DNA of 63,558 nt, the filler included, from Rozella allomycis CSF55 (Eukaryota): NCBI GenBank assembly GCA_000442015.1. It is 17 parts of 17 records of this genome, joined end to end, with 100 filler letters (N's around TTAATTAATTAA, not from the genome) between each part and the next. Parts side by side here need not be neighbours in the genome. Positions count along the whole stretch, not along the records: positions 29,720 to 38,004 come from KE560680.1; 16 more parts are not named here. One strand, given 5' to 3'. How positions within the stretch are numbered: position 1 is the stretch's first letter; each line of letters begins with the position of its first letter. This document shows positions 1 through 63,558 of this stretch, piece after piece. Below the pieces are notes generated by a model. The model was not told the origin of the DNA, did no database searches, and worked only from the letters and a program-made list of their open reading frames with translations. The translations under genes were made by a program, and so were the position numbers.

Positions 1-71
1 ATATGAAAGATATGTAAAATAGTATTTACAATGATGATAGTGAATGTTTTGATATTCAATCCTTTAGAACT

Positions 72-434
72 ATGAGCTTTAAAGACATTGAAAAGCCAAT
101 GGACCCTTTTCCAGTTGAGTGGCTCAAAACAAGAAATGGGATGGTAAAATATTATTTTGCAAATTACCAGTTCATTGATGAGTTTTCTGATGTAAATTCA
201 AGTGAGAAATCTTTGATGAAAATGTGGAATACTTTTTTCATGGATCTTAAACCGTTAGGTAACATTCACGTAAACGATGCATGCCTTTTATTTACTCAAA
301 AGTCAAAATTGACGATTCTTCATGAAAATCTTCGTAACAACTTTCTGTGTCATTTATTGAACTTATATCGTTCAAACCTTATTTCAAATGAATGCATCAT
401 TGAATGCATATCCCATATAGACCATAATAAATAA
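72..434 (+). CDS. SUZ12: Polycomb PRC2 subunit SUZ12-like, C-terminal VEFS box (5' part outside window)
   Basis: WLKTRNGM|FIDEFSDVNSSEKSLMKMWN...LRNNFLCHLLNLY resembles the VEFS-box consensus. Removing an in-frame 27-nt GT-AG intron (144-170) restores the spacing. Confidence 0.8.
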   Translation: MSFKDIEKPMDPFPVEWLKTRNGMVKYYFANYQFIDEFSDVNSSEKSLMKMWNTFFMDLKPLGNIHVNDACLLFTQKSKLTILHENLRNNFLCHLLNLYRSNLISNECIIECISHIDHNK

Positions 435-542
435 CATTTTTGTATTCCATTTGTATAGCTCTAGAAATCGTAGTCGCGGATTTCATCCGACATAGAATTA
501 TGCACTTGGGACAAGCCACAAACTGTTCGTATTAAATTTTTA

Positions 543-1689
543 ATGTGCTCTATAGAAGAGGATGTTGCAAAAAGTAGTTTTAAACCTTGTTTTAATATAA
601 GAATTGCATGTTAGTGAAGACAAGAAATGTTGCAAGTGCAAAACTAGCAGATCTACTATTTTGATCCGACACAATGAACTCTGCAAAGAATGTTTCGTTT
701 ACCAAATGTATAGCAAATACAAAACTATAGTTACTAAATGCAATGTTACCAAGAATGTTTTAATTGCATTTTCCGGTGGGTTTTGCTCGAGGTAAGAGAC
801 GGTCAATTATTCACAAAGAGCAATGGTGCATTTATCAATGAAACCTTATAGAGAGGACCCAGCAAGGCGAAAAATGTTAGATTTTACAATGTGTTTTGTA
901 GATGATAGATTTATTAATGATTTTGATGATGCGAGTGAGGATATGTATAAAGAACTTGCAACTAGTTATAATATGAACTATATTCAAGTGTCTAAGGCAC
1001 AATTCTGTGATTATGCAAAATCGTGTTTTAATTTAAAGGATGATGAAATTAAGGCATTTTTGATTAATAATCCATACTTGTACCAATCCGTGATTAGACG
1101 GATAATTGTTGAGAAGGCAAAAGAGGCATCGTAACATTATCATAACTCAAGCATTAGATGTTCATTTGCACTGTTTGGAGACTCTGCTACTAAAACAGCA
1201 GCAAATATTTTGGCTAACGTCAGCGATGGCAGAGGTTTTAGTTTGCCTCTGGATACTGGGATCTCAGATCCTTCAGAGCAAAATTTGATGATTGTTAGGC
1301 CAATGTCTGATCATATTGAGAAAGAAATTAGCCTTTATTGCCATTTTGAAGGTCTTAAACCTTCCGAGTATTTTGTCAAGGATTCATCCACGAATACGCA
1401 TTCATTAACTATGAGTAATTCTTTTATTTGATACAAACAAGATTTTATACGCGGTCTGGATAAAGATTTTCCGTCCACAGTGTCAACAGTAGTCAGAACA
1501 GGATTGAAAGTTACAACTGGAATTATAAACTCTACCAATCCATGTTGCAAGTTTTGTGGCAGAAAGCGTCAAGGGAACGATTCAGAATGGTCAAAAGCTA
1601 TTACAATCGCTTCCATCTCCAAGGAGGCAGTTGAAAACTCACATACAGATGGCGACGTTTGCTTTGGCTGCATCAGAATGAAAAAATAA
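543..1689 (+). CDS. CTU2: Cytoplasmic tRNA 2-thiolation protein 2 (Ncs2/CTU2), 4 introns
   Basis: CxxC...CxxC N-terminus, AFSGGFCS, GDSATKTAANIL..GRG and FPSTVSTVVRTG motifs. Introns 574-601, 792-818, 1131-1157 and 1415-1441 (27-28 nt) join the ORF pieces in frame. Confidence 0.9.
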
Positions 1690-1713
1690 AAAGAACAAGC
1701 CATTTTTTTATTT

Positions 1714-2599
1714 TCATAACCAATCCATTTTATTTGTTAGTTTTTGTCTCAATTCATCTGGAATTTTTGGTTCAAAGAGTGCTTTTCGATATGCAATATT
1801 CTCTTCCCTTGTGAGGTCATAACCAATCTTGATGTTGCTATCCAATAACATTGAAGCATCTGGTGGCTCTGGTATACGCCGAATGATCTGCATTATGAGA
1901 CTAGACAATGCTTCTTCAATACCATCATTATGTTTTACACTGCGCAATCTTTTAATATCGTTTACCTTGTTTCATAATATTCCATCCCATATTTGTCACT
2001 AAATACCATACCATTTTCCATGTAAACTTCTCTAGCATCCATATCCTCCGCCTTGTTTCCAACTACAATTTTGGGGCAATCCAGATTTTCATAGTCCTTA
2101 ATCCGCTGCTCCAACCTATTCATAGTATCTTTTTGATTCACTCTTATCAATTCAAATGAACCATTTTACCATCGAAAACAAATACAATGCCTGCACACGA
2201 TTGGCTCAATCTTGACACTAGTTTCTGAAACTTGTCTGATCCCGGACAATCCCAGTAAGTAACTTTATGATAGTATCCAAGCAGATTATATATTTTTTCC
2301 AAAAATTATCTAAAAATGTTGCATACTCTAAAGTATATGCCGTTAACCCTGTTTTGAATTATTTCCGTATCAACCTTGTATTCATCTATAAAAAACAAAG
2401 CAAATATTAAACCTTTGCGCGTACATTCTGCTTTAATTAAACTAGATTTTCCAACCCCGCGTTCACCAACAATCGCAATTGAAAAGCTGAAATCGTATTC
2501 ATTTTCAATATTGAAAGTAGACGCATTGGATTTAGTTGCATGAGAAGATGATTTCAAAGCTGATCTGAATATCGAAAACGATTTTCGCGATCTAGACAT
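1714..2599 (-). CDS. Divergent Rab/Ras-family small GTPase, 4 introns
   Basis: GERGVGKS (P-loop), WDCPG (G3), VGNKAE (G4) and ETS (G5). Introns at 2386-2412, 2300-2326 (apparent GT-TG), 2141-2169 and about 1940-1965. Confidence 0.8.
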
Positions 2600-2633
2600 T
2601 AAGGAAGTGAATTATGAAAATTCCTGAATCAGA

Positions 2634-3548
2634 ATGCTTCGTTTAGGGAAACAAAAATGCTGTTTCTCGTATAGATCCCTGTCTTTTTTTCATGGTCATC
2701 AAAGATTTTACAAGTCGTCTTTTGGGCCACTGTTTTTCGCTGGCGGTGTTGCGGGTGTGTCATTTTTGGTGGCATCCATATTGGATTACGAGAAGAGAAA
2801 GAAAATGTACGAAAACAGAGGATCGATTAGAGGCATTTTCAATAATTTAAAGTCGTCATTTAACACATCTCGATCATCAACACCTTCAATTCTTCAAGAC
2901 GTCAAGGATGTATTTAATAGAATGACCGCAGGAGATAAAACAGCGTGGACCATAATTGTAGCAAATACAGCTGTCTTTTTGCTATGGCAGTTCCCGTCGA
3001 TGCAAAGCACCATGTTGAAGCATTTCACGTCCACCATAAATTCACCCAGCTACACACTCCTTACGAGTGTATTTAGTCACAACGCTCCGATCCATCTATT
3101 TTTCAACATGATGGCTGTACATTCGTTTGTCCCAATGTTGGTTGATCAAGTAATGGGCGTAGAACAATTCACTGCAATGTATCTAACATCCGGAGTGGTA
3201 TCCGCACTAGGAAGTAGGATTGTCAGGGCAATGATAGGATACAACACGTATTCACTTGGAGCGAGTGGTGCTCTGTTTGGACTGTTAGGCTTTCTGTCGC
3301 ATTCAAGCACGATGCAGGTTTCTGTGTTTTTCTTTGGTCCGTTTCCTCTTTCCAATGTTTTCTGGGCGTCCATGGCGTTTGATGCATTTTCGCTAGTATT
3401 TAGGAATTCGCTTGGATGGGATCATGCGGCTCATTTGGCTGGAGGGATGTTTGGGGTATTGTATTTTAGAGTTTTGAAGCCCATGGTTTGGGATAGACGG
3501 ATGGAAATGTTGGAGAAAATTGGATATAAAGGATATAAAAATAAATGA
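2634..3548 (+). CDS. PCP1: Mitochondrial rhomboid protease (PARL/Pcp1 family)
   Basis: Basic N-terminal presequence, HLFFNM, catalytic GASG and DHAAHLAG motifs, several TM helices. Confidence 0.9.
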   Translation: MLRLGKQKCCFSYRSLSFFHGHQRFYKSSFGPLFFAGGVAGVSFLVASILDYEKRKKMYENRGSIRGIFNNLKSSFNTSRSSTPSILQDVKDVFNRMTAGDKTAWTIIVANTAVFLLWQFPSMQSTMLKHFTSTINSPSYTLLTSVFSHNAPIHLFFNMMAVHSFVPMLVDQVMGVEQFTAMYLTSGVVSALGSRIVRAMIGYNTYSLGASGALFGLLGFLSHSSTMQVSVFFFGPFPLSNVFWASMAFDAFSLVFRNSLGWDHAAHLAGGMFGVLYFRVLKPMVWDRRMEMLEKIGYKGYKNK

Positions 3549-3720
3549 CTGTAAGATTTTCATAGAATGATAGACAAATGGCATTCTTTAAATAAATGTG
3601 AATATAAAGATTAAAGGGAATTTTCATAATGTAATTCATGCTATTCAACGTGACCGCTCCTACGAAATAATTGTAAAAGGGCGATAATAAAAAGTCATTC
3701 GTTTCTTGCGCAAAAAGAAG

Positions 3721-3792
3721 TGCCCATACCCGGAATCGAACCGGGATATTAGCGGCCACAACGCTACGTACTAACCGTTATACTATATGAGC
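3721..3792 (-). tRNA. tRNA-His(GUG)
   Basis: Reverse complement GCTCATATAGTATAACGGTTAGTACGTAGCGTTGTGGCCGCTAATATCCCGGTTCGATTCCGGGTATGGGCA folds as a cloverleaf with GTG anticodon and GTTCGA T-loop. A T5 Pol III terminator follows. Confidence 0.95.
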
Positions 3793-3913
3793 CGAAAGCC
3801 AATGATACATATCTTTATATGTCCATATTTTACACTAATTATGTGGGCTTTTGAGAATGGACAATATCTTAATTAACAACAAGTAAAAATATTGAAATAT
3901 TATAAATTTATAT

Positions 3914-6900
3914 TTATTTAGCCAATTGAAAGAATAGATTAAATGCTAAATCTTTTTCACTGTTAAATACCTTTGAAGTACTTGTATCAAATGGATTAGG
4001 AGTCATTGATACTGGTTTAGAGATGACAGATGATTTGAAAGGACTAGATTTATTCATTTTAGATTTTGATTTATTGACGTTACAAGGTTTGGTAATATTT
4101 TGATTTAGTGAGTTTGTAATAGTGGTGGGCGTTGAAGAGCTAGTTGAGGTGAATTGTAAAGGTTTAAATTTGAATTGATCTAATTTAATGACGGTTAGTT
4201 TTTCAGTGGAATTGTTGTAAGTGGTATTTGAAAGTGGGGTAGGGTAAGATTTAACAGGAGCTGTAGGAACGAGAGTCTTTGGAGTAGTGAGTGTTGAAGA
4301 ATTAGTCATTGTATTGGATTCTTTAGATGGAGAGACCCATTCATTTATTTTTAATTGTTTCTTTTTTGATGTTAATTGATCACATTTTCTCTTTTCTTTT
4401 GCATAGCAATCCTTGAACCTATTTTCTTTCACTTTACTTTCTTTAACTTTACTTTCTTTCTCTTTACTTTCTTTCTCTTTATTTTCTATCACTTTACTTT
4501 CTATCACTTTACTTTCTTTCACTTTACTTTCTTTAACTTTATTATCTTTAATTCTATTCTCATTTGATACTTGTTTACAATTATCTTGTATTGGTTTAGC
4601 AGGAAGGCTTTCAGTTGATCTATTTATAGATTGATCTAAGCCACTGAAATCATTTAGTTTAGCATGAATAGAATAGTTTTTGATATTCTTCAAATCTATG
4701 AGTTTTTCGTTTAGTTGATCTAAGGGTAGTTTTTCATAAAAGAATAATTGATTTGAATCGTTGATGATGATTAGATGAATGTAGAATCTACCCTTGTTAT
4801 TCTTGTAAGAGACAGTTGAGGGGTTATTTAATTTTATTAAAGCGTTGTTGTTATTGATTGAGATTGAAATATTTGGAAGTTTTTTGACATTTTCTAGAAT
4901 CTAAAAATAGAAAGTTAAAAATAGAATTACTGTTTTTCCAAAAGGCGGTAATCTTTTACAAATAGATTCAATTTTATGTTCTTCGGTTGAAGCTAATTGA
5001 TTTAAAGTAATGATGCCATTTTTGTTTAATAGGAGACAATTTGCTTTACCAATTTTTTCTACTTGCATTAAAACTTTTGGGTTGTCGTCCCAAGTAGAAG
5101 ATTTAATGTTGGAACCAATTTTGATTACTTTTAAAAGAGCGTTTGGATATTTCTTCATTAAACAGAAATCAATCATTGTTTTTATTATTCTACTTGAATG
5201 ATAAATTATAAAGTTCATTTCCATTGAAAAATTTCTACCAGAAGATTTATCATTGTTAGTTAGTTGATTAGATTCATTCACTTGACAATCTACTTGATCT
5301 GATAAAATCATTTGAATTAAAACAAAAACTTTTTCAAAAATATTTTTAATTCTTCCATTAATCTTCATTTTAAATTTCTTGTTTAATTGATTTAAATAGC
5401 CCTTTTCCCCTTGTTGAAATCTAATACTTTCAAATTCTTTAGATTTAGACAAAATTAATAAAATATTTCTATCATCAACTAAATCATCAATCTTTATTAT
5501 TTCTTTTATTGTTTCATATTTAATATAATTCATTCCCATTGATTTACCCAATTCTGTACTGGAAATTTCAAATTCATTTTTAGTTTCATTAAATTTAATA
5601 CATTCAACTTTACTCAAATTATTCAAATCTTGTTTAATCAATTCATTCAACTGTTTATCAATTTCATTTCCATTCAACTTGTAATGATTTGGATTCAATT
5701 TTATTCTTTGATAAAGAAAACTCTTTTTAATCCATTCAAATGATTCACTTTCATTCTTTATAGTCCCAAGCATTATTTCTGCATTTAAATGTTCAATCAA
5801 ATTCTCATGCAAACAACTTTCTATAATTTGATTTCCAGAACAAATATTCTCATATTTACTCACTTTATCTTCCATTGTCATTATAATTGCAATCCCCTTA
5901 GAATCAAACTGAGGTCTACCAGCCCTTCCAATCATTTGAAGAATATCCAACTCACTATACTCTTCATATCCAATAGACGAATACTGCTGCGTTGATTTAA
6001 TCACAACCAGATGCGCTGGCAAATTAACTCCAACAGCCAACGTACTCGTACTACACAACACTTTAATCTCCCCTTTTCTAAACTTTTCTTCAATTATTTC
6101 TCTATCCTTTTGATTCAACCCCGCGTGGTGATACCCAATCCCTCTGCTAACCATCAATCCCAACTTTTTATCACTCAATGCAACCCCCTTCTTGTCTTTC
6201 ACTCCTTTTACATTCCCACTCAAATATTCTGCTAAATGAATGCAACTCTTTCTAGTAGAACAAAACTATTCAAACAAAGTCAAATTATTTACAACTAAAC
6301 TAGAAAGTCCATTGGAATATTTCTCTATTATTTTTGGTATCTGATAATCCAATTGCTGCTCAAACAGAAAATCTGATTTGTTTCCCCTGGGATATCCTAA
6401 AACTACCTTCTCCAATGGAACCGGTCTATATTCATCTCCAAACTTGAAATATTCCCCCTTAATCCACAATCCAATATCTTCCACATTCGGAACTGTTGCT
6501 GAAACAGCTACAATCCTCATGTCTCTCTTCATTATCATCATCCTTTATCATCTCACATCATATTCTTACCGGCAAACTACAACCTCCAACGTTGAGCCCC
6601 TCTTTTCATTCAGCAAATGCACTTCATCAATCAACACTAAATCAATCAAACTCATATACTGCATTTTCATATTCCTATTCAAACAAAATCATAAATCTCA
6701 CCATTTCCTAGTCACTGAATCCCATTTCTCTGGCGTCGTTATTCTATCACTTTCACATTTAACCCTTACATTATATCAGCTTCAAATATCTTTTTAAAAC
6801 TGATTTCTACTGTATCCCCCGTCAATTCACAACATGTCAAACCAATCACCTCCAATTTCTTCCAATCTCTACTTCTCTCAGTACACAACGCCTATTATTC

Positions 6901-7501
6901 AAACTTTATGGATTTACCTTGGTGGGCGCTAAATACACACACTTGGATTTCCGGCCTCTCTTTTCACTCTCCATTTTGTTTTTTATCAAAGCCAACTCTA
7001 GTATCCCCGTTTTACCAGCTCCAGTAGGCGCTGATACTACAACGCTCTTTCCGCTATTCATAATCTATACCCATTCACTGTATTTCTTACTGTCTGAAAG
7101 CATTTTGATTGAATCCGGTTCAAGTATTCATACTTTGAAAACACCTGCCTGTATTTAGCAGCTAATATAATTGAAACAAATAAATTACGCAAACATGTTG
7201 TTTTAACCAGTTCATTATCATACCGCTGTCCATACTCGTACACAGGGGTGGTTTCCCTCTCCGAGTATGCAGGGGGTTTATCAATCTTGAATACATCCGA
7301 AGCACCTGTGAGATGATCATCAATGGCAAATGCGTCATGAAAGTACCCTATACTTTGCTCATATGCACTAGCGTATTTTGGCGCGTTCACTGGTGCGTTC
7401 ATCGGCACAAATACACCACCATCCATGTTTTCAAATTCTTCGAGCTCCTGCAATATGTCATCTGGCTCTTGATTCCATTGATGCAAATTGTAGTGGTTCA
7501 T
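3914..7501 (-). CDS. MER3: Meiotic DExH helicase Mer3/HFM1 with Sec63 domain and low-complexity tail, about 8 introns of 26-30 nt
   Basis: SAPTGAGKT, TTPEKWDS, IDEVH, SATVPN, HHAGL, TSTLAVGVNLPAHLV and QMIGRAGRPQFD motifs; IESCLHENLIEHLNAEI is typical of Mer3. Confidence 0.9.
4425..4545 (-). repeat. Coding 15-nt tandem repeat (KESKV/IESKV) in the Mer3 tail
   Basis: Repeated actttactttct units; translation KVKESKVKESKVIESKVIENKEKESKEKESKVKESKV. Confidence 0.85.
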
Positions 7502-7703
7502 TATGACAGGGGTCTGCCATGCAAGTGTGACAAAAAATTATGAAATTTCACACTAAAATAGAAATAGAATTAAAGAACTTTGTATATTTTAAATAATCAG
7601 TTTTTAAGTTCAAATTTAATAAAAGATCTTGAAACTATTTTTGGCATCAAAAGCCATTTATATAATTTAATGCCTTACCCCTGATTCTCACCACCAAAAA
7701 AGA

Positions 7704-8810
7704 ATGCTAAAGTCTCTATTGGCTTTTTCCCTCCTCCCCTTCCTTCAATGCGTTCCCATAGATCCTACTCCGCGCAATGTCGTCAACCAAATGCCACCAA
7801 ATCTCAAAGTTGCATTTTTTGGCGATACGGGCATCGGTATCAAATACGAGAAGCTACTAAAAATGCTCAAAAAGAAAAATGTGGAAGCAATAGTGCATCA
7901 AGGAGATTTCGACTATATGGACAATCCAGTCCTATTTGATACAAAAATCAGCCAAATTCTCGGGCCTAATTTCCCATACTTTGCCAGCATCGGCAACCAC
8001 GATACGCTGGCTTGGGAGGGTCCCAAAGGATACAGGGCGATGTTTGAGAAAAGATTGAAAAGAGTCAAGGACAAATTAGGCAAGAAAGTTGTGTCCTGCG
8101 AGGGCGAGTTTGGAGTCAACGCTATTTGCAATTACAAGGGGCTTGTTATAGGATTATCAGGTGTTGGAACATACGGGACACACCATGCAGAGTATATGGA
8201 CCATGCATTGAAAACGTTTACCAGTCCATGGAAGATTTGCTCGTTTCACAAGAACCAGAGATTATTCCAGATAGGAACCAAAAAGGATGAAACAGGTTAC
8301 GAGATTTATGAGACTTGTAGAAGACACGGCGCGCTGGTTGTAACTGGTCATTTGCATCAGTACGCTCGAACACATATGATGAAGAGCTATGTCAACCATG
8401 AGATTGCAGAGAAGCGTGGATTAATGGTTCTGTCACCTGGCAGATCATTGAATATTCTTAATGGAATTGGAGGAAAGAGTATTTCAAAGGGAAACAGTAC
8501 ATTGATAGCGAATCCATGGTGGGCAACTGTTCTGGATAAAGATACAAATGTAAATGCAGCTGCTTTAATATGTACTTTTAATATCAATGGTGATAATCGC
8601 AGAGCTGGATGCCAGCTGATGGATCTAAATGGCAACATCTGGGATGAATTCCGTCTATTATCAAACGTTCACATTCTACCTCCCATATCAAAAAATGCTA
8701 TTACCAATGAAGAAGACTGCTCTCAAGATGGTTCCACAAAAACAATTGTGATGCCAGATTCCAATGTCTCATTGAGCAGCATCTTGAAAGCATTTTTCCC
8801 GTTTCCCTAA
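7704..8810 (+). CDS. Secreted calcineurin-like metallophosphoesterase
   Basis: Signal peptide; metal-binding motifs GDTG, GDFDY, GNHD and GHLH; intronless. Confidence 0.85.
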   Translation: MLKSLLAFSLLPFLQCVPIDPTPRNVVNQMPPNLKVAFFGDTGIGIKYEKLLKMLKKKNVEAIVHQGDFDYMDNPVLFDTKISQILGPNFPYFASIGNHDTLAWEGPKGYRAMFEKRLKRVKDKLGKKVVSCEGEFGVNAICNYKGLVIGLSGVGTYGTHHAEYMDHALKTFTSPWKICSFHKNQRLFQIGTKKDETGYEIYETCRRHGALVVTGHLHQYARTHMMKSYVNHEIAEKRGLMVLSPGRSLNILNGIGGKSISKGNSTLIANPWWATVLDKDTNVNAAALICTFNINGDNRRAGCQLMDLNGNIWDEFRLLSNVHILPPISKNAITNEEDCSQDGSTKTIVMPDSNVSLSSILKAFFPFP

Positions 8811-8932
8811 ATATTAATAAACCTCAGTTCAAATAAATATTATAAACACCAATTCAAATCTGTAGCAAAAAATAATTTCAGCGTGTCAATCTAAAGAGTA
8901 TTCAATGAGCCACCCCAGAAATTTTACCAAAA

Positions 8933-10228
8933 ATGACCAGAAAACGCAAGCCAAGTACCCCACCTGCATCAAAAGAGCCTAAACCAACATCATCGTATAT
9001 TTTAAAATACCGTCCGGTGCATACCAAGGTTTCCCATTCCCTATTGTCACCCGACGCTCCCTCTCCAAACTTCCGAGGCTTCATCAATTTAATGATTCTA
9101 GTTTTATTCGTAGCGAATGCGCGCCTGGTTATAGAAAACTTTATAAAGTACGGGTCATTGATTGGCATGCCTGGCCGCAACATTTCCGGGCGAGATTACG
9201 TGGTGACTATAAATGTTGTGGTGTATTTGGTTTTTAGTGGTCTTTTGTCGTTTGTTTTTGAAAAAGTGGCGGTTAGGGTGCGGATTGGATGGTTGATTGC
9301 GGTGAATTGTTTGGGGATGCTGGTGGTGCCGATGTTTGTTGTGTGGAGTATGGTTGAACATGCTGGATTGGGGATATTCGTGTTGATGTTTTCGTTGACG
9401 CTGTTTATGAAGCTGGTTTCTTATCATTTGGTGAACAATGAGTGTAGAATGATACGGGACAAGAAGATTGATGGTGAAATGGGCTATCCGGATAATATCA
9501 ATGTGAAGAATTTTATAGATTTTATATGTGTGCCTACGTTGTGTTATCAGTTGGAGTATCCCAGGACTGATAGGGTGAGAAAAGGGTATGTTTTGAGAAG
9601 GGTTGTAGAGTTAATCTCATCCTTGTTGATGATTCATTTTCTGTTGGAGCAGTATGCCACGCCAACAGTGCAGAATTCACTGAAGCCGATGGTTGAGAAG
9701 AATGTGCCTATGATAATAGAGAGATTGTTGAAGCTGTCACTGTCTAGTTTGTATATATGGTTGTTGATGTTTTATTCATTTTTTCATTGTTATTTGGGGA
9801 TATTTGCAGAGCTTACGAGGTTTGGCGATAGAGAATTCTATTTGGATTGGTGGAATGCGAGGGATGTTGGGACATATTGGCGACAATGGAATATACCAGT
9901 GCATAGTTGGTTGAAGAGACATATGTATTTGCCGTTGAGGAGGAGAGGGATTAGTGGGATTATGTGCCAAATAGTTGTGTTTCTGGTGTCGTCGTTGTTG
10001 CATGAGATAGCGGTTGGGATACCGACACATGTGATACAGGGATGGGCGTTTATGGGGATGATAATACAAATACCTTTGATAATGATAACAGATATGATAC
10101 AGAGAATAAGGCCAGAGAGTCATTTAGGCAATTATATATTTTGGATGTCGTTTGTGATACTTGGACAGCCCATGTGTGTGTTGTTGTATTATAGAGGATG
10201 GTATGTAAAGAATGAGTTGATTAATTAA
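8933..10228 (+). CDS. DGAT1: MBOAT diacylglycerol/sterol O-acyltransferase (DGAT1-like)
   Basis: HSLLS..AP..NFRGFINL, PTLCYQLEYPRT, FGDREFYLDWWN and catalytic HE motif. Confidence 0.88.
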   Translation: MTRKRKPSTPPASKEPKPTSSYILKYRPVHTKVSHSLLSPDAPSPNFRGFINLMILVLFVANARLVIENFIKYGSLIGMPGRNISGRDYVVTINVVVYLVFSGLLSFVFEKVAVRVRIGWLIAVNCLGMLVVPMFVVWSMVEHAGLGIFVLMFSLTLFMKLVSYHLVNNECRMIRDKKIDGEMGYPDNINVKNFIDFICVPTLCYQLEYPRTDRVRKGYVLRRVVELISSLLMIHFLLEQYATPTVQNSLKPMVEKNVPMIIERLLKLSLSSLYIWLLMFYSFFHCYLGIFAELTRFGDREFYLDWWNARDVGTYWRQWNIPVHSWLKRHMYLPLRRRGISGIMCQIVVFLVSSLLHEIAVGIPTHVIQGWAFMGMIIQIPLIMITDMIQRIRPESHLGNYIFWMSFVILGQPMCVLLYYRGWYVKNELIN

Positions 10229-10295
10229 ATAAAAGCATTAAAGAGATTGAATGATGATTGGATGATGATTGAATTTATTTTAGTTTATTGTTGAT

Positions 10296-11711
10296 TTATT
10301 GTTGTGCACATGCGTCTTGTTCAATTTTCTTTCTTCTTTCTTTGCGCATTAAAGGATTTTTAATTTTAGAATTGAATTCAAATTTTTCCTTTTTGATTGA
10401 AATTTCAGAATTAGATTGAGAATTTTCTTTTTCATTTTTGAATTGATTTTCTTGTAATTCTTTAATTTTCAATTTTAATACATCAATTTCTTTATTTAAA
10501 TTTTCATTTTTAAGAAACAATGATTTTTTGTTTTCATTTGCTTCATTTAGAAGAGCATTCAAGTATTTAATTTGAGTTTCTGAATTTTTGTAAAGTTTTA
10601 TATCATTTCTTAGGTTTTCATTTTTCGCGAGTAAATCTGCCAAAGTTTGATCTTTTTCTTTCAATAGATCTTCCTTTTCACTTAAGAGTTTTTCTACTTG
10701 TTGAACACTAGCATCTTTTTCTTTTAATAGCATCTCAACTTGTTGTACACTAGCATCTTTTTCTTTCATAATCATGTCTCTTTCTTTCAGAATTGTATCC
10801 CTCTCTTTAACAATTGTATCCCTCTCTTTAACAATTGTATCCCTCTCTTTGAGAATTGTATCCCTCTCTTTCAGAATTAAATCTCTCTCTACAAAGGCTT
10901 GATTCCTTTCTTTTAACAATTGAGTCATCTCTGTTACGGATTGATCTCTCTCTTTTCGAATTTGTTTAACCATTTCTTCTTCTAAAGATTTAACTTTAAT
11001 TTCTAAAGCATTCAACATTTTCTCTTTTTCTAATTTTAAATAATTTTCATTTTCAATTTTATTTTTTTCAAATAGATCTATTTTTTCTTTTTCTAATCTT
11101 GAAATTTCACAATCTTTTTCTTTTAATGAAATTTCGTAATCTATTTTTAGATTTTGAATTTCATTTATTTTTTCATTTAAAATTTCTTCTTTTTCTTTAA
11201 TCAATTCATCTTTCAATCTTTCAATTTCAATAGATTTTTCATTGTTAATTTTTACTTTTTGTTCTTTAAATTCATTTTGAATTTTTTCAATTTCTTCCTT
11301 CAACTGTTGTACAATTAATTCCTTCTCTTCCATCAACTTTGTTAGTTCTAAATCTTTCTCTTCTTTTAAAAGTTCTACTTGTCCAACAATCTTCTTTAAT
11401 TCTTCATCCTTTTCATTTATCATATTAATCTTTTCTTTTACAAGTGAATCTTTCTCTTTAACTAACCNATTAATCTTTTCTTTTACAAGTGAATCTTTCT
11501 CTTTAACTAACCTTTCAATCTCAATAGTATTCTCATTCATTATTCTTTCAATCTCATGAGCTTTTTCACTGTTTAATCTTTCAATCTCAATAGCCTTTTC
11601 ATTCTTTAATCTTTCTATTAATAAATCTTTCTCTTCAATAACCCTTGTCAATTCTGATTCTGAACCTTCCTTTAATCTTTGAATCTCTAAATCTTTTTCA
11701 TTGCACAATCT
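10296..11711 (-). CDS. Long coiled-coil protein, C-terminal part, ending in CaaX-like CAQQ (5' truncated)
   Basis: E/K/L-rich heptads, 21-nt repeats encoding ERDT(I)(V/L)K at about 10791-10874, terminal ...EQDACAQQ*. Confidence 0.75.
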   Translation of the reverse strand, partial: RLCNEKDLEIQRLKEGSESELTRVIEEKDLLIERLKNEKAIEIERLNSEKAHEIERIMNENTIEIERLVKEKDSLVKEKINXLVKEKDSLVKEKINMINEKDEELKKIVGQVELLKEEKDLELTKLMEEKELIVQQLKEEIEKIQNEFKEQKVKINNEKSIEIERLKDELIKEKEEILNEKINEIQNLKIDYEISLKEKDCEISRLEKEKIDLFEKNKIENENYLKLEKEKMLNALEIKVKSLEEEMVKQIRKERDQSVTEMTQLLKERNQAFVERDLILKERDTILKERDTIVKERDTIVKERDTILKERDMIMKEKDASVQQVEMLLKEKDASVQQVEKLLSEKEDLLKEKDQTLADLLAKNENLRNDIKLYKNSETQIKYLNALLNEANENKKSLFLKNENLNKEIDVLKLKIKELQENQFKNEKENSQSNSEISIKKEKFEFNSKIKNPLMRKERRKKIEQDACAQQ

Positions 11712-11811
11712 NNNNNNNNNNNNNNNNNNNNNNNNNNNNNNNNNNNNNNNNNNNNTTAATTAATTAANNNNNNNNNNNNNNNNNNNNNNNNNNNNNNNNN
11801 NNNNNNNNNNN
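11712..11811. other. Artificial contig linker N44-TTAATTAATTAA-N44 (first of 16)
   Basis: Identical 100-nt spacer with stops in all six frames, also starting near 14681, 15949, 17931, 24533, 26005, 27452, 29620, 38005, 39446, 43744, 45434, 48882, 50799, 56364 and 62123. Confidence 0.98.
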
Positions 11812-12348
11812 GCCTTTCAGTTAAATAACGTTTATCCTTATGCCTTGCATTATCAAGATATTTCAGTAGTCAAGACTCTCTTAAATCTTTGCTCTGTAGA
11901 CGAATTACTAGGAGTAACAAGCAAGACAATAATATCTACAGAAGTAGAGAAGTATGCTGAATTATTTAATTTTCTTTATCATAATAAAGCAATGAATGAA
12001 TTGAAAAATGCAATAAAAGAAGCCAAATATTCAACATTTTTAACCAACGATAGCATGACTTTCATATCCGAAGCGTTAAAGAATGACGATGTCATTTTCT
12101 TCGAGATACTGTATAGCGATGAAATCCTAAGCAACTTTGACAAAGCCTTTTATCTTAGTAGACTGTTTGAAGAACATGCTACTAAATCTTTGAATATGGT
12201 AATCAAGAATCACCCAAACATTTTTTTACTATATGGAAAAAAGAAAGTTCTGAGTGACCTTAAAACCTTACGCAAATCAGTTGGAATTAAGAGCAAGGAA
12301 TATTGGGAGTTGTCCCTTCGAGTCCACTGGTTATTTCTTAAGGAATAG
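11812..12348 (+). CDS. C-terminal fragment of a helical-repeat protein, probable paralog of the next gene
   Basis: ND..FFEIL...FDKAFYL..LFEEHATKSL..VIKNHP resembles NDNLGVIEILL..FDKSQILYEIVRRGAVTCLKYALEKHP of 12581-14587. Confidence 0.55.
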   Translation, partial: AFQLNNVYPYALHYQDISVVKTLLNLCSVDELLGVTSKTIISTEVEKYAELFNFLYHNKAMNELKNAIKEAKYSTFLTNDSMTFISEALKNDDVIFFEILYSDEILSNFDKAFYLSRLFEEHATKSLNMVIKNHPNIFLLYGKKKVLSDLKTLRKSVGIKSKEYWELSLRVHWLFLKE

Positions 12349-12580
12349 CTGGCCATAGCTCATAATTATTTGCAATAAATGAAAGCTTAATAGTTAATTC
12401 TCTTCTTTGCCCATCTACTCTCTGCAGCCACTAATGAGTAATCATGCGACTAATTGAGTTTGAAATTTTCCAGGATATTCTTAAATGGATATCATAATAC
12501 TTTTAAGTTTAAATTGTTATACAAAGTGCCTAAGCCATTTGTATATATACTTTTAGGCATTTCCAATTGAGGCGCAGCCA

Positions 12581-14587
12581 ATGAAAAAGTTTACCGTGAC
12601 TCTAATTGCTTGGATGTCGTTGTATTTTACGCAGATTGGAACATCTGAAATTGAAGGTTCAACTACACTCCTTGACTCTGTAAGTTCTAGATCCTTAGAT
12701 TTTGGATCTGATGTGGCGACATATAGATCTACGCTACTTTTTAGAGAAAGCCTTGATAATTATGACATTCCAGGACAAATAGATTCCTTTGCCTTTATAA
12801 ATTCTGAAGATGATGAAGATGAAACGCTCTTGTTACAAACCATTTTGCGTTGCCCAAGACATCACGGGCAATGGACTAGTAATGAAAGCAAAGATAAAGA
12901 AACTATCAAAAGAAAACTTCAACTGTATTTCAATTCTCATGACTTGGAGAGATTTGAAACTGTACTTAATGAGACACCTGGGTACCTTCACCTAGATATT
13001 TTGATTCCGTTATTCAATTTCTGCTACAAAATGAGATATAATGATTTCTTTAAGATATTCTTGAATTCCGACAGTTTTATTTACAGTTTTACGAATTTAG
13101 GCTCTCTGATGAAAATTGTTTCTTACCATGCGCGAGAAGATGTGCTAGAATTACTAATTAATAAAGGATTAGAAGAAAAAAATATAGATGCTGAGCGATT
13201 ATTTAGGGATCCTTTTACGTATGCTGTTAGCTTAAAGCAGCCTGATGTAATCAAAGTATTTTTTAGAAAAATCAATGTTCGAGCTATCAAACTCGATGAG
13301 AAGATATTAAGTGAAGCCATTGATTTGGTGAAAATCAACACCGAGTCGAAAGGTTTTAACGACGCTATTTGCGAGTATGTCAAAAACGAAATGAGTTATG
13401 GATCGCCATGTGGGGACATAGAACAAATTTCTTTTCACGCAACAGACACTAATCTTCGAGACTTGTTACAAATTGCTTCCAGTTATGACCAAAAGGAAGC
13501 CATAGAGGCATTGGTAAAATACTTTTCTGGGAATCCTAATAAAAATGATATTTTGCGAGAAATTCTCACTTATTCACTAAACATGGAGCAGGAAAACGTT
13601 TTGGAGGCCATATTAAGTGAAAATTATTGCGTTTCGAGTATGGTGGGACTAATGAAAGTTTCCATATACCACGATAGAGAAGATTTGCTAGAGTTAATGA
13701 TCGACAAAGGGTTAGAAGAAAAAGACGTCGATGCTGAAGGTTTACTAAAGGATCCTTTTACGTACGCAGTTGGCTTAAAGAGATCGGGCATAATCAAAGT
13801 CTTTTTTAGAAAAATCAACCTTCTTACAATTATTGTTGATGAAAAAATTTTACATGAAGCTGTTAGTTTTGCGATGGCCAGCACCCGTTCGAAAAGTTTT
13901 ATTGACACAGTCTGTGACTATTTCGAGAAAAAAATGAATTACGATCGACGTTATTTGAAAATCACTGTAAGTGACGACATGGAGAATATTTGCAAACATG
14001 TTCCTGAAAGCAACATTCATGATTTACTACAAATCGCAATAACACACGGAGAAATAAAAGCCATAAAAACTTTCTTGTCCCGCAGCCAAGAACGCGCGAG
14101 TTTATTACGAGAAACACTCCTGTATTACATTAACCTTAATCAACTTAACCTATTAAAAGCTATTTTTATTGAGAATCTTCCAGGCTTATATCAATCAGAT
14201 TCTTTCATTTTAGAAGCAGCACTAAATTCATTTACGTACCACCCGGAAACTACTGAATATGTCATTAGAATATTGAAGGCTCTTGAGGCTAGAAATGCAA
14301 GATACTCCTTTAAATATCTCGAATTTATTGCTAATGACAATTTAGGTGTCATCGAAATACTATTGAACAGCGAAGGTGAAATCTTTGATAAGAGTCAAAT
14401 TTTATATGAAATAGTTCGCCGTGGAGCTGTAACATGTTTGAAATATGCACTCGAGAAACATCCTTCCCTAGTAACAAAATCCGAAGTAGAAAAACTTATT
14501 AAATCCGACAAGAAAATTAAAAAGACGGTTAAATTAATGCTTGCTGTTCATTCATGCAAAGGAAAACTGAGTAAAATGATAAAATAA
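12581..14587 (+). CDS. Secreted ankyrin-like helical-repeat protein with internal duplication (candidate effector)
   Basis: Signal peptide MKKFTVTLIAWMSLYFTQIGTS. Two long internal repeats about 182 aa apart (LMK..YH.RED.LEL.I.KGLEEK..DAE.L..DPFTYAV.LK....IKVFFRKIN). Intronless. Confidence 0.7.
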   Translation: MKKFTVTLIAWMSLYFTQIGTSEIEGSTTLLDSVSSRSLDFGSDVATYRSTLLFRESLDNYDIPGQIDSFAFINSEDDEDETLLLQTILRCPRHHGQWTSNESKDKETIKRKLQLYFNSHDLERFETVLNETPGYLHLDILIPLFNFCYKMRYNDFFKIFLNSDSFIYSFTNLGSLMKIVSYHAREDVLELLINKGLEEKNIDAERLFRDPFTYAVSLKQPDVIKVFFRKINVRAIKLDEKILSEAIDLVKINTESKGFNDAICEYVKNEMSYGSPCGDIEQISFHATDTNLRDLLQIASSYDQKEAIEALVKYFSGNPNKNDILREILTYSLNMEQENVLEAILSENYCVSSMVGLMKVSIYHDREDLLELMIDKGLEEKDVDAEGLLKDPFTYAVGLKRSGIIKVFFRKINLLTIIVDEKILHEAVSFAMASTRSKSFIDTVCDYFEKKMNYDRRYLKITVSDDMENICKHVPESNIHDLLQIAITHGEIKAIKTFLSRSQERASLLRETLLYYINLNQLNLLKAIFIENLPGLYQSDSFILEAALNSFTYHPETTEYVIRILKALEARNARYSFKYLEFIANDNLGVIEILLNSEGEIFDKSQILYEIVRRGAVTCLKYALEKHPSLVTKSEVEKLIKSDKKIKKTVKLMLAVHSCKGKLSKMIK

Positions 14588-14780
14588 ACTAACTTCATCT
14601 TTTATTTATTTTGATATATTATTTTTTGCATATTATGCTTTGTTGCCAGTGTTCGAATTTGTGAAATTTGTTCCTGAAAANNNNNNNNNNNNNNNNNNNN
14701 NNNNNNNNNNNNNNNNNNNNNNNNTTAATTAATTAANNNNNNNNNNNNNNNNNNNNNNNNNNNNNNNNNNNNNNNNNNNN

Positions 14781-15752
14781 TGTTAAAGAAGAAGAACAGG
14801 TGAGAAGTAAAGAATTTTGGATTGGGCCTTCATCTAAAATTGCGTCTAGAATTCATTTACTTAGGATAAATTTAAGTCCTGCTTGCAGTTCAGAAGGTAA
14901 TCATCAAGTTCGCGTTAATAGTTAAGCGTATCAGGCCAGCAAGACTGAGAAAATTTCAACATTCCAAGACGATTGTTGTAAAACAGGAAATGAAGTTGTT
15001 ACAACTAAACTTTTTATTCCTTTTGAAGATACACCAATAGTTACAACCTTTGAAAGGGCATGTGATCAAAGTTATTACACGTTGATGTCTTCAGAAAATC
15101 AAGACTCTTGCTCATCTCAGTTGTGGATTGCTACTGGATGCACAAAACCATTTCCTGGTAAAGAAGTTATTTTCAAAGCAGCCTATTATACCAAAGACAC
15201 TTTGGATTTTTTTAAAACTGAATTTGTTAGGCTAGAATACTCAGAAAAATTCTTTCAACAATCCTCTATTTGTTTGGAGGCTACAGGTATCTATTATTTG
15301 TGACTTGAAAATAAGAGTCTGACCATGAATTTCGTGACTCATTAGACGTTTCCGATTTTTTCAATATCCCTTTCTCGTCACCAACATTGGTTAACACAAT
15401 GTTTGGTGAATGGATTGAGACGTTTCCTAATGTGAATCTTAATATCAAACCACTGGAATTTTCTTTTTCTTCAATAGTGAATAGCATATCTAATCGTGCA
15501 AACGTACTTCCCCATAACGGTGTACCAAATCATGAAAACTTAATTCGTGATAACGAAGGTACAGAATTTATTACAGGGAATGACGATTTTGTATTGAGTA
15601 ACAATGGGTTCGATTATATCTACGAGGCTGATGACGAGTTGTTATATGATGAAGAAGAAGATAATTTTGCTATGGAAAAGAATACTGAAATCCTATTTAT
15701 GCCAAACAATCATGTTGCTAACGAATTCGATGTTCCAGAAGGGTTTGGGTAG
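14781..15752 (+). CDS. Hypothetical protein, 3' part, with tiny introns and acidic tail
   Basis: ORF pieces 15082-15303 and 15387-15752 are separated by a short GT..AG stretch; no family recognised. Confidence 0.45.
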
Positions 15753-15874
15753 AAACTCAAGAGTCCCAAATTTAGAATGTCGATGTTCAATTAGTTCAAA
15801 AATAAAAAAACAGATTATTTTAATTGTTTCCTGTAAATGCACGAGGGATTCTCATCCTAATTCGTATATAAATA

Positions 15875-15948
15875 ATCGGACGAGGAGTTTACGACCCGGA
15901 CTTCAGAGACGATTATCGGACGGGGAGTTTACGACCCGGACTTCAGAA
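15875..15948 (+). repeat. 40-bp GC-rich tandem repeat running into the contig end
   Basis: ATCGGACG(A/G)GGAGTTTACGACCCGGACTTCAGAGACGATT, about 1.8 copies; a third copy lies at 35815-35856. Confidence 0.85.
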
Positions 15949-16363
15949 NNNNNNNNNNNNNNNNNNNNNNNNNNNNNNNNNNNNNNNNNNNNTTAATTAA
16001 TTAANNNNNNNNNNNNNNNNNNNNNNNNNNNNNNNNNNNNNNNNNNNNCAAAGTTCTACAAGGAGATATGAGATGCATCTAATAAGTTTGCAGTCCTCGT
16101 ATACAACTTTCAAAAGTTCAGCTTTAGTTCTAACATCATCAACTATGCCTTGAGATATCCCAGAAACTTTGGTAATATCAAATGGTTGCTTTAATTAACT
16201 AAATCAGATTCTCCGACTTGTTTAACAAAGAAATATATCAAATTATCAATTCTTCAATTTCAGAAGAGAAATAATCCACGAATATTTTTTTTGGCTTTTT
16301 CTCGAATGTCAAAAAGTGAAAACATTTTCCGCAGTTAACCCCTGTAATATATATATATATACG

Positions 16364-17683
16364 ATGGCGACAACAACACCAACTGATCTTCAGGCCGTTC
16401 AAACGCGGTTAAATAAAGTACAAAGAGATTTGGACGATCTTAAAAGCGATCCAGACTATCAGCAATTTGTTGCTAGAATTAGAGACCATGATGCCTCTGT
16501 ATTCAGTAATCCTTTTTGGCAGAGATACGAGAAAATTGAAGCGCAGCTGGTATCAGAGAAACAGGGTTTGTTGTCCTTGATGAAAACGGGCATGTTAGTT
16601 GAGGAAGAGGAAAAATTTGCAAATTTCCATTTCTATTATTGGAACACAAAGTCAAACGCCACGAAACCATATAAAAAAATCACTTTAATGTTGGTTCACG
16701 GAAAAATTTATTTAAAAAGTCTCCTGGAAGATGAAGAAGCCTCTGAAATCTTTCTAAAAAACGGCCACAAACAAGTAAAGCTTCAATACGACTCCAATGG
16801 ATTATCGGTCAAAACCTGGCGTCCCGATGAAACATATCACTTAATCGTCAAAAAACCCCTTTCCGTTGATATTCAGATTACGTTTTCTGAGAAGAATGAA
16901 GCAAAATTGAACGTCCTAATTGTAAAAAATGACTTTAATCTAGAATTTCATGACTCGGAATGGACTATGTCTGCAGATTATGCGCCGGTAGATATTCCAA
17001 TTGGGCTTTGTGAAGCTCTTAAGGCTATGGGTGAGTTCAATTCTTTGAGAAAAGAAATGTCAAGAAGGTCTGTCGTTTCAGTCTTTATTCACTTTGTGCT
17101 GTCTTCAATTCCCCAAGGCAAAGCAAAGTTGTGTGTTGATGAAGAACCACTCTTCCAGATTGTGAGAGAGTGTATGCGTGATGATGGAACAAAACATGTC
17201 CAATACTCGGGTCCACTGGACTTTGTTATTGGACACTCTAGGGTGGCAGAAATCATGCCCAGTGATGCTGCGGTTATTGTGGTAGAAACAAAAAAAAGTG
17301 ATGCTTTTGACAAGTCTCTTCCCCAAGCTCTTGCTCAAGCTGCCACTGTAATGCATTATCGACGCTCAAAGAAAAAAGGAGAAAATGGCAGTGGTGGGCC
17401 TGTTTACTTCGTAAGAACGGATGCAGAGCGATGGATTTTTAGTCGCATCATTATGATAAATGGTTCAGCGACAGCTCAGCACAGCAGAGAATATAGAGTT
17501 GATCTGCGAAAACTAACTGAATCGAAAGTTGCCTCCGCCAATGAAATATTTAATTGGATTCGATTTCTGATTCAATCAGGTAGAGATTCTAGTCCTCGCG
17601 CCTCTCTTCAATCTCTTGATCAAACGATTGAATATGATGATGGTTTAACAAAAGATATATTTAATGACATGGAAATAAATTGA
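16364..17683 (+). CDS. Crinkler-type protein with C-terminal PD-(D/E)xK restriction-endonuclease-like domain
   Basis: YSGPLDFVIG...VIVVETKK....SLPQALAQ...VYFVRTDAERWIF fits the G-x-x-D / E-x-K / QxxxQ / TD..W.F pattern of CR-REase domains. Helical N-terminus, then a probable ubiquitin-like domain. Confidence 0.7.
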   Translation: MATTTPTDLQAVQTRLNKVQRDLDDLKSDPDYQQFVARIRDHDASVFSNPFWQRYEKIEAQLVSEKQGLLSLMKTGMLVEEEEKFANFHFYYWNTKSNATKPYKKITLMLVHGKIYLKSLLEDEEASEIFLKNGHKQVKLQYDSNGLSVKTWRPDETYHLIVKKPLSVDIQITFSEKNEAKLNVLIVKNDFNLEFHDSEWTMSADYAPVDIPIGLCEALKAMGEFNSLRKEMSRRSVVSVFIHFVLSSIPQGKAKLCVDEEPLFQIVRECMRDDGTKHVQYSGPLDFVIGHSRVAEIMPSDAAVIVVETKKSDAFDKSLPQALAQAATVMHYRRSKKKGENGSGGPVYFVRTDAERWIFSRIIMINGSATAQHSREYRVDLRKLTESKVASANEIFNWIRFLIQSGRDSSPRASLQSLDQTIEYDDGLTKDIFNDMEIN

Positions 17684-17752
17684 TGATCTTTCTTCTTGGA
17701 GTTATCCTTATTACCCATCATCATTGTTAAGGGCTAAATCTTTAACCACCCT

Positions 17753-17824
17753 AAAGAATGTGTAGATCGTTGGCTTTCAGAAACCGCTTCGTGTCCTGTA
17801 TGTAGAGAAAAGTTAGAGGATTGA
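17753..17824 (+). pseudogene. Orphan RING-H2 C-terminal half
   Basis: Translates KECVDRWLSETASCPVCREKLED*; no intact first half of the RING upstream. Confidence 0.65.
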
Positions 17825-18168
17825 AGAGATAATAAAATTGGCATCGGTAAATAAGATTTCAATATTTATTGCTTTTGTGAAACATTAAATCGGTATAATT
17901 CTCGGCAATTATATTTAATGTTCTTCTTGTNNNNNNNNNNNNNNNNNNNNNNNNNNNNNNNNNNNNNNNNNNNNTTAATTAATTAANNNNNNNNNNNNNN
18001 NNNNNNNNNNNNNNNNNNNNNNNNNNNNNNGCAGCAAGCAAGTAAGAAGAGAGTGAAAAGATGGTAAAGAAGATTGATTTCATTTTTGAATGAATATGCG
18101 TTTTCATGGATCTATATATCAGTCATTGACAGTGATTATATTTGCTTTAGTAAATTAGAACTATTTAT

Positions 18169-18823
18169 TTAACCGTTGATTGTACAATCCATTGGCATTG
18201 GCCGTTTAGTAAAGTCGGGCATATAGGTTTTTTCCTTTACTTCTCCCATCAAAGTATCTTTCATTCCGGCTATACCTATTTTGAATATCACTTACGCTCT
18301 AGTGGCTTTTCTTCAGCCTGTGGAAAATCAATAACAGCGCCAGTATCTAATGAGATCCTCACGCGTTTAACCTGCCCGCTTTCTGGATCTTGGATGCATT
18401 TGTTAATAGCTTCACATGCCTTCCCAGTTAAGGGGTCAACAAGAGCAATTTGGCGCGCATAATATGGCCAATTCAAATTTATATGTGAAATATGAACAGC
18501 TTTTTCGTCTTTTGGTTTTGGCAAAAGCCTTCTTTGCAAATTGAAGCCAGAAATAGTGACTTGATTGTATGTCCTCAAAATATCTGTAACAATTCCATGG
18601 CGGCCCTTGTTTTTTCCGTGAAGAATTTCAACCTATTTGTTAAATTGTCAAGTTTTACCTATATGATACAATAAAACATATTTACCACGTCGCCCTTTGC
18701 AAATAGCCATTCATTGTCTGGAATTTCTGGGCCAGCGCGAACTCTATGTCTTCTAACAAACCTATTGAATTGATATGTGAATGGCCTGATTTTGTATAAC
18801 TTTTTAGTTATGGTGGCCCCCAT
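18169..18823 (-). CDS. MRPL24: Mitochondrial ribosomal protein uL24m (MRPL24/Mrpl40)
   Basis: Spliced KOW motif W.FAKGDV|VEILHGKNKGRHGIV, then HISHI..IALVDP..G and RVRISLDTGAVI. Introns 18633-18685 (compound) and 18270-18295. Start codon uncertain. Confidence 0.85.
18633..18685 (-). other. Compound intron of two abutting mini-introns (27+26 nt)
   Basis: GTAAATATGTTTTATTGTATCATATAG|GTAAAACTTGACAATTTAACAAATAG; both must go to restore the KOW motif. Confidence 0.85.
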
Positions 18824-19117
18824 ATATGGAAAATGGAAATTTCGGCTGGCCTTGCAGCGGGACACATATTTTTTTGCGGGAAATATAATCTAATCGGTTC
18901 CTGCCATTTCAAAAATTTGAAGGTGGAGAGTTGGAGACTTGGAGTTGTTCATCGATGGGGAAGTTTCAGAGATTTCACCATACTATTGTCCTTTCAACCA
19001 TTGCCGTAATTTACTTGAAGTTATAACGAATAAAATAATCAAAATTGAATATTAAATAATTTTTAATGCGTGTCTTGCATGCTATTTAAAGTTTTCTTAA
19101 AAGTTGAAAGAAATTTC

Positions 19118-22100
19118 ATGAGCTTGACAATTTGGTGTAATATTGATTTTGAGGGTAAACTAGGCACGGGTAATGTAAAAGAAACAAATTCCTTTATTAT
19201 TGAAGAACTCAATAAAAAGATGCCGTTTAAAAATATGTCATGGAAGTCAACTTTAAGCACACTTTCTCTTGGCCACCGAAACTGGACAAATAATGAATCT
19301 CTTGACGTCCACTTTACAGAAGAGCGGACTTTAGCAAATTCTATTCCTGTTGACTCAACGTATCCTGTGTACTCACAAAGTCATCCAATATGCCATATTT
19401 ATGTTATCGACTGTGATGTAATAAAACTTGATTATTACGAGTAGGATGTAGACATATATAAAAATCAATTGAAGAATCAAATCAAGGGATGGGTTGGTAG
19501 AAAGAATGACCATGTGATTGTACACTTTTCGAGGACTGAAGCATCACGAAACAAGTTTAATTTGAGATTTGGGGTTTTGGATAAACTAAAGTCTGATTTT
19601 AACGATAAAAGAGACAGATGTGTGCAAATCAGACAATTGGAGTTGTTGGATAGTGAGATGTGGTCTGAAGTGATGAAGAGACTGAGTGAATTAATTTTGG
19701 CTTGTTTTGGTTTTTATATAATGAATATGGAAGATGAAGTGAAAAAGATTGAGGCGCAAAAAAGTCTTCCGGGGTGGAATTTCTGTTCGTATTTTTCAGT
19801 GAAAGAATCGATGGCGTTAAATTATATTTCAATGAAAATGTTTGATGAATCTTTAATTATTTATGAAGAGCTAGATGCAATGTTGCAGTATTATATTAAT
19901 GACAAGGAATTTTGGTTGAAGACGTTTATGAAAAATGATTTTAAAGAAGAGGAGGATTTTAGCAAAACAAGAAATGAAATTTATGAATCTTCAATTTCTA
20001 TTTTCGATTTTCTTTCTTACGTCTTTAAAAGAAAACTTGAATTGTTTTTGCAAATGAAGGATTACAAACTTGTTTTCCTTCGATCAATTGAGTTTTTTCA
20101 AAGAATATTTCAAATTGCAAAAGAGAAGCTTTCAGAAACTTTTGTTTATTCTTGGATTTATTCTCAATGTATGAAGATTCTTGATAAAACAATGAAATGT
20201 GTTCTGGTCAGAGAACAGGAATTTGCTAAATCAACTTTTCTGTTTTATTCTTTGAGAATTTTAGAATCGATTGGTTCTTTACTCGGCTATCTCCCAAAAG
20301 GGAAGAATTTGTTGTGTTGCCGTGAACCAGGGTCAGTCATCCTGATTAAGCTTTCAGAAGAAGTAATTGGGGAATTACGAAATAAATTGACAAACGACAA
20401 TAGTTCATTTGATTCTTTATATTTGGTAAATTTATCGTATTAAATTGAAAGGATTTAATTCAAATGATTGTCAAAAGTGCCAATTTATGCGGTAGACAAA
20501 GGTTGGAGAACTTGGCATTGAATAATTTATCCTATTTGCATGCGATTAGAGATAATCATAAAGAATCAATAAAAATTTATGATGAATTAAAGAATTACTA
20601 TTTGAAACAAGGTTGGTATTCTTTGGAAAGCGACATTTTAATAAAATTGGCTAGAAACTTGAAGAGTAATTCTGAATTTTCAAAGTAACGCTTTTATTGA
20701 TGAGGTAAAAGATACGCGAGCACTTGCATTTCTTTGATCAGTAAAACACAATATTTAATGAATGATGCGATTCATTATTTTACTAAAGAATTGATAGACA
20801 TTGCTCATTCAATTTCAAATGGTATTTTATTATATAAATTTTAAAAAGATGTTTATTCAGAATTTAAAGTTTTTCAAATCAAGAGTTTCAAAAAGGATTC
20901 ATTGGACACTTTTGATGAATTCCTTTATTTTGACATTTCCATTGTTAATCTTTTGCCTTTTGTAATAAAATATAAAATAAATTTAAAAGAATGTTCCATT
21001 TGATAGCATCGTCCTGGTTTTGCTCGGGACTGAAAATGAATTGATTTTTAAAAGTCAAGGCGGATTAGACCCTGGCGAAAACAATTTAACTTTAAAATGT
21101 CCAGACATTTCTCTAGTAGGAAATTACGTTTTGGAAAAAATAACACTTTCATTGGGAAAAATTCATTTCAGCTACAATTTTCTATTACATGGGTCTAAAG
21201 TGATTTTTCAGCGCACAATTCCAAAATGGTTTCTTAATGTTCAAGTCACTCTTCCTACTGAAATAAATTTGGATGATTCGCCTTCTTGCAGATGGATCAT
21301 CAGCCAGTTCAATGAACCTTTAAAAGAACTGACTTTCTCTATATTAAACGATGTTGACATTTTCCANACTTTCTATGTTGACATTTTCCAAAGCGAAATT
21401 ATTTCAAAATCAAACTCTATTGAAAGAAAATTAAGTCTGATTGATGGGAAAGTAGTTTTAGGTGATTTTGAAGCAGGATCACAAATCTACTTTGACACTT
21501 TTTACAATAAAGGTTTGCCGCCAATTTTAAATCAAGTAAATTTCATTAATAAATTTGAAAGGTGAAAGTGGATGTTTCTTTTATCAACAGCCATGGGGCT
21601 AAAACCACTACTATAAATTACTTTGATCTCGAACCATTCTATCCAATTAATTTAAACCTTTCATACTATTTTTCATCAAAGTCGTACGTCAATCTTCAAT
21701 TACTCATTCAAGATTGATGTTGGAATATCAAATAGAAAATATAAGCAACGATACATTGATAATTGAATCAACTGACGCTGAAACAGCAATAGATATTAAA
21801 ACTGATTATTTCAAAGATTCATTAGTAAACAATGTTAATTTCTCATAAAGATTATTCCTTCAAAAAGCTCTTCTACCCTTGGATTGCTCATTTCAAACGT
21901 GAATGACAAACCTTGTTCTGAATGGCTTCCAAACAACGTAAAGTTGAAATTTAAAGTTTCAAATATTAAAATTCAAATATCAAACGCTCTGGACGAAATT
22001 ATCAAACAATTTAGAAACAAGCCAGAATATCATTGGCTACGATTAAAGTTCAATGAAATATTAGCCACCAATTACCTCGAAGATTATTTTCTACATCACG

Positions 22101-22731
22101 GATGTCTCACCCTACCCACTATCAATTTGGAAGATGAAAAAATAACAATTTGGGAGTCAATCGTCAAAGTAAAACTCTACTTTCATCCGTATTAGAAAAT
22201 GGAGCAAGCTGCTCTTGATAAGAATGTCTCTTCTTTAATGACACTAAATGTTAATCTTCCTTCATGTCAGGTAAGAACTTTCCTCCGCATTAAGAGTCCC
22301 TCATTTCGTCTAAAATTGTACTGAAATCCAAAAACAGTGAGGTTTTCGTCGGATCACTGATAAAATTAAGTTACTCGTTTTCCCTATCAAGCTGCCTTGA
22401 TACAGAACTAGAATTTTCGGCAAAATTGGAAATCAATCGTAACCACTGGGTTGTGTGCGGATGCATCTCAAAGAATTTCAAGCTTACAAATAATCAATCC
22501 TTTGACTTAAATATATCAGTAATTCCGCTAAAGACAGGCTACCTGCCCCTACCAGGAGCAAATGTCGAGTGTTTGAATGATTCCACTTGCCAGACTGTAA
22601 TGACAACCAATGGTAAGCAAATTTATGTTACTGTGCCAAATACGAAACCATCCACATATTTTCTCGGATCCATTCTCAATGGTTCCAACATGATGAAATC
22701 GCCTTCTGTGTTTTCGATTGGTCAAATGTAA
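19118..22731 (+). CDS. TRAPPC10: TRAPP II subunit Trs130/TRAPPC10, about 10 tiny introns
   Basis: VLDKLKSDFN...RCVQI, LPGWNFCSYFSVKESMA, YEELDA and C-terminal W.VCG...IPLKTGYLPLP. Confidence 0.88.
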
Positions 22732-22784
22732 TAAATTAAAAAAATAAAACATTATCAAAAATTCTTTATTAAAATGCTATCATT

Positions 22785-23402
22785 TTAGTTGGAAGATTTG
22801 GAGCGCTTCTTGATCAAGTATCCAGCAATTCCAACAAGTGCAAGACCTCCTCCAACTGAAGCAGCGATGGCGCCAGTAGACATTCCCTCGCTTTTGGTTT
22901 CAGAGTCTTTTGTCTCATCAGATACTTCAGCAGCTTCTGCATTTTCTTCTTTAGGCTCGGCGACGACGTTTTCAGCTTCGGCTTGTGCTTCCTCTGCAAT
23001 TTGTTTTTCAGGTTCCGCTTGAGGTGCTTCAGGTTCTACTGGTGCGTCTTGTTCGGCTACGGGTTTATCACCTGCTACCTCCCCATCGTCTGAAGTCTTG
23101 TCAGTTGGTTGAGCCTTTTCATCTATCATATTTGCTTCAGTCTCTTTATTTTCTGGTTCTGCATTTGGTTCGTTAGTGGTAGCTGAAACCTCACTTTTTT
23201 TCTCGTTAGGCTTGCTACCTATGAAAGGAACCCATGAGGGGATCCAATTCCTCGATGTGCTCTTAGCTTCAGGTACAACAGGAGCAACAGATGGAGCAGG
23301 TGAAGTAGTGTTAATTTCTGGAGTTGTTTGAGTTTCAACTGGCATGGCAGATACAGAAACGGCAGTGACTGCGAGTATAGTGAAAACAGTTTTCAAGTTC
23401 AT
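22785..23402 (-). CDS. Type I membrane surface protein with acidic Ala/Glu/Pro-rich stalk
   Basis: Signal peptide, low-complexity ectodomain, GMSTGAIAASVGGGLALVGIAGYLI TM helix, short basic tail. Confidence 0.75.
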   Translation of the reverse strand: MNLKTVFTILAVTAVSVSAMPVETQTTPEINTTSPAPSVAPVVPEAKSTSRNWIPSWVPFIGSKPNEKKSEVSATTNEPNAEPENKETEANMIDEKAQPTDKTSDDGEVAGDKPVAEQDAPVEPEAPQAEPEKQIAEEAQAEAENVVAEPKEENAEAAEVSDETKDSETKSEGMSTGAIAASVGGGLALVGIAGYLIKKRSKSSN

Positions 23403-23551
23403 CTCTCTTTTTATGTGTGGCTGAGTGTTTTTTCAGTATTTATACTTTGAAATTTCCAAAATTTATTTTTAGAACTCTCTAGAACTATTTAAAGATATTT
23501 GATAATTTTAGCATTGTATAGATTTTGATGCATTCAAATTGCCATATAAAA

Positions 23552-24205
23552 CTAACCATTTAATTCCTCGTAATTTATTTCGTTTGTATAATCTAAACAG
23601 AATAGGGCACACACGACTAGAGTAGTGGCACAGAGAAGCGGTATTGGCCCAAAAAGCCAAGCAAGTGTGGGGAACGCAAAGTAATATCCTCGGTTACCGA
23701 TGCTGTGATAATTTGATGCCTTTTGAAATATTTTATACACATAATCTGGCGAGAGATCTTGAACAGAGATGAGCAAATTGACATGATTCAAGAACCTGAT
23801 AGCCTGAGAGTAAAAGAAGAATGCAAAGAAGAATAGAAAAATGAGGATAAATAGTTTGTAGAAGGCCCAATCTGGAGTCTCGTTTTGGCCATAGATGTAT
23901 GTGTTTAGCGGTGCCAGGCGCTCTGTTGACGTGGCGAGGGCGGCTATAGCGGATGCGATGATTATAGATGTCGAGGCATAGAAAGATGAGATCATGATCA
24001 TGTTTCGTAATGTTTGTACTCCAAGGATGTCTCTTTTTTGTGTGACTATTGAGGTTATCCATTTGTAGCGGATGGAGCGGTTGAGTCCTATGACTGTTCT
24101 CTGGGGATGATAGATGCAAGCATATAAAAGTGTAATGTGGTATATTATGAGAGCAATGTAGCAAGATGGAGCGATAATTAGGTCAAGATAGTCGGAGTTT
24201 GTCAT
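23552..24205 (-). CDS. DUF599 family membrane protein
   Basis: TVIGLN...R..WI...DILGVQTLRN.IM.SSF.AST and GNRGYYFAFP.LAWLFGP. Confidence 0.85.
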   Translation of the reverse strand: MTNSDYLDLIIAPSCYIALIIYHITLLYACIYHPQRTVIGLNRSIRYKWITSIVTQKRDILGVQTLRNMIMISSFYASTSIIIASAIAALATSTERLAPLNTYIYGQNETPDWAFYKLFILIFLFFFAFFFYSQAIRFLNHVNLLISVQDLSPDYVYKIFQKASNYHSIGNRGYYFAFPTLAWLFGPIPLLCATTLVVCALFCLDYTNEINYEELNG

Positions 24206-24632
24206 CGCACAATAATCAAAATTTTGGGATTTTGAAAATACTTGAAATAAAATAATTGACATTTTTTCAAACTTGATAAATTAAAATTGCTTGAGAACAT
24301 TTAATCCTCACAAAAACCCAACTTTGGGCAACCTGTAAATTTCATAATCTACTAATGAGGGTAAACAAGCAGAAAATAATAGTATCATTATTCCAAGGTA
24401 AAAATTTTCTCTAAAATCCACAGGTCGTTATTTTCCGCGCAATCCATCATCCAAGGTGTACTTCCAATGCAACTTTATGCGCCAATTGTTGTTAACGGAG
24501 CCAGTTGATCTAGTGTATGAGCCTGTGTGGGANNNNNNNNNNNNNNNNNNNNNNNNNNNNNNNNNNNNNNNNNNNNTTAATTAATTAANNNNNNNNNNNN
24601 NNNNNNNNNNNNNNNNNNNNNNNNNNNNNNNN

Positions 24633-25480
24633 TGCTTACGATTATTTGTGCAGTAATTGTTAACTTCCAAATTTACCCTTGTCTCATGCGTCAACCATTT
24701 TAAAAGAGCCTTCACAATTTTTGTGGACTATGGATGGAAAGTTCTAATCTCATGGACCGTGTGACACAATACATTGAAAACTTTAGTGAGAATAATGATG
24801 AATTTAGTGATTCTATGTGTCAGGCGGCTACCTCGTGCAAAGAAAAATTGGAAAACTACTATGATGTGACCAGTGATGGATGTACAGTTGCAACAGTACT
24901 TGATCCCCGTTTGAAATTGGAATATTATAAAGCCTTTGAAAACCAGGAAGGCCACACAAACTCTCTAGAAATTAAGCAAAAGGTTCAAAATATGTATGAG
25001 GCCAGAGGCCAAGTACGCGGCAACGCACGACTCCGCGGCTGCGCCTGCTACTAAAGCGACAGGCTTTGTCCAATCTATTTTCAAGAAGCGTAAAATTACT
25101 CCACAATCGGAACTGGACGAGTATCTTAACCAGCCCACCGTGGATGCAACCATTCAACCCCTCAATTGGTGGAAGTCAAATGAACTTATGTTTCCTACAT
25201 TATCTAAAATGGCGAAAGATTATCTTGCCATACCAGGTACATCAGCTTCGTCTGAACGTTTGTTTTCATCTGGCCGCCAGCTTATCACTGACTTTCGCTG
25301 TTCATTGAGCCCCGCTACTATTCAAGCATGCATGTGCCTTAAGGGATGGCTCAAAGCCGAAAAACATGAAGAAAAAAATTAAAAAAGATAATAAATATAC
25401 GAAATTTTACATATTAGGTATTTGATAACAATTTGCAAATAATTTGGACCTTTTGAAACTATTTGCAAATCAAATACAAA
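24633..25480 (+). mobile_element. hAT DNA transposon, 3' part; transposase frameshifted
   Basis: ATVLDPRLKL and hAT dimerisation domain ELDEYL..PLNWWK..FPTLSKMAKDYLAIPGTSASSERLFS. Subterminal ATTTGCAAAT palindromes at 25431 and 25461. Confidence 0.9.
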
Positions 25481-25544
25481 NGTGCCAGATGGAGCACTTT
25501 AATGGTGCAACACCATACTGGACCGGTGTCACTCGTTAAATAAA

Positions 25545-25569
25545 TTTCATTTCATTTCATTTCATTTCA
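25545..25569 (+). repeat. (TTTCA)5 microsatellite preceded by AATAAA
   Basis: ttaaataaa followed by five tttca units. Confidence 0.85.
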
Positions 25570-26105
25570 CTAAGCCACTTTTCACTAAATAAAATCCAGG
25601 ATGTCCCCCTGGTTACANACTAAATAAGTCCCCCTGGTTACAACTTTACTTTGTCACATAAGCAATAAGCACACCGGAAATATCTTAATATGTCACATCG
25701 GCAAAATTGGAGCACCACCAGGGGTCCAGGATAGAGGATCAGTGACCTATGATACGTTATAAGCTAACATTATAGCCCTAGATATCGACTGTTCTTTGCT
25801 AGATTGTATATAACTTAAACTCAGAACATTTAATTTATCAATAAAAAAGATACATTAAAAAAATATGCAAGATGCATAGGATTATTGATAAACTCTGCTA
25901 AATAATCATAAATTGAATAATGAATCTCCAATAAATTTCAATTACTTTGAAATAATTATTATAATATTTATTGTTCTTTTCCAATTTAATTTACCAATAA
26001 TCCCANNNNNNNNNNNNNNNNNNNNNNNNNNNNNNNNNNNNNNNNNNNNTTAATTAATTAANNNNNNNNNNNNNNNNNNNNNNNNNNNNNNNNNNNNNNN
26101 NNNNN

Positions 26106-27077
26106 GATTGCGCCACGAGCAATTTCTTTTTCAATTATAGAGGAAACAGAAAATCCGACTTCTGTTATGAGGCCATGGTTTCGTTGAAATCAAATCCGCA
26201 TAAAAATCTTGAACTCTCATTTGCTGGATCTAAGATTATTTCAAAAAACTTGACGATATCAAATGGTAATATACATTAAATGATTTTTAGAGGATTGATA
26301 TTTAGCCACGATAATCAAACTCAAATGATGGAACTTGAAGATTTTAAGGTTACTTTACCTGAAGATGAAATATCTAGAACCTTCTGGAAATATAGGTTTT
26401 TGCAATCGTATCCATTTGCTCGTATTAACAAATCGAGGCATCATTTGGAACGCGGAGAATCTAATGATGAGTTAATTTTACGCAAGGAGGCATTAAAGGA
26501 CACCACAGAATTAGTTATTCAAATTGAAATCGGGTTTAATATTCATGAGTTTTCTATTGATCCATCCTTCGACGTGGTTGGTTTCCACGATATACTTTTT
26601 CCGGGTGATCTTTTCGCTGTTGAGAAGAAAGGCGCAAAGAATTGCGTGTTTACTGCTACACTGAATGGAATGGACCCTGCTAGTGCCCCATGTGGAAAGT
26701 TTGTCACTATAAAGCCAGTAGAAAAGGTATCGACAATGGAAGTATTTGTTAACCAATTCTCAAATTTTTCTAAACAATTTTTTATTTATCCAATTAGTAA
26801 GATAAATTGTGTGTAATGACAAGAATTCACTGGTATTATAAGGAGAAATACGTTCTTTCTATCGTTAATTATGGACGACCTTTTCATCAGATCGCTTTGG
26901 CAAGAGAAAAGGTCTTCAATAAGTATTAGTCCCAAAGCCTTTCCAAGAATGGTCTTTCCGTGTCATGGAACTCATTTTCAACTTAAATGTGACATTCAAC
27001 AATACGCACAGTTCAAAGAATGGAGAGTATTAAATGAACTCGGTCACGAGTTAGCTTATTTGACTATAACGAAATAA
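26106..27077 (+). CDS. Hypothetical protein, 3' part, two probable tiny introns
   Basis: ORFs 26280-26816 and 26871-27077 are joinable by short GT..AG introns; no family recognised. Confidence 0.5.
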
Positions 27078-27146
27078 ATTTCAACTTTGGTCATTAGATT
27101 ATAGATTTTTAGTTCATGCTGCGCCTGTATAAAAGCGCGCCAATTT

Positions 27147-27451
27147 ATGAATTCTTTCTTTTCTCCCGGAATAGAGTTGGATTTTAAAAAATATAAGAAA
27201 TCAGAACTTTACCTAGATATACTTAACAATATTCAATGTTCATGGTACAAGAGATTGAATACCACTCTTTTTGCAAGTTCAAGATGCTCAAGTAATTTCC
27301 AACTATATTAAATACGCAGATGACAAAAGTTTTATGGCAGTATCTGATGAAAATGGGAACATTAGGTTTTTGGAAACCAGCCCCAATCCTGGTGACAATG
27401 TGATAACTGCACTGGCGTGGCAAGCGCACAAAAATGCCATAATGGATTTAA
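27147..27451 (+). CDS. CDT2: WD40 protein Cdt2/DTL, N-terminal part (truncated by contig end)
   Basis: MAVSDENGNIRFLET...WQAHKNAIMDL matches the first WD repeats of denticleless/Cdt2; intron 27292-27319. Confidence 0.75.
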
Positions 27452-27551
27452 NNNNNNNNNNNNNNNNNNNNNNNNNNNNNNNNNNNNNNNNNNNNTTAAT
27501 TAATTAANNNNNNNNNNNNNNNNNNNNNNNNNNNNNNNNNNNNNNNNNNNN

Positions 27552-28880
27552 GGACACTTTATCAATTCAAATTCATGCCAATCATTCAACATTTTTTCAA
27601 TTTCAAAATTTATAGGTTTAGTTATCATGGAATGATTGCTACTTAAAATGTTTCCATCAATAGTTTCAATTTGATGCTTAATTGGTCTGACATTATAGGC
27701 TATATTATGTTGTCTAGCAAATTCAAGATCCATAAATGAATGAGATGCTCCAGAATCAATCAGTGCTTCGACTTTAAATTTATCGGTGGATAAAATAACA
27801 GTAAAATGCTCATTGTCTTCCAAATGATTTGATGAAGAAAGAAGATAATCAGAATTATGTTTTATATCACTACGAGAATTATTAGAGCAATTACGCGCAA
27901 TATGTCCACTTTGGCGACATTTAAAGCATCTACCCTCCTTCCTACAACGTTCACGCTCTTCCATGGTAAGTTTCGTCAACTTTCGAGTGGCATCTAAGAT
28001 CATTGGCGTTGTATCATCAGATATTGTCACTGTGTCGCGACACATTTCATCACGATGTTTTCGCTCATCAATCTTCATTATCAAATCATAAAATTCCGAA
28101 ATAGTCTCGAGTTCATCAAAATACTTCAAATGGGTCTTAACATCGTTATTGACAGCTTGATATACGAACGCTTTGATTGCCTCATCATTGAAACCAGACA
28201 TTGGTGCTAACCGCTGAAATTCTGCAATAGTTGCCGCCACAGAACGTTTGCCTTGCCTAATGTTCATGATTTCCCTCTCTGCGGTGATCTTGTTCTCCTT
28301 TAACCCAAATTGACGCTTTAGTTTGCTTTGAAATTCTTCAAAAGAACCACTCACTTCATTTGTAATCCAATAAGAATCTAACCATTTAGCAGCTGACCCA
28401 CGTAAGTATGAAGCCGCGAAAATTACTTTCAACCTATCGGACGTGAACTTTTCTTTTTGCGCTTCAAAAACAAAGTTGATCTGACGGATAAATGAAGGTA
28501 ACTTTTTGGAATCCCCAGTAAAAAAGTCTGGATCGGCCACTTTGATATTTCCCTTTCCCGAGTACCTTTGATCAAGCACGCCTGCTACTTGTTCTAATTG
28601 CTGAGATGACAACCGTGGTGCTGGTAAGTCCGTGCCTTCCGGGTTCTGTGTTTTCAAGTAATCTTGTAGTTCTGGTGAAATATTCATGGGAGATTAGTCT
28701 TGTTAAAGTATAAAGAAATAACTTAAGAAAAGACTTTTGTTAACTGAGTTAACAAGACTGAAGTCTTGTTTCCTCCACTTTATTTATAAGATAATACTTT
28801 AGCTTCCATCATCTAGAATCTCTGGAGTGATCTTCGGAAATCTCAAAGATACTTTCTTGGATCTCAAACAATTCTTTACA
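27552..28880 (-). mobile_element. Ty3/gypsy LTR retrotransposon, 5' part: LTR, gag, zinc knuckle, protease
   Basis: ORF from 28687: PDFFTGD..LRGSAAKW capsid, PMILD, CFKCRQSGHIARNC knuckle and ALIDSGAS protease in one frame. Confidence 0.92.
28701..28880 (-). repeat. Putative 180-bp 5' LTR
   Basis: Minus strand TGTAAAGA...ACTTTAACA termini, TATAAATA at 28788-28781, gag ATG 14 nt after the LTR end. The second LTR is not in the window. Confidence 0.65.
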
Positions 28881-28896
28881 GCCACTTTGGACATTT

Positions 28897-29000
28897 CCCC
28901 GCACCACCTTAATAAAACTGGGAAAAAATTAAAATTTCCCCCACCATTTGTTATTTGCCCGCATCACCTTAATAAAACTGGAAAAAAACTGAATTTCCCC
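28897..29000 (+). repeat. Direct repeat with 60-bp period
   Basis: cccgca(c/t)caccttaataaaactgg(g/a)aaaaa...aatttcccc occurs twice. Confidence 0.8.
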
Positions 29001-29776
29001 CAAAAAAGGGTAATCTATTAAAGCTTGGGCTAGAAAACTAATCTAGAGCCAAAAAAGATTTTCTTTAAATCGCCAACCGGACGGGAAGTTTATAATTGTT
29101 GACAAATTTCTTCACACAAAACCACTGTTTTGTATCTTTATCATTTTTTGACATAAGTTGAAAAATTGTCAGGGCTTGCACCCATGTTTGAGGTTATTAT
29201 AACTGAAATTTTTTTTCTCCAAGGGTGTAATGTAAACCTTATCGAATCATCTGTATCATCTGCATCTGATAGAGTCTATCTCCAAAGCCTATGTTGACCA
29301 TATAAGAAGAGCTTCCTGGGAGCTTACCCAGGTTATTTATCATAAATAACNATTTTATACCTTCGTTTTAAATTATAGTATAAATAACCTAACAACGCGC
29401 AAATGTCTGAAAACACTCACGAATCAATGTTACGTGATATAAAAAGTAAGCAGGATGATAAAGATGTGACTACATCGATTTTAACTCAGACCAGAGACAA
29501 AGATGAGAAGAAAAAGTCATCGACAGAAGTATTATGTTAATACAAGGGTATTCGCTTACTGTTATAAAAGGCACCCATGTAATTTTTTTTTCTTCACTTC
29601 CTTTAAAATCTTTAGACTTNNNNNNNNNNNNNNNNNNNNNNNNNNNNNNNNNNNNNNNNNNNNTTAATTAATTAANNNNNNNNNNNNNNNNNNNNNNNNN
29701 NNNNNNNNNNNNNNNNNNNAAAAAAGTAACAATAATAACAAATAACTTTATTAATAATTATTGTGATGAAATAAAT

Positions 29777-32700
29777 TTATTCGTATTGGGATAAATCCAG
29801 TGTGAGGATGGCAGAACCATTAACTTCTTGATTACGATATACACCAACAAGAGAGTCGGCCTTTTCATATAATTGCCTCTTTAAAGAAATAACGATAAAC
29901 TGAGGTGATTTGTGATCTAATTTAATCTCATTAGAAAATCCTTACCATTTATGTCATTGTTCTCTCCATCTACTTCATTTTCTCCATTCCCTTCTCCAAC
30001 TTGTTCATCACTCACTCCCCTATTTCTTTGTTGTTTATTGTTTGATAGATTCCTTAGATATCTAGCCACTTTGGCAACATTAGAGTTGTCTAAAGCAGCG
30101 TCAACTTCATCTAGAACAAAAAACGGAGAAGGTTTAAAGTTTTGAATAGAAAACAAGAGAGCCAAAGCCGCGACTGTTTTCTCACCACCCGAGAGATCAT
30201 CAATGTCTCTGAATCTCTTTGTGGGAGGAGTTACATTGAATTTGACACCAGAGAGATAAGGTTCCTATTTGATGTGATGAGAGGAAAGATTACGTCTAAA
30301 TCTTGAAGTGACAGAGAAGCTGAACCACCTAGAGGAAAGTTTTGTGATTTTGTTAATTCCTTGTAAATGTGATCAATTGAATCTTGTAGCACTGTAAAGC
30401 AACTCATAAAAGCCTTAAACCTTGAGTTAAAAATAATTGAAGAGATTACCTAATTAAGACTTTAAATACTATTGATTACCTAGTTTAACCCCTATAATCA
30501 TTGATTACCTAGATTATTACTTTAAATACTATTGATTACCTAGTTTAACTCCTATAACCATTTGATTACCTAGTTTAACCCTCATAACCATTGATTACCT
30601 AGTTTAATCCCTATAACCATTTGATTACCTGGATTGTTGAATAATTGAAAATTCTTGTTTGATAGATTTAGCATTCTTTCTAGCCAATTCAAAAGAATCA
30701 TTTGATTTCTTGAATTGATTTTGAAATTCATTAAATTTGTTTAAAGCTTTTAAATTTGGTGATATTTTTTCTAAATCATTTTGTAGAGATTTTAATTTTT
30801 CTTGAAATTCAATTTCTTTAGTTTCAGTTGAATTAATTTTAGAATTGTTGTCAAGTTTAGAGAAATCTAAGATTGCATTTCCATTAATTAAAGATCCAGA
30901 TGTTATGGGAATTTTTATTTGTTGAGAAGCGCATTTAATCAAGACAGATTTCTTTTCTTCTACTAGTCTTTCTAATAGAGCTTCTCTTGATGTTTTGTTC
31001 TTTATACTTGTTTCATAGTTTGTTAATAATCTGTGAACTAGTTTTTTCTTCTTGTTGAATTCTTCTTGAATGTTTTCATATTCTTCTTGGAATTCATTCA
31101 ATTTATTCAAATTTTCATCCAAATTGATTTGTGAAATTTCCTTTTCTTTTTCAATTTTATTTAAATTTTTATTCTTCAATTCTAAATCATTTTCCAAATC
31201 ATTAATTGATTTCTTCAACTCTTCAAATCTTTTATAAAAATCATTCATCAAATTATTTTCAAACTTTAAATCTGACGAGACCTTTTTATAGGTAGGGTTA
31301 ATAATTTACCTATTATATAGGTAGGGATACTATTGTTACCTATAGTATAGATTGACTTTAACTGCTTACCTATCGTTAATCATACCTTCACTATGTTACC
31401 TATTGTTAACTTTTACCCCTTTTGCTTACCTTTGATTTTAATTGATTTAGTTCAAATAGTTTAATCTCTTTTTGCTTCACTTCTAGATCAATATAATCTC
31501 TAATATTTTCAATCTTCAATCTCTCACAAAAACTTTTAAATATTTCATCTTGTTTTAAAAACAAAGATTTCTGAATCTTTTTAAATTCATTTACAATTCT
31601 ATTCAATTCTTTATTTTTAAATTCTTCTTCATTCATCAATTCATTTATATTTTTATTCAACAAATTTAATTCATTTTCCAACAATTTAATCTTTCCTTCC
31701 AAATTGTTTATTTCTTGTTCAACATACACCAACTTTGATTGTAGATTAGCTATTTGATTATACATGGGTTCTAAATAACTAACCTTTTTCTTTTCTCTTG
31801 ATATTTCATTCAAATTGGCTATCAATTCATTTCTCTCATTTTTCATTTCTTGTATATTTTGTTCATCCCATGTAGATCCATCAAAGCCACTAGATCCACC
31901 AGAGATCAACCCAGATTTATGGATCACTACTCCATCCAACGTAATCGATTTCACTCCAAGTCTTTTATTATAATTCACATCCTTTGCTATCTCCACATCA
32001 TCACAAATAACTGAATTGCCACACGCATACTGCACTGCTACATGGAATTTACTCTCACATCTGATAACATCAATCGCCAATCTACAGCCATCAAGATTTC
32101 TCAAACTTTCATTAATTGGTTTCACATAAAGTGAGTCCAATGGCAGAAATGTAGCTTGGCCTATTCTCTGTTCCTTTAAATAGTTCAAACATTCAACTGC
32201 TGTTTTTTCTGAATCCACCAATATTGAATTCAAATGTTTTCCAAGAACAATCCCACAAGCTACTTGATATGTTTTATTTATTGGTTTAACTGTTTCCTTT
32301 AATCTTCCATAGACGCCTTTTACAAAGTTAGTGATTAATTACCTATTAAATGACAAGTACGCTCTTTACCTATTAAATGAAGTAGTACGCGCTTTACCTA
32401 TTACATGATAAATACTCTACTTACCTATCACATTATAAATAAGTACACTATTTACCTATTGTTACATTTCAAACCTTTTAATTACCTGAATAAATTCTCT
32501 TCATGTTGCTGATCGCTTCATTCATTTTACTCTCCTTCAAACTAGTTTTAATATTAATTTTAGCTTCACTCAAATTCTCCAAGACTAAATTCAATCTCTC
32601 TTGATACTGAATCTCTTGCTCATTCAACGCAACTTTAATCTTTTTATTTTTCTCAATCTCATTCTCCAATTTATTTTTTTCTTCCAATAGATCTATTCTA

Positions 32701-34123
32701 TTTTTAGAATATTTTTCTCTTCTTATTCTCAGATTTGAAATTTCAGAATTAATCTTCTCTCTTCTTTCTTTCTTTTCATCTATTCCAATAAACTTTATTT
32801 CTTGTTTAATCAAATCTATTTTCTTATTCAACTTTTCCAATTCTTGTCTCTCGTTAAAGTTCATTTCATTTTCTTGTTTATTCAATTCATTAAATTCTCT
32901 TCTCTCTTGTTCATTCATATTCACTTTATCTATCTTTATTTCTTCAATCTCTAATTCTATCCTCTTAATCTCTTCTTCCCTCTCTTTAATCTTTTTCATC
33001 TTTTCTTCCTCTTCAATCTCCATCGCCTCCCTCTTCATTTCCAAATCTCTCTTCTTTTCATTCAAATATCTAATCTGCTCCTTAATCTTATTCTTTTCTG
33101 GTCTCTTTTCTTCAATCCTCTTTTCCTCTTCCTTTATACTCTTCTCCAATATCAACTTTTCTTTAAATATTCTGTTTTGATCCTTCTTCTTTTCCTTCAT
33201 TCCAACCTCCTCCCTCTCGTAACTCTCTTTATTCTTCTCCACTTGCTCTCCATGATACTCAATCTCCTCCTTCAACGACTCTACATTCTTCTCTATGTGA
33301 TACAACCGCCACAACAAATATTTTATCGTAATCTCATCCCGCTCCCTCTCCAACTCTGCATACCTCTCCGCCTCTTCCTTCTGCTCCTGGTACTGCCGCA
33401 TCTCAACATTCATCCCCTTCCTCTTACTAAACGCAACTGTCGACTGCTCAGTCGCTCGCTCCATCTCCTCCTTCAATCTATCATACTCCTCCTTAAACTC
33501 AATCGACCTATAATCATCCCTCAACCCTCTTCTTACCCTGATATCTGCTCTATAAAGTTACTCAACTCTTTCGGATTCCTCTGCGCTATAGCCTCCACAT
33601 CCCCCTGGAACACCAAAAAGTTTCGCAACTTGACCAATATATTCTCCTTTTCCAACTCACCATTATACACCCCAGCTGAAACAACCTACGCTCTCTCAAT
33701 CACCTACTTACCTTGCCATCAATCCTATACTCACAATGCCCATTCAACTGAACCCTACAACTTTCAACAAACACCCTTACGATCGGCTAAACATCACACT
33801 CTCTCCCTCAAGCTCATACTCCATCTCAACAACAGCCTTGTGCGCATCCTTGCTCTTGTCGCCACACCGGTACACAAGCTCCTTCAACTGCTTCGACCGC
33901 AAATGCATCGCTTGCACCCCCAACACAAATGAAAGCGCATCCATTATATTCGATTTGCCTGTTTTCATCGCCAACGTATTTTACCTAGATATGATGATGA
34001 AATACATCCGCTACCTGATCCGTTTGGTCCTATAATACACGTAAAGTCGCTAAAGGGCCCGATCCGGTGTCGGCCGTTATAGGATTTGAAATTCTCTACA
34101 TACAAACTGTTCAAACGGCCCAT
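29777..34123 (-). CDS. SMC1: Cohesin subunit SMC1, 9 introns (4 compound)
   Basis: [29 protein letters not shown], hinge [41 protein letters not shown]. Introns 33959-34014, 33755-33780, 33686-33711, 33508-33536, 32317-32485, 31282-31429, 30421-30628, 30265-30293, 29917-29945. Confidence 0.96.
30421..30628 (-). other. SMC1 compound intron: 7 abutting mini-introns (30,29,30,31,29,30,29 nt)
   Basis: Each unit starts GTAATC and ends AG; six internal TAG|GTAATC junctions. Removal gives QQSR-FKAFM. Confidence 0.9.
31282..31429 (-). other. SMC1 compound intron: 5 abutting mini-introns (30,30,30,30,28 nt)
   Basis: Internal ATAG|GTAA junctions at exact 30-nt spacing. Removal gives [13 protein letters not shown]. 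Confidence 0.9.
32317..32485 (-). other. SMC1 compound intron: 6 abutting mini-introns (30,31,27,28,27,26 nt)
   Basis: Five internal ATAG|GTAA junctions. Removal gives hinge RIYSG-VYGRL. Confidence 0.9.
33959..34014 (-). other. SMC1 compound intron: 2 abutting mini-introns (30+26 nt) inside Walker A
   Basis: GTAGCGGATGTATTTCATCATCATATCTAG|GTAAAATACGTTGGCGATGAAAACAG; removal gives GPNGSGKSN. Confidence 0.88.
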
Positions 34124-34359
34124 TTTTAGGTTCACGAAAATTCAGAAATTAAATTTTATATACCTCGACAAAAAATATGGCCATGTATTTATTAATTAAC
34201 TGTGAGAGTTGTTAAGCGAAAGCGAGAAAAAACCTAAATATCAAATATCGAAACTTATTGTAACGTTAAACCTCGTGTTCTATATATACACATTCTGATC
34301 CCAAAATAGAATAAAACGTTCGGGAATCAGGAGGATCAAACAAAACACTCCTGTTTCAC

Positions 34360-35681
34360 ATGCTGCAAGTTCCCCTCCACCAGTTCATCGACCCGAATTT
34401 CCACCCCGATCCCTCCGAATGCATAATCGCAACCATCCNGCGATACTTTTAAGGAAAGCCAAAGAATCTACGTCGAATTTCCACCCCGATCCCTCCGAAT
34501 GCATAATCGCAACCATCCTGCCATGCAGCCCGCCCATGGAAATCAAGCGGGTGTACTGGTACTCTACGTGGTTCATCAGCTGCAACGACATTACTAAATA
34601 CGTCGCATTCTGCTACATCCAGCAAACAGGCAATTCAATTCACAACATGCACAAGTTCGACGAAGGCGTGTTCAGCGATTTGAGACAGTACAAGATTGGC
34701 GTGCATGCTGTCATGGAGGAAAACAGGTCGGAATTCTTGTCGTTTTTGCTAAAGACTGGGTGTGTGAAGACTCAGAAGAAGCAAAAGGTTTACATTTGGG
34801 ATAAGATTAATCTGGATTTGCTGGTGCAAGACGCTACTATGCGGGAGTTGAGGAGAGGCAGTGGGTCGTCGGCTAGTAATAGGAAACGGAAGTCTGTTGG
34901 GTCCATCATGCTGAATACAAACATGTCGCCCTATGGATATACAGAACAGTTTATTCTTCCTTTTGAACCGGCATTTAGTGAAACGACAGACGGGACAATG
35001 CCATTGACACCCATTACACCTCTAGGGACAATATACGAAGCCCCACAAATGGACCAACAGAACAGCGAGCCGCCAAGTATTGACATATCTCAACTATTTG
35101 CAATGGAAGGTCAATTCACTCCGTACGCATCACAAACTGCTCCACTTTCTTCTTTACCTCCATCTCTATTAACATCCACATCAGAGTTTTTTGATCAAGG
35201 TTTGCTCCTTCCGCCTCCATATTCTCCAAGCACGCTATACACCTTTGATGAATTTCCCGCAAGAAGACCGCAAAATCGTAGACATTCAACCACCTCTCTT
35301 CCAGACTGGTCAAAAGGATCAGGCGATCGACCATATAAATGCCTAGTGCCTGGCTGCTTTCGCGAATTCAAACGTATGGAGCACTTAAAACGCCACGGTA
35401 GAATACATACTGGGGAGAGGCCGTTTTCATGCAACTTTCCAGGCTGCAACAAGTACTTTTCGAGATCGGATAACTTGGCTCTGCATCAGAAAACTCATGA
35501 GAGAAAGGGTTTGGAGTTGATTGAGGAAACCAATTTGCACTTTAACAACAATGTAAATCTGCCAATGAGCAGCAAGGTCGATGTAACCTTTTTTGACTCT
35601 GCTACCGATCTTCCTTTACTTGATTCTCTAGAGATCAAAGATAAAGGCAGTTCTCCTATAATTAACGCGCCAATTTGGTAA
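34360..35681 (+). CDS. STE12: Ste12-like transcription factor (STE domain plus two C2H2 zinc fingers)
   Basis: [29 protein letters not shown] and [27 protein letters not shown]. The 5' end is blurred by the assembly overlap at n34439. Confidence 0.88.
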
Positions 35682-35814
35682 GCTTCCTGATTTGTAAATA
35701 AAAAATATTGGTATATAAGTATTTTTATATCATTAAAAGATTGTATCAAGTGATTTGGGATAAAAAGAGACCAGTTCAATAGAAATTGTAGCCCATAGGT
35801 ATAAAACGGGATTT

Positions 35815-35856
35815 ATCGGACGGGGAGTTTACGACCCGGACATCAGAAACGATTAT
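35815..35856 (+). repeat. Dispersed copy of the 40-bp repeat at 15875
   Basis: ATCGGACGGGGAGTTTACGACCCGGACATCAGAAACGATTAT, next to an assembly break (n35863). Confidence 0.85.
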
Positions 35857-36142
35857 TGGCATNACCGTTGTAATTCTCATAAGTAATTATATCTCCATCT
35901 TCATCCTTCGTATTTCTCAGTTTATGCAGAAGTTTTTGGTTTTTTGGTGCCAACCATCGTTCGAAGTTCTCTTGTAGACTCATTTGTTGACAGGGGTATT
36001 GTAATGTAAACCTTATCCCTTTGACACCCAACTTGGCTTGCGATGAGCTGTTAATATAGTGTAATTATTATTGCTAAATACACTCTTGATTTCACTATTC
36101 AACAAAGAATAAAGTTCCTCCAAATCCTGATCACTTGGTACA

Positions 36143-36535
36143 TCAAATGGAACATATTCTTTTGAAATGCAATTCAAAGGAAGACGAGATCAAAATCAAA
36201 AATGACTTGACATATTGCTCATTAGTTTTCACTTCACACATCATTGGATACAAGTAATTTTTTGATTGATACTCTTGGATTGTCCATTCTAACATTGGAT
36301 CACTCTTTCTATGTTTGTAGCTTGAAACAAAACGAATGACAATTGCCTTTGACTCTCTTTTTTTGCACGCGGTATCAAATATCGCCTCATAAATGCCTTT
36401 TGCGATATCAAGCGCTTCGGTAGTTAAATCGACAGTTTCATCATCAAAATAACTGCAACTGCTATCACTTGGGATTTCACACCCATTGTAATCGGAGTCG
36501 TAGCCTAACATGCGTATGTTTGTTCTTCTATCCAA
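36143..36535 (-). pseudogene. Copy 1 of a duplicated ORF segment shared with the D5-like fragment
   Basis: About 36151-36457 is near-identical to about 37110-37416 (KKRESKAIVIRFV.SYKHRKSDPMLEWTIQEYQSKNY.YPMMCEV). Confidence 0.6.
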
Positions 36536-36579
36536 AATTTGTAAGTTTCAGGATCGAATTAAAAATAGTTTATTTATGC

Positions 36580-36845
36580 AAATACAATTCCTCTTTTCAT
36601 TCAAAGCACGATGTCTAGTAAGCCTGATTACGTCTTGAAGCATATTTTTAATGTGGTACTATTTTATTATTTACTATTTACTTACTTCAAGGCCTACATA
36701 CATCGCATTGACGCAATCATCGCTAACACCTCCAGGTACATCGTTATCGACAGCCAAAAATGCCAATTTTCGTTTCAGCTCTTCTTTCGTTCCCATATTA
36801 TTTTCAAATGACATAAAATGGAGATTATCTGGCTTTAGGATATCT
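36580..36845 (-). pseudogene. TADA1: Fragment of SAGA subunit Ada1/TADA1 histone-fold region, intron-containing
   Basis: Spliced translation SFENNMGTKEELKRKLAFLAVDNDVPGGVSDDCVNAMYVGLE|YHIKNMLQDVIRLTR with a 27-nt intron at 36659-36685. Not in the ORF track. Confidence 0.65.
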
Positions 36846-36968
36846 TTCAAAATAAAATAATCTACATACTCGATTTAGTTGACATTGGTGATACCGAAGA
36901 TTCGCTAAAGGAATGATGCTACCTAAACCAATACGGTGATTCTGATAAAACGGGAGTTTGCTGTGATT

Positions 36969-37417
36969 CTAGTACTTTCGAACTACAATAGAAGAAGGAA
37001 CATTCTTGAATGCGGTGAATTGTAAGGATTCGATATTCAATACGCCATTGGCAAAACCAATAAAGGATTTATCGGTTTGTAGAAATTTGAACTTGGAAGA
37101 TGCATCATGGACATGCTCTTTTGAAATGCAATTCAACGGCAAGACCAGATCAAAGTTAAAAAATGCCTTGAAATATTGCTCATTATTATACACTTCACAC
37201 ATCATTGGATAAAAGTAATTTTTTGATTGATATTCTTGGATTGTCCATTCTAGCATTGGATCACTCTTTCTATGTTTGTAGCTTGGAACAAAACGAATGA
37301 CAATTGCCTTTGACTCTCTTTTTTTTGCACGCGGTATCAAATATCGCCTCATAAATGCCTTTTGCGATATCAAGCGCTTCGGTAGTAATCGACAGTTTCA
37401 TCATCAAAATAACTGCN
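36969..37417 (-). pseudogene. D5-like primase/helicase N-terminal fragment (virus/Polinton-type), frameshifted
   Basis: FKFLQTDKSFIGFANGVLNIESLQFTAF resembles the D5_N F-x-N-G-V-x-(D/N) motif. Indels relative to copy 1. Confidence 0.5.
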
Positions 37418-38104
37418 CAGATTTTTCGAATGTCAAGTTAGAATAAGGCAGGATATATCTTCTTAGTAATTCATGAATTACTTAGAAGATATATCCATTT
37501 GTAAACTTCTCCAGTGCCTTGAACTCTCACATAGCCATTCTCACAATCCTCCATGTGTTCAACTAGTACAACAAAAGGTTTTCTTTTGGTTTCTGTGTTG
37601 CTTCTTTTTAGAACAATAGATTCAAAGACGTTAAGAATCCTCTTTTCTCTTGCTTTGTCTATTCTTCCTCCACTGTGAGAGAAGCAACTGTAACTACTGT
37701 GCCTTGCTTATTATTAACATAGATACAGATGTGATCNGATCTTCAATTGATTCGTAATTTCTTTTCTTAGCAATAATCTTTCTGGCAGCCTCTGCGGCCT
37801 TGGCACCTTTCAAAAGATTCTTGAAATGAGTGATTGAGGTGTTGTTAACATTGATCAAGGGAGAAGCAGCGGGGTNAATCTTCAATTGATTCATATTTTC
37901 TTTTCTTAGCAATAATCTCTCTGGCAGCCTTTGCAGCGTTGGCACCTTTCAAAAGATTCTTCAGATGAGTGATTGAGGTGTTGTTAACATTGATCAAGGG
38001 AGAANNNNNNNNNNNNNNNNNNNNNNNNNNNNNNNNNNNNNNNNNNNNTTAATTAATTAANNNNNNNNNNNNNNNNNNNNNNNNNNNNNNNNNNNNNNNN
38101 NNNN

Positions 38105-39171
38105 TTAAACAATTTTCCTGCTCCCTTAGCATTATGGTATGTTTTAATTGGAGCTAAGTTAGTCAATCTCACTTTGATTGTATATTTTTTATTATATGGA
38201 TTCAATTCCTCAACTTTGGAATATTTTCTATTGTTGGAATACTGATTTGCTGTCGTTGATTGCACAGACTCACCATAAGTGTTTGTTGGTGCGTATGGAT
38301 TGCTTGTATTTGAAGTATTCGTCGTAACATATGGATTTGAAGCGCCAGTTGCGGCGTATGGATTCGATGCGTATGGGTTTTCAGTGGGCGCATAAGGATT
38401 TCCAGCCGACGCATAAGGATTCTCTGTTGCTGCTGATGCATAAGGATTTCCAGTTGAAGCGTAAGGATTTGAATTTACATTTGTGCTATTATTGGCAGCA
38501 TATGGATTTGCATTGGCGTAAGGATTAGAAGATGCGATTGAAGTAGCGTATGGGTTAGTATTACTTGTAGCATATGGATTGTTTTCATTCGTTGCATAAG
38601 GATTTCCAACGTTATCATTCTTCATATTGTTTATTCCTCCACTAGCATAAGGGTTCGTCTTGATTTGATTATTCGCTTCAGCATAAGGATTTCCAATTTC
38701 AGCTCTTTCATTCATTTCGTTCCCTTCGCCATTTTCATTCACAACAACCGCATACATTGTAGGCTTTCCAATAATTTCATCTCCATAAATAATATTATTC
38801 AAATCTATAGATTTGGGTACAATAACAGGCTTCTGCAGCTTTCCATCACTAATTATATCAAAAAATATCATCTACATTCCAGAGATCGAATAGTTTGTCA
38901 TTTTCATTATACAAAACTGCTTCACGATCCCAGCTTCAACGTACTGCACGAAACTATGGTTGAATAAAAGCGATCCAGTGTTCACACCATCGCTAACAAG
39001 AAGCCTGCTTATTTTATCCTGGTCTCGTTACCTTGCTCGGTCAAGCCCCTGAGGTGTTTTTGGTAGTCGCTTGATAGTCGTTACTTGCAACCACGGTTCC
39101 TTGTATCCGGGATGTGCAACATCTTTCTCAAATAACGCTTTGATAGTGCCTGGAATTAACAAGTTGCTCAT
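38105..39171 (-). CDS. RFA1: Replication protein A 70 kDa subunit, 5' part
   Basis: N-terminal OB fold (LQVTTIK, LLVSDG), NPYA-repeat linker, VEELNPYNKKYTIKVRLTN..IKTYHNAKGAGKLF. Confidence 0.9.
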
Positions 39172-39991
39172 TGACAGACAAGGGTTTTACGATTTTTGGG
39201 ATATACTCTAAAATGATTTATAGAAAGAATTTGAGATGATCCGAGGAGATTTTCGTTACATTAATATTGAAAATTGAAATACTTTATTTTCAAGGCGGAA
39301 ACACCAATGAGAAAAATCATATGAATTAAATCAGATATGATCAGCTATTGAAAATTAAGTTCTTGCTTTGTGACTTTGTCTCAATCTCAATCACTTATTT
39401 CTGTCTCATAAAGAATGTTGACATTTATTTAGCGCCAACAAGCAANNNNNNNNNNNNNNNNNNNNNNNNNNNNNNNNNNNNNNNNNNNNTTAATTAATTA
39501 ANNNNNNNNNNNNNNNNNNNNNNNNNNNNNNNNNNNNNNNNNNNNAATGTTCTTGCAGACATTGTAAAAGCCGCGTAGTAAAGTCCGTCATAGCTGAAAT
39601 AGTCGTAAGTAAGAAAAAGAAGGAAGCGTAATATAAAAAGGTTGATGATTGCACCATCAATCAAAAACGTTTGGGTGGCTTGCAAAAGCAAGTATTTGAA
39701 ATCAACATTGATTTTATGGATTTTGGAATCAAAAATTGCTAACTGTAACTAACCTAATCTCTATAAAATAGAAAATTTACCTTATATAAATGAAGCTTGA
39801 ACTCTGTTGAAGTCATTAGAATTTAAGTGGCTTATGTCAGCAAACTTTAAATAACGAATGTGCCAACAAAATTAAATTTATTTATAAGAATTATTACAAT
39901 TTATTTATTTATAAGAATTATTACAATTTAAAGATATGCATGATCAATACAAAATTCTACCGAAAGCGGTCTACAAGCCACGTAAATTTTA

Positions 39992-41257
39992 ATGAATCCA
40001 GATGCTGGAAAATGTTCCTTTTTCGTTGACAGAAGAAATAGATTTTGTCGATTTAGCACATGGAAAGATAATCAATTTTGTAAGGAGCATCTTCCCAGCG
40101 CCACTCGAGTTCCATGCCCTTTGAATAATCGACAGTAGGATATTTTGTGGATCAATAAAGTACTGTAGATGTAGACAAATTAGAAGCACATTTGAAAATT
40201 TGTAGGGCAAGACAGCAATATGACAGCGAATCATTTGACAAAAATGTTAACACCGACTTCAACGATGATATAGTTATAGAAACCAAACCTTTGATCTCTT
40301 TTGGCATTGATTTTATTCAAATTGTGATTAATAAACTCAACAAGTGGTATGACGATAAATACACGCCCTATGCCAAATCGGATTTTAGCTTATACGAGTC
40401 GATGAAAAAGCATGAAGCACAACAAGTAACATTATCGAATGCGGATTAAAGTTAAGATTTCTCTCTGCAGAGTACTAAGAGAGAGCAATTTACTAGCCAA
40501 AGAATGCGTTATTTTCGAATACGGTTCCGGCAAGGCCAAGTTATCATGGTCGATTGCAGAAACCATGGATCTTGATGTGGCCAAATCATCGACATTTTGC
40601 TTAATAGATAGAGATTCCTCTAGGCATAAAGTAATACGATCACAATAATGTTATAGGCTGATGTTAAGATTAGAGGACTTTCAAAAAATATACACAGAAA
40701 GAAAATGGATATTAAAGATTTCTCGGCTACAAATTGGCTTAAATCACAAAACCTACAAAACAAAAATATAATATTTGTAGGAAAACACATCTGTGGCGCT
40801 GGGATGTGTTTAACGATAAAATCCATCTCGAATTTGATAAAAGATGGGTAATTAGTACTCTTTAATTTAATTTTAGAATAAATGTCGAGACAGTTTTGAT
40901 AGCTCAATGTTGCCACCACCGATGTAATTGGGAAATGTTTGTTGGCAAAGAAGAATTTCTTGCGGAAGGCTTTGAGCAAAATGAGTTTGAAGTTTTAAAG
41001 CTTTTGACGAGTTGGAAGACATGTGGAGCTCGAAAGGGAAAGGAAGAAAAGTAAATTCTATATTTTCAATTGATAGTGTAAATTCGTACGGTTTAACAGC
41101 TAGTGAACGATCAGATATAGGATTTAAAGCTAAATACCTCTTAAATTACATTCGAAGAATATATCTTTCTAAATTAGGGTTCTCCAGGATAGACCTTTTA
41201 GAATATGTTCCTGAATCGACCAGTTTAGAAAATGTCGCATTGTTTGCAGTAAAATAA
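39992..41257 (+). CDS. TRM13: tRNA:m4X methyltransferase Trm13
   Basis: CCCH finger CSFF..RNRFCRF..FCKEH, CHHC finger CPLNNRHTV..HLKIC, EYGSGKAKLS, KHICGA, CCHHRC, SLENVAL; tiny introns. Confidence 0.9.
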
Positions 41258-41308
41258 ATCTATTTAAACAAATTGCTTTGCATATCTTCATACATTTCAT
41301 ATCTTTAT

Positions 41309-41743
41309 TTAGCGACTCACAATATCTGTTCCCTTGGGGATTGCATTAACATGAAATGTGGGTTGAACAGTGGATACAACTTGAAGCATTTTCTGTATAA
41401 CCTTTTCTCGGTTTTGATCAAATTGCAATCTTATTTCTTGTAATTTTTGTTGAATTTGGTTTTCTACTGCCAGAACGGCCTCATCAGTAGATCCAACGTA
41501 CTGGCTTATTTTTAAATATAAAACATTACATTTGATTCAAATGAATTAAATTCTTGTTCTTTTTGGGCCTTTAAAGCTTCTATTTCTTTTTGAGCTTCAG
41601 TTTTTGCATCTTTAAGCTTTTGAACGCGGTCTATTTAATAGAGTTTAATGGAGCTTACATTGACGACTTTTTTGAACAATTTTAGATGCTTCCTTTTCTG
41701 CGTCAAGAAGGATTTGAATTCCCTGTGAGTTTTGAGCAGCCAT
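41309..41743 (-). CDS. VMA10: V-ATPase subunit G (missed by ORF track), 2 introns
   Basis: MAAQNSQGIQILLDAEKEASKIVQKSRQY-RVQKLKDAKTEAQKEIE; introns 41631-41658 and 41501-41529. Confidence 0.93.
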
Positions 41744-41802
41744 ACCCTGGAAAAATGAGAATTGGTAAACAATTAAATTGAAATTAAAATGGTTTATTAT
41801 TT

Positions 41803-43275
41803 CTAATGAGTATCGCATACCGTTAGTATATCTGATATAGTTGTAGGTGCGTGCTCTTGAATTAAAGAAAGGGCGACGTTCATTGTCATTTTCTTCAATG
41901 GGTCAAAAACAGCTACCAATTCGACTTTGCAGTCATTTAGCGGATAATCGGCTTGCATTTTAAAATTATATATTCGTTTAGATTGCAAATTGATGATTTC
42001 AACAAATTCCAGATTGGGGAAATCTGGTTTGGATTGATACTGAGAAGCAATGTCTGAATATTCCTTTTCTCTTTCCACAATGACTTTTAATCTATTCATT
42101 ATAGAATGTATAAGATAGTTTAGATTATAACCGATCTGTTTACAAGTAACGATCAAATCGTCAAATGAATAATTGCATCCAACAACCTTTTATGACTTGT
42201 AACATTCAATTTACTTTCACGCTAATCACCACGTGTCTTTTAAGTTTGATTTCTATTAGAAAACTCTTTTGAGAATATTCAAATGTGAATTTTGCAATTT
42301 CGCCATTAAAAAACTCCACAGACAATCCAAGACTTCTTTTAATGTGTTCTAAATCTTGTTCATATCTATTAAAGAGATTTCTTATCATTACACAACTTTA
42401 TTATCTAGATCATTTCTGTCGTAGGAATCAATTTCATTTTTTAATCTATTTTCTTCTCGCATTAAAAATTCAACTTCTCTTTGAAGTTTAGAAACTTGAT
42501 CTTCCTCTGACGCAAGCTTGCTTTTCAATAGAGTGGACTGTGCTTGCATGTAATCAATCGACTCGGTTTGATTGTTTATCTCGACAAGCTATTCATTCAA
42601 AATACTTCTGTTTCTTACTTGATTATCTAAAAGCTCTTGAAGTTCTTTTTCATTCATTTCTTCTTCATCCAAATTTAATCCTTTCAACCTCTCAATGTCC
42701 TGTTGAATGTTCGCAAATTCATTCAATTCGTTCTCCAAAAGCTTTTTGTTTTCTTCAAAGATCGGTCGAACTTTTTAAAGGATAAATAAAATTTTACTGT
42801 GAAATAATTCCTCTGCCAAGTTTGTTATTTCGCGCTTGTAATCTTCAATGTCCTTTTTCAATTCCTTCAATGATTGCTTTCCTTTAGTCATATTTTCCAC
42901 TATAATTAATAAAACACAAATTTACAAAGCATTTCATGATCTTTTTCATCAATGTCATCAACATTCGCATACAGCTTTTTAATAAATCGTTCTTTTGTAT
43001 CCAACTCTACATAGTTAAATTTCAACTTGGCAAAACGAGACTTAAATAAACAAAATTTAAAACAATCACCTTTATATAATGAAGCTCTGAAGCTGCCATG
43101 GCAAAAGGTGTCCCATTCTTTGTTTTGTAATTTTCCTCAGAGTCATCTTCATTTTCTGGAGCAAGAGTCATAGTGTCCATATAGAATTTTAGATTCTTGG
43201 CTTCTTCCAGTTTTCAATAATCCATAAAACATATTATATTTACTTTGATGTCTCCTCAATGTCCTCACCCAACAT
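41803..43275 (-). CDS. Kinetochore protein Sos7/Kre28/Zwint-like (coiled coil plus probable RWD C-terminus)
   Basis: Spliced HYIK|SRFAKLKFNYVELDTKERFIKKL...KQSLKELK resembles the Sos7 signature. Start is either 43275 (needs a GT-TG intron) or 43180. Confidence 0.7.
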
Positions 43276-43308
43276 TTAAGAAATTTACAAAAAAGAACCG
43301 CCAAAATG

Positions 43309-43743
43309 CTAATCTAGTTTATTTATTATAGCAGGCTCTCGAATGGGTCTTGGGCGAAATGTTTTATAATCAGTTGGATCCCGAACTTCTGTAACATAAT
43401 CTTTCTTCTTGTCATCATCCACCGAGGGATACATGTTTCCATGCTTTGAAATGGACGTGTCTACTAGTCTTTTTTGCTTTTCAATTCTTTCGCCAAGATC
43501 TGAAAAAGCAAGTTTTCTCACTTCCGTGGGAATCAATTCGTCTTTGGATATTTTTCCATCGCGCATATAAACAACTCTGTGTGCAAAATTCTTTAAATAT
43601 ACATCATGTGTAACCATTATCAAAGTCACTCCCTGCTCATTCAATTCGTACAAGAGCTCAATGACACGATTGGTATTCACTGTATCTAAGTCGCCAGTAG
43701 GTTCGTCTAATAGTAAAATCTCTGGATTATTTGCTATTGCTCT
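43309..43743 (-). CDS. ABC ATPase of LolD/MacB type, C-terminal part
   Basis: RAIANNPEILLLDEPTGDLD...GVTLIMVTHD...MRDGKI. Confidence 0.85.
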   Translation of the reverse strand, partial: RAIANNPEILLLDEPTGDLDTVNTNRVIELLYELNEQGVTLIMVTHDVYLKNFAHRVVYMRDGKISKDELIPTEVRKLAFSDLGERIEKQKRLVDTSISKHGNMYPSVDDDKKKDYVTEVRDPTDYKTFRPRPIREPAIINKLD

Positions 43744-43843
43744 NNNNNNNNNNNNNNNNNNNNNNNNNNNNNNNNNNNNNNNNNNNNTTAATTAATTAAN
43801 NNNNNNNNNNNNNNNNNNNNNNNNNNNNNNNNNNNNNNNNNNN

Positions 43844-45210
43844 ATGCAAACGTTGCGCGCGGACAGGGTGTGAACGTACTAATCAGTTCTCACCTGTGTA
43901 AATACATACAGAAAATATATCAAATGCCGGGACGGGCGGTGGTTGTAGACATAGCCTTCAAAACCTACCTTGTTAGGCTAGGAATAATCTACGCGCCCCC
44001 TAATCCTCAGGCGAGGGTTGATGAGACCAATGAGCTACGAATGTTCCTAAATAATTTAAACAATAATATCCCACACTCCAGTAACCCACCTATTATACTC
44101 TATGGGGGGACTGGAATGGTACTATTTTTCCTGTGCTAGATAGGAGAAACAGTACAGCCATACAGCCAGAAGGGGCCCTGCTCAAACATCTAATCTTGGA
44201 GCAGGNTCTAGCGAATGATGGGGAGTGCACTACATTTTCCCATCGGCAATCAAACGCAAATAACACAATTTCAGAAGCCAGACTGGATTTTTGGCTAACA
44301 AATCCATCCAGTATACAGTACATACCATGCTCCGGGTATGATACAACTACCATCGAAAGTGACCATCTGGCCGTATATTTAACGTTGAGTCTGCCAACTC
44401 CCACAACCCAATACAGAGAAAAAAAGCCCAACACCTTTCGCCTCAAGCTACCAGAGTGCAAGGAAGAGCATTGGACAGCTTTTGTGACAACCTTACAAGG
44501 TGACCAACAATTGGCAACTATCCCACGATGTTCCAATCTAAAGGACGTCGAGGACAAACTGCGCGCGATGAACGCTGTACTCATCCACGCTATGAAAAAA
44601 CACCTACCATTACGTATGATCAAGCACCAGAAAATTCAACGGAAAGCTACTAACGCGCTGCGTAGAATGAACCACATACGCAAGTCCCTAATCCGCTTAG
44701 CGCTGAAAAAAGACCCTTTGGATGACACGGATAGGATTTCCCTACATCAATTCTATCACAGTGTCATTCCGACAGAACAGAAAGACAAGATCCCTCAATC
44801 TCCAGAGGCGATTCTTACGTATTTAAACCAAACAAAAACCTGCCTTATTCGGGCAAAAATAAAACAAGCCTGTGACAAAAGAGAAGAAAATTTTCTCAAA
44901 CAGCAAAAGCGAATCATAAGCTCCATTTTGGAACGCGATACTACATGGGAGGGTATTGATAGATGCAAAACGCTGTCCGGAACCTACACCGAACCAGCTG
45001 ATGTCAAAACGAATATTCAAAATCACTTCCACCAACATTTCCAAAATCCTGAAGGCCACGAAGATCCCACACTACTCATCCAGGCATCTGCTACCTGGTC
45101 AGAGGTTTATGAGCCCAAACAAAACATTCATGAAGGCTGCTATAGCCCACTCGTGGTGCCCATTACACTGCCAGAGCTGGAGGACACACTAAGGCTGCTT
45201 CCTAACTCTA
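43844..45210 (+). mobile_element. Non-LTR retrotransposon ORF2 fragment (APE endonuclease plus linker), frameshifted, RT missing
   Basis: GIIYAP, G-DWNG broken in a G run near 44104-44109, RLDFWL, SDHLAV; ends at PITLPELEDTLRLLPNSK just before the RT domain. Confidence 0.85.
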
Positions 45211-45534
45211 AGAAAACAAGTAAATTTATTTATATGCGTTTTTGTTCTTGAGCGTTGATTAAAGGTGCGTTGAGTTTGTGGGCTTAGCCACATGAAAGTT
45301 ATCCGATACCAGTCTTGCGATTAATGCNAGTTATCCGATACCAGTCTTGCGATTAATGCGAGGACGACCTATGGGACGATTCCGTTCGATTGCAATTTGA
45401 CGACGTCTTTCAGTTCTAGCAGCAGCTTGAGCGANNNNNNNNNNNNNNNNNNNNNNNNNNNNNNNNNNNNNNNNNNNNTTAATTAATTAANNNNNNNNNN
45501 NNNNNNNNNNNNNNNNNNNNNNNNNNNNNNNNNN

Positions 45535-47049
45535 TGTGAAAATGAAGGAATTCACTGGGGCAATCTTTTTCCATAGCTTCCAGCAAACTGTGAAACCATT
45601 CAAATGCCTAATCAATGTTTAAAAATACAATTAATTACATTTTTGTCCCTGCATATCCACACAAAATGCAATGTTTGAAGCTTGGTATTGTCTTTTATAT
45701 TTCTGGTTTTCCTATACCAAATGTGTTTTAACACAGAAGCGAATGGTGTCACTCCAATACCTGCGCCTACGATCAAAGCTGAATCATATTGAAAAACGTC
45801 TTCTGTGGGTGTTCCATAGGGTCCGTCAACGTATATTTTCGGTAAGTACCATCCATTGTATGTCTTGACTTGGTCTTTCTTCTTGAAGCAGCCCAGTCTA
45901 TTAGCAAGTGCACTGGTCCAATCTCCGCAAACCCGTATATGAACTGAATGATGATCGTCTTCGGGGCATGATGAAAGTGTAAACGGATGCCATTGATACT
46001 TTGATATTTCAGGGATACAGATAAACACATATTGTCCAGGTTTATATGAAAATGAGGGCTTTTGAAATTGCAATTCAATTACTTTGCTTGGATGTTCAAT
46101 TATTTTAGAAATGTATGTGAGCCTACGTGCCCTGACTTCTCTTAATCCCCTTTCGATCAAAAACAAAATAAATCCTGCAAGTGCATATTTCCAGGTAAAG
46201 TAACCTTTACAAACTCGCTCTTCTGTTCTTACAAAACATCCAATTCCGTGCAGGAACACCAATATTGACCAAACAATTGCCAAATGATGTGTATAGTAGA
46301 AAATCTCAAACTTTTTTCTTCTGATTTGGAACATGGCACCAGTAAACATTAAAAGCTGGATGATCNACCAATTCCGTGCAGGAACACCAATATCGACCAA
46401 ACAATTGCCAAATGGTGTGTATAGTAAAAAATCTCAAACTTTTTTCTTCTGATTTGGAACATGGCACCAGTAAACATTAAAAGCTGGATGATCAATAGTA
46501 ATAATCCAGTAACGCCTGCTGGATGTTGAAAGAGTATGTAATAAGGAGAAAACCAGCCAAGATTCTGCAATGTACGTAGATTCAACATATGACCACATGT
46601 ATGAACTACAGAAAAGAAGCTGATCATGTAACCGACTTGGCGATGGAAGAACAAGTTGCTGTCGACTGGCACGATTTTGTTGATGAACGAAGACCTAACG
46701 TGAGAAAGCAAATTACGGCATATGGGGAAGAATATCATTATCGTACCGACATGTAAATTGTTTNGCCGACTTGGCGATGGAAGAATAAATTGCTGTCGAC
46801 TGGCACTATTTTGTTGATGAACGAAGACCTAACGTGAGAAAGCAAAATGCGGCATATGGGGAAGAATATCATTATCGTACCGACATGTAAATTGTTTGCA
46901 CTACCACGACTTATCCATACAGTCCACCCAAGTGGGTTGTTCAGTCTATTCAGTTCCGTGTCGTTCTTCTGGTTGAAAAAGCCTTGCATAAATATCAATA
47001 CATTGAACGCAATCCAAAGAATCCAAAATATGACTGTAGAGAGCTGCAT
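45535..47049 (-). CDS. NADPH oxidase catalytic subunit (gp91phox/NoxA-B type), 3' truncated
   Basis: Heme histidines FFHRQVG..VVHT and YYTHHL..LHG; WHPFTLSS, DGPYG, VGAGIGVTPF. Broken by overlap artefacts at n46366 and n46765. Confidence 0.9.
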
Positions 47050-47163
47050 GACCTTTGTTATTGTTATTGTTTACATTCATTTCGTTTACGATTTTGAATT
47101 ATTCCGGAAAAGGGAATATTGAGCATTATAAATACAGGTCGCTTCAGGGCATCAAAATAAACA

Positions 47164-48122
47164 ATGCGCGTTGCCTTCCTTAGTCTTCTAACAATTATTG
47201 CCGCACAGAATACTACTCAAGTCGACTTTTGCACAGCAAGTGGTCAAGCATTAATGGATGGTACACAAAATCGCGGAGGATCGTGCTCAAATACGATTCA
47301 AGGAGTAATTTGATATTTTAAATAGGATTATAGTCATTACCGGATGTAACGAAAATGGTGTCTACTATCATTTTATCGCCATCAAACGGTGATCGAATTG
47401 AAGAGGGGACNTGCACAGAATACTACTCAAGTCGACTTTTGTGCAGCTAGTGGCCAAGTTTTAATGGACGGTACACAAAATCGCGGAGGATCATGCTCAA
47501 ATACGATTCAAGGAGTAATCTGATAATTTAAATAGGATTATAGTCATTACCGGATATAACGAAAATGGTTTCTACTATCATTTTATCGCCATCAAACGGT
47601 GATCGAATTGAAGAGGGGACGCCCTTTGTCATTAGTGTCAAGACTGTCAATTTGCAATTGGGATTCTTTGATAATCCACAGACAGAATATTATTTAAGTC
47701 CACAGACCTTGAATAGTAACGGAATCATTGAAGGTCACCAACATGTTGTTGTCCAAGCATTGACAGACGGTACGGTACCACCCAGCGCACAGGACTTCAA
47801 ATTCTTTAAAGGCTTAAACGGTGAATCTGCTGACGGTGTTCTTAGCGTTAATGTAACGGAAGGTATTGCTGGAGTTGGATCTCACAGAATATGCACAATC
47901 ACTGGGTCAAGAGGACATCAGCCAGTTTTAATGCCAGTCGCACAAAGAGGATCACAAGATGATTGCATTAGAATTGAAATCGTAAAGAAGAAGAATGGAA
48001 AGGGAGGAAAAGGATTCAATAATGTTGCTGAAGACGTTACCGAAGGTGAACTTGAAAGAGTGCGACATGGTCGTAGAAGAGAAGGAAGAAGAAGGTTTAG
48101 AGACAGAAGACACAGGGATTAA
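47164..48122 (+). CDS. Conserved fungal-type secreted Cys-containing protein of unknown function
   Basis: Signal peptide MRVAFLSLLTIIAA; DGTQNRGGSCS, GH.HVVVQ, FFKGLN, HQPVLMPVAQRGSQDDCIR. 5' part duplicated around n47411. Confidence 0.75.
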
Positions 48123-48171
48123 ATTAAAAATAAATGATATTATTAACCTAACAAGTGTTTAAATTAGGATT

Positions 48172-48881
48172 TTATTGAGCGCGTACATTCATAAAAAGCC
48201 AACACTTCCGGCCCTCGATCTAGGGACAAATTTCTCAAAAGAAGATCTCATTGATATTTTATCTCCGGATTGTCGACCATTGAATTTTTCCATTGTAGAG
48301 TTCCTAGTCCACCAATTACAAGCGACTTTAAGGCTATCTTTCCATTTTTGAATTCCTACCAGGTCATCGAGGCGATTATCAAAGTGGGTGTCTTTGAATG
48401 TAATGGAAATTCTAATTGCAGGAAGATGTAGCTTCTCATATCAGAAGTTGCCTCCGCTTCTTCACTAGATATTGGTTTTAAAAATGCATCATCTAATCTG
48501 TATATTTGTGGATCACTTCTTTTGTCTCTTTGTGCAGGATAAAAGAATAGAAAATTCTCTCTCAAAACTGCAAATTTCGGTTTCCATTGTTTTGACTTTT
48601 TTATAATCAATCCGTTTGCACTTGATTCATTTATGAGATCAGAAACATTCAAAGAACCAAATATTGTCTTGCATAGATTTTCAAGAGAAGAATAAGTGTT
48701 GTAAAGAAACCTCAATCGTGATGTATGAAGTTCTGTTCTTTCTCTTTCCAAAGACATGTACTCTACAAGAATTTCAGTTTTACAATGTTTTGACTGTAGC
48801 TTATCCAATTCGCTCATCATCAAAGCGTTAGATTCTTCAGCGGTCTCTGTAATTTTCTTTTGGGAAATCAGCTCTTCATTC
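48172..48881 (-). CDS. PH-domain protein, C-terminal part
   Basis: NGLIIKKSKQWKPKFAVLRENFLFFY is a typical start of a PH domain. Confidence 0.65.
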
Positions 48882-48981
48882 NNNNNNNNNNNNNNNNNNN
48901 NNNNNNNNNNNNNNNNNNNNNNNNNTTAATTAATTAANNNNNNNNNNNNNNNNNNNNNNNNNNNNNNNNNNNNNNNNNNNN

Positions 48982-50798
48982 ATTATCTTCGTAAATATTG
49001 GTGGTTTCAGATTTGATGCCACGTTCTTTAAGCAGGTTTCTTGTCTATATTGCTTCTTGAGTTGCCAGTGATAGTGATACATATTCTGCTTCACAGCTTG
49101 AGAGTGCAACTGAGGCTTGTAGCTTACTGCACCAGTTTATACATGCGTCGCCTAGAAAAAAGCAATAACCACTTGTTGATCGTCTTGAGTCTAAGTCTCC
49201 GGCCCAATCAGCATCGGCATATCCACTAAGAGTCAAAGATGAACCACCCAACTTTAGTCCGTAATGTTTAGTGGCATTCAAATATTGTAGAACATGTTTC
49301 AGTGCAGTAAGATGTACAGTAGATGGCCCTTCTTGAAATCGACTAAGAATTCCAACAGCGTTCGCCAGGTCAGGTCTGGTACACATAGCTAAATGATGTA
49401 ACGTTCCAATAATGCTTCTGTAGGGAATATCATTAATTTGAGCTTTTATCGTTGCATTTTCTCTCTTTAAAATTACATTTGGATCCAACGGTGTTTTTAC
49501 AAATCTAGAATTTTCCATTTTTGTTTCCTTTAACAAGTGTTCAGCTAATCTGGATTGAGATAAATAAAGTCTTCTTTCTATTCTATTTCTTTGTACTTTT
49601 AATCCTAAGCAATGTTGAATGGGTCCCAGATCTGTGCTTTGGAATCGAGATGATATTTTTTTCTTTATATCTGAGGCAATATCTTTTGGAGCGGCGATAA
49701 TGATGTCATCTACATAAATACTTAAATAACAATTTAGTCCTGTATATAGACACGGATCTGCAATGGTTGGAGTAAGGCCAATAGAGATGAGGAATGTATG
49801 CAACTCTTCGTACCATACCCGGGGTGACTGACGTAAACCATAAAGAGCTTTGTTCAATTTGCAAACCATACCTGATTTATTATCATGTGCGACACCAGAG
49901 GGAATTTCCATATATACTTCTTCTTTGAGGGAAGGAATTAGAAATGCAGTTACTACGTCCATTTGTTCTATTTCGTAATCACGTGAAGCGGCAATAGAGA
50001 GCATAGTTCGCAGGGATTTATATTTTGCTACCGGCGCGTATGTCTCAGAGAAATCTTGACCCGGAACCTGTGAGTATCCTTTGGCAACAAGTCTCGCTTT
50101 GTATCTAGCAACAGAACCATCGGAATGTCTTTTGATTCGAAATACCCATCTGCATTTGACAATCTTGCGATTTGGAGGAGCTTCTTGGATTGACCATGTT
50201 TGATTTTCGTGGATGCTGGAAAGTTCGTTTTGTACTGCCTGATACCAAAGAGATGCGTCATGCCTACCTTCAATGTCTTTATAATCATTGGGGACATCGT
50301 CGTCAGCTTGTGCAAGTAATGCCTCATGATAGTTAATTGGTTTTCTGAACCGTTTCGTTTCGGGGGGCAAAATATTATCAACATGAATTTCAGAAGAATT
50401 TTGATTGACATTAGAAGTTCGTGGAGGGTCTTGAATAACGTTTGTATTTATAGGCGTGGAATTGATAAAGTTTGGATTGTTTAAAGTTTGATTGTTATTG
50501 ATAAGGTTTGGATTATCAAGATTCTCAACATTATAAATAGAGGCCTGATCAGAGTCGCTCAAAGATTGGAAAGCATCACTATGAATTTCATCTTGGTGTT
50601 CTTCCATTGGAAATATATTGTCTTGTGACATGAATACTGGTAATACTTGATTTTGAATATTAGAATTAGATATGGAACATTCTTTATAGAAAAACTCGGG
50701 AGGGTCACAGAAAGTAACATCACGACTTAAAGTTAATTTGTAGGTTTCCGGATCAACGGTTCTATATGCTTTACTTTGAATATCATATCCGGTAAAGA
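48982..50798 (-). mobile_element. Ty1/copia pol fragment (RT plus RNase H) with a nonsense codon
   Basis: CRWVF..K, YKARLVAKG, QMDVVTAFL, ALYGLRQSP, YVDD, YADADWAG. TAG at 49045-49047 replaces the usual Trp, and the frame continues TRNLLKE...IYEDN. Confidence 0.93.
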
Positions 50799-50898
50799 NN
50801 NNNNNNNNNNNNNNNNNNNNNNNNNNNNNNNNNNNNNNNNNNTTAATTAATTAANNNNNNNNNNNNNNNNNNNNNNNNNNNNNNNNNNNNNNNNNNNN

Positions 50899-52917
50899 AT
50901 ACGAGAATTAAGTCGTTCTTCTAGCCTTGAACGACAGTCGGCATTCGATAAATTCTTTTGAAATAAAGTTAGAAATGTTAAAGAGGTACTAAAATAACAA
51001 GAGCTGTAAATTTTATTGGTCTTCACTATTTTTAAAGAAATCCGCGAGCCAGGTCTGGGTGCTGAACTTTTCATGTGGCGAATCTTCTAAAATATTGATG
51101 TTGTCGATGAAGAATGAATTATCGGGGCGAAATTTTGAATAGAATGGCATGCAGAATAACTTGATTCTATCTGCATCGCTGACAAATATATTTAATATAT
51201 AAATAAAACTTGTGACATCCTTTGGAATTTCAAATTCATATTCAGCAAAGTTTTCACCGACATATGAGTAAATGTATGCTTTTGTCATTAAATTGTACAT
51301 TGAATCATTGAGTTTAGGAAACATGGGATGGTTTATAATATATTCAAACACTTCTGAAGACTCTGTTGTAACTATTGGGACCCATGCGTAAAAGCACTCA
51401 AATAGATTAAGTCTTGGTATCAAACGATCAATCATGTCAAATTTTTTATTAGTTACCGCAGCCTTAAAAAGATCAAGATATCTAAATTGTTGTCTCCTGA
51501 TAGAAAGGATCCTCAAATATTCCATGGCCCCGGCGATGTGTAGCTTAGCAAAGCCACAGTGGCATCTATAAAACGAGACAGGTATTTCCCTGTCCAGATA
51601 ACAGCTACATTTACTTTCGGCATATTCCAAGTCATCTGAATTAAAATTATAGTCGTAATCCCTGCGCAATAAATTGTTTGCATATTCCTTAATAACTTCA
51701 TCGGTCAGTTCAAATTCTTCATCTTCACATTCACAAGGCCACCCTCTTTCATGATTTGCATCAAAACAATTCATCCAGGCAAGTGGATCGTCAAAATTAA
51801 GGTCTTCAACGGAAAGATGATTCCCATCGGTGCTGTAAGAGATATCAGAATCTGTTACATACTTGTAACGATCATCTAATATACTAAGATCATCTTCAGT
51901 AATTTCATCAATTACGAGCATAGCAAATTTATCAAATGATTTATCTAGTAAGGTAAATGTGACCTCCATAAAGTATTTTTTCAATCCAGTGACTCGAGAT
52001 AAGAGTATATCAACTAAAGCATCCTGAAAATATGTATAAACATAATTTGAATAGAAATAATCGTTAATTTCTTGTTGACTCATTGTCTTGCTTTTTTCAG
52101 TAAGCAACCATCGATAAGTGTGGGGCTTCATGTATCTCTCATAAACAGATGATGATAATTGATCACAGAAATATTTGAAGATATCACAAGAATATTCTTT
52201 AATGGGGCAGTTTTGATTTTTACAACGCATTGAATGATTAACCATATTCTGTTGAACATATTCATGATCAACTACACGTGGTAAAAAATAATTGAAAATG
52301 TCTTCACAAGATAAAAGATCGCTATCCAATAGTAGCATATAATTATCATCGCTAATTGCATAAGATCGAAAAATTAAACGCCCGTCAAATTCTTTTACAA
52401 TACGGATACCTGCTTTTAGCACCAATTTCTTATCTAGGGAAATTAGTTTCTCTTTCAGCAAACAATAATGCAAAATTTCTCTTTGCTTCAGATTTAGTTT
52501 GGTTTTGTCATTTAGTATCAGTTCCATTATTGTATTCACGCATTTTGGAATATTTGTGTCTCTGACTAACCTATATATATAATCATATGATTCATTCAAA
52601 TTATTCAACTCCCTTGAAATGGTCATAACANTATTTTGGAATAGTTGTGTCTCTGACTAACCTATATATAAAATCATATGATTCATTCAAATTATTCAAC
52701 TCCCTTGAAATAGTCATAACAAAGAAAAGGTGGGACACTTGACCCAAGCGGATAGTTTCTTGACGGGTTGTAAAGCGTATAATATTTTCCCAGATTTCGT
52801 ATGGAAAATCCATATTTTTAGAATCAATATTCAAATTCTTTAAAGGTAAGCTAGGCAACGATAATAAATACGTCATGAATGTCGTTCAAGGCTAGAAGAA
52901 CGACTTTATTCTGGTAT
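50899..52917. mobile_element. Non-autonomous TIR element carrying an F-box gene
   Basis: 50899-50936 and 52880-52917 are inverted repeats (36/38 identical) with TA at both outer ends. Confidence 0.7.
51013..52813 (-). CDS. F-box protein with Cys-rich and helical/ankyrin-like C-terminal region
   Basis: MDFPYEIWENIIRFTTRQETIRLGQVSHLF is an F-box. It joins the 537-aa ORF across the overlap artefact at n52631. Intronless. Confidence 0.75.
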
Positions 52918-52958
52918 TATGTAAGGTAAAGAAAGAGATGTTTAAGAAAGATAGGAAN

Positions 52959-53133
52959 GGTCATAACAAAGAAAAAAATGGACACTTGACCCAAACGCAT
53001 GGCTTCTTGACGGGTCGTAAAGCGTAAAATATTTTCCCAGATTTCGTATGGAATATCCAAGCAACCTATTTTTTTATCAATTTTAGAATCAATATTCAAA
53101 TTCTTTAAAGGTAGCGATAATAAAAATGTCATG
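52959..53133 (-). pseudogene. Second, truncated paralogous F-box 5' end
   Basis: LDIPYEIWENILRFTTRQEAMRLGQVSIFFFVMT, cut at n52958. Confidence 0.65.
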
Positions 53134-53448
53134 AAAAGAGACAGAAAAATATTCATACCGGGGTCCGTCACTGGCCAAGGCTAATTGCCAAGATGAAGTG
53201 AAAATGATATTGGCTATAAATGCCCATTGCAAATATTGTCTCCACGGGCTACGGACCATGTAAGGTATCTCAGATCACAGGTATAACGCTGATTGTAGAG
53301 TGTCAAGGAGGTTTAAGGTCAAAAATACATTTCTTCTTTCGTCCCAGCTCCTACTTGTACGAAAAATATATCAAAAACTTAAAAAACTTAAAATAGGAAC
53401 GAAATTTTAAATTGAAATAATAATAAAAAGTTTATTCTTTAGATTTGA

Positions 53449-56363
53449 TTAAATGCCACATTTATAGTGTTTAGGTAAATTAAGTTGTGTCATTCCATTT
53501 TTTATTTTGTCTTCAATAACCTTATCAACATATTTTATTCCAAAGTCTAAATAAAGATGTTTAATCGCACAGTAAAAATGAGAAATCTTGAAACAATCTT
53601 CCCAATCATTGACTAGCACTAAAAGAGTATTCAATTTTGAAAACAAAGGTTGGAAAGTATAGTCAGATAGCATTGATTTAACAGAATTATTAAACGAATT
53701 ATGAATTTTTTGTTTCTCATTTGCATCGGTAATTTTCTGTATCTTGTCGCTTACATTTCGGACTATTTCGTGAAGAATAGTAATAAACAATTTCATAGTG
53801 TCATGTTTGTCAGTAAAGTATCGAGGGAACAAATTATCTATGTATTTATTATTTGAAACTTTTAAGGTTGTTTCTAAAAAATTTTTCGCGTCATTGTGAA
53901 TATATTGTCCTTTCATAACATTATCATATAAGCTATGAAAAGTATTAGAGAGATTTTTCGATCTCGATGATGCTTGTTTATACTCTTCAACAAAAAAATA
54001 ATAGTTATTGAACAAGTAGGACTTCAATAAAGCACTAAATACTTTAGCCTCATCATCCTTTGCCGGCGACCAGTTATATGTCCCTTTCTTTGGCCTTTGT
54101 TTAGAATTAAATAGATATTCTAATCTCAAGTATGATACCCATTTTGAAATGTACTTCATGTATGGAATAAACATATGAAGAACAATGTCATCTGGCACGT
54201 TTGGTGTTAGAAAAATTGGTTTCAAATTTGGATTCACACTAGCCACACTTCTTGTTGACGAGGGTAAAAAGGCAAAGCAGAGAATTATGCCTAATTTGTC
54301 ATCAACTGCAACTTTATCAAAAATATTGTTAATATTATCATAGAAGTTTTGATCAAATTGAAAGCCTGGCGAAGATCTACTAGAGAGATCTACCTCTCTT
54401 ATTAAAACAGAATAATGAATGAATTCTAAAACCTCAAACACGCTCAAACGGTTGCTACTTAAATGCCATTGGAAGAAACTTGCCCAATCCTGTTGAAATA
54501 CGTTTTGATAAAGAATGCTATTGTTAATACTAGTGGCTTTTGCAAGAGGCATCGGTGTTCCACCTAACCGGACCACGTTATTATTAAACGAAATAACAAA
54601 ATCGTTTGGCAACATGAGCCATTTCTGCTCATCCCAGTTTTGATAATTCTTTGCAACCAGCGTTACACCTTGGACCCCTATTGTCAGTTGTTTTCCTGTT
54701 GAAAAATGAGATATCATGTTATGGGATCTTATAATCCATAAACTTGCAGTAACAGCAGCAGCCCTCCAGATAACTCCTGTACCATTACTATCGCCAGTGA
54801 GAAATGTACCACCAGAAGAAGTTATATAAACTGGCTTGCCATAAAACGTCGAGTAATCTTCTAATAATGACACACTATTATCTTCAAGATTAAGTATTCT
54901 GGGCAACCAATGCTCGAAAAACTCATTTTCATTTTTAAATCCCATCTTGCACGGAACAAACAAACCCTTCAGGTCAAACAATTTTGATTTAGGATTATAA
55001 AACCATTTTTTATATGATGGCACAATAGGTGGGAACTGGTCCACAAAATTACAAACTGTTTCTTCCGCAGATAATCCTTTCTTTACCGTCTTAAATTCCA
55101 TGCTTGTTAAAGATTCGATATTCTCTATATTTTCCCACTTACATCTCACGTCCTGTTCTGAAAAAAGCCCCTTGTTCGCACATGACACTGCCATTACGTC
55201 GTCTATATACCGTTTTTGTGTTGACCTATTTAAACTACTAAAATAAACCATTTTCCAAACCCTTTCAGGTACTGTTATTCTCCTTCGAATTGATTGAAGA
55301 AACAAGTCAGCACTATTTGACGTTTGTCGAGCTTGCACGGGCAAGTAATGATTGAGACAATTAATGTCGACCGACGAAAATTCTTTTGATCCTAGATAAT
55401 TCTTCCTTAATTTATATACTTTGAAGAAAATCAGTCAAAAGGTTTAAAGGACCTTGTACACCTTGTCTCGTAGTTGAAGTCAAGCATTTGTAGGGATCTT
55501 TAAATATGTCACTGTTTGGATGAGTCAGCCTTTCTGCTGTATTTATATGAATTGAAACGGGTTTGCCATCAAAAAGAAGGGGATCCATAGACACACCAGT
55601 TAGCGTCAAGATTTTGATTTGTCCACCTACAATTCGAGTACTTCTAAACTCTGCAAATGCTTCTTCAAATAAGTTCCAAAGATTTCCATCAAATTTCGTA
55701 TCCTTATTCATATTGAGCCTTTTCATTTCTTCGCATTGTTCAGTTAAATATAATCCTGAAATAAAAACATTTGAAGTAGCATGAAGTGCATTGGCATTAC
55801 GACTACCTTCTTTGAATCCCCGAAAAGATTGTGAAGGAATCATATGACCCATTGTGTATTTTACTGTTCCAGCATCAGTGACAGAATCAACATGGTTTCC
55901 AATTGGTTGAGGACTGTTTCCGTTAAAATAATCAAAAAAATACATCGAGGGAGACAAATCAGTAGATGGTGATGCCAGGTCCACTACCGGGAAAAACCGA
56001 GTCGGCTGCTTGTTTATTCCGACCAACTGACGCGAAGGTTCAGGAAAAATGTTAATAATTGATCGAAGTTCTTTGATATGGTAAAGACTTACATATACTT
56101 CCTCATTTTCTGACGTATAGAAACATAAAAATCTAATATCAACCATGTGTTTATACTGCATCTGTACTTTGAGATCAAAAATATCCTTGCATTTAAAATT
56201 CTTAAATTTCGAGACGAATTTAGATTGAGAAAAGGGAGGATCTGTAGGTTTTTCTGCAATTTTTATATTAACAAACCTTTTGTTCGAGTCTTGTGGATCT
56301 TCCAGTGGCGAACCGCTAGTGGGGAAGTTTGGATACTCACAAAAGAGACAATATTCGGATGAC
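53449..56363 (-). CDS. Multidomain protein: EndoG/NucA-like non-specific endonuclease, ricin-B-like region and helical tail (5' truncated)
   Basis: MGHMIPS, N.....WNLFEE, ILTLTGV and ITVPERVWKMV. A 28-nt intron at 55392-55419 fuses the two ORFs in frame. EQKW/FQW repeats follow. The frame is open to the contig end. Confidence 0.65.
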
Positions 56364-56463
56364 NNNNNNNNNNNNNNNNNNNNNNNNNNNNNNNNNNNNN
56401 NNNNNNNTTAATTAATTAANNNNNNNNNNNNNNNNNNNNNNNNNNNNNNNNNNNNNNNNNNNN

Positions 56464-56606
56464 ATTGAGGCAAGGTACAGATCGTCGTCGGGAATGTTCA
56501 AATTGAAATTGGTAGGGGACGGAGTGTGCGTGTACAGCATGTATAGCAGGAAAACGAGGAATAGGCGGATGGACGTTCGGTAGTTGAACTTTCTTTTGTG
56601 GAGCAT
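56464..56606 (-). CDS. N-terminus of a probable type II membrane protein (truncated)
   Basis: MLHKRKFNYRTSIR, then a hydrophobic LFLVFLLYMLY segment and a stem; runs into the linker. Confidence 0.4.
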
Positions 56607-56777
56607 GGAATGGTAAACAAATGCAACGGCAACAGAATTGGGGTTCAGCCACTTAAATATAATTAAGATGTTTCGATTTTACAAAGTTTTGGACTCTAGT
56701 TTATTGGAACAATAATACTAATTTAAATATTTAATAGCATTAACGTGAATGGATTTAATTATATGCAGAATGTTTAT

Positions 56778-57920
56778 TCATGTTGCATTCATTTCAACAA
56801 ACGCATCCTTGACACCATTATTCTTTCCAGCATTATTCGTCGTTGCTGCCTCAAATGCCTCATAAGTTCCAGTTTCATTATTTTGCTTAACGTCTTTCGC
56901 ATCTTGCGTATTAGATTTTAAAATCTGTTTAGCTTGATCAGTCTGTGGTTTTTGCTTGTACTTTTTGGCAAGTGACAAACAATCATTCAAATCATCCTCA
57001 ATATTCTTGCAATACTTGTCTAATGGCAGATCATTGTACTGGAATCCAAACGGATTCTCAATTTCCGAGCCGATTCTGAAAATACCAATCAGTACGTAAA
57101 AGACAACGAATGCAGATGGTAATGCTAGAAATCCTAATGAGCCGACGATTGAAAAGGGAAATGTTATACAGTACAGAGCTAGCACTTGCTCAAGATGGAT
57201 CATGTAGGCGGGGGATATTGGTGTTCTGGCGATTCTCTGGCAGCCAAGATGCGCATTAGATATTTCCGAGACCATCAGCTCTAGTACTCCTGCAGATCCA
57301 TTATCGATAGAGCCTTTCGTTTTTTGCTGCTTGATGAACATTCCCAGCTGGATTATTGCTTCAATTATATTAGTGTTCGGAGTGTCTCGCGGTTTCAGCA
57401 CAATCTTTGGCTCGTTTGTGATTTTCTGGACTTTGGGTTCCAATTCGTCTTGGCTTTTATTTTCAAGTGATGCGGGCTCTTTTAGTTTCTTCAGCCAGGA
57501 TCCCAATGAGTTTTCTATGGTTATTTCAGACTCGCTCCTTAGATCATCCTTGATTTTCTTGCACAGGGTTAAAAGAAGAGACAAGGCGTTTTCTTTATCT
57601 TTTTCTGAATTATCTGCAGTGTCATTAAGATTGACAGCAAGGACTCTTCCGAATGTTCTTGCGTTTGTATGAATTTGGGTCCAGTATTTTCGGCCTTCCC
57701 AGTATCTGTCGTATGCCGTGTTGTTTCTGAAAACTAATAACAGACCAACTGTCAAAGAAAGTGCTGACACGAATGGAAGATTGTTGCTGCTCACTTTGAT
57801 GCCATAAAATTCTAACAGGCATAACATTAGCGTGAAGAGCATTAGTGAAATCATAGGGATTGCAATGTCAGTCATTATAGATGCCTTTACATAATGCCTA
57901 AAAGTTCTTAACCAAGTCAT
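56778..57920 (-). CDS. Bestrophin-family anion channel (YneE/VCCN1-like)
   Basis: LLLVFRNNTAYDRYWEGRK, QRIARTP and EIENPFG...NDLPLD. Confidence 0.9.
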   Translation of the reverse strand: MTWLRTFRHYVKASIMTDIAIPMISLMLFTLMLCLLEFYGIKVSSNNLPFVSALSLTVGLLLVFRNNTAYDRYWEGRKYWTQIHTNARTFGRVLAVNLNDTADNSEKDKENALSLLLTLCKKIKDDLRSESEITIENSLGSWLKKLKEPASLENKSQDELEPKVQKITNEPKIVLKPRDTPNTNIIEAIIQLGMFIKQQKTKGSIDNGSAGVLELMVSEISNAHLGCQRIARTPISPAYMIHLEQVLALYCITFPFSIVGSLGFLALPSAFVVFYVLIGIFRIGSEIENPFGFQYNDLPLDKYCKNIEDDLNDCLSLAKKYKQKPQTDQAKQILKSNTQDAKDVKQNNETGTYEAFEAATTNNAGKNNGVKDAFVEMNAT

Positions 57921-58030
57921 TCTGTATTGTCGGAAAATTTTGGAGGACGTTGTTAAATTTGGAGGCACGGAAAAATTAAAGCGGTGTCATATGTTACCTA
58001 TAACAATTAATGGTTAATATTAAATTGCAT

Positions 58031-59665
58031 TTATTGAAATATTATATGTTTCCCTAGTTCTGCAAGTCCATTTATTTCAGTTATCAAGTTTCTAGCCTTT
58101 AACCACTCCGTAAACTTTGTGTCAAATTTATTTTCAAACGACGATTTCTTCGCTTCTTGTATTTTGCCTCTTAATTGATCAAACTTTTCCAATTTTCGAA
58201 GCCATGCAGATCGATATTCAATTGGTAGTGGAATAACCCATTCGTCTACATGAAATTGTGAAGCAATAAATTTTCTTCTTCCATTATCATTAACTGAATG
58301 TAATTCAAAGGGTACCCTGAAAACATTAAACTTTTCAGGGGGTAGAAGGGATGTGCAGTTATTTTCTTCCCAGACATATCTTGGACTGAATACTCTATTC
58401 GACTGGCTGTTTGGGTTAAATCCATTTCTTTTTAAATCTGTGTCAATTGTAGGATAGTCTGCGTTAAAAGGACCCAAAACAATTTGAGAGCAGGTTGAAG
58501 ACCAAATAAGCGGAGAATACAATGTATAAAGGTTCAACTGAACATTGGTCGAATGGGCTATTGACATCTGCCCGCACACGGCAATTATTTTTATATTGTC
58601 GGAATGATAAATATGAGCTATATTTTTAACGGAAGTAATAAAGATAGTGCAATTTGAACAGTCAGAAATGGTCATATTCCTTGCCGTACCAAAAAAGTAA
58701 ATGAATGAGAAATGACATTTGTGAATTCTAATATTTGTCAAGTCTTGAACAACATGTGGCTGAACCCAAATTACAGATTTTGTTTTACCTTTAATCAAAC
58801 CAGTAGGCAAAATCCTTCTATCTCTCTCAAAGAAACTTGAATCCAATTCAACATTGTTGGCGGTTCCATCCGGAAGAAATGATATTGTCGCAAAATAATG
58901 TCCTCTTAAACCGATTAGGGGGACCATCCAATCCAAAATATTCTTTAAAATTGTCTTTTCTTTTGTCTTTCTATTCATTTGAGCAAAGATCGCAGATAGT
59001 TTTTCTTGTGAGTTTCCAAGTTTGCTGTCGTTTAAATATTTCAAAAATGGATGAAAGAGGTCTAAAATTCCAATTTCAATACTCTCATTTTCTATCTTAT
59101 TCAGCGAAATGACGCGCTGTAGTTTCCATGATAAAAATAGAGCCAAGAGCTTTGCCAAATGATTCTTAACAAAAGCAAGTATTGAATGTCTGTCATTTTC
59201 TCCTATTGAAGCTCTTGAAGATGTTAAACGCATGTTGGGCTTTTTTTCAATCACTTCATTGCCATTCAAGTGCAACGAATGGATAGTTTGACATCTGGGA
59301 CTAAGTGGAGGCGTATTCATTGGTGACTGTGGTAATGAATTACATGGTGTACTTTTTGGGTAAACGTCACCACTTGCAACCATTTCTTTGAAAGTTGGAT
59401 GATGAAACAATTGGACAAACAAAAATATCAGGACATTCTCACTTGTGACACATTCACTGTAAATTTCAAGTGTTTCGTACATTATTATTAGTTTGGTTTT
59501 AGGACAATCAGTGAATACTTTCTGGAAGCTGGAACGTGTGACAATTTCACCTTGCGGTGGTAAATTTGACGCTATTTTCAAAAGATTATTAAAGGAAAGT
59601 GTTTCAATTGGTGGGAGCAAGCAATATTCAAACCATTCCTCGACAATTAGTAAACGAGGATTCAT
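58031..59665 (-). CDS. TBCCD1: TBCC domain-containing protein 1
   Basis: Beta-helix IHKCHFSFIYF..RNMTISDCSNCTIF...LGPFN..YP, LLPPEKFNVF.VPF, and N-terminal FLFVQ motif. Confidence 0.8.
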   Translation of the reverse strand: MNPRLLIVEEWFEYCLLPPIETLSFNNLLKIASNLPPQGEIVTRSSFQKVFTDCPKTKLIIMYETLEIYSECVTSENVLIFLFVQLFHHPTFKEMVASGDVYPKSTPCNSLPQSPMNTPPLSPRCQTIHSLHLNGNEVIEKKPNMRLTSSRASIGENDRHSILAFVKNHLAKLLALFLSWKLQRVISLNKIENESIEIGILDLFHPFLKYLNDSKLGNSQEKLSAIFAQMNRKTKEKTILKNILDWMVPLIGLRGHYFATISFLPDGTANNVELDSSFFERDRRILPTGLIKGKTKSVIWVQPHVVQDLTNIRIHKCHFSFIYFFGTARNMTISDCSNCTIFITSVKNIAHIYHSDNIKIIAVCGQMSIAHSTNVQLNLYTLYSPLIWSSTCSQIVLGPFNADYPTIDTDLKRNGFNPNSQSNRVFSPRYVWEENNCTSLLPPEKFNVFRVPFELHSVNDNGRRKFIASQFHVDEWVIPLPIEYRSAWLRKLEKFDQLRGKIQEAKKSSFENKFDTKFTEWLKARNLITEINGLAELGKHIIFQ

Positions 59666-59786
59666 CTATCAATTTCCTAAATTTCGGTAATTGCATCGAC
59701 AAAAAATAAGTCCAAATAATTAGATAATTGAATTAAAATTAAAATAAGATAATATAGTTTATTTGTAATTAGCCATACACCATAAG

Positions 59787-62122
59787 TTATAACAGCTTTC
59801 TTTGTTTCATTATATCAGACAACACATTAATAGAGTGAACATTCAAATAGGCTTCTTGTTGAAAGATTGCAATCAATAGGCTTTCAATAAATGAATTTCC
59901 CTTGTCAAACTTGTCATTGAATTTTATTTCCTCTAATATTTCTGATATTTTTTGGGAAAAGATTCTCCTTGGCAAAAGCCCGTGATGTCTGAAAACAGAG
60001 GCCGCTTTGATAGTATTAACGAGTCGTCTTTCACAGTTGATCCACGCGCATTCTTCATGCTGGTCAAAATGAGGGTCCAGGAATGTAAAAAATACTAATT
60101 CAAATATTTCAGATACAGAAAAAGATGGAATAAAGATTGAAGAACCATTGGCAATTACACTAGAGAGTTTGAAAACTTTTGTGTCATCCTCAATGAAAGC
60201 GAAACAATGCATGATGTTAAAAATGCCAGTGGCCTTGTCTTTTGTATGTTTAATAATTGCATTAAATAGATTGGACATTTTTTCAAAGTTGTCATTATCG
60301 ACAAGTTTCTTGTAAATTTCCATGTTATCCAAAAAGGCATTGCTTTCTGCTGCCTCTTTTGAATCATTTTGTGAATCAAGTTCATTTCCATTAGTAATTT
60401 TTTCGTTGGCAACTAGGACTTGGCCCTTTGATTCTTCTAATTCACTTTGAAAGTCATCCTCTGCTGAGACTTCCAGCTCACGATAGACATTGTCCAAATC
60501 ATGTACTTTTTCATCAAGTTTATCTAAATCTTCCTCGTTTTCTTTAATTATACCAGTAGAAATCACTTCCAACGGTTGATCGATACAATCAATTTGTTTC
60601 TTGCTCTCGAATGACATAATTGAAGAATCTGAGATACTAGAAGTAAAATCGTCAAGACTATTGAAACTAGTTTGATCAAAAGAATCGATATCATCAGAAT
60701 TCAAAGTAACGTCAGAANNNNNNNNNNNNNNNNNNNNNNNNNNNNNNNNNNNNNNNNNNNNNNNNNNNNNNNNNNNNNNNNNNNNNNNNNNNNNNNNNNN
60801 NNNNNNNNNNNNNNNNNNNNNNNNNNNNNNNNNNNNNNNNNNNNNNNNNNNNNNNNNNNNNNNNNNNNNNNNNNNNNNNNNNNNNNNNNNNNNNNNNNNN
60901 NNNNNNNNNNNNNNNNNNNNNNNNNNNNNNNNNNNNNNNNNNNNNNNNNNNNNNNNNNNNNNNNNNNNNNNNNNTCAGCAATTTCCCTTTTCTTTTCAAT
61001 TTGGCTTAACATCTGTGCAATTTTGGCTTGTCGTTGTTTTTGCTTTTTCTCTTCAACTAGCTCTTGTAGATTCTTTTGAATATTTGAATATTTTTTCCTC
61101 TCCAAAAATTGGAATATATCTTCCCCGTAAACATTTTTCACGCTGACAGATTTTGGAAAAGTGTCTAATATGAACTCGTAAATTTCAGAATCCCAATTGT
61201 CTCCTGCAGCTGCTAGAATTAAAAGACTATGAAGATAAGGAGTTTTCATATCCAAACTAGTTTTTAAATATTCTGGCTTTGTTTTCATATAATGCTTGAA
61301 TAAGTCATTACAGCTATGTATCAATAAAATTTGCGAAACAGTAAAGCTGGATTGTACTCGATAAGACAATGGATACAAATTTTCATCAATTAAAAATTTA
61401 ACATACTCAAAGTCCTTCAATATTATATACTCCTCGATTAAATCATATCCATTTTTTGAAACATCTCTAATGATATAGTAATCATCTGGGCTAATTTTGG
61501 ACAAGGCAAATTTGTATGGCTCAATTGTTTTCTCTTTGAATGCTTTGTATGTGTGGAAAAATCCTCTTCTTTTGTTGTTTCTTAACAAAAGGAGATCAGG
61601 AAAGTCTTCTGCGATGGCTTTGAAAATAGAAATAGCCTTTTCTATATCATGGATTACTAAAGCCAATTCAGTAAATGGAACATAAATTGTTGTGTTGGAA
61701 GAAGGTTCCACATATTCATATAAAAGGTCTTCTGCTTGAAGAACATTCAATTTCTTAATTTCTGGATAAAATATAGAGAAGTTGCTATGATACTCCGTCA
61801 TTAGCCAAGACAGCATATCTCTAGCTTCATATGTAGTGGTTACACGGCTCTGCAGAAATAGTTGAAACGCATAAAGATCTTCTTTTTCAAAAATTGGAGA
61901 AATCATGTTTAAAATTTCCTCATCGTAAGGCTCCTCTGGCTTTTGCTCTTCAATCATCAACAAATGATCAATTTGTGTAGTTTTAACCTTGCATTCACTG
62001 TAATATTTACCCAATATTGGGTCATTTGAAACAAATGTTAACCAAGCAACAAATCTATTCAAATACTCAGGTGTATAGTCATTCTTAGAGTTGATTTCAA
62101 GTGGCGTCACTATGCCACGTTT
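59787..62122 (-). CDS. Hypothetical protein(s) with ankyrin-like repeats and acidic region, spanning a scaffold gap
   Basis: Open frames either side of the N gap 60718-60974; TPYLHSLL...SVKNVYGED is ankyrin-like. One gene or two cannot be decided. Confidence 0.5.
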
Positions 62123-62222
62123 NNNNNNNNNNNNNNNNNNNNNNNNNNNNNNNNNNNNNNNNNNNNTTAATTAATTAANNNNNNNNNNNNNNNNNNNNNN
62201 NNNNNNNNNNNNNNNNNNNNNN

Positions 62223-63558
62223 CGCACAATAACGAGTCCGTTGCACATTGGCTAACAAGGCAAAATAAATTAAACCAACGCTGCAACTGGGATGTACCGA
62301 AGACAGATTTGTTAAAAGAGTTCCTCGCTCCATATTGGAAGTCCGAAAATGTCTCCAAGATTTTCCAACGGCACCCAACAGCTGTTTGTGATTCTGTTCA
62401 TTCACAGAGTTTTCAAGTCTTATTCTCTTCTAATGATCTATATTCCGTTGCCATTGCTTGTTTCCATTCATAAGCTTCTGCGCCACCTAAAGCTTCCTTA
62501 ACATTCCTTGGAATTTCGTTAGTTCTACCTGTACTTAGTAATGCCACGCCTTTGAAGTTAAATAATTCGGCATAGTCTTTCCGCTCTATTTTCGTAAATT
62601 TCGTTGCCTGGGTTGAATGGTTTCGTTTTTAACATTTGCATTCTCCTCATCATTCTTATTCTGTCAATGAATAATTGAATTAACCAATAATTTGTTTAAA
62701 TCTTCTTTACAATTATACTGTTTATTTGTTGATGTTTCTTGATTCATAATAACTTCGTCGACAATTTCATTGTTCAATAAATCTTCTTCTAAACTTGTTT
62801 ACTTCATATTGTTTAGTTCGTGATGATTATTAGTAAATTGAACATGAGTCGATGCAATTACTCTACTTGTCTTTCCAACTCGTAATCTATAATTTCTTTC
62901 GGATAAGTCATAACCAACTAAAATGTGCTCCTCTGTGTGCTCGTCTAATTTTTGTCTTTTCATTTTCGGAGAATCGGAATATAGACGAAACATGTTATCC
63001 CTATTGTTCTGAAATGTGCCACCGAGGGTTTCGTGCCTGTAAATGCTTCCACAGGTGTTATGTTTCCTCGTATGCTGGTTGGTGACCGATTATGCACATA
63101 ATGCACCATCTCTCCCCAGCACGTGTCTGGTAATCCTGCTGGCCTCAACAAACAACGTGCCGCAGCCATCAATAAACCATTTTTTAGTTCAGCTGTTCCT
63201 TCATTTCCGATGTGTATTTGTCTGTCAAATAATGTATGATTCCCTTTTCTCTAAAATATTTCTTGAGTTCCCCATCAACACACATCCCCCTCTATCGCTT
63301 CTAACAGTTTGACCTTCCGTCCTGACTGAGTTTCAATAAATGTAATGATTTCTCTTAATGTAACTTTAGCTTCAGCTTTTCCCTTCAACAATCGTATCAA
63401 ACACATTCTTAAAAAAATATCAATGACACCNGTATCAAACACATTCTTAAAAAAATATCAATGACACCATGCACATACCACTTTCCACTTTTCGTTTCCA
63501 CTTACATTGGCACACACAAATCTGTATGCAATACTTCTCCAATGTCTTTTGCTTGAGG
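62223..63558 (-). mobile_element. Degenerate Ty1/copia integrase-to-RT region
   Basis: AARCLL..AGLP..CWGE..NRSP...TPVEAFTGTKPSVAHFR, LVGYD, then PRNVKEAL..WKQAM..E..SL..N and VGCRWK, with many stops and frameshifts. Confidence 0.88.

Follow-up and report, generated by a model that had tools for sequence, protein, structure and literature searches.

Longer introns in Rozella allomycis as candidate tandem arrays of complete mini-introns

The parasitic fungus Rozella allomycis has normal introns of 26-31 nt, and its longer ones are chains of two to seven mini-introns, at least within the 63.6-kb window of strain CSF55 that constitutes our sample (the window being the whole stretch of DNA analysed, 63,558 nt, composed of 18 small contigs with N linkers and scattered single Ns). 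Our preferred explanation, to which we assign a probability of about 0.62 from the sequence evidence, is that these chains are tandem arrays of complete mini-introns created by duplication, in which each unit would be spliced in its own right with zero-length exons between neighbours. Their structure suggests that the Rozella splicing machinery may take out intron-sized pieces only. The matching of the right 5' and 3' sites by the spliceosome and the determinants of minimum and maximum intron length are open questions for which organisms with ultra-short introns are natural test cases; the arrays would be a natural experiment of this kind, combining selected internal sites with a machinery that barely or never spans two units.

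The single introns provide the standard against which the arrays are judged. It had been claimed that simple introns here measure 26-31 nt, and all 42 that we curated by hand, from this window only, fall within that range and have GT..AG ends (14 of 26 nt, 13 of 27, four of 28, seven of 29, three of 30 and one of 31). In this window they show the narrow length distribution below ~35 nt that is typical of ultra-short-intron systems. Beside these 42 singles, the window yielded no secure case of a unitary intron above 31 nt. ORF logic alone does not exclude long introns, since nearly every pair of ORFs can be bridged by some chance GT..AG path no longer than 400 nt, and when 28 ORF pairs were tested for a mini-intron path, 11 were without one. 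Two of these 11 are explained once V-ATPase G is treated as a gene in its own right, and one lacks any GT..AG path at all up to 400 nt; at the remaining eight, long unitary introns are possible. In the three genes where the continuity of exons is supported externally (SMC1, TRAPPC10 and V-ATPase G), every intron that is not an array is a mini-intron. The long introns proposed by a crude Viterbi gene parser and by open ORF-bridging scans were over-called, and when inspected they were mini-introns with short exons, or separate genes. TRAPPC10 probably contains one frameshift or odd intron.

All five introns longer than 31 nt that could be established (208, 148, 169, 56 and 53 nt) are exact chains of 26-31 nt GT..AG units, as originally predicted, and four of them lie within a single gene, SMC1 (Table 1). 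At each of the 17 internal junctions a 3' splice site directly abuts a 5' splice site and the sequence reads TAG/GTAA (the slash marking the junction), again in agreement with the prediction. This motif is otherwise scarce: the window contains 21 copies of TAGGTAA where 5.9 are expected, a count that none of 100 shuffles reached, and 17 of the 21 occurrences are array junctions, while the spaced pair TAGGTAA-N19-24-TAGGTAA was observed 12 times against 0.01 expected. The comparison of internal junctions with shuffled introns that had been suggested as a check bears this out for the three long arrays, since exact division was obtained in 0 of 20000 shuffled interiors for each of A1, A2 and A3. 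The two-unit arrays are individually weak, because exact division arises by chance in 4467 of 200000 shuffled interiors for the 56-nt A4 (2.2%) and in 656 of 200000 for the 53-nt uL24 array (0.3%). The lengths of the 22 units all lie within the range of the single introns (26 nt, three units; 27, three; 28, two; 29, three; 30, nine; 31, two), with a mean of 28.8 nt compared with 27.4 nt for singles (p=0.001). All internal units end in TAG, and in three arrays the final unit has AAG.

Table 1. Positions of the SMC1 gene, its introns and the five intron arrays, counted along the window
Feature	Composition	Coordinates	Strand	Basis or remark
SMC1 (cohesin subunit)	10 exons, 9 intron sites, 4 of them arrays	29777..34123	-	Spliced model, homologues
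SMC1 single intron	26 nt	33755..33780	-	Spliced gene model
SMC1 single intron	26 nt	33686..33711	-	Spliced gene model
SMC1 single intron	29 nt	33508..33536	-	Spliced gene model
SMC1 single intron	29 nt	30265..30293	-	Spliced gene model
SMC1 single intron	29 nt	29917..29945	-	NCBI model has another, larger removal at this site
A1	7 units, 30+29+30+31+29+30+29 = 208 nt	30421..30628	-	6 TAG/GTAA junctions
A2	5 units, 30+30+30+30+28 = 148 nt	31282..31429	-	4 TAG/GTAA junctions
A3	6 units, 30+31+27+28+27+26 = 169 nt	32317..32485	-	5 TAG/GTAA junctions
A4	2 units, 30+26 = 56 nt	33959..34014	-	One TAG/GTAA junction
uL24 array	2 units, 27+26 = 53 nt	18633..18685	-	uL24/KOW-like gene, ATG at 18823

Conserved protein sequence was said to fix the outer boundaries of the arrays, and this stands for SMC1 and is weaker for uL24. 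In SMC1 the boundaries are fixed by homology, since 14 homologues are gap-free across all four array junctions (13 being informative at the first) and our spliced model, 1208 aa long, agrees with the NCBI Rozella allomycis protein P0001 at 1183 of its 1208 positions, without a single difference across the array junctions; the discrepancies come from two minor choices of annotation and from the start of one intron, all located away from the arrays. One SMC1 exon is 98% identical to an NCBI protein of R. allomycis CSF55. A4 interrupts the Walker A motif (GPNGSG/KSN), and A3 directly precedes the hinge domain, at a junction (...IYSG/VYGRL) that is gap-free in homologues. None of the five array totals is a multiple of 3, and 222 of the 224 combinations of retained units in SMC1 produce a premature stop, so the arrays must be fully removed; the two combinations without a stop add 9-10 residues, and stop-free retention in the 56-nt array would place the extra residues inside Walker A. 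The uL24-like gene has matches to the Pfam KOW and ribosomal_L24 models that both fall below the Pfam cut-offs, and in our own reading of the sequence a KOW-like stretch appears to run on across the array junction, with weaker support than in SMC1. This array also falls outside 30421-34014, the range first flagged.

Units within an array are frequently related to one another. Against a background identity of 0.48 +/- 0.08 among unrelated introns (maximum 0.76), neighbouring units in A1, A2 and A3 are often diverged copies with identities of 0.60-0.91. The clearest case is A1, whose units follow the order A A A B A B and then an unrelated last unit with an AAG end; A-type units are 0.86-0.91 identical and B-type units 0.88, the last unit lies at background (0.48-0.52), and TRF returns periods of 29 and 59, a two-unit repeat being 59 nt. 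In A3 the identities are 0.81 for units 4 and 5, 0.70 for units 3 and 5 and 0.67 for units 2 and 3; in A2 units 4 and 5 reach 0.78 and units 1 and 2 reach 0.60, the others being at background. Sharing of sequence beyond the splice signals is therefore found in A1 (0.86-0.91), A3 (up to 0.81) and A2 (0.78), and absent from A4 and the uL24 array, for which duplication is unsupported because their units are unrelated (0.39 and 0.50 identity respectively). The first unit of A4 has the outer donor GTAG, not GTAA, and its internal junction is unaffected. Across eight related unit pairs, chosen by us and partly non-independent, with seven splice-site positions counted in each, differences occur at 44 of 187 interior positions and only 1 of 56 splice-site positions (Fisher p=5e-5), the sole exception being at an outer acceptor. 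Even units whose interiors have decayed to background similarity keep TAG/GTAA and a length of 26-31 nt. Conservation of splice sites while interiors diverge is expected if every unit must splice alone and if removal is poor for introns as long as two or more units.

The mechanism that we envisage begins with a head-to-tail duplication of an intron-sized unit, through replication slippage or unequal exchange. As every copy would bring its own 5' GTAA and 3' TAG, the duplication would do no harm, and arrays could then grow while their units diverged. If an intron is recognised by GTAA, WAG and a distance of 26-31 nt between them, every unit would be recognised and excised as an ordinary intron, with a zero-length exon separating it from its neighbour. 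By sequence, the removal of any unit leaves ...AG/GTAA or exon/GTAA, in other words a 5' site, so that each excision would restore a usable junction; for this reason the order of removal would be irrelevant and the end point would always be the exact exon-exon join. We infer that the units are removed stepwise. If the internal sites are kept by selection, one-step removal of two or more units must be inefficient, which would imply an effective upper limit on intron length between 31 and ~53 nt.

A stronger proposition is that the spliceosome has a real limit of ~31 nt, that introns are quantised genome-wide (at ~27, 55 and 84 nt), that they are cleared by repeated rounds of splicing across zero-length exons, and that the four arrays act as a kinetic brake on SMC1. 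This is a tentative extension, and we would sooner bet against it than for it. If it were true, two spliceosomes would scarcely fit side by side on neighbours of 28 nt, so that long arrays would delay maturation of the mRNA, and a non-coding interruption could lengthen by whole intron units only. The original prediction had proposed a spliceosome that measures about 26-31 nt; the long introns are indeed exact chains of units within this range and their sites are conserved, but the corresponding dip is missing from exons. Pairs of GTAA..WAG at 26-31 nt in sense-strand exons show no length-specific shortage, numbering 23 compared with 30.6 +/- 5.2 in codon shuffles, 10.5% of which are as low. 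Some 14 independent intron-like decoys sit in exons, and length plus short motifs therefore cannot be the whole recognition code.

Several other explanations would account for parts of these observations. The arrays could be ordinary long introns removed in one step, their internal TAG/GTAA junctions being unused leftovers of an intronic minisatellite. The units are, after all, tandem repeats by TRF, some are similar enough to be young, and A1 (z=-2.4) and A4 (z=-2.5) are predicted to fold somewhat more strongly than shuffled sequences do, an effect that could draw remote sites together. However, for A2, A3 and the uL24 array the z-scores fall short of significance, and good folding is trivial for repeats. 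The positions of an unused repeat should diverge alike, whereas splice-site positions are spared here, and units at background similarity retain intact junctions and lengths within range. Given also that no unitary intron above 31 nt was established beside the 42 singles, we consider one-step removal improbable. An artefact of the fragmented draft assembly is still harder to credit: the small contigs, N linkers, scattered single Ns and the probable irregularity in TRAPPC10 would invite this explanation, but the units are diverged rather than identical, removal of the arrays exactly restores a conserved frame of 1208 aa, and the public gene model shares the outer boundaries, though it was built on the same assembly. 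We regard it as very improbable indeed.

The units might also be used as splice sites without any hard length limit, the nearest 3' site being preferred and multi-unit jumps occurring as well, with arrays persisting because duplication is frequent and nearly neutral. The lack of a ruler-like dip at 26-31 nt among exon decoys is in keeping with this, as is an off-register GT..AG pair of 29 nt within A1 whose use, in our own reading, would produce a hybrid unit still of acceptable length and point to tolerance of flexible pairing. Under such a regime internal 3' sites could be lost without harm and such losses are to be expected, and yet internal acceptors are TAG in 17 of 17 cases compared with 21 of 42 singles, and unit lengths have not drifted beyond 26-31 nt. 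We judge this explanation unlikely, if worth keeping in mind. It is somewhat less probable still that some units were inserted independently beside an existing intron, either by reverse splicing at ...AG/G or as a mobile intron-like element. In A4 and the uL24 array no unit is closer to its neighbour than unrelated introns are, the same is true of the final units of A1 and A3 and of several others in A2 and A3, and the AAG ending of the last unit in three arrays, set against TAG in internal units, would fit such an origin. Against this, units have no close match among those of other arrays (best identity 0.70) or among single introns (0.73); these values lie within the range for unrelated introns, and the window accordingly gives no sign of a dispersed mobile family, while the gradation of similarity inside arrays agrees with duplication and later decay.

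Duplication of complete mini-introns, our preferred reading, has analogues elsewhere. Recursive splicing at zero-nucleotide exons, or ratchet points, has been described in very large introns of Drosophila (10.1101/006163), and as in that system the internal 3' site in Rozella adjoins a 5' site, the 5' site would be remade and removal would be piecewise. According to the available text of that report, Drosophila introns contain a few ratchet points with long stretches between them, whereas the Rozella arrays are just 53-208 nt and consist wholly of 26-31 nt units; every segment is intron-sized, in place of the non-intron-like segments of unusually long introns, and each is a complete intron that would be excisable in any order, unlike the Drosophila segments. 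Fission yeast provides another parallel, being a fungus with short introns in which recursive splicing through a zero-length exon removes a 336-nt intron of SPNCRNA.445 completely, the internal 3'SS/5'SS junction being conserved between species; the available portion of that report describes two isolated examples, each containing a single internal junction, among introns of many lengths, and differs from Rozella in having no arrays, repeated units or ultra-short length class (10.1101/226894). The original prediction that nothing comparable had been described must therefore be narrowed: zero-length exons are already known from these two systems, while mini-intron arrays were not found in the literature searched and are apparently new. 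Neither such arrays nor an intron length distribution for Rozella was found there, although either may be mentioned in the Rozella genome paper or its supplements. The sole mention of Rozella introns that we found, in the accessible part of its source, concerns two putative introns of ~30 nt in the S23 gene (PMC6349667).

Ultra-short introns themselves occur in ciliates, microsporidia, dicyemids and myxozoans, and in the accessible text of these reports they resemble those of Rozella in their very narrow lengths, below ~35 nt, and GT..AG ends (PMC13644364, PMC5014332); the literature searched contained no report of head-to-tail arrays in any of these four groups. Introns can also be gained by tandem genomic duplication of a segment containing AGGT, where, as would be the case here, the tandem copy makes a new pair of splice sites and is spliced out, leaving the coding sequence unchanged; as far as the accessible text of these sources goes, an exonic segment is duplicated in that process and yields one new intron, while in Rozella an existing intron would be duplicated, in up to seven copies (PMC3443670, PMC4974935). 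The arrays would therefore offer a simple, testable route of intron multiplication, in which the intron itself is duplicated. In fungal stwintrons (spliceosomal twin introns) a splice signal of the outer intron is split by an inner one, which forces the order of removal, and clearing a single gene interruption likewise takes more than one splicing reaction. Nesting of that kind is absent from the arrays, the units of which abut without overlap and leave the outer GTA.. donors and ..AG acceptors intact.

The intron-rich Rozella lineage is sister to the microsporidia, which have almost no introns, and its splicing rules consequently bear on intron loss in the latter. There is a practical implication for annotation as well, as gene finders that bar exons of zero length or introns as short as these will produce wrong models for genes containing arrays. 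A scan of metagenomes for TAGGTAA-N19-24-TAGGTAA-N19-24-TAGGTAA returned at least 118 loci; the candidates were GTAGGTAAG-type low-complexity repeats, in-frame coding repeats and one minisatellite of exon and 5' site, and after filtering there was no convincing analogue of the arrays among the matches listed. An Rfam scan of the window at gathering threshold identified a tRNA-His and nothing else. No branch-site motif stands out in the 42 single introns or the 22 array units, and TRAY, which has no preferred position, is present in 23 of the singles (shuffle mean 19.2) and in 15 of the units (shuffle mean 10.4).

Nine intron sites interrupt SMC1 on the minus strand (ATG 34123, stop 29779-29777), five of them occupied by single introns of 26, 26, 29, 29 and 29 nt and the remaining four by longer introns, here called arrays A1-A4. 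Together with the longer intron of a uL24/KOW-like gene, these divide exactly, in five cases out of five, into abutting GT..AG units of 26-31 nt, and TAG^GTAA is the sequence at each of the 17 internal junctions (the caret marks the unit boundary); both features had been claimed in the original prediction and both were borne out. Shuffled interiors never split in this way for A1, A2 or A3 (0/20,000 for each), and did so in 2.2% of cases for A4 and 0.3% for the uL24 array, the divisibility of these two being weak evidence when each is taken alone. The window has 21 copies of the heptamer TAGGTAA (5.9 expected), with array junctions accounting for 17 of the 21, and pairs spaced by 19-24 nt number 12 where 0.01 were expected. 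The array anatomy is genuine and, in A1, A2 and A3, exceeds by far what chance could produce. Four of the nine SMC1 sites hold arrays, compared with one of the 38 other sites (Fisher p=0.003). When the whole window was scanned for runs of successive GTA..AG units, each 24-33 nt long, nine chains emerged, five of which are the known arrays; the other four, all two-unit chains, were rejected as chance (antisense to A2, off-register in A2, within an SMC1 exon, and at 8655-8704).

Arrays of abutting mini-introns and the lengths of their units
Array	Position	Gene (strand)	Length (nt)	Units (nt)
A1	30421-30628	SMC1 (-)	208	30+29+30+31+29+30+29
A2	31282-31429	SMC1 (-)	148	30+30+30+30+28
A3	32317-32485	SMC1 (-)	169	30+31+27+28+27+26
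A4	33959-34014	SMC1 (-)	56	30+26
uL24 array	18633-18685	uL24/KOW-like gene (-)	53	27+26

The prediction that simple introns measure 26-31 nt held for all 42 curated in the window (26 nt, 14; 27 nt, 13; 28 nt, 4; 29 nt, 7; 30 nt, 3; 31 nt, 1). These were curated by bridging open reading frames with permitted lengths of 15-45 or 18-35 nt, so that the 31-nt ceiling does not stem from the search. Among 40 profiled introns the donor is GTAA in about 88% and the acceptors are TAG (21), AAG (16), GAG (2) and CAG (1); two V-ATPase G introns added later have one TAG and one CAG acceptor. Exon continuity has independent support in SMC1, in TRAPPC10, where Pfam domains lie at the N- and C-terminal ends, and in V-ATPase G, where introns of 28 and 29 nt account for a Pfam match that is split. 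All introns of these genes are mini-introns or, as arrays, chains of them. A frame change in TRAPPC10 at 21562-21720 (+) is either a 32-nt GTC..AAG intron with an unusual donor (21681-21712) or a one-base assembly indel in a T run. Eleven of 28 tested pairs of open reading frames lack a mini-intron path: two are explained, since V-ATPase G is a gene of its own, one cannot be bridged by GT..AG at any length up to 400 nt, and the other eight, some of which include transposon fragments or a gene end, may contain long unitary introns.

Protein sequence had been said to fix the outer boundaries of the arrays, and for SMC1 this stands. One exon is 98% identical to an NCBI Rozella allomycis protein, and the spliced model, 1208 residues without a stop, matches the public protein at 1183 of 1208 positions, with complete identity across the four array junctions and every disagreement away from them. 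The public model cuts out an 18-nt in-frame piece (VNEFKK; 31594-31577, -) and makes a bigger removal near the C-terminus (29945 region); neither fits the 26-31 nt rule, and both seem to reflect choices made in gene prediction, not real introns. Fourteen fungal and animal homologues, one of them truncated at the first junction, are gap-free over all four junctions, among them the one in the Walker A motif (GPNGSG^KSN) and the one at the start of the hinge (..G^V(Y/H)GR..). The claim is weaker for the uL24 array, where the Pfam KOW and ribosomal_L24 matches fall under their cut-offs and, on our own reading, a KOW-like stretch (KGDV^VEILHGKNKG) appears to run on across the junction. The 5' third of SMC1 (32000-34000) has a strong excess of G over C on its coding strand, the plus strand showing a GC skew of -0.57, and a higher G+C content than the 3' two-thirds, which are A+T-rich; single introns in the 5' third are G-rich and almost C-free.

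With lengths of 26-31 nt (mode 30), array units lie within the range of single introns, with a mean length about 1.5 nt greater (28.8 versus 27.4 nt, p=0.001). Units of A1 follow the order A A A B A B and then an unrelated final unit, with identities of 0.86-0.91 among A-type and 0.88 among B-type units and TRF periods of 29 and 59; related pairs within A3 and A2 have identities of 0.81, 0.70, 0.67, 0.78 and 0.60. The remaining units, and both two-unit arrays, do not exceed the identity of unrelated introns (0.48 +/- 0.08). No unit has a close counterpart in another array or among single introns elsewhere in the window, which leaves no trace of a dispersed mobile family. Repeated tandem duplication followed by divergence fits these relationships.

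How the units have diverged points to each of them being used. Across eight related pairs, chosen by us and only roughly independent, differences affect 44 of 187 aligned positions in the interiors and 1 of 56 among the seven splice-site positions (Fisher p=5e-5), the single splice-site difference being in an outer acceptor. Even where the interior of a unit has drifted down to background similarity, TAG^GTAA is retained and the unit is still 26-31 nt long. Were two units efficiently removed as one, loss of the acceptor between them would be harmless and should have occurred, yet internal acceptors are TAG in 17 of 17 cases, compared with 21 of 42 in single introns. None of the five array lengths is a multiple of three, and a premature stop follows from 222 of the 224 ways of retaining units in SMC1; the two stop-free combinations insert 9-10 residues, that in A4 landing inside the Walker A motif. 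The pattern of sequence evolution favours the view that all units function as introns, with longer spans disfavoured.

The most likely mechanism, we infer, is unit-wise excision, in which the units would each be recognised and cut out like any other mini-intron, with zero-length exons between them. Every excision would restore a usable junction, so that the order of removal would be free, while spans of two or more units would be spliced poorly, which would amount to an effective upper length limit. We speculate that neighbouring units could not be processed simultaneously, making long arrays slow to clear. The original prediction went further in proposing a spliceosome that measures about 26-31 nt; its interpretation is partly supported, in that the sequences speak for working units and against longer spans, but a simple ruler is unsupported. 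No enriched or positioned branch motif was found in single introns or array units. In sense-strand coding ORFs (37.7 kb), GTAA..WAG pairs spanning 26-31 nt number 23, where codon shuffles give 30.6 +/- 5.2, with no dip specific to that range, adjacent length bins being alike; about 14 of these decoys are independent, and intron definition must therefore need more than GTAA, WAG and spacing. Predicted folding is only modestly stronger than that of shuffles in A1 (z=-2.4) and A4 (z=-2.5), and not significantly so in A2, A3 or the uL24 array. A lysine/serine-rich coding repeat with a 15-nt period (4420-4549, -) creates many GTAA..AAG intron-like strings within an ORF, would-be decoys for any intron finder that uses length and motif.

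The components of these arrays have precedents. In Drosophila, zero-nucleotide exons are the defining feature of recursive splicing (10.1101/006163), ultra-short introns are known from ciliates, microsporidia, dicyemids and myxozoans (PMC13644364), and tandem duplication is an accepted path to intron gain (PMC3443670, PMC4974935); for Rozella itself, there are reports of two putative introns of about 30 nt in the S23 gene (PMC6349667) and of a density of 2.5 introns per kb (PMC8476143). That nothing similar had been described at small scale is true of abutting mini-intron arrays in the literature searched, outside which lie the Rozella genome paper and supplementary files, but must be qualified by fission yeast, for which two zero-length-exon cases are reported, one within a 336-nt intron (10.1101/226894). 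We regard the Rozella arrays as a variation on known kinds, namely zero-length-exon splicing, ultra-short introns and duplication-driven intron gain. A metagenome scan for three spaced TAGGTAA heptamers returned at least 118 loci, all generic or coding repeats among the matches listed. In one metagenome contig (L034, 9500-10100, +) a ZIP-transporter-like exon end (HEIPHELG) and its 5' splice site are repeated about 12 times or more; this minisatellite of an exon/intron boundary, with a 31-nt unit ending ..CTAG^GTAAGG, resembles the Rozella arrays in form, but its unit is not a whole intron.

The window consists of 18 small contigs strung together by N44-TTAATTAATTAA-N44 linkers (six-frame stop spacers; e.g., 29620-29719), so genes on the two sides of a linker are not genomic neighbours; there are also isolated single Ns and one 257-N gap (60718-60974). 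Several two-copy tandem duplications of 128-210 nt with 93-96% identity (TRF), at 46240-47620 and 37739-38004, could be genuine or assembly artefacts. Mobile-element pieces occupy several small contigs (27500-28693, -; 49045-50850, -; 62802-63089, -; 24969-25379, +), their types including Ty3-type gag/protease, copia-type reverse transcriptase, a retroviral SH3-like domain and a hAT dimerisation domain. The contig bearing SMC1 (29720-38004) is flanked by two linkers and also carries, adjoining SMC1, a Ste12-like transcription factor (34299-35681, +) with a STE domain (E=6e-29) and C2H2 zinc fingers.

Follow-up and report, generated by a model that had tools for sequence, protein, structure and literature searches.

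Stwintrons, the spliceosomal twin introns of filamentous fungi, are composed of one intron nested in a splice signal of another and are removed in a fixed order. Intronic minisatellites (VNTRs) are tandem repeats with a unit of 10–60 nt. For the birth of introns, the Rogers model reportedly invokes tandem genomic duplication of an exon segment carrying AGGT. The arrays of ultra-short putative introns described here for Rozella allomycis CSF55, a parasitic relative of the fungi, share features with all three. As for stwintrons, more than one splicing reaction would be needed to clear one intervening sequence; unlike in stwintrons, the array units abut, none interrupts another, and any order of removal would work. 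With minisatellites the arrays share the tandem 10–60-nt unit, a higher-order period and differences between haplotypes, whereas the array monomer stands in exact register with the splice signals, each repeat being a complete intron. With the Rogers model they would share a short tandem duplication from which a GT..AG pair arises while the mRNA stays the same, although units 1–6 of the longest array would duplicate an existing intron and not an exon.

Recursive splicing at ratchet points—zero-nucleotide exons—is known from Drosophila Ubx and about 200 other sites (bioRxiv 10.1101/006163; PMC5126111). In the Rozella arrays, too, 3′ and 5′ splice sites stand immediately side by side (AG|GTA) within an intervening sequence, and removal of the upstream part would presumably regenerate a 5′ splice site—a multi-step exit that leaves the mRNA traceless. 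The ratchet-point cases are very long introns (kb) with few ratchet points, whereas the Rozella arrays measure 53–208 nt and each of their segments is a full-sized intron of 26–31 nt. Unlike ratchet points, the array junctions would have arisen by duplication of the intron itself, and stepwise splicing is what we infer for the arrays. Introner-like elements of fungi are introns that multiply as sequence families (PMC3609843). The Rozella copies share this multiplication as families, but they are local, tandem and 26–31 nt long, with none elsewhere in the window (the whole stretch of 63,558 nt that was analysed, covering 62 kb of the genome in joined parts): neither a dispersed multi-copy family of the introner kind nor any further copy within 3 mismatches was found for a unit of the longest array in these 63.5 kb.

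Ultra-short introns of about 25 nt have been described in Paramecium and Nyctotherus (PMC5014332, PMC2633312), and ultra-short introns also occur in microsporidia and myxozoans (PMC13644364). For R. allomycis, two putative introns of about 30 nt without conserved motifs were reported in S23 (PMC6349667). The narrow length distribution below about 31 nt is shared between these genomes and the locus studied here, and the S23 introns agree with it. In the abstracts and passages of these four accounts, back-to-back intron arrays receive no mention. A full-text literature search found no published description of arrays of ultra-short introns, in Rozella or elsewhere. The arrays relate to known recursive splicing, intronic minisatellites and duplication-born introns.

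The SMC1 gene and its 208-nt intervening sequence

The gene concerned had been named SMC1 by the first-pass annotation, and this identity stands: a protein search matched its hinge exon at 98% identity to P0001, annotated as 'RecF/RecN/SMC domain-containing protein [Rozella allomycis CSF55]', and Pfam recognized SMC_hinge and SMC_N in the product. Apart from the gene's own entry at 98%, the same search returned no SMC1 above 41% identity. When metagenome contigs were scanned with this protein, one locus among 287 pattern matches was confirmed (L001), an SMC of 27% identity that is too distant for a comparison of intron sites. Rfam gave no match in 29720–34300 at E up to 1. The coding region and its single introns are as follows.

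29777..34123, minus strand: SMC1 (cohesin) coding region, ATG at 34123–34121, stop at 29779–29777, nine intron sites, 4 of which are arrays
33755..33780, minus strand: single intron, 26 nt, junction compared with P0001
33686..33711, minus strand: single intron, 26 nt, junction compared with P0001
33508..33536, minus strand: single intron, 29 nt, ..EQISG|SIEF.., compared with P0001
30265..30293, minus strand: single intron, 29 nt, ..LQDLD|EPYLSG.., compared with P0001
29917..29945, minus strand: probable single intron, 29 nt, our own reading of a site at which the public model takes out 74 nt

Since the public SMC1 model contains this 74-nt intron, longer introns are possible in R. allomycis, although the 29-nt alternative exists at the same place. 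Two intron calls in the public model are doubtful.

The longest of the arrays (array 1) parses on the minus strand into seven abutting units, which reproduces exactly the coordinates and the unit count proposed in the first-pass annotation.

30421..30628, minus strand: array 1, seven abutting mini-intron units, 208 nt, codon phase 2, excision gives the P0001 sequence
30599..30628, minus strand: unit 1, 30 nt, subfamily a
30570..30598, minus strand: unit 2, 29 nt, subfamily a
30540..30569, minus strand: unit 3, 30 nt, subfamily a
30509..30539, minus strand: unit 4, 31 nt, subfamily b
30480..30508, minus strand: unit 5, 29 nt, subfamily a
30450..30479, minus strand: unit 6, 30 nt, subfamily b
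30421..30449, minus strand: unit 7, 29 nt, interior at random-level similarity to the other units

All seven units begin with GTAATC and end with TAG or AAG, and excising 30421–30628 leaves an in-frame joint that equals the annotated P0001 exactly. Interior identity, calculated without the first 4 and the last 3 nt of each unit, is 86–91% within the group of units 1, 2, 3 and 5, and units 4 and 6 share 88%, compared with 58–64% between the two groups. Unit 7 reaches 48–52% with the other units, the same level as shuffled interiors (mean 47%, 99th percentile 62.5%). Along units 1–6 the subfamilies follow the order a-a-a-b-a-b, and Tandem Repeats Finder (TRF) detected a period of 29 (5.4 copies, 78% matches) and one of 59 (3.2 copies, 85% matches). 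The grouping of the units, the greater divergence of unit 7 and the trace of a two-unit higher-order repeat, all noted earlier from the sequence, are thereby borne out. Of the two consensus strings given at that time both hold, apart from unit 2, which has GAGGG where the pattern reads.GG... Birth of the array by tandem duplication of whole units is likewise supported by the subfamily order and the two-unit step, together with a monomer that is a complete GT..AG sequence of normal intron size. The folding energy of array 1 (MFE −37.1 kcal/mol) lies below that of shuffles (−28.0 ± 3.4; z = −2.69; 1 of 200 shuffles as low), from which nothing is concluded because repeated units pair with one another.

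Sister arrays and chance expectation

Array 1 is not unique: SMC1 carries three more arrays, with 6, 5 and 2 units, and a gene of the L24 family carries one of 2.

32317..32485, minus strand: array 2 in SMC1, six abutting units of 30, 31, 27, 28, 27 and 26 nt, codon phase 2, excision gives the P0001 sequence
31282..31429, minus strand: array 3 in SMC1, five abutting units of 30, 30, 30, 30 and 28 nt, codon phase 0, excision gives the P0001 sequence
33959..34014, minus strand: two-unit array in SMC1, 30 + 26 nt, within the Walker A codons (GPNGSG|KSN), junction as in P0001
18633..18685, minus strand: array of two units, 27 and 26 nt, in a mitochondrial L24 gene (ribosomal protein L24/L26 or KOW family); the annotated P0121 reads ..AKGDVVEILHGKNKG.. 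across it

For all five arrays, excision yields the annotated protein (P0001 or P0121), an agreement that holds per whole array. One unit left in at array 1, 2 or 3 introduces an in-frame stop codon. The internal junctions read AG|GTA, and with one more letter AG|GTAA, in 17 of 17 cases. Per intron site, arrays are more frequent in SMC1 (4/9) than elsewhere in the window (1/26; Fisher p = 0.01).

Interior identities in array 2 are 81% for units 4–5, 70% for units 3–5 and 67% for units 2–3; in array 3, units 4–5 share 78% and the others are close to the random level. Similarity of the degree expected of a minisatellite is thus found in array 1 (TRF; up to 91%) and is absent from its unit 7 and from several units of arrays 2 and 3. 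The mean is 60% within arrays as opposed to 49% between arrays. An exception across arrays is formed by the first units of arrays 2 and 3, which lie about 1 kb apart and are 81% identical over 36 nt without gaps (70% interior, above the 99th percentile of shuffles). At the random level are unit 7 of array 1, units 1 and 6 of array 2 and units 1–3 of array 3. These nevertheless retain GTAA..AG and the unit length, suggesting that each unit is kept as a working intron. The description of the array as young hence fits part of the pattern only: many units have diverged to the random level with their splice ends kept, and the arrays appear to persist and to be maintained. As units 1–6 of array 1 are young, their intact splice ends say little in this regard, and it is unit 7, together with arrays 2 and 3, that carries the argument for maintenance.

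The chance occurrence of such tilings was assessed with 100 dinucleotide-preserving shuffles of the whole window, a chain being defined as abutting GTA..AG units of 24–34 nt. Three-unit chains occurred at 0.01 per shuffle and none were longer, while the real window holds chains of 5, 6 and 7. Two-unit chains are expected 3.5 times per window and were seen 4 times, so they are no evidence on their own, and only the two with support from a protein model were counted. The two-unit chains at 33333–33393 (minus strand), 8655–8704 (minus strand) and 31292–31345 (plus strand) lack open frames and were dropped; a three-unit chain at 33959–34038 proved to be the real two-unit array plus 24 nt of exon.

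The 22 array units resemble the ordinary introns of the window. All units measure 26–31 nt, with GTA..AG in 22/22, a GTAA start in 21/22 and T at −3 in 18/22; the 30 single introns also all measure 26–31 nt, with a GTAA start in 27/30 and T at −3 in 17/30. This size comparison is not blind, as the single introns were picked by hand as the shortest GTA..AG joining two open frames and the set is hence biased to short lengths. Base composition is similar in both sets (C at 7% and 10%). The motif TRAY occurs in 15 of the 22 units (shuffles: mean 10.5, maximum 17) and in 18 of the 30 single introns; neither set shows clear enrichment of a branch-site-like motif. Outside the three large SMC1 arrays and the L24 site, a scan of open reading frame pairs gave a tiled solution just once, as an antisense chance match, and every well-supported single intron measured 24–31 nt; visual reading of the TRAPPC10 and V-ATPase G genes showed introns of this size as well.

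Haplotype differences and a possible founding unit

Four public DNA contig sets were compared with the window. At array 1, contigs from two studies are identical to the window over 30520–30654, and from the opposite end they run as far as 30457 and 30488; the middle of the array, 30489–30519, is covered by none of the pieces listed. One of the runs X1 and X2 may be the source data of the assembly itself, and they are therefore not independent proof of the reference structure.

In both runs, a second haplotype is present at about half depth. At array 3 it has a joint that leads back from 31431 to 31422 across 21 intervening letters and adds 31 nt at the 5′ end of the array. On the minus strand this extra sequence begins with GTAAGC and ends with TAG and, as read, would constitute one in-register unit; by eye it is not a copy of the adjacent unit. 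X2 has a further joint in array 3 near units 4/5 (31312→31290, 7 letters between, +30 nt). At array 1, the second haplotype has a joint 30457→30591 that skips 133 nt. The copy-number variation between haplotypes that the first-pass annotation had anticipated is thus seen at array 3, with 31 additional nt at about half depth, whereas array 1 offers a structural difference only. Array 2 has two alleles of equal unit count, set apart by 8 substitutions and 3 small indels.

Among the 40 of 63 substitutions listed, sites heterozygous in both X1 and X2 number at least 10 in 581 nt of arrays, at least 2 in 139 nt of single introns and at least 6 in 3627 nt of exon. The 13 allelic differences within arrays leave every GT and AG intact; about 1.8 would be expected to fall on one, and the deficit is not significant.

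Unit 7 differs from its neighbours in a further respect. Its last 21 nt are similar to the last 21 nt of the upstream exon (30629–30649), with an exact run of 10 nt and 13 of 20 matching positions, compared with a mean of 5.9 matches and a longest run of 8 in 1190 non-cognate pairs. Such a copy of the upstream exon's end, 10 nt long and exact, sits at the offset where the Rogers model would place it in the 3′ portion of a newly born intron. Towards its 5′ end, unit 7 departs from that model, matching the downstream exon at 4 of 20 positions. At the other 34 intron sites no exon resemblance stands out, and exon copying as a general rule was rejected: over 35 sites the cognate mean is 5.7/20 and the non-cognate mean 5.9/20, with array 1 alone deviating. 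The exon-like tail of the 3′-most unit hints that the founding mini-intron of array 1 might have been born by a tandem duplication of about 29 nt of exon sequence at AG|GT.

Proposed origin and removal of the arrays

Judged from the DNA, the 208-nt stretch probably consists of seven complete, ultra-short spliceosomal introns concatenated head to tail, an array that would have grown by duplication of whole introns and would be removed stepwise. It would have originated by in-register tandem duplication with a period of one intron—an outcome that short AG|GT-type microhomology at both intron ends might favour. Two introns would result, linked through AG|GTA, a zero-length exon. From two units on, slippage or unequal exchange could add or remove whole units as in a minisatellite, and out-of-register events would be lost, leaving junk in the mRNA or an over-long intron. 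For removal, each unit would be recognized as an ordinary mini-intron and cut out; whichever unit went first, a shorter valid array would remain, and the final mRNA would always be identical. Such unit-wise removal would amount to multi-step recursive splicing.

The competing explanation with the most to commend it, which we nevertheless consider unlikely, is one ordinary 208-nt intron that holds a minisatellite and leaves in a single splicing reaction between its first GT and its last AG, with the GT..AG pairs inside it as unused passengers. The public model indeed obtains the right protein by removing the entire stretch, wherever it sets the boundaries, and includes a 74-nt intron elsewhere in SMC1, and units 1–6 are young enough for their internal sites to be intact without selection. 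The dissimilar units do not fit this explanation, since unit 7 and those of arrays 2 and 3 all retain GTAA..AG and 26–31 nt, and neither does the second haplotype of array 3, whose extra 31 nt read as a whole in-register unit. Furthermore, the well-supported single introns of the window measure 24–31 nt while the longer interruptions found are all exactly tileable, and the shuffles did not produce exact tiling over 148–208 nt by chance.

Repeated insertion of intron-like mobile units beside the splice junction—introners or reverse splicing—in place of local tandem duplication appears improbable. It could account for the similar first units of arrays 2 and 3 and for the extra unit of array 3, which by eye copies no immediate neighbour; this cross-array pair is, however, only marginal, being one among 143 pairs. 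Most units are closest to neighbours in their own array, the window holds no further copy of an array 1 unit within 3 mismatches, and the a-a-a-b-a-b order with its 59-nt period is the signature of tandem events. Least credible of all is an assembly artefact, in which the assembler or gap closing would have stuttered over a single 29-nt intron. Artefact-like tandem duplicates of 91–210 nt do surround single N positions elsewhere in the window, but no N lies within the arrays, many substitutions and small indels separate their units, five of the five arrays restore the reading frame exactly, and the independently built contigs of two studies agree throughout 30520–30654 and extend to 30457 and 30488 from the opposite end.

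Beyond the concatemer of whole introns proposed for array 1, a broader reading can be offered tentatively, and we would not put it at even odds: the spliceosome of R. allomycis may have a hard upper limit of about 31 nt, and longer interruptions may be concatemers of mini-introns with an exon-born founder, serially spliced via zero-length exons. If this limit were true, intervening sequence would come only in quanta of one complete mini-intron, and interruption lengths would be expected in multiples of about 28 nt. Whole introns would then be gained and lost between haplotypes in the manner of a minisatellite, and the number of introns per site would be free to change with the mRNA unaltered. 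If the exon-derived founder were true as well, mini-introns would owe their birth and their multiplication to one mutational process.

Should splicing of the arrays proceed unit by unit, they would represent introns that multiply by plain tandem duplication of the intron itself, caught in progress, with young copies, old maintained copies and haplotype differences together in one gene. As a natural experiment, they would bear on how long an interruption can still be spliced in a genome of ultra-short introns close to the microsporidia. Gene finders that call the arrays single long introns would report a wrong intron number and length for R. allomycis. SMC1 would need 25 splicing reactions, 20 of them in arrays, at a possible cost in mRNA yield on which selection might act. 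Finally, the range of recursive splicing via zero-length exons would widen from the giant introns of animals down to the smallest that are known.

Arrays of abutting mini-introns in two genes

Rozella allomycis is a parasite of water moulds and stands near the microsporidia. The window is made up of 18 short contigs with N44-TTAATTAATTAA-N44 linkers between them, one gap being 257 N; hence, genes flanking a linker need not be genomic neighbours.

Features of the window (positions along the whole stretch)
29720-38004: window piece of 8285 nt, with the cohesin gene SMC1 (minus strand) as its largest gene
30628..30421, minus strand: array 1 of SMC1, seven exactly abutting units of 30, 29, 30, 31, 29, 30 and 29 nt, total 208 nt
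32317-32485, minus strand: array 2 of SMC1, six units of 30, 31, 27, 28, 27 and 26 nt
31282-31429, minus strand: array 3 of SMC1, five units of 30, 30, 30, 30 and 28 nt
33959-34014, minus strand: SMC1 two-unit array inside the Walker A codons, 30 + 26 nt
18633-18685: two-unit array in an L24/L26 (KOW) ribosomal protein gene, 27 + 26 nt
27554-28693, minus strand: mobile-element remains
49048-50796, minus strand: mobile-element remains
62802-63250, minus strand: mobile-element remains
24704-25379, plus strand: mobile-element remains

The 295-residue exon of SMC1 (31430-32314) is 98% identical in a protein search to the annotated 1187-aa 'RecF/RecN/SMC domain-containing protein [Rozella allomycis CSF55]' (P0001), and SMC1 has Pfam matches to SMC_hinge and SMC_N. 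An STE-like transcription factor gene with C2H2 zinc fingers (34440-35678, plus strand) lies head to head with it. Among the mobile-element remains are a Ty3-type gag with zinc knuckle and aspartic protease, a reverse transcriptase of copia type (RVT_2) and retroviral SH3-like pieces; a GC-richer contig holds a hAT transposase divided between two frames.

Each of the seven units of array 1 starts with GTAATC and ends with TAG or AAG—between an upstream exon ending in ..TCC AG and a downstream exon beginning with G TTT AAG. The first-pass annotation had read 30421..30628 as a seven-unit SMC1 intron, and the exact tiling over 208 nt, together with the P0001 junction restored by excision of all seven units, bears this out. 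Its grouping of the units holds as well: interiors (units minus their first 4 and last 3 nt) are 86–91% identical within subfamily a (units 1, 2, 3 and 5) and 88% within subfamily b (units 4 and 6), against 58–64% from one group to the other. Unit 7, described as more diverged, shows 48–52% to each other unit, a level that shuffling alone reaches (mean of shuffled interiors 47%, 99th percentile 62.5%). Tandem Repeats Finder reports periods of 29 and 59, and the order a-a-a-b-a-b-c with the 59-nt period is the proposed trace of a two-unit higher-order repeat.

Excision of array 2, array 3 or the Walker A array yields the P0001 junction each time (Walker A: ..GPNGSG/KSN.., the slash marking the junction). 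The remaining five SMC1 intron sites are single introns of 26, 26, 29 and 29 nt and, by our reading, another 29 nt; 25 units have to be cleared from SMC1, 20 of them in arrays. Two introns of P0001 seem doubtful: an in-frame 18-nt one (31577-31594, minus strand) that removes VNEFKK, and a 74-nt one (29917-29990, minus strand, GTTGGA..AG), for which a usual-type 29-nt GTAAGG..TTAG at 29917-29945 is an alternative that also keeps the frame.

The annotated L24/L26 protein (P0121, window piece 18031-24532) matches a Rozella allomycis record at 100% identity and reads ..AKGDVVEILHGKNKG.. across its two-unit array. By eye, the TRAPPC10 gene (19067-22800, plus strand) has about eleven single introns of 24–29 nt, and the V-ATPase G gene (41312-41902, minus strand) has two, one 28 and one 29 nt long; both genes lack arrays.

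Intron size, chance and haplotypes

The window was shuffled 100 times with dinucleotides preserved, and chains of abutting GTA..AG units of 24–34 nt were counted. Three-unit chains occurred at 0.01 per shuffle and nothing longer was seen in the 100 shuffles; in the window itself, chains of 5, 6 and 7 units occur. Chance alone would give 3.5 two-unit chains per window; hence, only the two with protein-model backing were counted.

For comparison we took 30 single introns of the window, each being the shortest GTA..AG that connects two open frames of 50 codons or more. This author-picked set is biased towards short introns; for several of them, protein models or Pfam continuity served as a check. 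All are 26–31 nt long, with a GTAA start in 27/30 and T at -3 in 17/30. The 22 array units are likewise all 26–31 nt, with GTAA in 21/22 and T at -3 in 18/22, and both sets are C-poor. The earlier claim that the repeat monomer is an intron is supported; each unit is a complete GT..AG of the size of the window's single introns. A scan of open-frame pairs gave tiled solutions only at the three large SMC1 arrays, the L24 site and one antisense chance hit, and found in the window no well-supported untileable interruption above 31 nt. A passage on the R. allomycis S23 gene gives two putative introns of ~30 nt (PMC6349667).

In public DNA contigs of runs X1 and X2, a second allele of SMC1 is present at about half the local depth. 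Over 29777-34141 both runs have two alleles at roughly equal depth, so that the DNA sequenced was heterozygous, from diploid or mixed nuclei. In array 3, the second allele has a joint that goes back from 31431 to 31422 with 21 intervening letters, adding 31 nt; on the minus strand the addition starts with the first 8 nt of unit 1 (GTAAGC..) and ends in TAG, and hence amounts to one extra in-register unit. A second joint of this kind in X2, 31312->31290 with 7 intervening letters (+30 nt), gives another unit-5-type copy. Array 2 has two alleles of equal unit count, separated by 8 substitutions and 3 small indels; no GT or AG is hit, which is not significant, as ~1.8 hits are expected. Array 1 has a joint, 30457->30591, that passes over 133 nt; a loss of four units (2–5, 119 nt) with 14 unaligned letters is one possible fit. 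A third run, X6, follows the reference path of array 1 past 30457; at 29900-29950 it carries the alternative letters alone, and at 30306-30312 three private letters. The copy-number variation between haplotypes that the first-pass annotation looked to is hence found in array 3 (+31 nt, X1/X2); in array 1 the second allele differs in structure at the 133-nt joint.

Proposed duplication, maintenance and removal of units

Interior identities reach 81% (units 4-5), 70% (3-5) and 67% (2-3) in array 2, and 78% (units 4-5) in array 3. Such similar neighbours support local tandem duplication of whole units as their probable source. Other interiors are at random level: unit 7 of array 1, units 1 and 6 of array 2, and units 1–3 of array 3. 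Yet AG/GTA is retained at 17/17 internal junctions over five arrays, and every unit measures 26–31 nt. This is our main argument that each unit would be maintained as a working intron.

One long intron whose repeats are passengers appears rather unlikely, since its inner signals would not be kept up once interiors are random. Repeated insertion of mobile intron-like units is improbable; its sole hint is the 81% match over 36 nt ungapped that unit 1 of array 3 shows to unit 1 of array 2 (31396-31431 versus 32452-32487, ~1 kb apart, interiors 70%). No other cross-array pair is as alike; one site may have been copied to the other, or the likeness may be chance. An assembly artefact is hardly credible. 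The draft does hold tandem duplicates of 91–210 nt (93–96% matches), each around a single N, at 37739-38004, 46240-46494, 46632-46899, 47203-47620 and 52542-52721, which look like gap-closing or haplotype-collapse artefacts; one set disrupts a ferric reductase gene. Unlike these, the arrays have no N, mutually different units, exact frame restoration and matching public DNA contigs. Contigs from two studies—made independently from runs, one of which may be the assembly's own data—agree with 30520-30654 letter for letter and, from the other side, extend to 30457 and 30488, the listed pieces lying to either side of the middle of array 1 (30489-30519).

In the classical exon-duplication model, the 3' part of a newborn intron resembles the upstream exon end. 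The last 21 nt of unit 7 of array 1 (30421-30441) and of the upstream exon (30629-30649), minus strand, share 13/20 positions outside AG and a 10-nt exact run; 1190 non-cognate intron/exon pairs gave a mean of 5.9 matches (sd 2.1) and a longest run of 8, and none of the other 34 intron sites stands out for such likeness. Possibly, this tail is a relic of an intron born by tandem exon duplication. As the 5' part of unit 7 matches the downstream exon at 4/20 only, the founder trace serves only as a lead.

For whole-unit duplication, we propose that an intron duplicated in register would become two introns joined by a zero-length exon. AG/GT-type microhomology at both intron ends might favour this; such ends are CCAG/GTAA and CAAG/GTTT in array 1, and AAAG/GTAA and AAAG/GTCT in array 3. 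Whole units could then be added or removed by slippage or unequal exchange—a gain and loss that the haplotype differences support—whereas out-of-register events would cause an mRNA frameshift or an over-long intron. Each unit would be excised as a normal mini-intron. As every junction is AG/GTA, any excision order would leave a valid shorter array and always the same final mRNA. A leftover unit brings an immediate in-frame stop in arrays 1 and 2 (phase 2: ..G/G TAA) and an in-frame stop within each unit in array 3. Judged from sequence, such unit-wise splicing is likely.

Relation to known systems and evolution

The array junctions formally equal the ratchet points of zero-nucleotide-exon recursive splicing, which, however, is known for very long animal introns, whereas array segments measure ~30 nt. 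Formally, the arrays also fit an intronic minisatellite, but their monomer is a complete intron in register. Introner-like families have dispersed copies; in the window, array copies are local. Stwintrons are nested introns; array units abut instead. A full-text literature search, outside supplements and the Rozella genome paper, turned up no account of ultra-short introns arrayed back to back.

Among 40 of the 63 substitutions, positions at which X1 and X2 are both heterozygous amount to 10/581 nt in arrays, 2/139 nt in single introns and 6/3627 nt in exons. With the added unit of array 3, this polymorphism density means that the arrays evolve like introns and that their unit number differs between haplotypes. 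The initial interpretation is supported and widened: there is more than one array, two genes are involved, some units are old and appear maintained, and haplotypes differ in unit number.

What the first reader, a model, noticed from the sequence alone, without database searches (positions are those of the whole stretch)
31282..31429. Five-unit SMC1 intron: interiors diverged, junctions and 30-nt phase kept
GTAAGCAAAAGGGGTAAAAGTTAACAATAG|GTAACATAGTGAAGGTATGATTAACGATAG|GTAAGCAGTTAAAGTCAATCTATACTATAG|GTAACAATAGTATCCCTACCTATATAATAG|GTAAATTATTAACCCTACCTATAAAAAG. Interiors share little, yet ATAG|GTAA recurs every 30 nt. This is the best sign that the internal sites are under selection rather than neutral repeat debris. 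The intron is phase 0, so retaining any 30-nt unit puts a stop in frame; this could act as a kinetic or NMD control on cohesin dose (inference).
Basis: partly seen in the sequence, partly recalled or inferred. Interest (0 to 1): 0.85.

Follow-up and report, generated by a model that had tools for sequence, protein, structure and literature searches.

The report
Tandem mini-introns in Rozella SMC1
A 148-base intron in the cohesin gene SMC1 of the parasite Rozella allomycis is built from five complete, back-to-back mini-introns of about 30 bases, probably cut out one at a time, which suggests how very small introns multiply.

Summary
On the minus strand, 31429..31282 is tiled exactly by five GTAA…AG units (30, 30, 30, 30 and 28 nt) with four TAG|GTAA junctions. 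It lies in phase 0 of an SMC1 gene of Rozella allomycis. Removing all 148 nt gives a 1208-aa open frame that is collinear with homologues and with the public gene model.

The array is not unique. The same gene holds arrays of 6, 7 and 2 units, and another gene holds a 2-unit array.

Ordinary intron candidates in this window peak sharply at 26-27 nt (range 24-32), so each unit is a normal-sized intron.

A2 unit interiors are as unlike each other as unrelated introns (identity 0.37 against 0.36). Junction columns are nearly invariant across the three arrays.

DNA contigs from two studies show a half-depth second variant. It has whole extra units and interior indels but intact junctions. The arrays therefore vary in copy number, and the exact 30-nt phase is not fixed.

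Best reading (about 0.6): concatenated autonomous mini-introns removed serially across zero-length exons. No RNA data were available, so splicing at the internal sites is inferred. The proposed NMD or dose control of cohesin is unsupported.

The parts
31282..31429 (-). Array A2 (the finding): five abutting mini-introns, phase 0. Units: u1 31429-31400 (30 nt), u2 31399-31370 (30), u3 31369-31340 (30), u4 31339-31310 (30), u5 31309-31282 (28).
   Evidence: Exact tiling by GTAA..AG units. Removal joins ...[12 protein letters not shown]..., collinear with homologue P0005 and identical to the public model P0011.
29777..34123 (-). SMC1 coding region: 10 exons, 1208 aa, 9 intron positions holding 25 mini-intron units.
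   Evidence: Spliced model built by coordinates has no internal stop. It is 98% identical over its full length to the annotated Rozella allomycis CSF55 protein P0011, differing at 2 small spots. SMC_hinge match. PDB SMC1A is the best hit.
32317..32485 (-). Array A1: six units (30, 31, 27, 28, 27, 26 nt), phase 1.
   Evidence: Tiling. Removal gives MKRIYS|GVYGRL, matching the conserved KRIFPGVYGR motif of homologues. Units 3-5 are related.
30421..30628 (-). Array A3: seven units (30, 29, 30, 31, 29, 30, 29 nt), phase 2. This is the youngest array, with two interleaved unit families.
   Evidence: Tiling. Interior identities reach 0.91. Tandem Repeats Finder gives periods 29 and 59.
33959..34014 (-). 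Two-unit array (30 + 26 nt) splitting the Walker A motif GPNGS|GKSN, phase 1.
33755..33780 (-). Single 26-nt intron of SMC1.
   Evidence: Read. Needed for the open frame.
33686..33711 (-). Single 26-nt intron of SMC1.
33508..33536 (-). Single 29-nt intron of SMC1.
30265..30293 (-). Single 29-nt intron of SMC1.
29917..29945 (-). Single 29-nt intron of SMC1. The public model uses a different donor here.
18633..18685 (-). The only array outside SMC1 in the window: two units (27 + 26 nt), phase 0, in another gene.

Best explanation
The 148 nt are a concatemer of five self-sufficient spliceosomal mini-introns separated by zero-length exons. In this organism, ordinary introns are only about 26-31 nt long. 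Each unit carries its own GTAA donor and (T/A)AG acceptor and has normal intron length. The spliceosome therefore most likely removes the units one at a time, or occasionally two at once, in any order.

Excising a unit either recreates a TAG|GTAA junction or makes the final exon-exon joint. Every path therefore ends in the same mRNA, and every incomplete product carries a stop or frameshift.

Arrays grow and shrink by whole units. This happens through slippage or unequal exchange at the repeated junction motif. Point decay of an internal site would create an over-long intron of 56 nt or more, so selection would keep internal sites intact.

Shown: the anatomy, the intron-size regime, the excess conservation of junctions, and the whole-unit polymorphism. 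Inferred: that internal sites are used in splicing, and that selection rather than recent origin keeps them.
For: 1. Exact tiling into GTAA..AG units of 28-30 nt. None of 20,000 shuffles and no other long segment in the window tiles.
2. ORF-joining GTAA candidates in the window peak at 26 nt (12) and 27 nt (11), with a range of 24-32 nt. The background of other GT..AG candidates is flat. A paper passage describes two R. allomycis S23 introns as about 30 nt (PMC6349667).
3. No convincing long untiled intron turned up in a screen of ORF-joining candidates of up to 130 nt.
4. Unit interiors are at background similarity (0.37 against 0.36). Yet all 4 internal junctions are perfect. Across the three arrays, junction columns are invariant in 18 of 21 cases and interior columns in 9 of 73.
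5. All 17 internal acceptors of the five arrays are TAG, against 16 of 38 single candidates.
6. Position-weight scores of the units (A2: 9.6-12.4) lie inside the range of the single candidates (leave-one-out 4.2-14.5, mean 10.4).
7. A second DNA variant at about half depth appears in two studies. It has 21 new letters between a repeated 10-nt junction motif, which is one extra unit of about 31 nt at the 5' end. It also has one extra 30-nt unit beside unit 5 (one study only) and 4 small indels, all in unit interiors. Affected units stay at 27-31 nt.
8. Removing the whole array restores a frame collinear with homologues and equal to the public model.
Against: - There is no RNA evidence at all. 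No listed run holding the locus is RNA, and the one RNA run laid gave only 18-33-nt chance matches.
- Branch points cannot be recognised. The position-weight model carries little information beyond GTAA and AG.
- The clearest branch-like motifs (CTAAC, TTAAC) sit in the last units of A1 and A3. That would also fit one-piece removal.
- The public annotation removes the array whole, though it is only a prediction.
- The single-intron set rests on open-frame logic and contains at least one false positive, at 30209-30234.
- My screen cannot prove that long introns are absent from the genome, because only 63 kb were available.
- Copy-number polymorphism shows the arrays are mutable, so some junction conservation, especially in A3, may simply reflect youth.
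- The conservation test is partly circular, because units were defined by GT and AG.
Confidence: 0.6

Rival explanations
1. It is one ordinary 148-nt intron, removed in a single step from the first donor to the last acceptor. The internal GTAA and TAG are leftovers of a minisatellite that expanded from a 30-nt intron and are not used.
For: - The public gene model removes it whole.
- The arrays are copy-number variable, like minisatellites.
- A3 is clearly young.
- The last units of A1 and A3 have the best branch-like motifs.
Against: - A2 interiors are saturated, yet all junctions are perfect and unit lengths stay at 28-30 nt.
- No other long intron is evident in the window, and intron candidates peak at 26-27 nt.
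- Indels between variants keep every unit at 27-31 nt.
Confidence: 0.2
2. The multi-unit structure is a selected device that slows maturation, or feeds partly spliced RNA into nonsense-mediated decay, and so sets the cohesin (SMC1) dose.
For: - Arrays are concentrated in SMC1: 4 of 9 intron positions, against 1 of about 35 elsewhere in the window (Fisher p 0.004).
- None of 31 (A2) and none of 127 (A3) retention patterns keep the frame open.
Against: - Stops on retention follow from TAG|GTAA and AT-rich sequence.
- One of 63 (A1) and 1 of 3 (two-unit array) patterns do stay open.
- Unit number differs between variants in the same culture, which argues against a tuned count.
- No RNA data exist, and no NMD factors were examined.
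- The enrichment rests on one gene in 63 kb.
Confidence: 0.1
3. Units are independent insertions of a mobile mini-intron (introner-like, or by reverse splicing) that prefers AG|GT sites. Existing junctions would then attract new units.
For: - Units 1-3 of A2 show no similarity to one another.
- The extra 5' unit of the second variant is not a copy of its neighbour apart from its ends.
- The A1 and A2 positions are intron-free in 35 of 35 and 23 of 23 other fungal SMC1 loci examined.
Against: - No unit has a copy elsewhere in the window above shuffle expectation.
- The best cross-array pair, A1u1 with A2u1, scores 9 against a null maximum of 8 and falls within the whole-window shuffle range.
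- A1 and A3 clearly grew by local duplication.
Confidence: 0.07
4. The array is an assembly artefact.
For: The window is a chain of contigs joined by N linkers, and single-N joins carry artificial duplications.
Against: - There is no N between 29720 and 34438.
- Contigs from three independent DNA studies cover the flanks and run into the arrays without disagreement on the window variant.
- Protein P0002, from a different (2049-nt) contig, reads through A1 units.
Confidence: 0.02

Closest known systems
Recursive splicing at ratchet points (zero-nucleotide exons) in Drosophila and mammals. In fungi, the single case is Cryptococcus neoformans BOT1 (passages read in bioRxiv 10.1101/224170; abstract of PMC8605326 seen in the listing).
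   Same: An acceptor is juxtaposed directly to a donor (AG|GTAAG) inside what is annotated as one intron. Removal is stepwise, and each step regenerates a usable site.
   Different: Known cases subdivide long introns: 375 nt in BOT1 and kilobases or more in animals, usually at one or a few points. Here a 148-nt intron is fully tiled by 4-6 consecutive junctions into units of normal intron size. The units are tandemly arranged and vary in copy number. Stepwise removal is not shown here.
Human introns born from tandem arrays (Zhuo et al. 2007 PNAS). I saw only its title in reference lists; its content is recalled.
   Same: Minisatellite-like repeats in which each unit carries splice sites, so that repeats define introns.
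   Different: The human cases yield alternative splicing among repeat units in a genome with long introns. Here the units equal the organism's standard intron, the interiors have diverged, and complete removal is required for the protein.
Tiny-intron genomes: ciliates, microsporidia, dicyemids and myxozoans (passages of PMC13644364; listing of PMC2633312). The Paramecium rule that tiny introns carry stops so that retention is caught is recalled, with no paper read.
   Same: A very narrow intron length class near 26-30 nt. Retention gives premature stops.
   Different: My searches found no report of abutting tandem arrays of such introns.
Stwintrons, the nested twin introns of filamentous fungi (recalled; not searched for in the paper library).
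   Same: Removal needs more than one consecutive splicing reaction within one annotated intron.
   Different: Stwintrons are nested: the inner intron interrupts a splice signal of the outer one, and the order is obligatory. Here the units abut end to end and any order would work.
Introners and introner-like elements (listing only, bioRxiv 10.1101/2020.10.14.339549).
   Same: Introns that multiply within a genome.
   Different: Introners are dispersed families of near-identical copies. Here multiplication is local and tandem, and no dispersed copies were found in the window.

Membership tests
U2-type GT-AG spliceosomal intron (each unit) | GT at the 5' end and AG at the 3' end | tested here: met
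   All 5 units of A2 begin GTAA. Four end TAG and one ends AAG.
U2-type GT-AG spliceosomal intron (each unit) | Length within the organism's intron size class | tested here: met
   Units are 28-30 nt. Single candidates are 24-32 nt with a mode of 26-27 nt. Array units average 29.2 nt against 27.5 nt for singles.
U2-type GT-AG spliceosomal intron (each unit) | Recognisable branch point | tested here: inconclusive
   The 3' part of the position-weight model carries almost no information. Units 1, 2 and 5 contain TTAAC, unit 5's copy lying 15 nt upstream of its acceptor; units 3 and 4 do not.
U2-type GT-AG spliceosomal intron (whole array) | Removal restores an open frame collinear with homologues | tested here: met
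   The 1208-aa frame aligns with P0005 straight across the joint and is identical there to P0011.
U2-type GT-AG spliceosomal intron | Spliced junction seen in RNA | not testable with these tools
   No RNA run holds the locus, and the single read-laying run is used.
Recursive splice site / ratchet point | Acceptor directly followed by donor inside an annotated intron | tested here: met
   Four ATAG|GTAA junctions lie inside the 148-nt annotated intron.
Recursive splice site / ratchet point | Stepwise intermediates or lariats observed | not testable with these tools
   No RNA data.
Recursive splice site / ratchet point | Serves to subdivide an unusually long intron | tested here: inconclusive
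   148 nt is short in absolute terms but about 5 times the local norm.
Minisatellite (tandem repeat) | Head-to-tail copies with detectable sequence similarity | tested here: inconclusive
   In A2 only units 4 and 5 are related (Tandem Repeats Finder 2.4 copies; gapped score 12). Units 1-3 are at background. A1 and A3 meet the feature.
Minisatellite (tandem repeat) | Copy-number variation between alleles | tested here: met
   Half-depth variants with one extra unit at the 5' end (two studies) and one beside unit 5 (one study).
Introner-like element | Dispersed family of near-identical intron copies | tested here: not met
   No unit matches elsewhere in the window above the shuffle level. Only 63 kb could be searched.
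Stwintron | Inner intron interrupts a splice signal of the outer intron | tested here: not met
   Units abut, and each has complete ends of its own.
SMC1 (cohesin subunit) | SMC hinge and best similarity to SMC1 rather than SMC2, SMC3 or SMC4 | tested here: met
   Pfam SMC_hinge E 9e-28. PDB SMC1A scores 185 bits, SMC2 74, SMC4 65 and SMC3 49.

The most novel reading that the evidence does not exclude
In Rozella the spliceosome handles only introns of about 26-31 nt. An intron can therefore lengthen only by polymerising complete units. SMC1 would then carry 'intron polymers' that must be removed by obligatory serial splicing across zero-length exons. They gain and lose whole units by slippage at the conserved TAG|GTAA junction. 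If so, this is a live, still-polymorphic route of intron multiplication and of precise intron loss. The number of serial reactions may also affect how much mature cohesin mRNA is made.
Probability: 0.3. Interest if true: 0.8.

Novelty: new variant of a known kind. Interest (0 to 1): 0.68.

Why it matters
How introns multiply, and what sets minimum and maximum intron size, are old open questions. This locus offers a directly testable case.

A gene holds a graded series of arrays: young (A3), intermediate (A1) and old (A2). The repeat unit in each is a whole, normal-sized intron. Copy number differs between two variants in one culture.

If units are spliced singly, this would be recursive splicing used at the smallest scale known. 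It would also show a simple DNA-level mechanism for both intron gain and exact intron loss. That mechanism is unequal exchange at the splice-junction motif.

The finding also matters for annotation. Public gene models hide such arrays as single 'long' introns, which distorts intron counts and length statistics for this lineage, the sister group of microsporidia.

Tried and rejected
- **Whole genome:** none is held for this window, so no genome-wide census was possible.
- **RNA evidence:** no RNA holder is listed. The one RNA run laid (X10) gave 4 records, each only partly on the stretch, laid in 7 short pieces of 18-33 nt that continue as unlike sequence. This says nothing about expression.
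- **A3 joint:** the 'skips 133, between: not known' joint at 30457->30591 has only 30 nt on its shorter side. I left it uninterpreted.
- **Relatives in metagenomes:** the single-protein scan found none. The alignment scan gave 36 SMC1 loci at 33-58% identity, none close to Rozella. They served only as controls. There was no chain of more than 3 AGGT junctions in 261 kb. The A1 and A2 positions are uninterrupted in 35 of 35 and 23 of 23 loci examined. For one search I used 23 of the 36 loci, those whose match reaches about query residue 282 and is a multiple of 3. L015, L018 and L027 also reach residue 282 but were left out.
- **RNA structure:** the array with flanks folds no better than shuffles (z -0.86; 38 of 200 shuffles fold as well).
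- **Rfam:** no match at E up to 1 in 29720-34438.
- **Mobile-family idea:** no dispersed copies in the window. The similarity of A1u1 to A2u1 is not above the null.
- **Position-weight scoring:** it does not separate real introns from decoys well, because the signals are so short.
- **First ORF-joining screens:** these were too noisy to read and were refined.
- failed because I gave an interval that contains introns. It was not repeated.
- **Literature:** searches for tandem, abutting or duplicated introns and for Rozella intron features found no description of such arrays. The Rozella genome paper (James et al. 2013) and Zhuo et al. 2007 are not held (for the latter). Supplements are closed. 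An earlier description there cannot be excluded.
Full report
**Where the window comes from and what the gene is**

The feature lies on the minus strand. The open frame upstream of it translates to a protein piece (P0001) with a Pfam SMC_hinge match at E 9.3e-28.

Its best relatives in the large protein collection are two Rozella allomycis CSF55 entries. One is a partial model, P0002, which is identical over long stretches. The other is a full-length model, P0011, of 1187 aa on a contig of 8285 nt.

Among solved structures, SMC1A scores 185 bits. SMC2 scores 74, SMC4 65 and SMC3 49.

The window itself is a chain of contigs joined by N linkers. The stretch 29720-34438, which holds the whole gene, contains no N.

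**The observation**

It is five units of 30, 30, 30, 30 and 28 nt. Each begins GTAA. The first four end ATAG and the last ends AAAG.

TAGGTAA occurs 21 times in the window against 5.9 expected, and 0 of 100 shuffles reach 21. Seventeen of the 21 are internal junctions of mini-intron arrays.

As a control for the tiling, I tested all 29,800 GT..AG segments of 110-214 nt in the window. Only 23 can be tiled by 24-32-nt GT..AG units, and all 23 lie in the three long SMC1 arrays. None of 20,000 shuffles of the 148 nt could be tiled. The pattern is real and far beyond chance.

**It is one of several arrays**

The same gene has four arrays in all:
- a six-unit array, A1, at 32485..32317
- the five-unit array of the finding, A2
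- a seven-unit array, A3, at 30628..30421
- a two-unit array at 34014..33959, inside the Walker A motif

I built a gene model by coordinates. It has ten exons and nine intron positions holding 25 units: 2, 1, 1, 1, 6, 5, 7, 1 and 1. It gives a 1208-aa frame without stops.

The model is identical to the public model P0011 except at two small spots away from the arrays. The public annotation therefore removes every array whole.

Homologue P0005 aligns straight across the A1 joint (MKRIYS|GVYGRL, the conserved KRIFPGVYGR motif) and across the A2 joint ([12 protein letters not shown]). P0003 and P0004 span the A1 joint.

A2 is in phase 0, because 2388 nt of exon precede it.

Outside SMC1, only one two-unit array was found, at 18685..18633. 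Arrays occupy 4 of 9 intron positions in SMC1, against 1 of about 35 elsewhere (Fisher p 0.004). The outside count rests on open-frame candidates, and the candidate list is known to contain false positives.

**The local intron regime**

I took candidates that start GTAA, join two frames each open for 40 codons, and would break the frame if retained. Their lengths peak sharply at 26 nt (12) and 27 nt (11) and fade out by 32 nt. Candidates with other GT starts show a flat background.

A published passage calls two R. allomycis S23 introns 'short (~30 nt)' (PMC6349667).

I then looked for places where only a longer GTAA intron (up to 130 nt) would join frames. That gave 13 candidates. One is the two-unit array at 18633-18685. 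The others look like antisense or intergenic chance joins, and only a 45-nt case at 20962-21006 might be real.

So each unit of the arrays (26-31 nt, mean 29.2) is a normal-sized intron, on average 1.6 nt longer than the singles. The arrays are the only clear 'long introns' in 63 kb.

**Interiors against junctions**

Mean best ungapped interior identity among the A2 units is 0.37. For 703 pairs of unrelated single candidates it is 0.36. A1 gives 0.48 and A3 gives 0.56.

With gaps allowed, A2u4 and A2u5 are the only related pair in A2, scoring 12 against a null maximum of 8. In A3, units 1, 2, 3 and 5 form one family and units 4 and 6 form another. In A1, units 3-5 are related. The three arrays thus look like a series from young to old.

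In MAFFT alignments of the units, junction columns (GTAA and the last three letters) are invariant in 18 of 21 cases. The three variable columns are the -3 position, which is A in each terminal unit. Interior columns are invariant in 9 of 73 cases (Fisher p 4.8e-10).

GT and AG are fixed by the way units were defined, so the independent observations are narrower. They are the AA at +3/+4 (18 of 18 units), the T at -3 (15 of 15 internal acceptors in the three long arrays), and the absence of any double-length unit.

All 17 internal acceptors of the five arrays are TAG, against 16 of 38 single candidates. Even counting only about ten independent lineages, the probability is 2e-4.

Position-weight scores of the units fall within the range of single candidates, but the model is weak.

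**A second variant in the DNA reads**

Contigs of two DNA data sets from different studies (X1, X2) break at the arrays. They show variants at about half the local depth.

- At the 5' end of A2, a contig carries 21 new letters between a repeated 10-nt junction motif. Its depth is 194 where single-copy depth is about 335-420 in X1, and 83 in X2. This is one additional unit of about 31 nt. It shares the first 8 letters and the final ATAG with unit 1 but not its interior.
- In X2, a contig adds 30 nt beside unit 5, a recent copy of unit 5 with a different tail. It also lacks 1 nt of unit 4.
- In A1, one contig in each of the two runs carries +1, +1 and -4 nt. All three lie in unit interiors and change the lengths 27->28, 28->29 and 31->27.

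So unit number varies between variants in one culture. The breakpoints of whole-unit differences fall in the junction motif. Small indels keep units within the intron size class. The exact 30-nt period is not fixed.

These events are too few for a test of selection. Four interior indels would miss the seven junction letters by chance about one time in three. A further 56 substitution rows were not shown.

**Mechanism**

The most economical reading is that the array is a concatemer of autonomous mini-introns with zero-length exons between them.

Each excision either recreates TAG|GTAA or makes the final joint, so order does not matter. No pairing of an internal donor with a later acceptor can produce a wrong mRNA.

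Incomplete removal is non-productive. None of 31 retention patterns in A2 keeps the frame, and none of 127 in A3. One of 63 does in A1, and 1 of 3 does in the two-unit array.

Growth and loss by whole units follows from exchange or slippage at the repeated junction, as the second variant suggests. Why internal sites persist then has a simple answer: losing one would create an intron twice the tolerated size.

The inferred steps are that internal sites are actually used and that long introns are poorly spliced here.

The main rival is one-step removal of a 148-nt intron with relic internal sites. It fits the annotation and the good branch-like motifs in the last units of A1 and A3. It does not explain the saturated interiors next to perfect junctions in A2.

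The stops are expected from the motif itself.

**Other checks**

- The array RNA has no unusual fold (z -0.86).
- There is no Rfam match in the gene.
- No unit has copies elsewhere in the window.
- Thirty-six SMC1 loci of other fungi from metagenomes have no such arrays. Their reading frames run uninterrupted through the positions of A1 (35 of 35) and A2 (23 of 23 examined). These intron positions are therefore not widely shared.

**Comparison with what is known**

The closest mechanism is recursive splicing at zero-nucleotide exons. In fungi it is known from one C. neoformans intron of 375 nt that is split in two (bioRxiv 10.1101/224170, passages).

The closest origin story is introns born from tandem arrays in human genes (Zhuo et al. 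2007). I saw only the title of that paper in reference lists, and its content is recalled.

What differs here is the scale and the completeness of the tiling. Units equal the organism's standard intron, up to seven lie in a row, they occur at several positions in one gene, and they are polymorphic.

Seven literature searches found no description of this. The Rozella genome paper and all supplements could not be read.

I rate it a new variant of a known kind. Interest is 0.68, limited mainly by the lack of RNA evidence.

Noticed in passing
window 37739-38004, 45297-45359, 46240-46494, 46632-46899, 47203-47620, 52542-52721, 63393-63468: Near-perfect two-copy tandem repeats (periods 32-210 nt). 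Each has a single N at its midpoint. They look like unmerged contig overlaps joined with an N, which makes them assembly artefacts rather than biology. At the single N at 34439, DNA contigs of two runs skip 80 nt (34393->34474), which fits this reading.
   Followed up: partly
window 11712-11811 and 16 further sites: Linkers of 44 N + TTAATTAATTAA + 44 N recur through the window. The window is therefore a chain of separate contigs, and gene order across linkers is not evidence of linkage. The contig 29720-38004 is 8285 nt, the length given for the contig of P0011.
   Followed up: partly
window 32317-32485 and 31579-31789 (minus strand): The partial public model P0002 translates units 2 and 5 of array A1 as protein. 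It also splices out about 210 nt of coiled-coil coding sequence that homologues retain. The full model P0011 removes an 18-nt piece (aa 742-747 of my model) and uses another donor for the last intron. Automatic models in this genome struggle with the tiny introns.
   Followed up: partly
window 29720-37400: Many half-depth substitutions and indels appear in contigs of two DNA studies, for example at 29900-29950 and 33288-33811. They suggest two diverged haplotypes or a mixed culture.
   Followed up: no
arrays A1, A2, A3 (32317-32485, 31282-31429, 30421-30628): Internal acceptors are always TAG, while the last acceptor of each long array is AAG (AAAG, AAAG, CAAG). The exon after A2 and A3 begins GT. 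AGGT therefore flanks the array on both sides, a possible microhomology for exact gain or loss.
   Followed up: partly
window 19067-22728 (+ strand): A gene with a run of single candidate introns of 26-27 nt, at 19418, 20426, 20685, 21536, 21825 and 22169. It would be a good reference set for the normal intron type.
   Followed up: no
window 32456-32485 versus 31400-31429 (minus strand): The first units of A1 and A2 agree at 19 of the 26 letters compared (units without their terminal GT and AG). This is just above the null for intron pairs but within the whole-window shuffle range. It is probably chance.
   Followed up: yes

Follow-up and report, generated by a model that had tools for sequence, protein, structure and literature searches.

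Abutting minimal introns in the SMC1 gene of Rozella allomycis suggest tandem intron duplication and stepwise removal

INTRODUCTION

How is an intervening sequence removed when it appears to consist of nothing but introns? In the SMC1 gene of Rozella allomycis CSF55, 169 nt on the (−) strand (32317..32485) interrupt the coding sequence at the start of the SMC hinge, and a first-pass annotation made from the DNA alone read this stretch as six introns lying end to end. The locus joins three questions that are usually separate: how small and uniform introns can be, whether an intervening sequence can be removed piecewise through zero-length exons, and how introns are born. We analyzed it within a 63.5 kb stretch of R. 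allomycis DNA made of 18 joined contig pieces, hereafter the window, along which all coordinates are counted.

Ultra-short introns are known from several lineages. They measure about 25 nt in Paramecium and Nyctotherus (PMC5014332) and under 30 bp in myxozoans (PMC13644364), and the Rozella S23 introns are about 30 nt (PMC6349667). Like Rozella’s introns, those of the other ultra-short regimes form, as far as these sources describe them, a very narrow length class near the physical minimum. Arrays of such introns go unmentioned in all of the searchable texts, PMC13644364 included, and where that of PMC13685798 uses the word ‘tandem’ it refers to gene duplication only.

RESULTS

An exact chain of six GT..AG units

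Read on the (−) strand, the 169 nt, which we call array C, consist of six head-to-tail GT..AG units, measuring 30, 31, 27, 28, 27 and 26 nt, that tile them exactly. These are C1 (32485-32456), whose donor is the junction between exon and array; C2 (32455-32425); C3 (32424-32398); C4 (32397-32370) and C5 (32369-32343), which form a duplicate pair (32343..32397); and C6 (32342-32317), the last unit, whose acceptor joins the hinge exon. All five internal joints read AG/GTAA (the slash marks the splice boundary), with each acceptor directly abutting the following donor and zero exon between units. The minus-strand reading and an independent chain search agreed exactly, confirming the number of units, their lengths, their strand and the outer limits given by the first-pass annotation.

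The tiling is non-random. When the inner 165 bases of array C were shuffled, none of 200,000 shuffles allowed a tiling into GT..AG units of 23-34 nt, and the window’s 308 GT..AG stretches of 169 nt include only one that allows such a tiling, array C itself. AGGTAA pairs spaced 24-33 nt apart number 15, all of them within the SMC1 gene; 200 block shuffles gave 0.11 on average and never more than 3. TRF assigns array C a period of 27-28. We also considered array C as a structured RNA and rejected this: an Rfam search returned no match at E ≤ 1, and the fold energy is ordinary (z-score −0.53).

Such a chain might also be produced by mis-joined reads of a short repeat. The window is a draft of 18 pieces with N linkers, and it holds several two-copy repeats with a single N at their midpoint, resembling unmerged contig ends. 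However, no N lies within 29720-34438 and the reading frame closes exactly. The mean column identity of array C is 66%, and because the six units thus differ at a third of aligned positions they are not collapsed or expanded copies of one read. We regard an assembly artefact as hardly credible.

Position of the array in SMC1

The SMC1 gene (29780..34125, (−) strand) has nine intron positions, five of them occupied by single mini-introns (26, 26, 29, 29 and 29 nt) and four by arrays. It contains both an SMC hinge and a P-loop (Walker A), its best matches are SMC1 proteins, and a Rozella allomycis CSF55 protein entry is identical to it over residues 18-178 and 179-227. Array C is inserted in phase 1. 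Upstream lies a coiled-coil exon (32486..33507, (−) strand), whose last full codon is the Ser ending ..MKRIYS, followed by 1 nt of a split codon; downstream lies the hinge exon (PF06470; 31430..32316, (−) strand), which opens with the remaining 2 nt of this codon, a Gly, followed by VYGRL.. at the beginning of the SMC hinge. The earlier assignment of the insertion point to an SMC1 hinge was sound, as the flanking exon matches Smc hinge proteins that include human SMC1A and a protein named psm1.

Read through, array C reaches a stop at the third codon. In an alignment with a Syncephalis SMC1 fragment, the exon before the array extends to residue 210 and the hinge exon picks up at residue 212, with the split codon corresponding to Gly 211. 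By this comparison the 169 nt encode nothing and all of them have to be removed, whereupon the joined exons are colinear with Syncephalis SMC1, with no gap.

Two further observations concern public data for this gene. The public SMC1 model starts inside array C, translates intron units and omits 69 real codons. A search of RNA runs listed none that contains the SMC1 stretch, and one run carrying the same species label, available in contig form, yielded only three spurious pieces of 18-33 nt and zero joints, and is uninformative on expression or splicing.

Other arrays in the window

Array C is one of five arrays in the window. Array A (31282..31429, (−) strand, phase 0), also in SMC1, has five units of 30, 30, 30, 30 and 28 nt. 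Array B (30421..30628, (−) strand, phase 2), in the same gene, has seven units of 30, 29, 30, 31, 29, 30 and 29 nt; its copies are young and near-identical, and show a higher-order repeat of two units (59 nt). Array D (33959..34014, (−) strand) splits the Walker A motif of SMC1 between GPNGSG and KSN, and array E (18633..18685, (−) strand) lies in another gene, one with a weak KOW / ribosomal L24 match. These last two were the shortest of the ‘long’ intervening sequences, at 56 and 53 nt, and in each an internal AG/GTAA divides the stretch into two units (30 + 26 nt in array D, 27 + 26 nt in array E). A GT at the 5′ end and an AG at the 3′ end are present in all six C units and in 22/22 units over the five arrays. 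The arrays are concentrated in SMC1, where they occupy 4/9 intron positions compared with 1/47 outside it (p = 0.0016).

This concentration in one gene would fit a reading of the arrays as a regulatory device, with serial splicing or the optional retention of a unit setting the amount or form of SMC1. C5, which is 27 nt long, would if retained alone add nine in-frame residues with no stop. Against such a role, each of the other five C units would, if left in, introduce a stop or shift the frame, and the array totals (169, 148, 208, 56 and 53 nt for C, A, B, D and E) are never multiples of three. The insertion point of array C falls within the conserved beginning of the hinge, which aligns without a gap to its homologue, the interiors of the units are not conserved, and the two-unit array E occurs in an unrelated gene. 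We therefore consider regulation through array C very improbable.

Intron length class and splice signals

Introns were counted with an ad hoc gene finder over the window, with lengths of 22-34 nt allowed. Among the single introns in the resulting gene models, 50/51 are 26-31 nt long and the remaining one is 24 nt. All 22 array units in the window likewise fall within 26-31 nt, and none lies outside 25-32 nt. It had been claimed that no C unit leaves the ordinary intron range, and within the window the lengths of array C are in keeping with those of the singles (Mann-Whitney p = 0.46). Pooled over the five arrays, units have a median of 29.5 nt compared with 27 nt for singles (p = 0.007), a slight excess in length that the model we propose below does not predict. 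Five ‘introns’ (27, 25, 23, 34 and 25 nt) were dropped, as they bridged two genes, Metallophos and MBOAT.

None of the gene models in the window needs introns above 31 nt. A search made separately for longer ones returned 34 alternative candidates at ~10 loci, and we dismissed two of these candidates: one spans the spacer between a complete bestrophin gene and a TBCC-domain gene, and the other runs up to the start of a gene with a signal-peptide-like N-terminus.

Splice signals were scored with a matrix covering positions +3..+8 and −8..−3, trained on 51 single introns outside SMC1 and compared with 1,801 decoys. The six C units score 3.1-5.4 bits against a decoy mean of −3.0, each within the top 2.4%. 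At the lower end, C1 scores 3.1 bits, a value reached by 2.4% of decoys; at the upper end, C6 scores 5.4 bits, reached by 0/1,801. Over all 22 units the difference from decoys has p = 3e-14. When the array and its surroundings are searched for GT..AG candidates and the resulting 24 are ranked together, the in-register C units take ranks 1, 2, 4, 5, 6 and 8. All six C units carry the genome’s extended intron consensus beyond GT/AG. The 3′ ends of mini-introns are A-rich at −5..−3 (AAT) ahead of the AG; a discrete branch-point motif was not found in the 78 mini-introns, in which TAAY occurs 4-12 nt from the 3′ end in 19/78, compared with 15.6 ± 3.4 in shuffled sequence. Since the signals of the units are as good as those of single introns and their length is standard, we expect the spliceosome to handle each unit as an intron.

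The same DNA can be read as one ordinary intron of 169 nt, spliced from the outermost donor to the last branch point and acceptor, with the internal joints persisting as unused relics of duplication. Its removal would give the same final mRNA, and colinearity of the exons therefore cannot separate it from stepwise removal. The public annotation, itself a prediction, excises array A as a single intron, and the scan described above leaves room for longer introns in this organism. Unused sites should decay, however, and the six units keep the consensus at 12 positions beyond GT/AG, even in C1 and C6, whose interiors retain no similarity. Indels never took a unit beyond 26-31 nt, five equally good nearer acceptors would have to go ignored, and nowhere in the window is an intron of >31 nt that lacks internal joints called for. 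Removal as one intron is thus an unlikely account of array C.

Similarity and relative age of the units

As a background for unit similarity we took the interior alignment scores of 1,540 unrelated single-intron pairs, the maximum of which is 9. C4 and C5, which the first-pass annotation had singled out as a recent duplicate pair, score 12 and so exceed this maximum; a single indel and a few substitutions separate them. Further pairs in array C score lower (C3-C5, 8; C2-C3, 7), and interior alignment detected no similarity of C1 or C6 to the remaining units of the array. The indels proposed for array C are seen in the alignment as differences in unit length, all within 26-31 nt.

Copies in array B score 15-19 and the best pair of array A (A4-A5) scores 11, and interior alignment found no similarity between the two units of array D or between those of array E. 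Array C had been described as intermediate in age, which is fair in relative terms: array B is much fresher, array A is comparable, and arrays D and E have no similarity between units. In arrays A, B and C it is neighbouring units that are most similar. Among the 3,003 pairs that the 78 introns of the window can form, scores above the background are confined to pairs within an array, and one cross-site pair, C1 with the first unit of array A (A1), equals its maximum. An introner, or intron-like mobile element family, was rejected as a source of the units, as there are no similar copies at unrelated sites within the window.

The C1-A1 pair bears on a different account of how the units arose, in which excised mini-introns were reverse-spliced at AG/G beside an existing intron and fixed via reverse transcription and recombination. 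Such an RNA-level origin concerns only the birth of the array and is compatible with stepwise removal, and it does not require that units copy their neighbours. It would fit with C1 and C6 being unlike their own array and with the identity of C1 to A1, 1 kb away, at 23/30 positions in a gapless alignment. Clustering of arrays in one gene would be expected if a single cDNA had carried them in, and a Ty1/copia-type reverse transcriptase ORF is present in the window. Suspected reverse-splicing events are reported, in the available text of one review, to lie mostly at existing intron positions (PMC3443670), which also counts in favour of this origin. On the other side, the score of 9 for C1-A1 is no higher than the best of the 1,540 unrelated pairs, and their resemblance is only marginal because ~0.1 such cross-array pairs are expected by chance. 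The greater likeness of neighbours in arrays A, B and C, together with the higher-order repeat of array B, points instead to tandem duplication at the DNA level. Against it too, to our knowledge no intron has been demonstrated in vivo to reverse-splice into a new site, a point that the same review also makes (PMC3443670). We consider an RNA-level origin quite improbable.

Flanking microhomology

All five arrays are flanked by G on both sides (G/../G), compared with 7/51 singles (Fisher p = 0.0002), and their junction microhomology of 3, 6, 4, 4 and 3 nt (3 nt for array C) exceeds the singles’ mean of 1.04 (p = 0.0002); this flank signal is confounded with gene, as 4/5 arrays are in SMC1, whose own singles are G/../G in 2/5, and the contrast between arrays and singles is not significant when restricted to SMC1.

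DISCUSSION

Proposed tandem duplication and stepwise removal

We propose that array C is a set of tandemly duplicated mini-introns at an AG/G-flanked site that is removed in several steps, a reading to which we give a probability of roughly 0.65. Each element of the first-pass interpretation that we tested held, and its overall sense is supported. The ancestor may have been one intron of ~26-31 nt at a site where the upstream exon ended in ..AG and the next exon started with G. Slippage or unequal exchange across the AG/G(T) microhomology could then have duplicated this intron exactly, and later growth and shrinkage would have proceeded by whole units, with the copies diverging meanwhile. The two-unit higher-order period of array B is on this account the mark of unequal exchange at the DNA level.

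As to removal, each AG/GTAA joint would serve as the acceptor of the preceding unit and the donor of the following one, and hence as a zero-length exon; because the joints can act in both ways, we infer that the array leaves in several steps. The exon before array C ends in ..CAG, and joined to any unit it gives CAG/GTAA, a donor of the starting type. Once the first unit was gone, the ..CAG of the exon would meet the next GTAA and a donor of this type would be restored. Removal of any unit, in any order, would re-create an AG/GTAA joint, so that all routes would converge on one mRNA, in which the Ser-Gly-Val-Tyr-Gly-Arg of the hinge would be restored. Array C is most likely without a role in its own right.

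This proposal has a more far-reaching form, to which we give somewhat less than even odds. In it, a hard ruler of ~26-31 nt limits the introns of this organism, longer intervening DNA is a chain of mini-introns that undergoes obligate serial or recursive splicing, and the arrays record intron birth at AG/G(T). Under a hard length ruler, intervening DNA could exist only in whole-intron quanta. Strong internal sites, once present, would be kept by selection even if there were no such ruler, because the loss of one site would trap a unit in the mRNA.

Relation to known systems

In the stwintrons of filamentous fungi, a complex intervening sequence is removed by consecutive standard splicing reactions; the inner intron lies within a splice signal of the outer one, which can be spliced only after the inner intron has left. 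We rejected array C as a stwintron, since its units abut, all donors and acceptors are intact in the DNA, and no order is imposed.

Recursive splicing through zero-length exons is established for Drosophila Ubx-type ratchet points and for two fission yeast cases (10.1101/006163; 10.1101/226894). As these are described in the text available, an acceptor abuts a donor at AG/GT, the donor is regenerated and no trace is left in the mRNA, as would be the case for array C. However, the introns divided in the known cases are long, measuring 336 nt in yeast and anything from kilobases to hundreds of kilobases in animals, and they are divided at a single point or at a few, whereas array C has five joints in 169 nt, spaced at minimal-intron distance, between pieces that are paralogous; that it is removed stepwise is what we infer here. 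Array C does not qualify as a long intron that is subdivided, at 169 nt in total with segments of minimal intron size.

In human polyubiquitin UBC, dual-specific AGGT splice sites occur in tandem repeats, and repeat expansion has been proposed to create introns (PMC10809524). From what that text describes, UBC resembles array C in that the repeat period equals the excised length and AGGT-bounded units can be used as donor or acceptor. The UBC units are coding and their splicing varies the copy number of the protein, whereas the units of array C are non-coding and of standard intron size, and every one has to be removed. Tandem genomic duplication of a segment that contains AGGT has also been described as a route to intron gain (PMC3443670; PMC4974935). 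That model, as set out in the portions available, shares with the arrays a DNA-level tandem duplication that adds a second AG/GT and leaves the coding sequence unchanged. In its classical form, however, it is exon sequence that is duplicated; in array C it would be the intron itself, and because an existing intron would have been duplicated repeatedly, one intron position comes to hold up to seven introns.

The searchable literature, which did not include the Rozella genome paper, yielded no account of mini-introns arrayed in tandem, whether in Rozella or in other organisms. A protein scan of metagenome contigs with the hinge exon for relatives gave 136 pattern matches, 0 of them confirmed. 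Metagenome contigs were also scanned for a DNA pattern of three TAGGTAA joints with spacings of 26-33 nt, which gave at least 118 stretches. The matches listed included satellites, one with 267 AGGTAA at multiples of 4 nt, and seven open-flanked stretches, which comprised six in-frame coding repeats and one 22-nt repeat; no convincing intron array was among the matches listed.

Implications

Array C provides a naturally occurring case in which to test stepwise (recursive) splicing and the birth of introns through duplication. If its units are removed one by one, this would be the most compact recursive splicing, and it would take place outside animals and in ordinary protein-coding genes. Ranging from fresh copies (array B) to saturated ones (C1 and C6), the arrays also provide intron duplicates in a dated series, in which the selected positions of an intron could be measured. 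Standard gene predictors mis-handle these arrays, and systematic errors may therefore be present in the Rozella protein sets on which fungal and microsporidian phylogenomics draws. If the ruler of 26-31 nt holds, intron DNA in this organism would be quantised, and the Rozella genome would let intron gain, minimal intron size and recursive splicing be studied side by side in a natural setting.

Six abutting mini-introns interrupt the SMC1 hinge

On the minus strand, positions 32317–32485 form an unbroken run of six segments, C1 to C6 (array C), each of which starts with GTAA and ends with AG. Their lengths are 30, 31, 27, 28, 27 and 26 nt, summing to 169 nt; the first-pass annotation, which had described a six-unit SMC1 hinge intron here, was exact in its coordinates, unit count and unit lengths once these are read on the minus strand. 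The surrounding exons match SMC hinge proteins, including human SMC1A and a protein named psm1, and the top match is ‘Smc hinge domain-containing protein, partial [Rozella allomycis CSF55]’. This entry is identical to the window exon at residues 18–178 and 179–227, so the locus is SMC1 of this organism. The genetic code is standard, with SMC1 exons open over 340 and 295 codons in table 1.

The exon upstream of array C ends in ..MKRIYS plus one base, and the downstream exon opens with two bases followed by VYGRL... When aligned to a Syncephalis SMC1 fragment, the last upstream residue falls on residue 210, the first full downstream codon on 212, and the codon split across the array gives Gly at 211. 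Since residues 210, 211 and 212 are contiguous across it, array C encodes no residue. Read through, it brings a stop at the third codon of the frame. Judging from the sequence, the whole 169 nt must be absent from the mRNA.

We found that such an arrangement is far from random. When the inner 165 bases of array C were shuffled, none of 200,000 shuffles could be tiled by GT..AG units of 23–34 nt, and among the 308 169-nt GT..AG stretches in the window, array C alone was tilable. AGGTAA pairs spaced 24–33 nt apart were observed 15 times, versus a mean of 0.11 and a maximum of 3 in 200 shuffles. A structured RNA was rejected (no Rfam match, fold z-score −0.53), as was an assembly artefact, given that 29720–34438 contains no N and that one in three aligned positions differs among the units.

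Units of array C have the signals and size of single introns

Introns in the window were modeled with a small gene finder combining codon log-odds and splice-signal matrices, in which introns may be chains of 22–34-nt units; five introns that ran from one gene into a different one were dropped as spurious. The models contain 51 introns that stand alone (single introns), with one of 24 nt and 15, 14, 4, 10, 3 and 4 of 26, 27, 28, 29, 30 and 31 nt, respectively, so that 50 of 51 fall at 26–31 nt. They also contain five arrays with 22 units in total, every one of them 26–31 nt. Besides array C, SMC1 carries array A (31282–31429, five units), array B (30421–30628, seven units) and array D (33959–34014, two units, interrupting the Walker A motif), all on the minus strand. 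Array E (18633–18685, minus; units of 27 and 26 nt) lies in another gene, whose exon downstream of the array begins at KOW profile position 5 and weakly matches ribosomal L24, both matches being below Pfam cut-offs. The earlier claim that no unit of array C leaves the ordinary size range holds in a length comparison run in the window, where array C and single introns are indistinguishable (p = 0.46). Pooled array units are slightly longer than single introns (median 29.5 versus 27, p = 0.007). Since 9 of the 22 units are 30 nt and copies are not independent, a founder effect may account for this difference. In no gene model of the window was an intron above 31 nt needed. A scan of the window for longer closed-frame bridging introns left 34 alternative candidates at ~10 loci, two of which were explained away, so that some longer introns may exist, although none is proven. 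Rozella introns of ~30 nt are already in print (PMC6349667).

We then scored units with a signal matrix spanning +3 to +8 and −8 to −3, positions not used in unit definition, trained on 51 single introns outside SMC1. C1–C6 scored 3.1–5.4 bits, compared with means of 1.7 for single introns (leave-one-out) and −3.0 for decoys (1,801 GT..AG segments of 26–31 nt), placing every unit within the top 2.4% of decoys. When 24 GT..AG candidates of 24–34 nt in and around array C were ranked, the in-register units took places 1, 2, 4, 5, 6 and 8. Two other candidates came between them; both pair the donor of a unit with an acceptor lying 6 nt further downstream, which gives 33 and 34 nt, beyond the size class. 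Taken singly, every unit thus makes a good intron. Across 78 introns we found no discrete branch-point motif, the sole 3′ feature being an A-rich AAT ahead of AG.

Array C may be removed by recursive splicing

At all internal joints of array C an acceptor abuts a donor as AG|GTAA, the configuration of a zero-length exon (‘ratchet point’) in recursive splicing. Because each unit has full signals, the sole intron length seen in the window and its own acceptor as the nearest, the simplest expectation is that units would leave singly or in small groups. Excision of any unit would restore an AG|GTAA joint, so that all orders would yield one mRNA. Removal of the 169 nt in one step, as a single intron, is a less likely alternative, which leaves unexplained why the extended consensus and the 26–31-nt size are kept in units with saturated interiors. 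A caution is that selection would preserve strong internal sites whether or not a length ruler exists, since the loss of any one of them would leave a unit stuck in the mRNA. The anatomy of array C is established, and its splicing mechanism is what we infer from it.

Duplication history of the arrays

Interior alignment scores were judged against a background of 1,540 unrelated single-intron pairs, none of which scored above 9. C4 and C5, previously proposed as a duplicate pair, score 12 and are therefore true duplicates. C3–C5 (score 8) and C2–C3 (score 7) are probable relatives by the same alignments, and C1 and C6 match no other unit of array C. Array B is much younger than array C, consisting of near-identical copies (interior scores 15–19). 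Superimposed on its units is a higher-order period spanning two of them (TRF period 59), the signature of unequal exchange at the DNA level.

In all five arrays a G-ending exon is followed by a G-starting exon, versus 7 of 51 single introns (p = 0.0002), and microhomology, in which the exon tail equals the intron tail and the next exon head the intron head, extends over 3, 6, 4, 4 and 3 nt at arrays versus a mean of 1.04 at single introns (p = 0.0002), both comparisons being subject to the caveat that four of the five arrays lie in SMC1, whose single introns tend to the same flanks. Slippage across AG|G(T) would depend on just such microhomology. Arrays are concentrated, occupying four of nine SMC1 intron positions versus one of 47 elsewhere (p = 0.0016). 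C1 (32456–32485) and A1, the first unit of array A (31400–31429), both minus and 1 kb apart, are identical at 23 of 30 positions without gaps. Their score does no more than equal the background maximum of the 1,540 pairs. The likeness may be coincidental or may reflect copying of an intron from one site to another, and we regard it as no more than a lead.

Gene models and other features of the window

Public annotation breaks SMC1 into partial models. In the public protein model for this locus, P0001 (31430–32485, minus), the first ~17 residues are translated intron units C2–C5, and 69 real coiled-coil codons, which align to Syncephalis SMC1 residues 391–447, are dropped as a false intron. The window comprises 18 contig pieces separated by linkers of 44 N, a 12-nt all-frame stop motif and 44 N (e.g. 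29620–29719), and adjoining pieces are not necessarily genome neighbours. Seven two-copy tandem repeats (37739–38004, 45297–45359, 46240–46494, 46632–46899, 47203–47620, 52542–52721 and 63393–63468; periods 32–210 nt, 93–100% matching) have a single N at each midpoint; they resemble contig ends that overlap but were not merged, more than repeats of biological origin.

A large helicase gene at 3917–7531 (minus; Helicase_C, SNRNP200-type winged helix and Sec63; Brr2/Ski2-like family) has seven single mini-introns of 26–30 nt in our own gene model. Several in-frame tandem repeats of 15–66 nt at 4420–4549 and 10675–11641, within long minus-strand ORFs, appear to be coding and unrelated to the intron arrays. 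The ORF at 49048–50793 (minus) encodes a Ty1/copia-type reverse transcriptase (RVT_2, E = 1.5e-57) and a retroviral SH3-like domain, and the large ORFs at 51016–52629 and 53461–56338 had no match in Pfam. A complete bestrophin gene, a TBCC-domain gene and a third ORF share 56781–60716 (minus), with gaps of just 72 and 137 nt.

Relation to known splicing and intron-gain systems

Recursive splicing is the closest mechanism. At zero-length exons in Drosophila (10.1101/006163) and in two cases in fission yeast (10.1101/226894), however, one or a few joints divide long introns, unlike array C. The closest architecture is that of AGGT dual-specific sites in tandem repeats such as human UBC (PMC10809524), but those units are coding; in the closest origin model, introns arise when a segment containing AGGT is duplicated in tandem (PMC3443670), although the segment duplicated there is exonic. 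Array C is not a stwintron, because its units abut and nothing is interrupted, and an introner family was rejected within the window by intron pair comparison. Full-text searches and two recent papers on ultra-short introns yielded no description of arrays of minimal introns; the intron statistics of the Rozella genome paper may mention those found here. Overall, our results confirm the observation and support the interpretation of array C first proposed. Array C is a striking variation, apparently not described before, on themes already known from splicing and intron gain.
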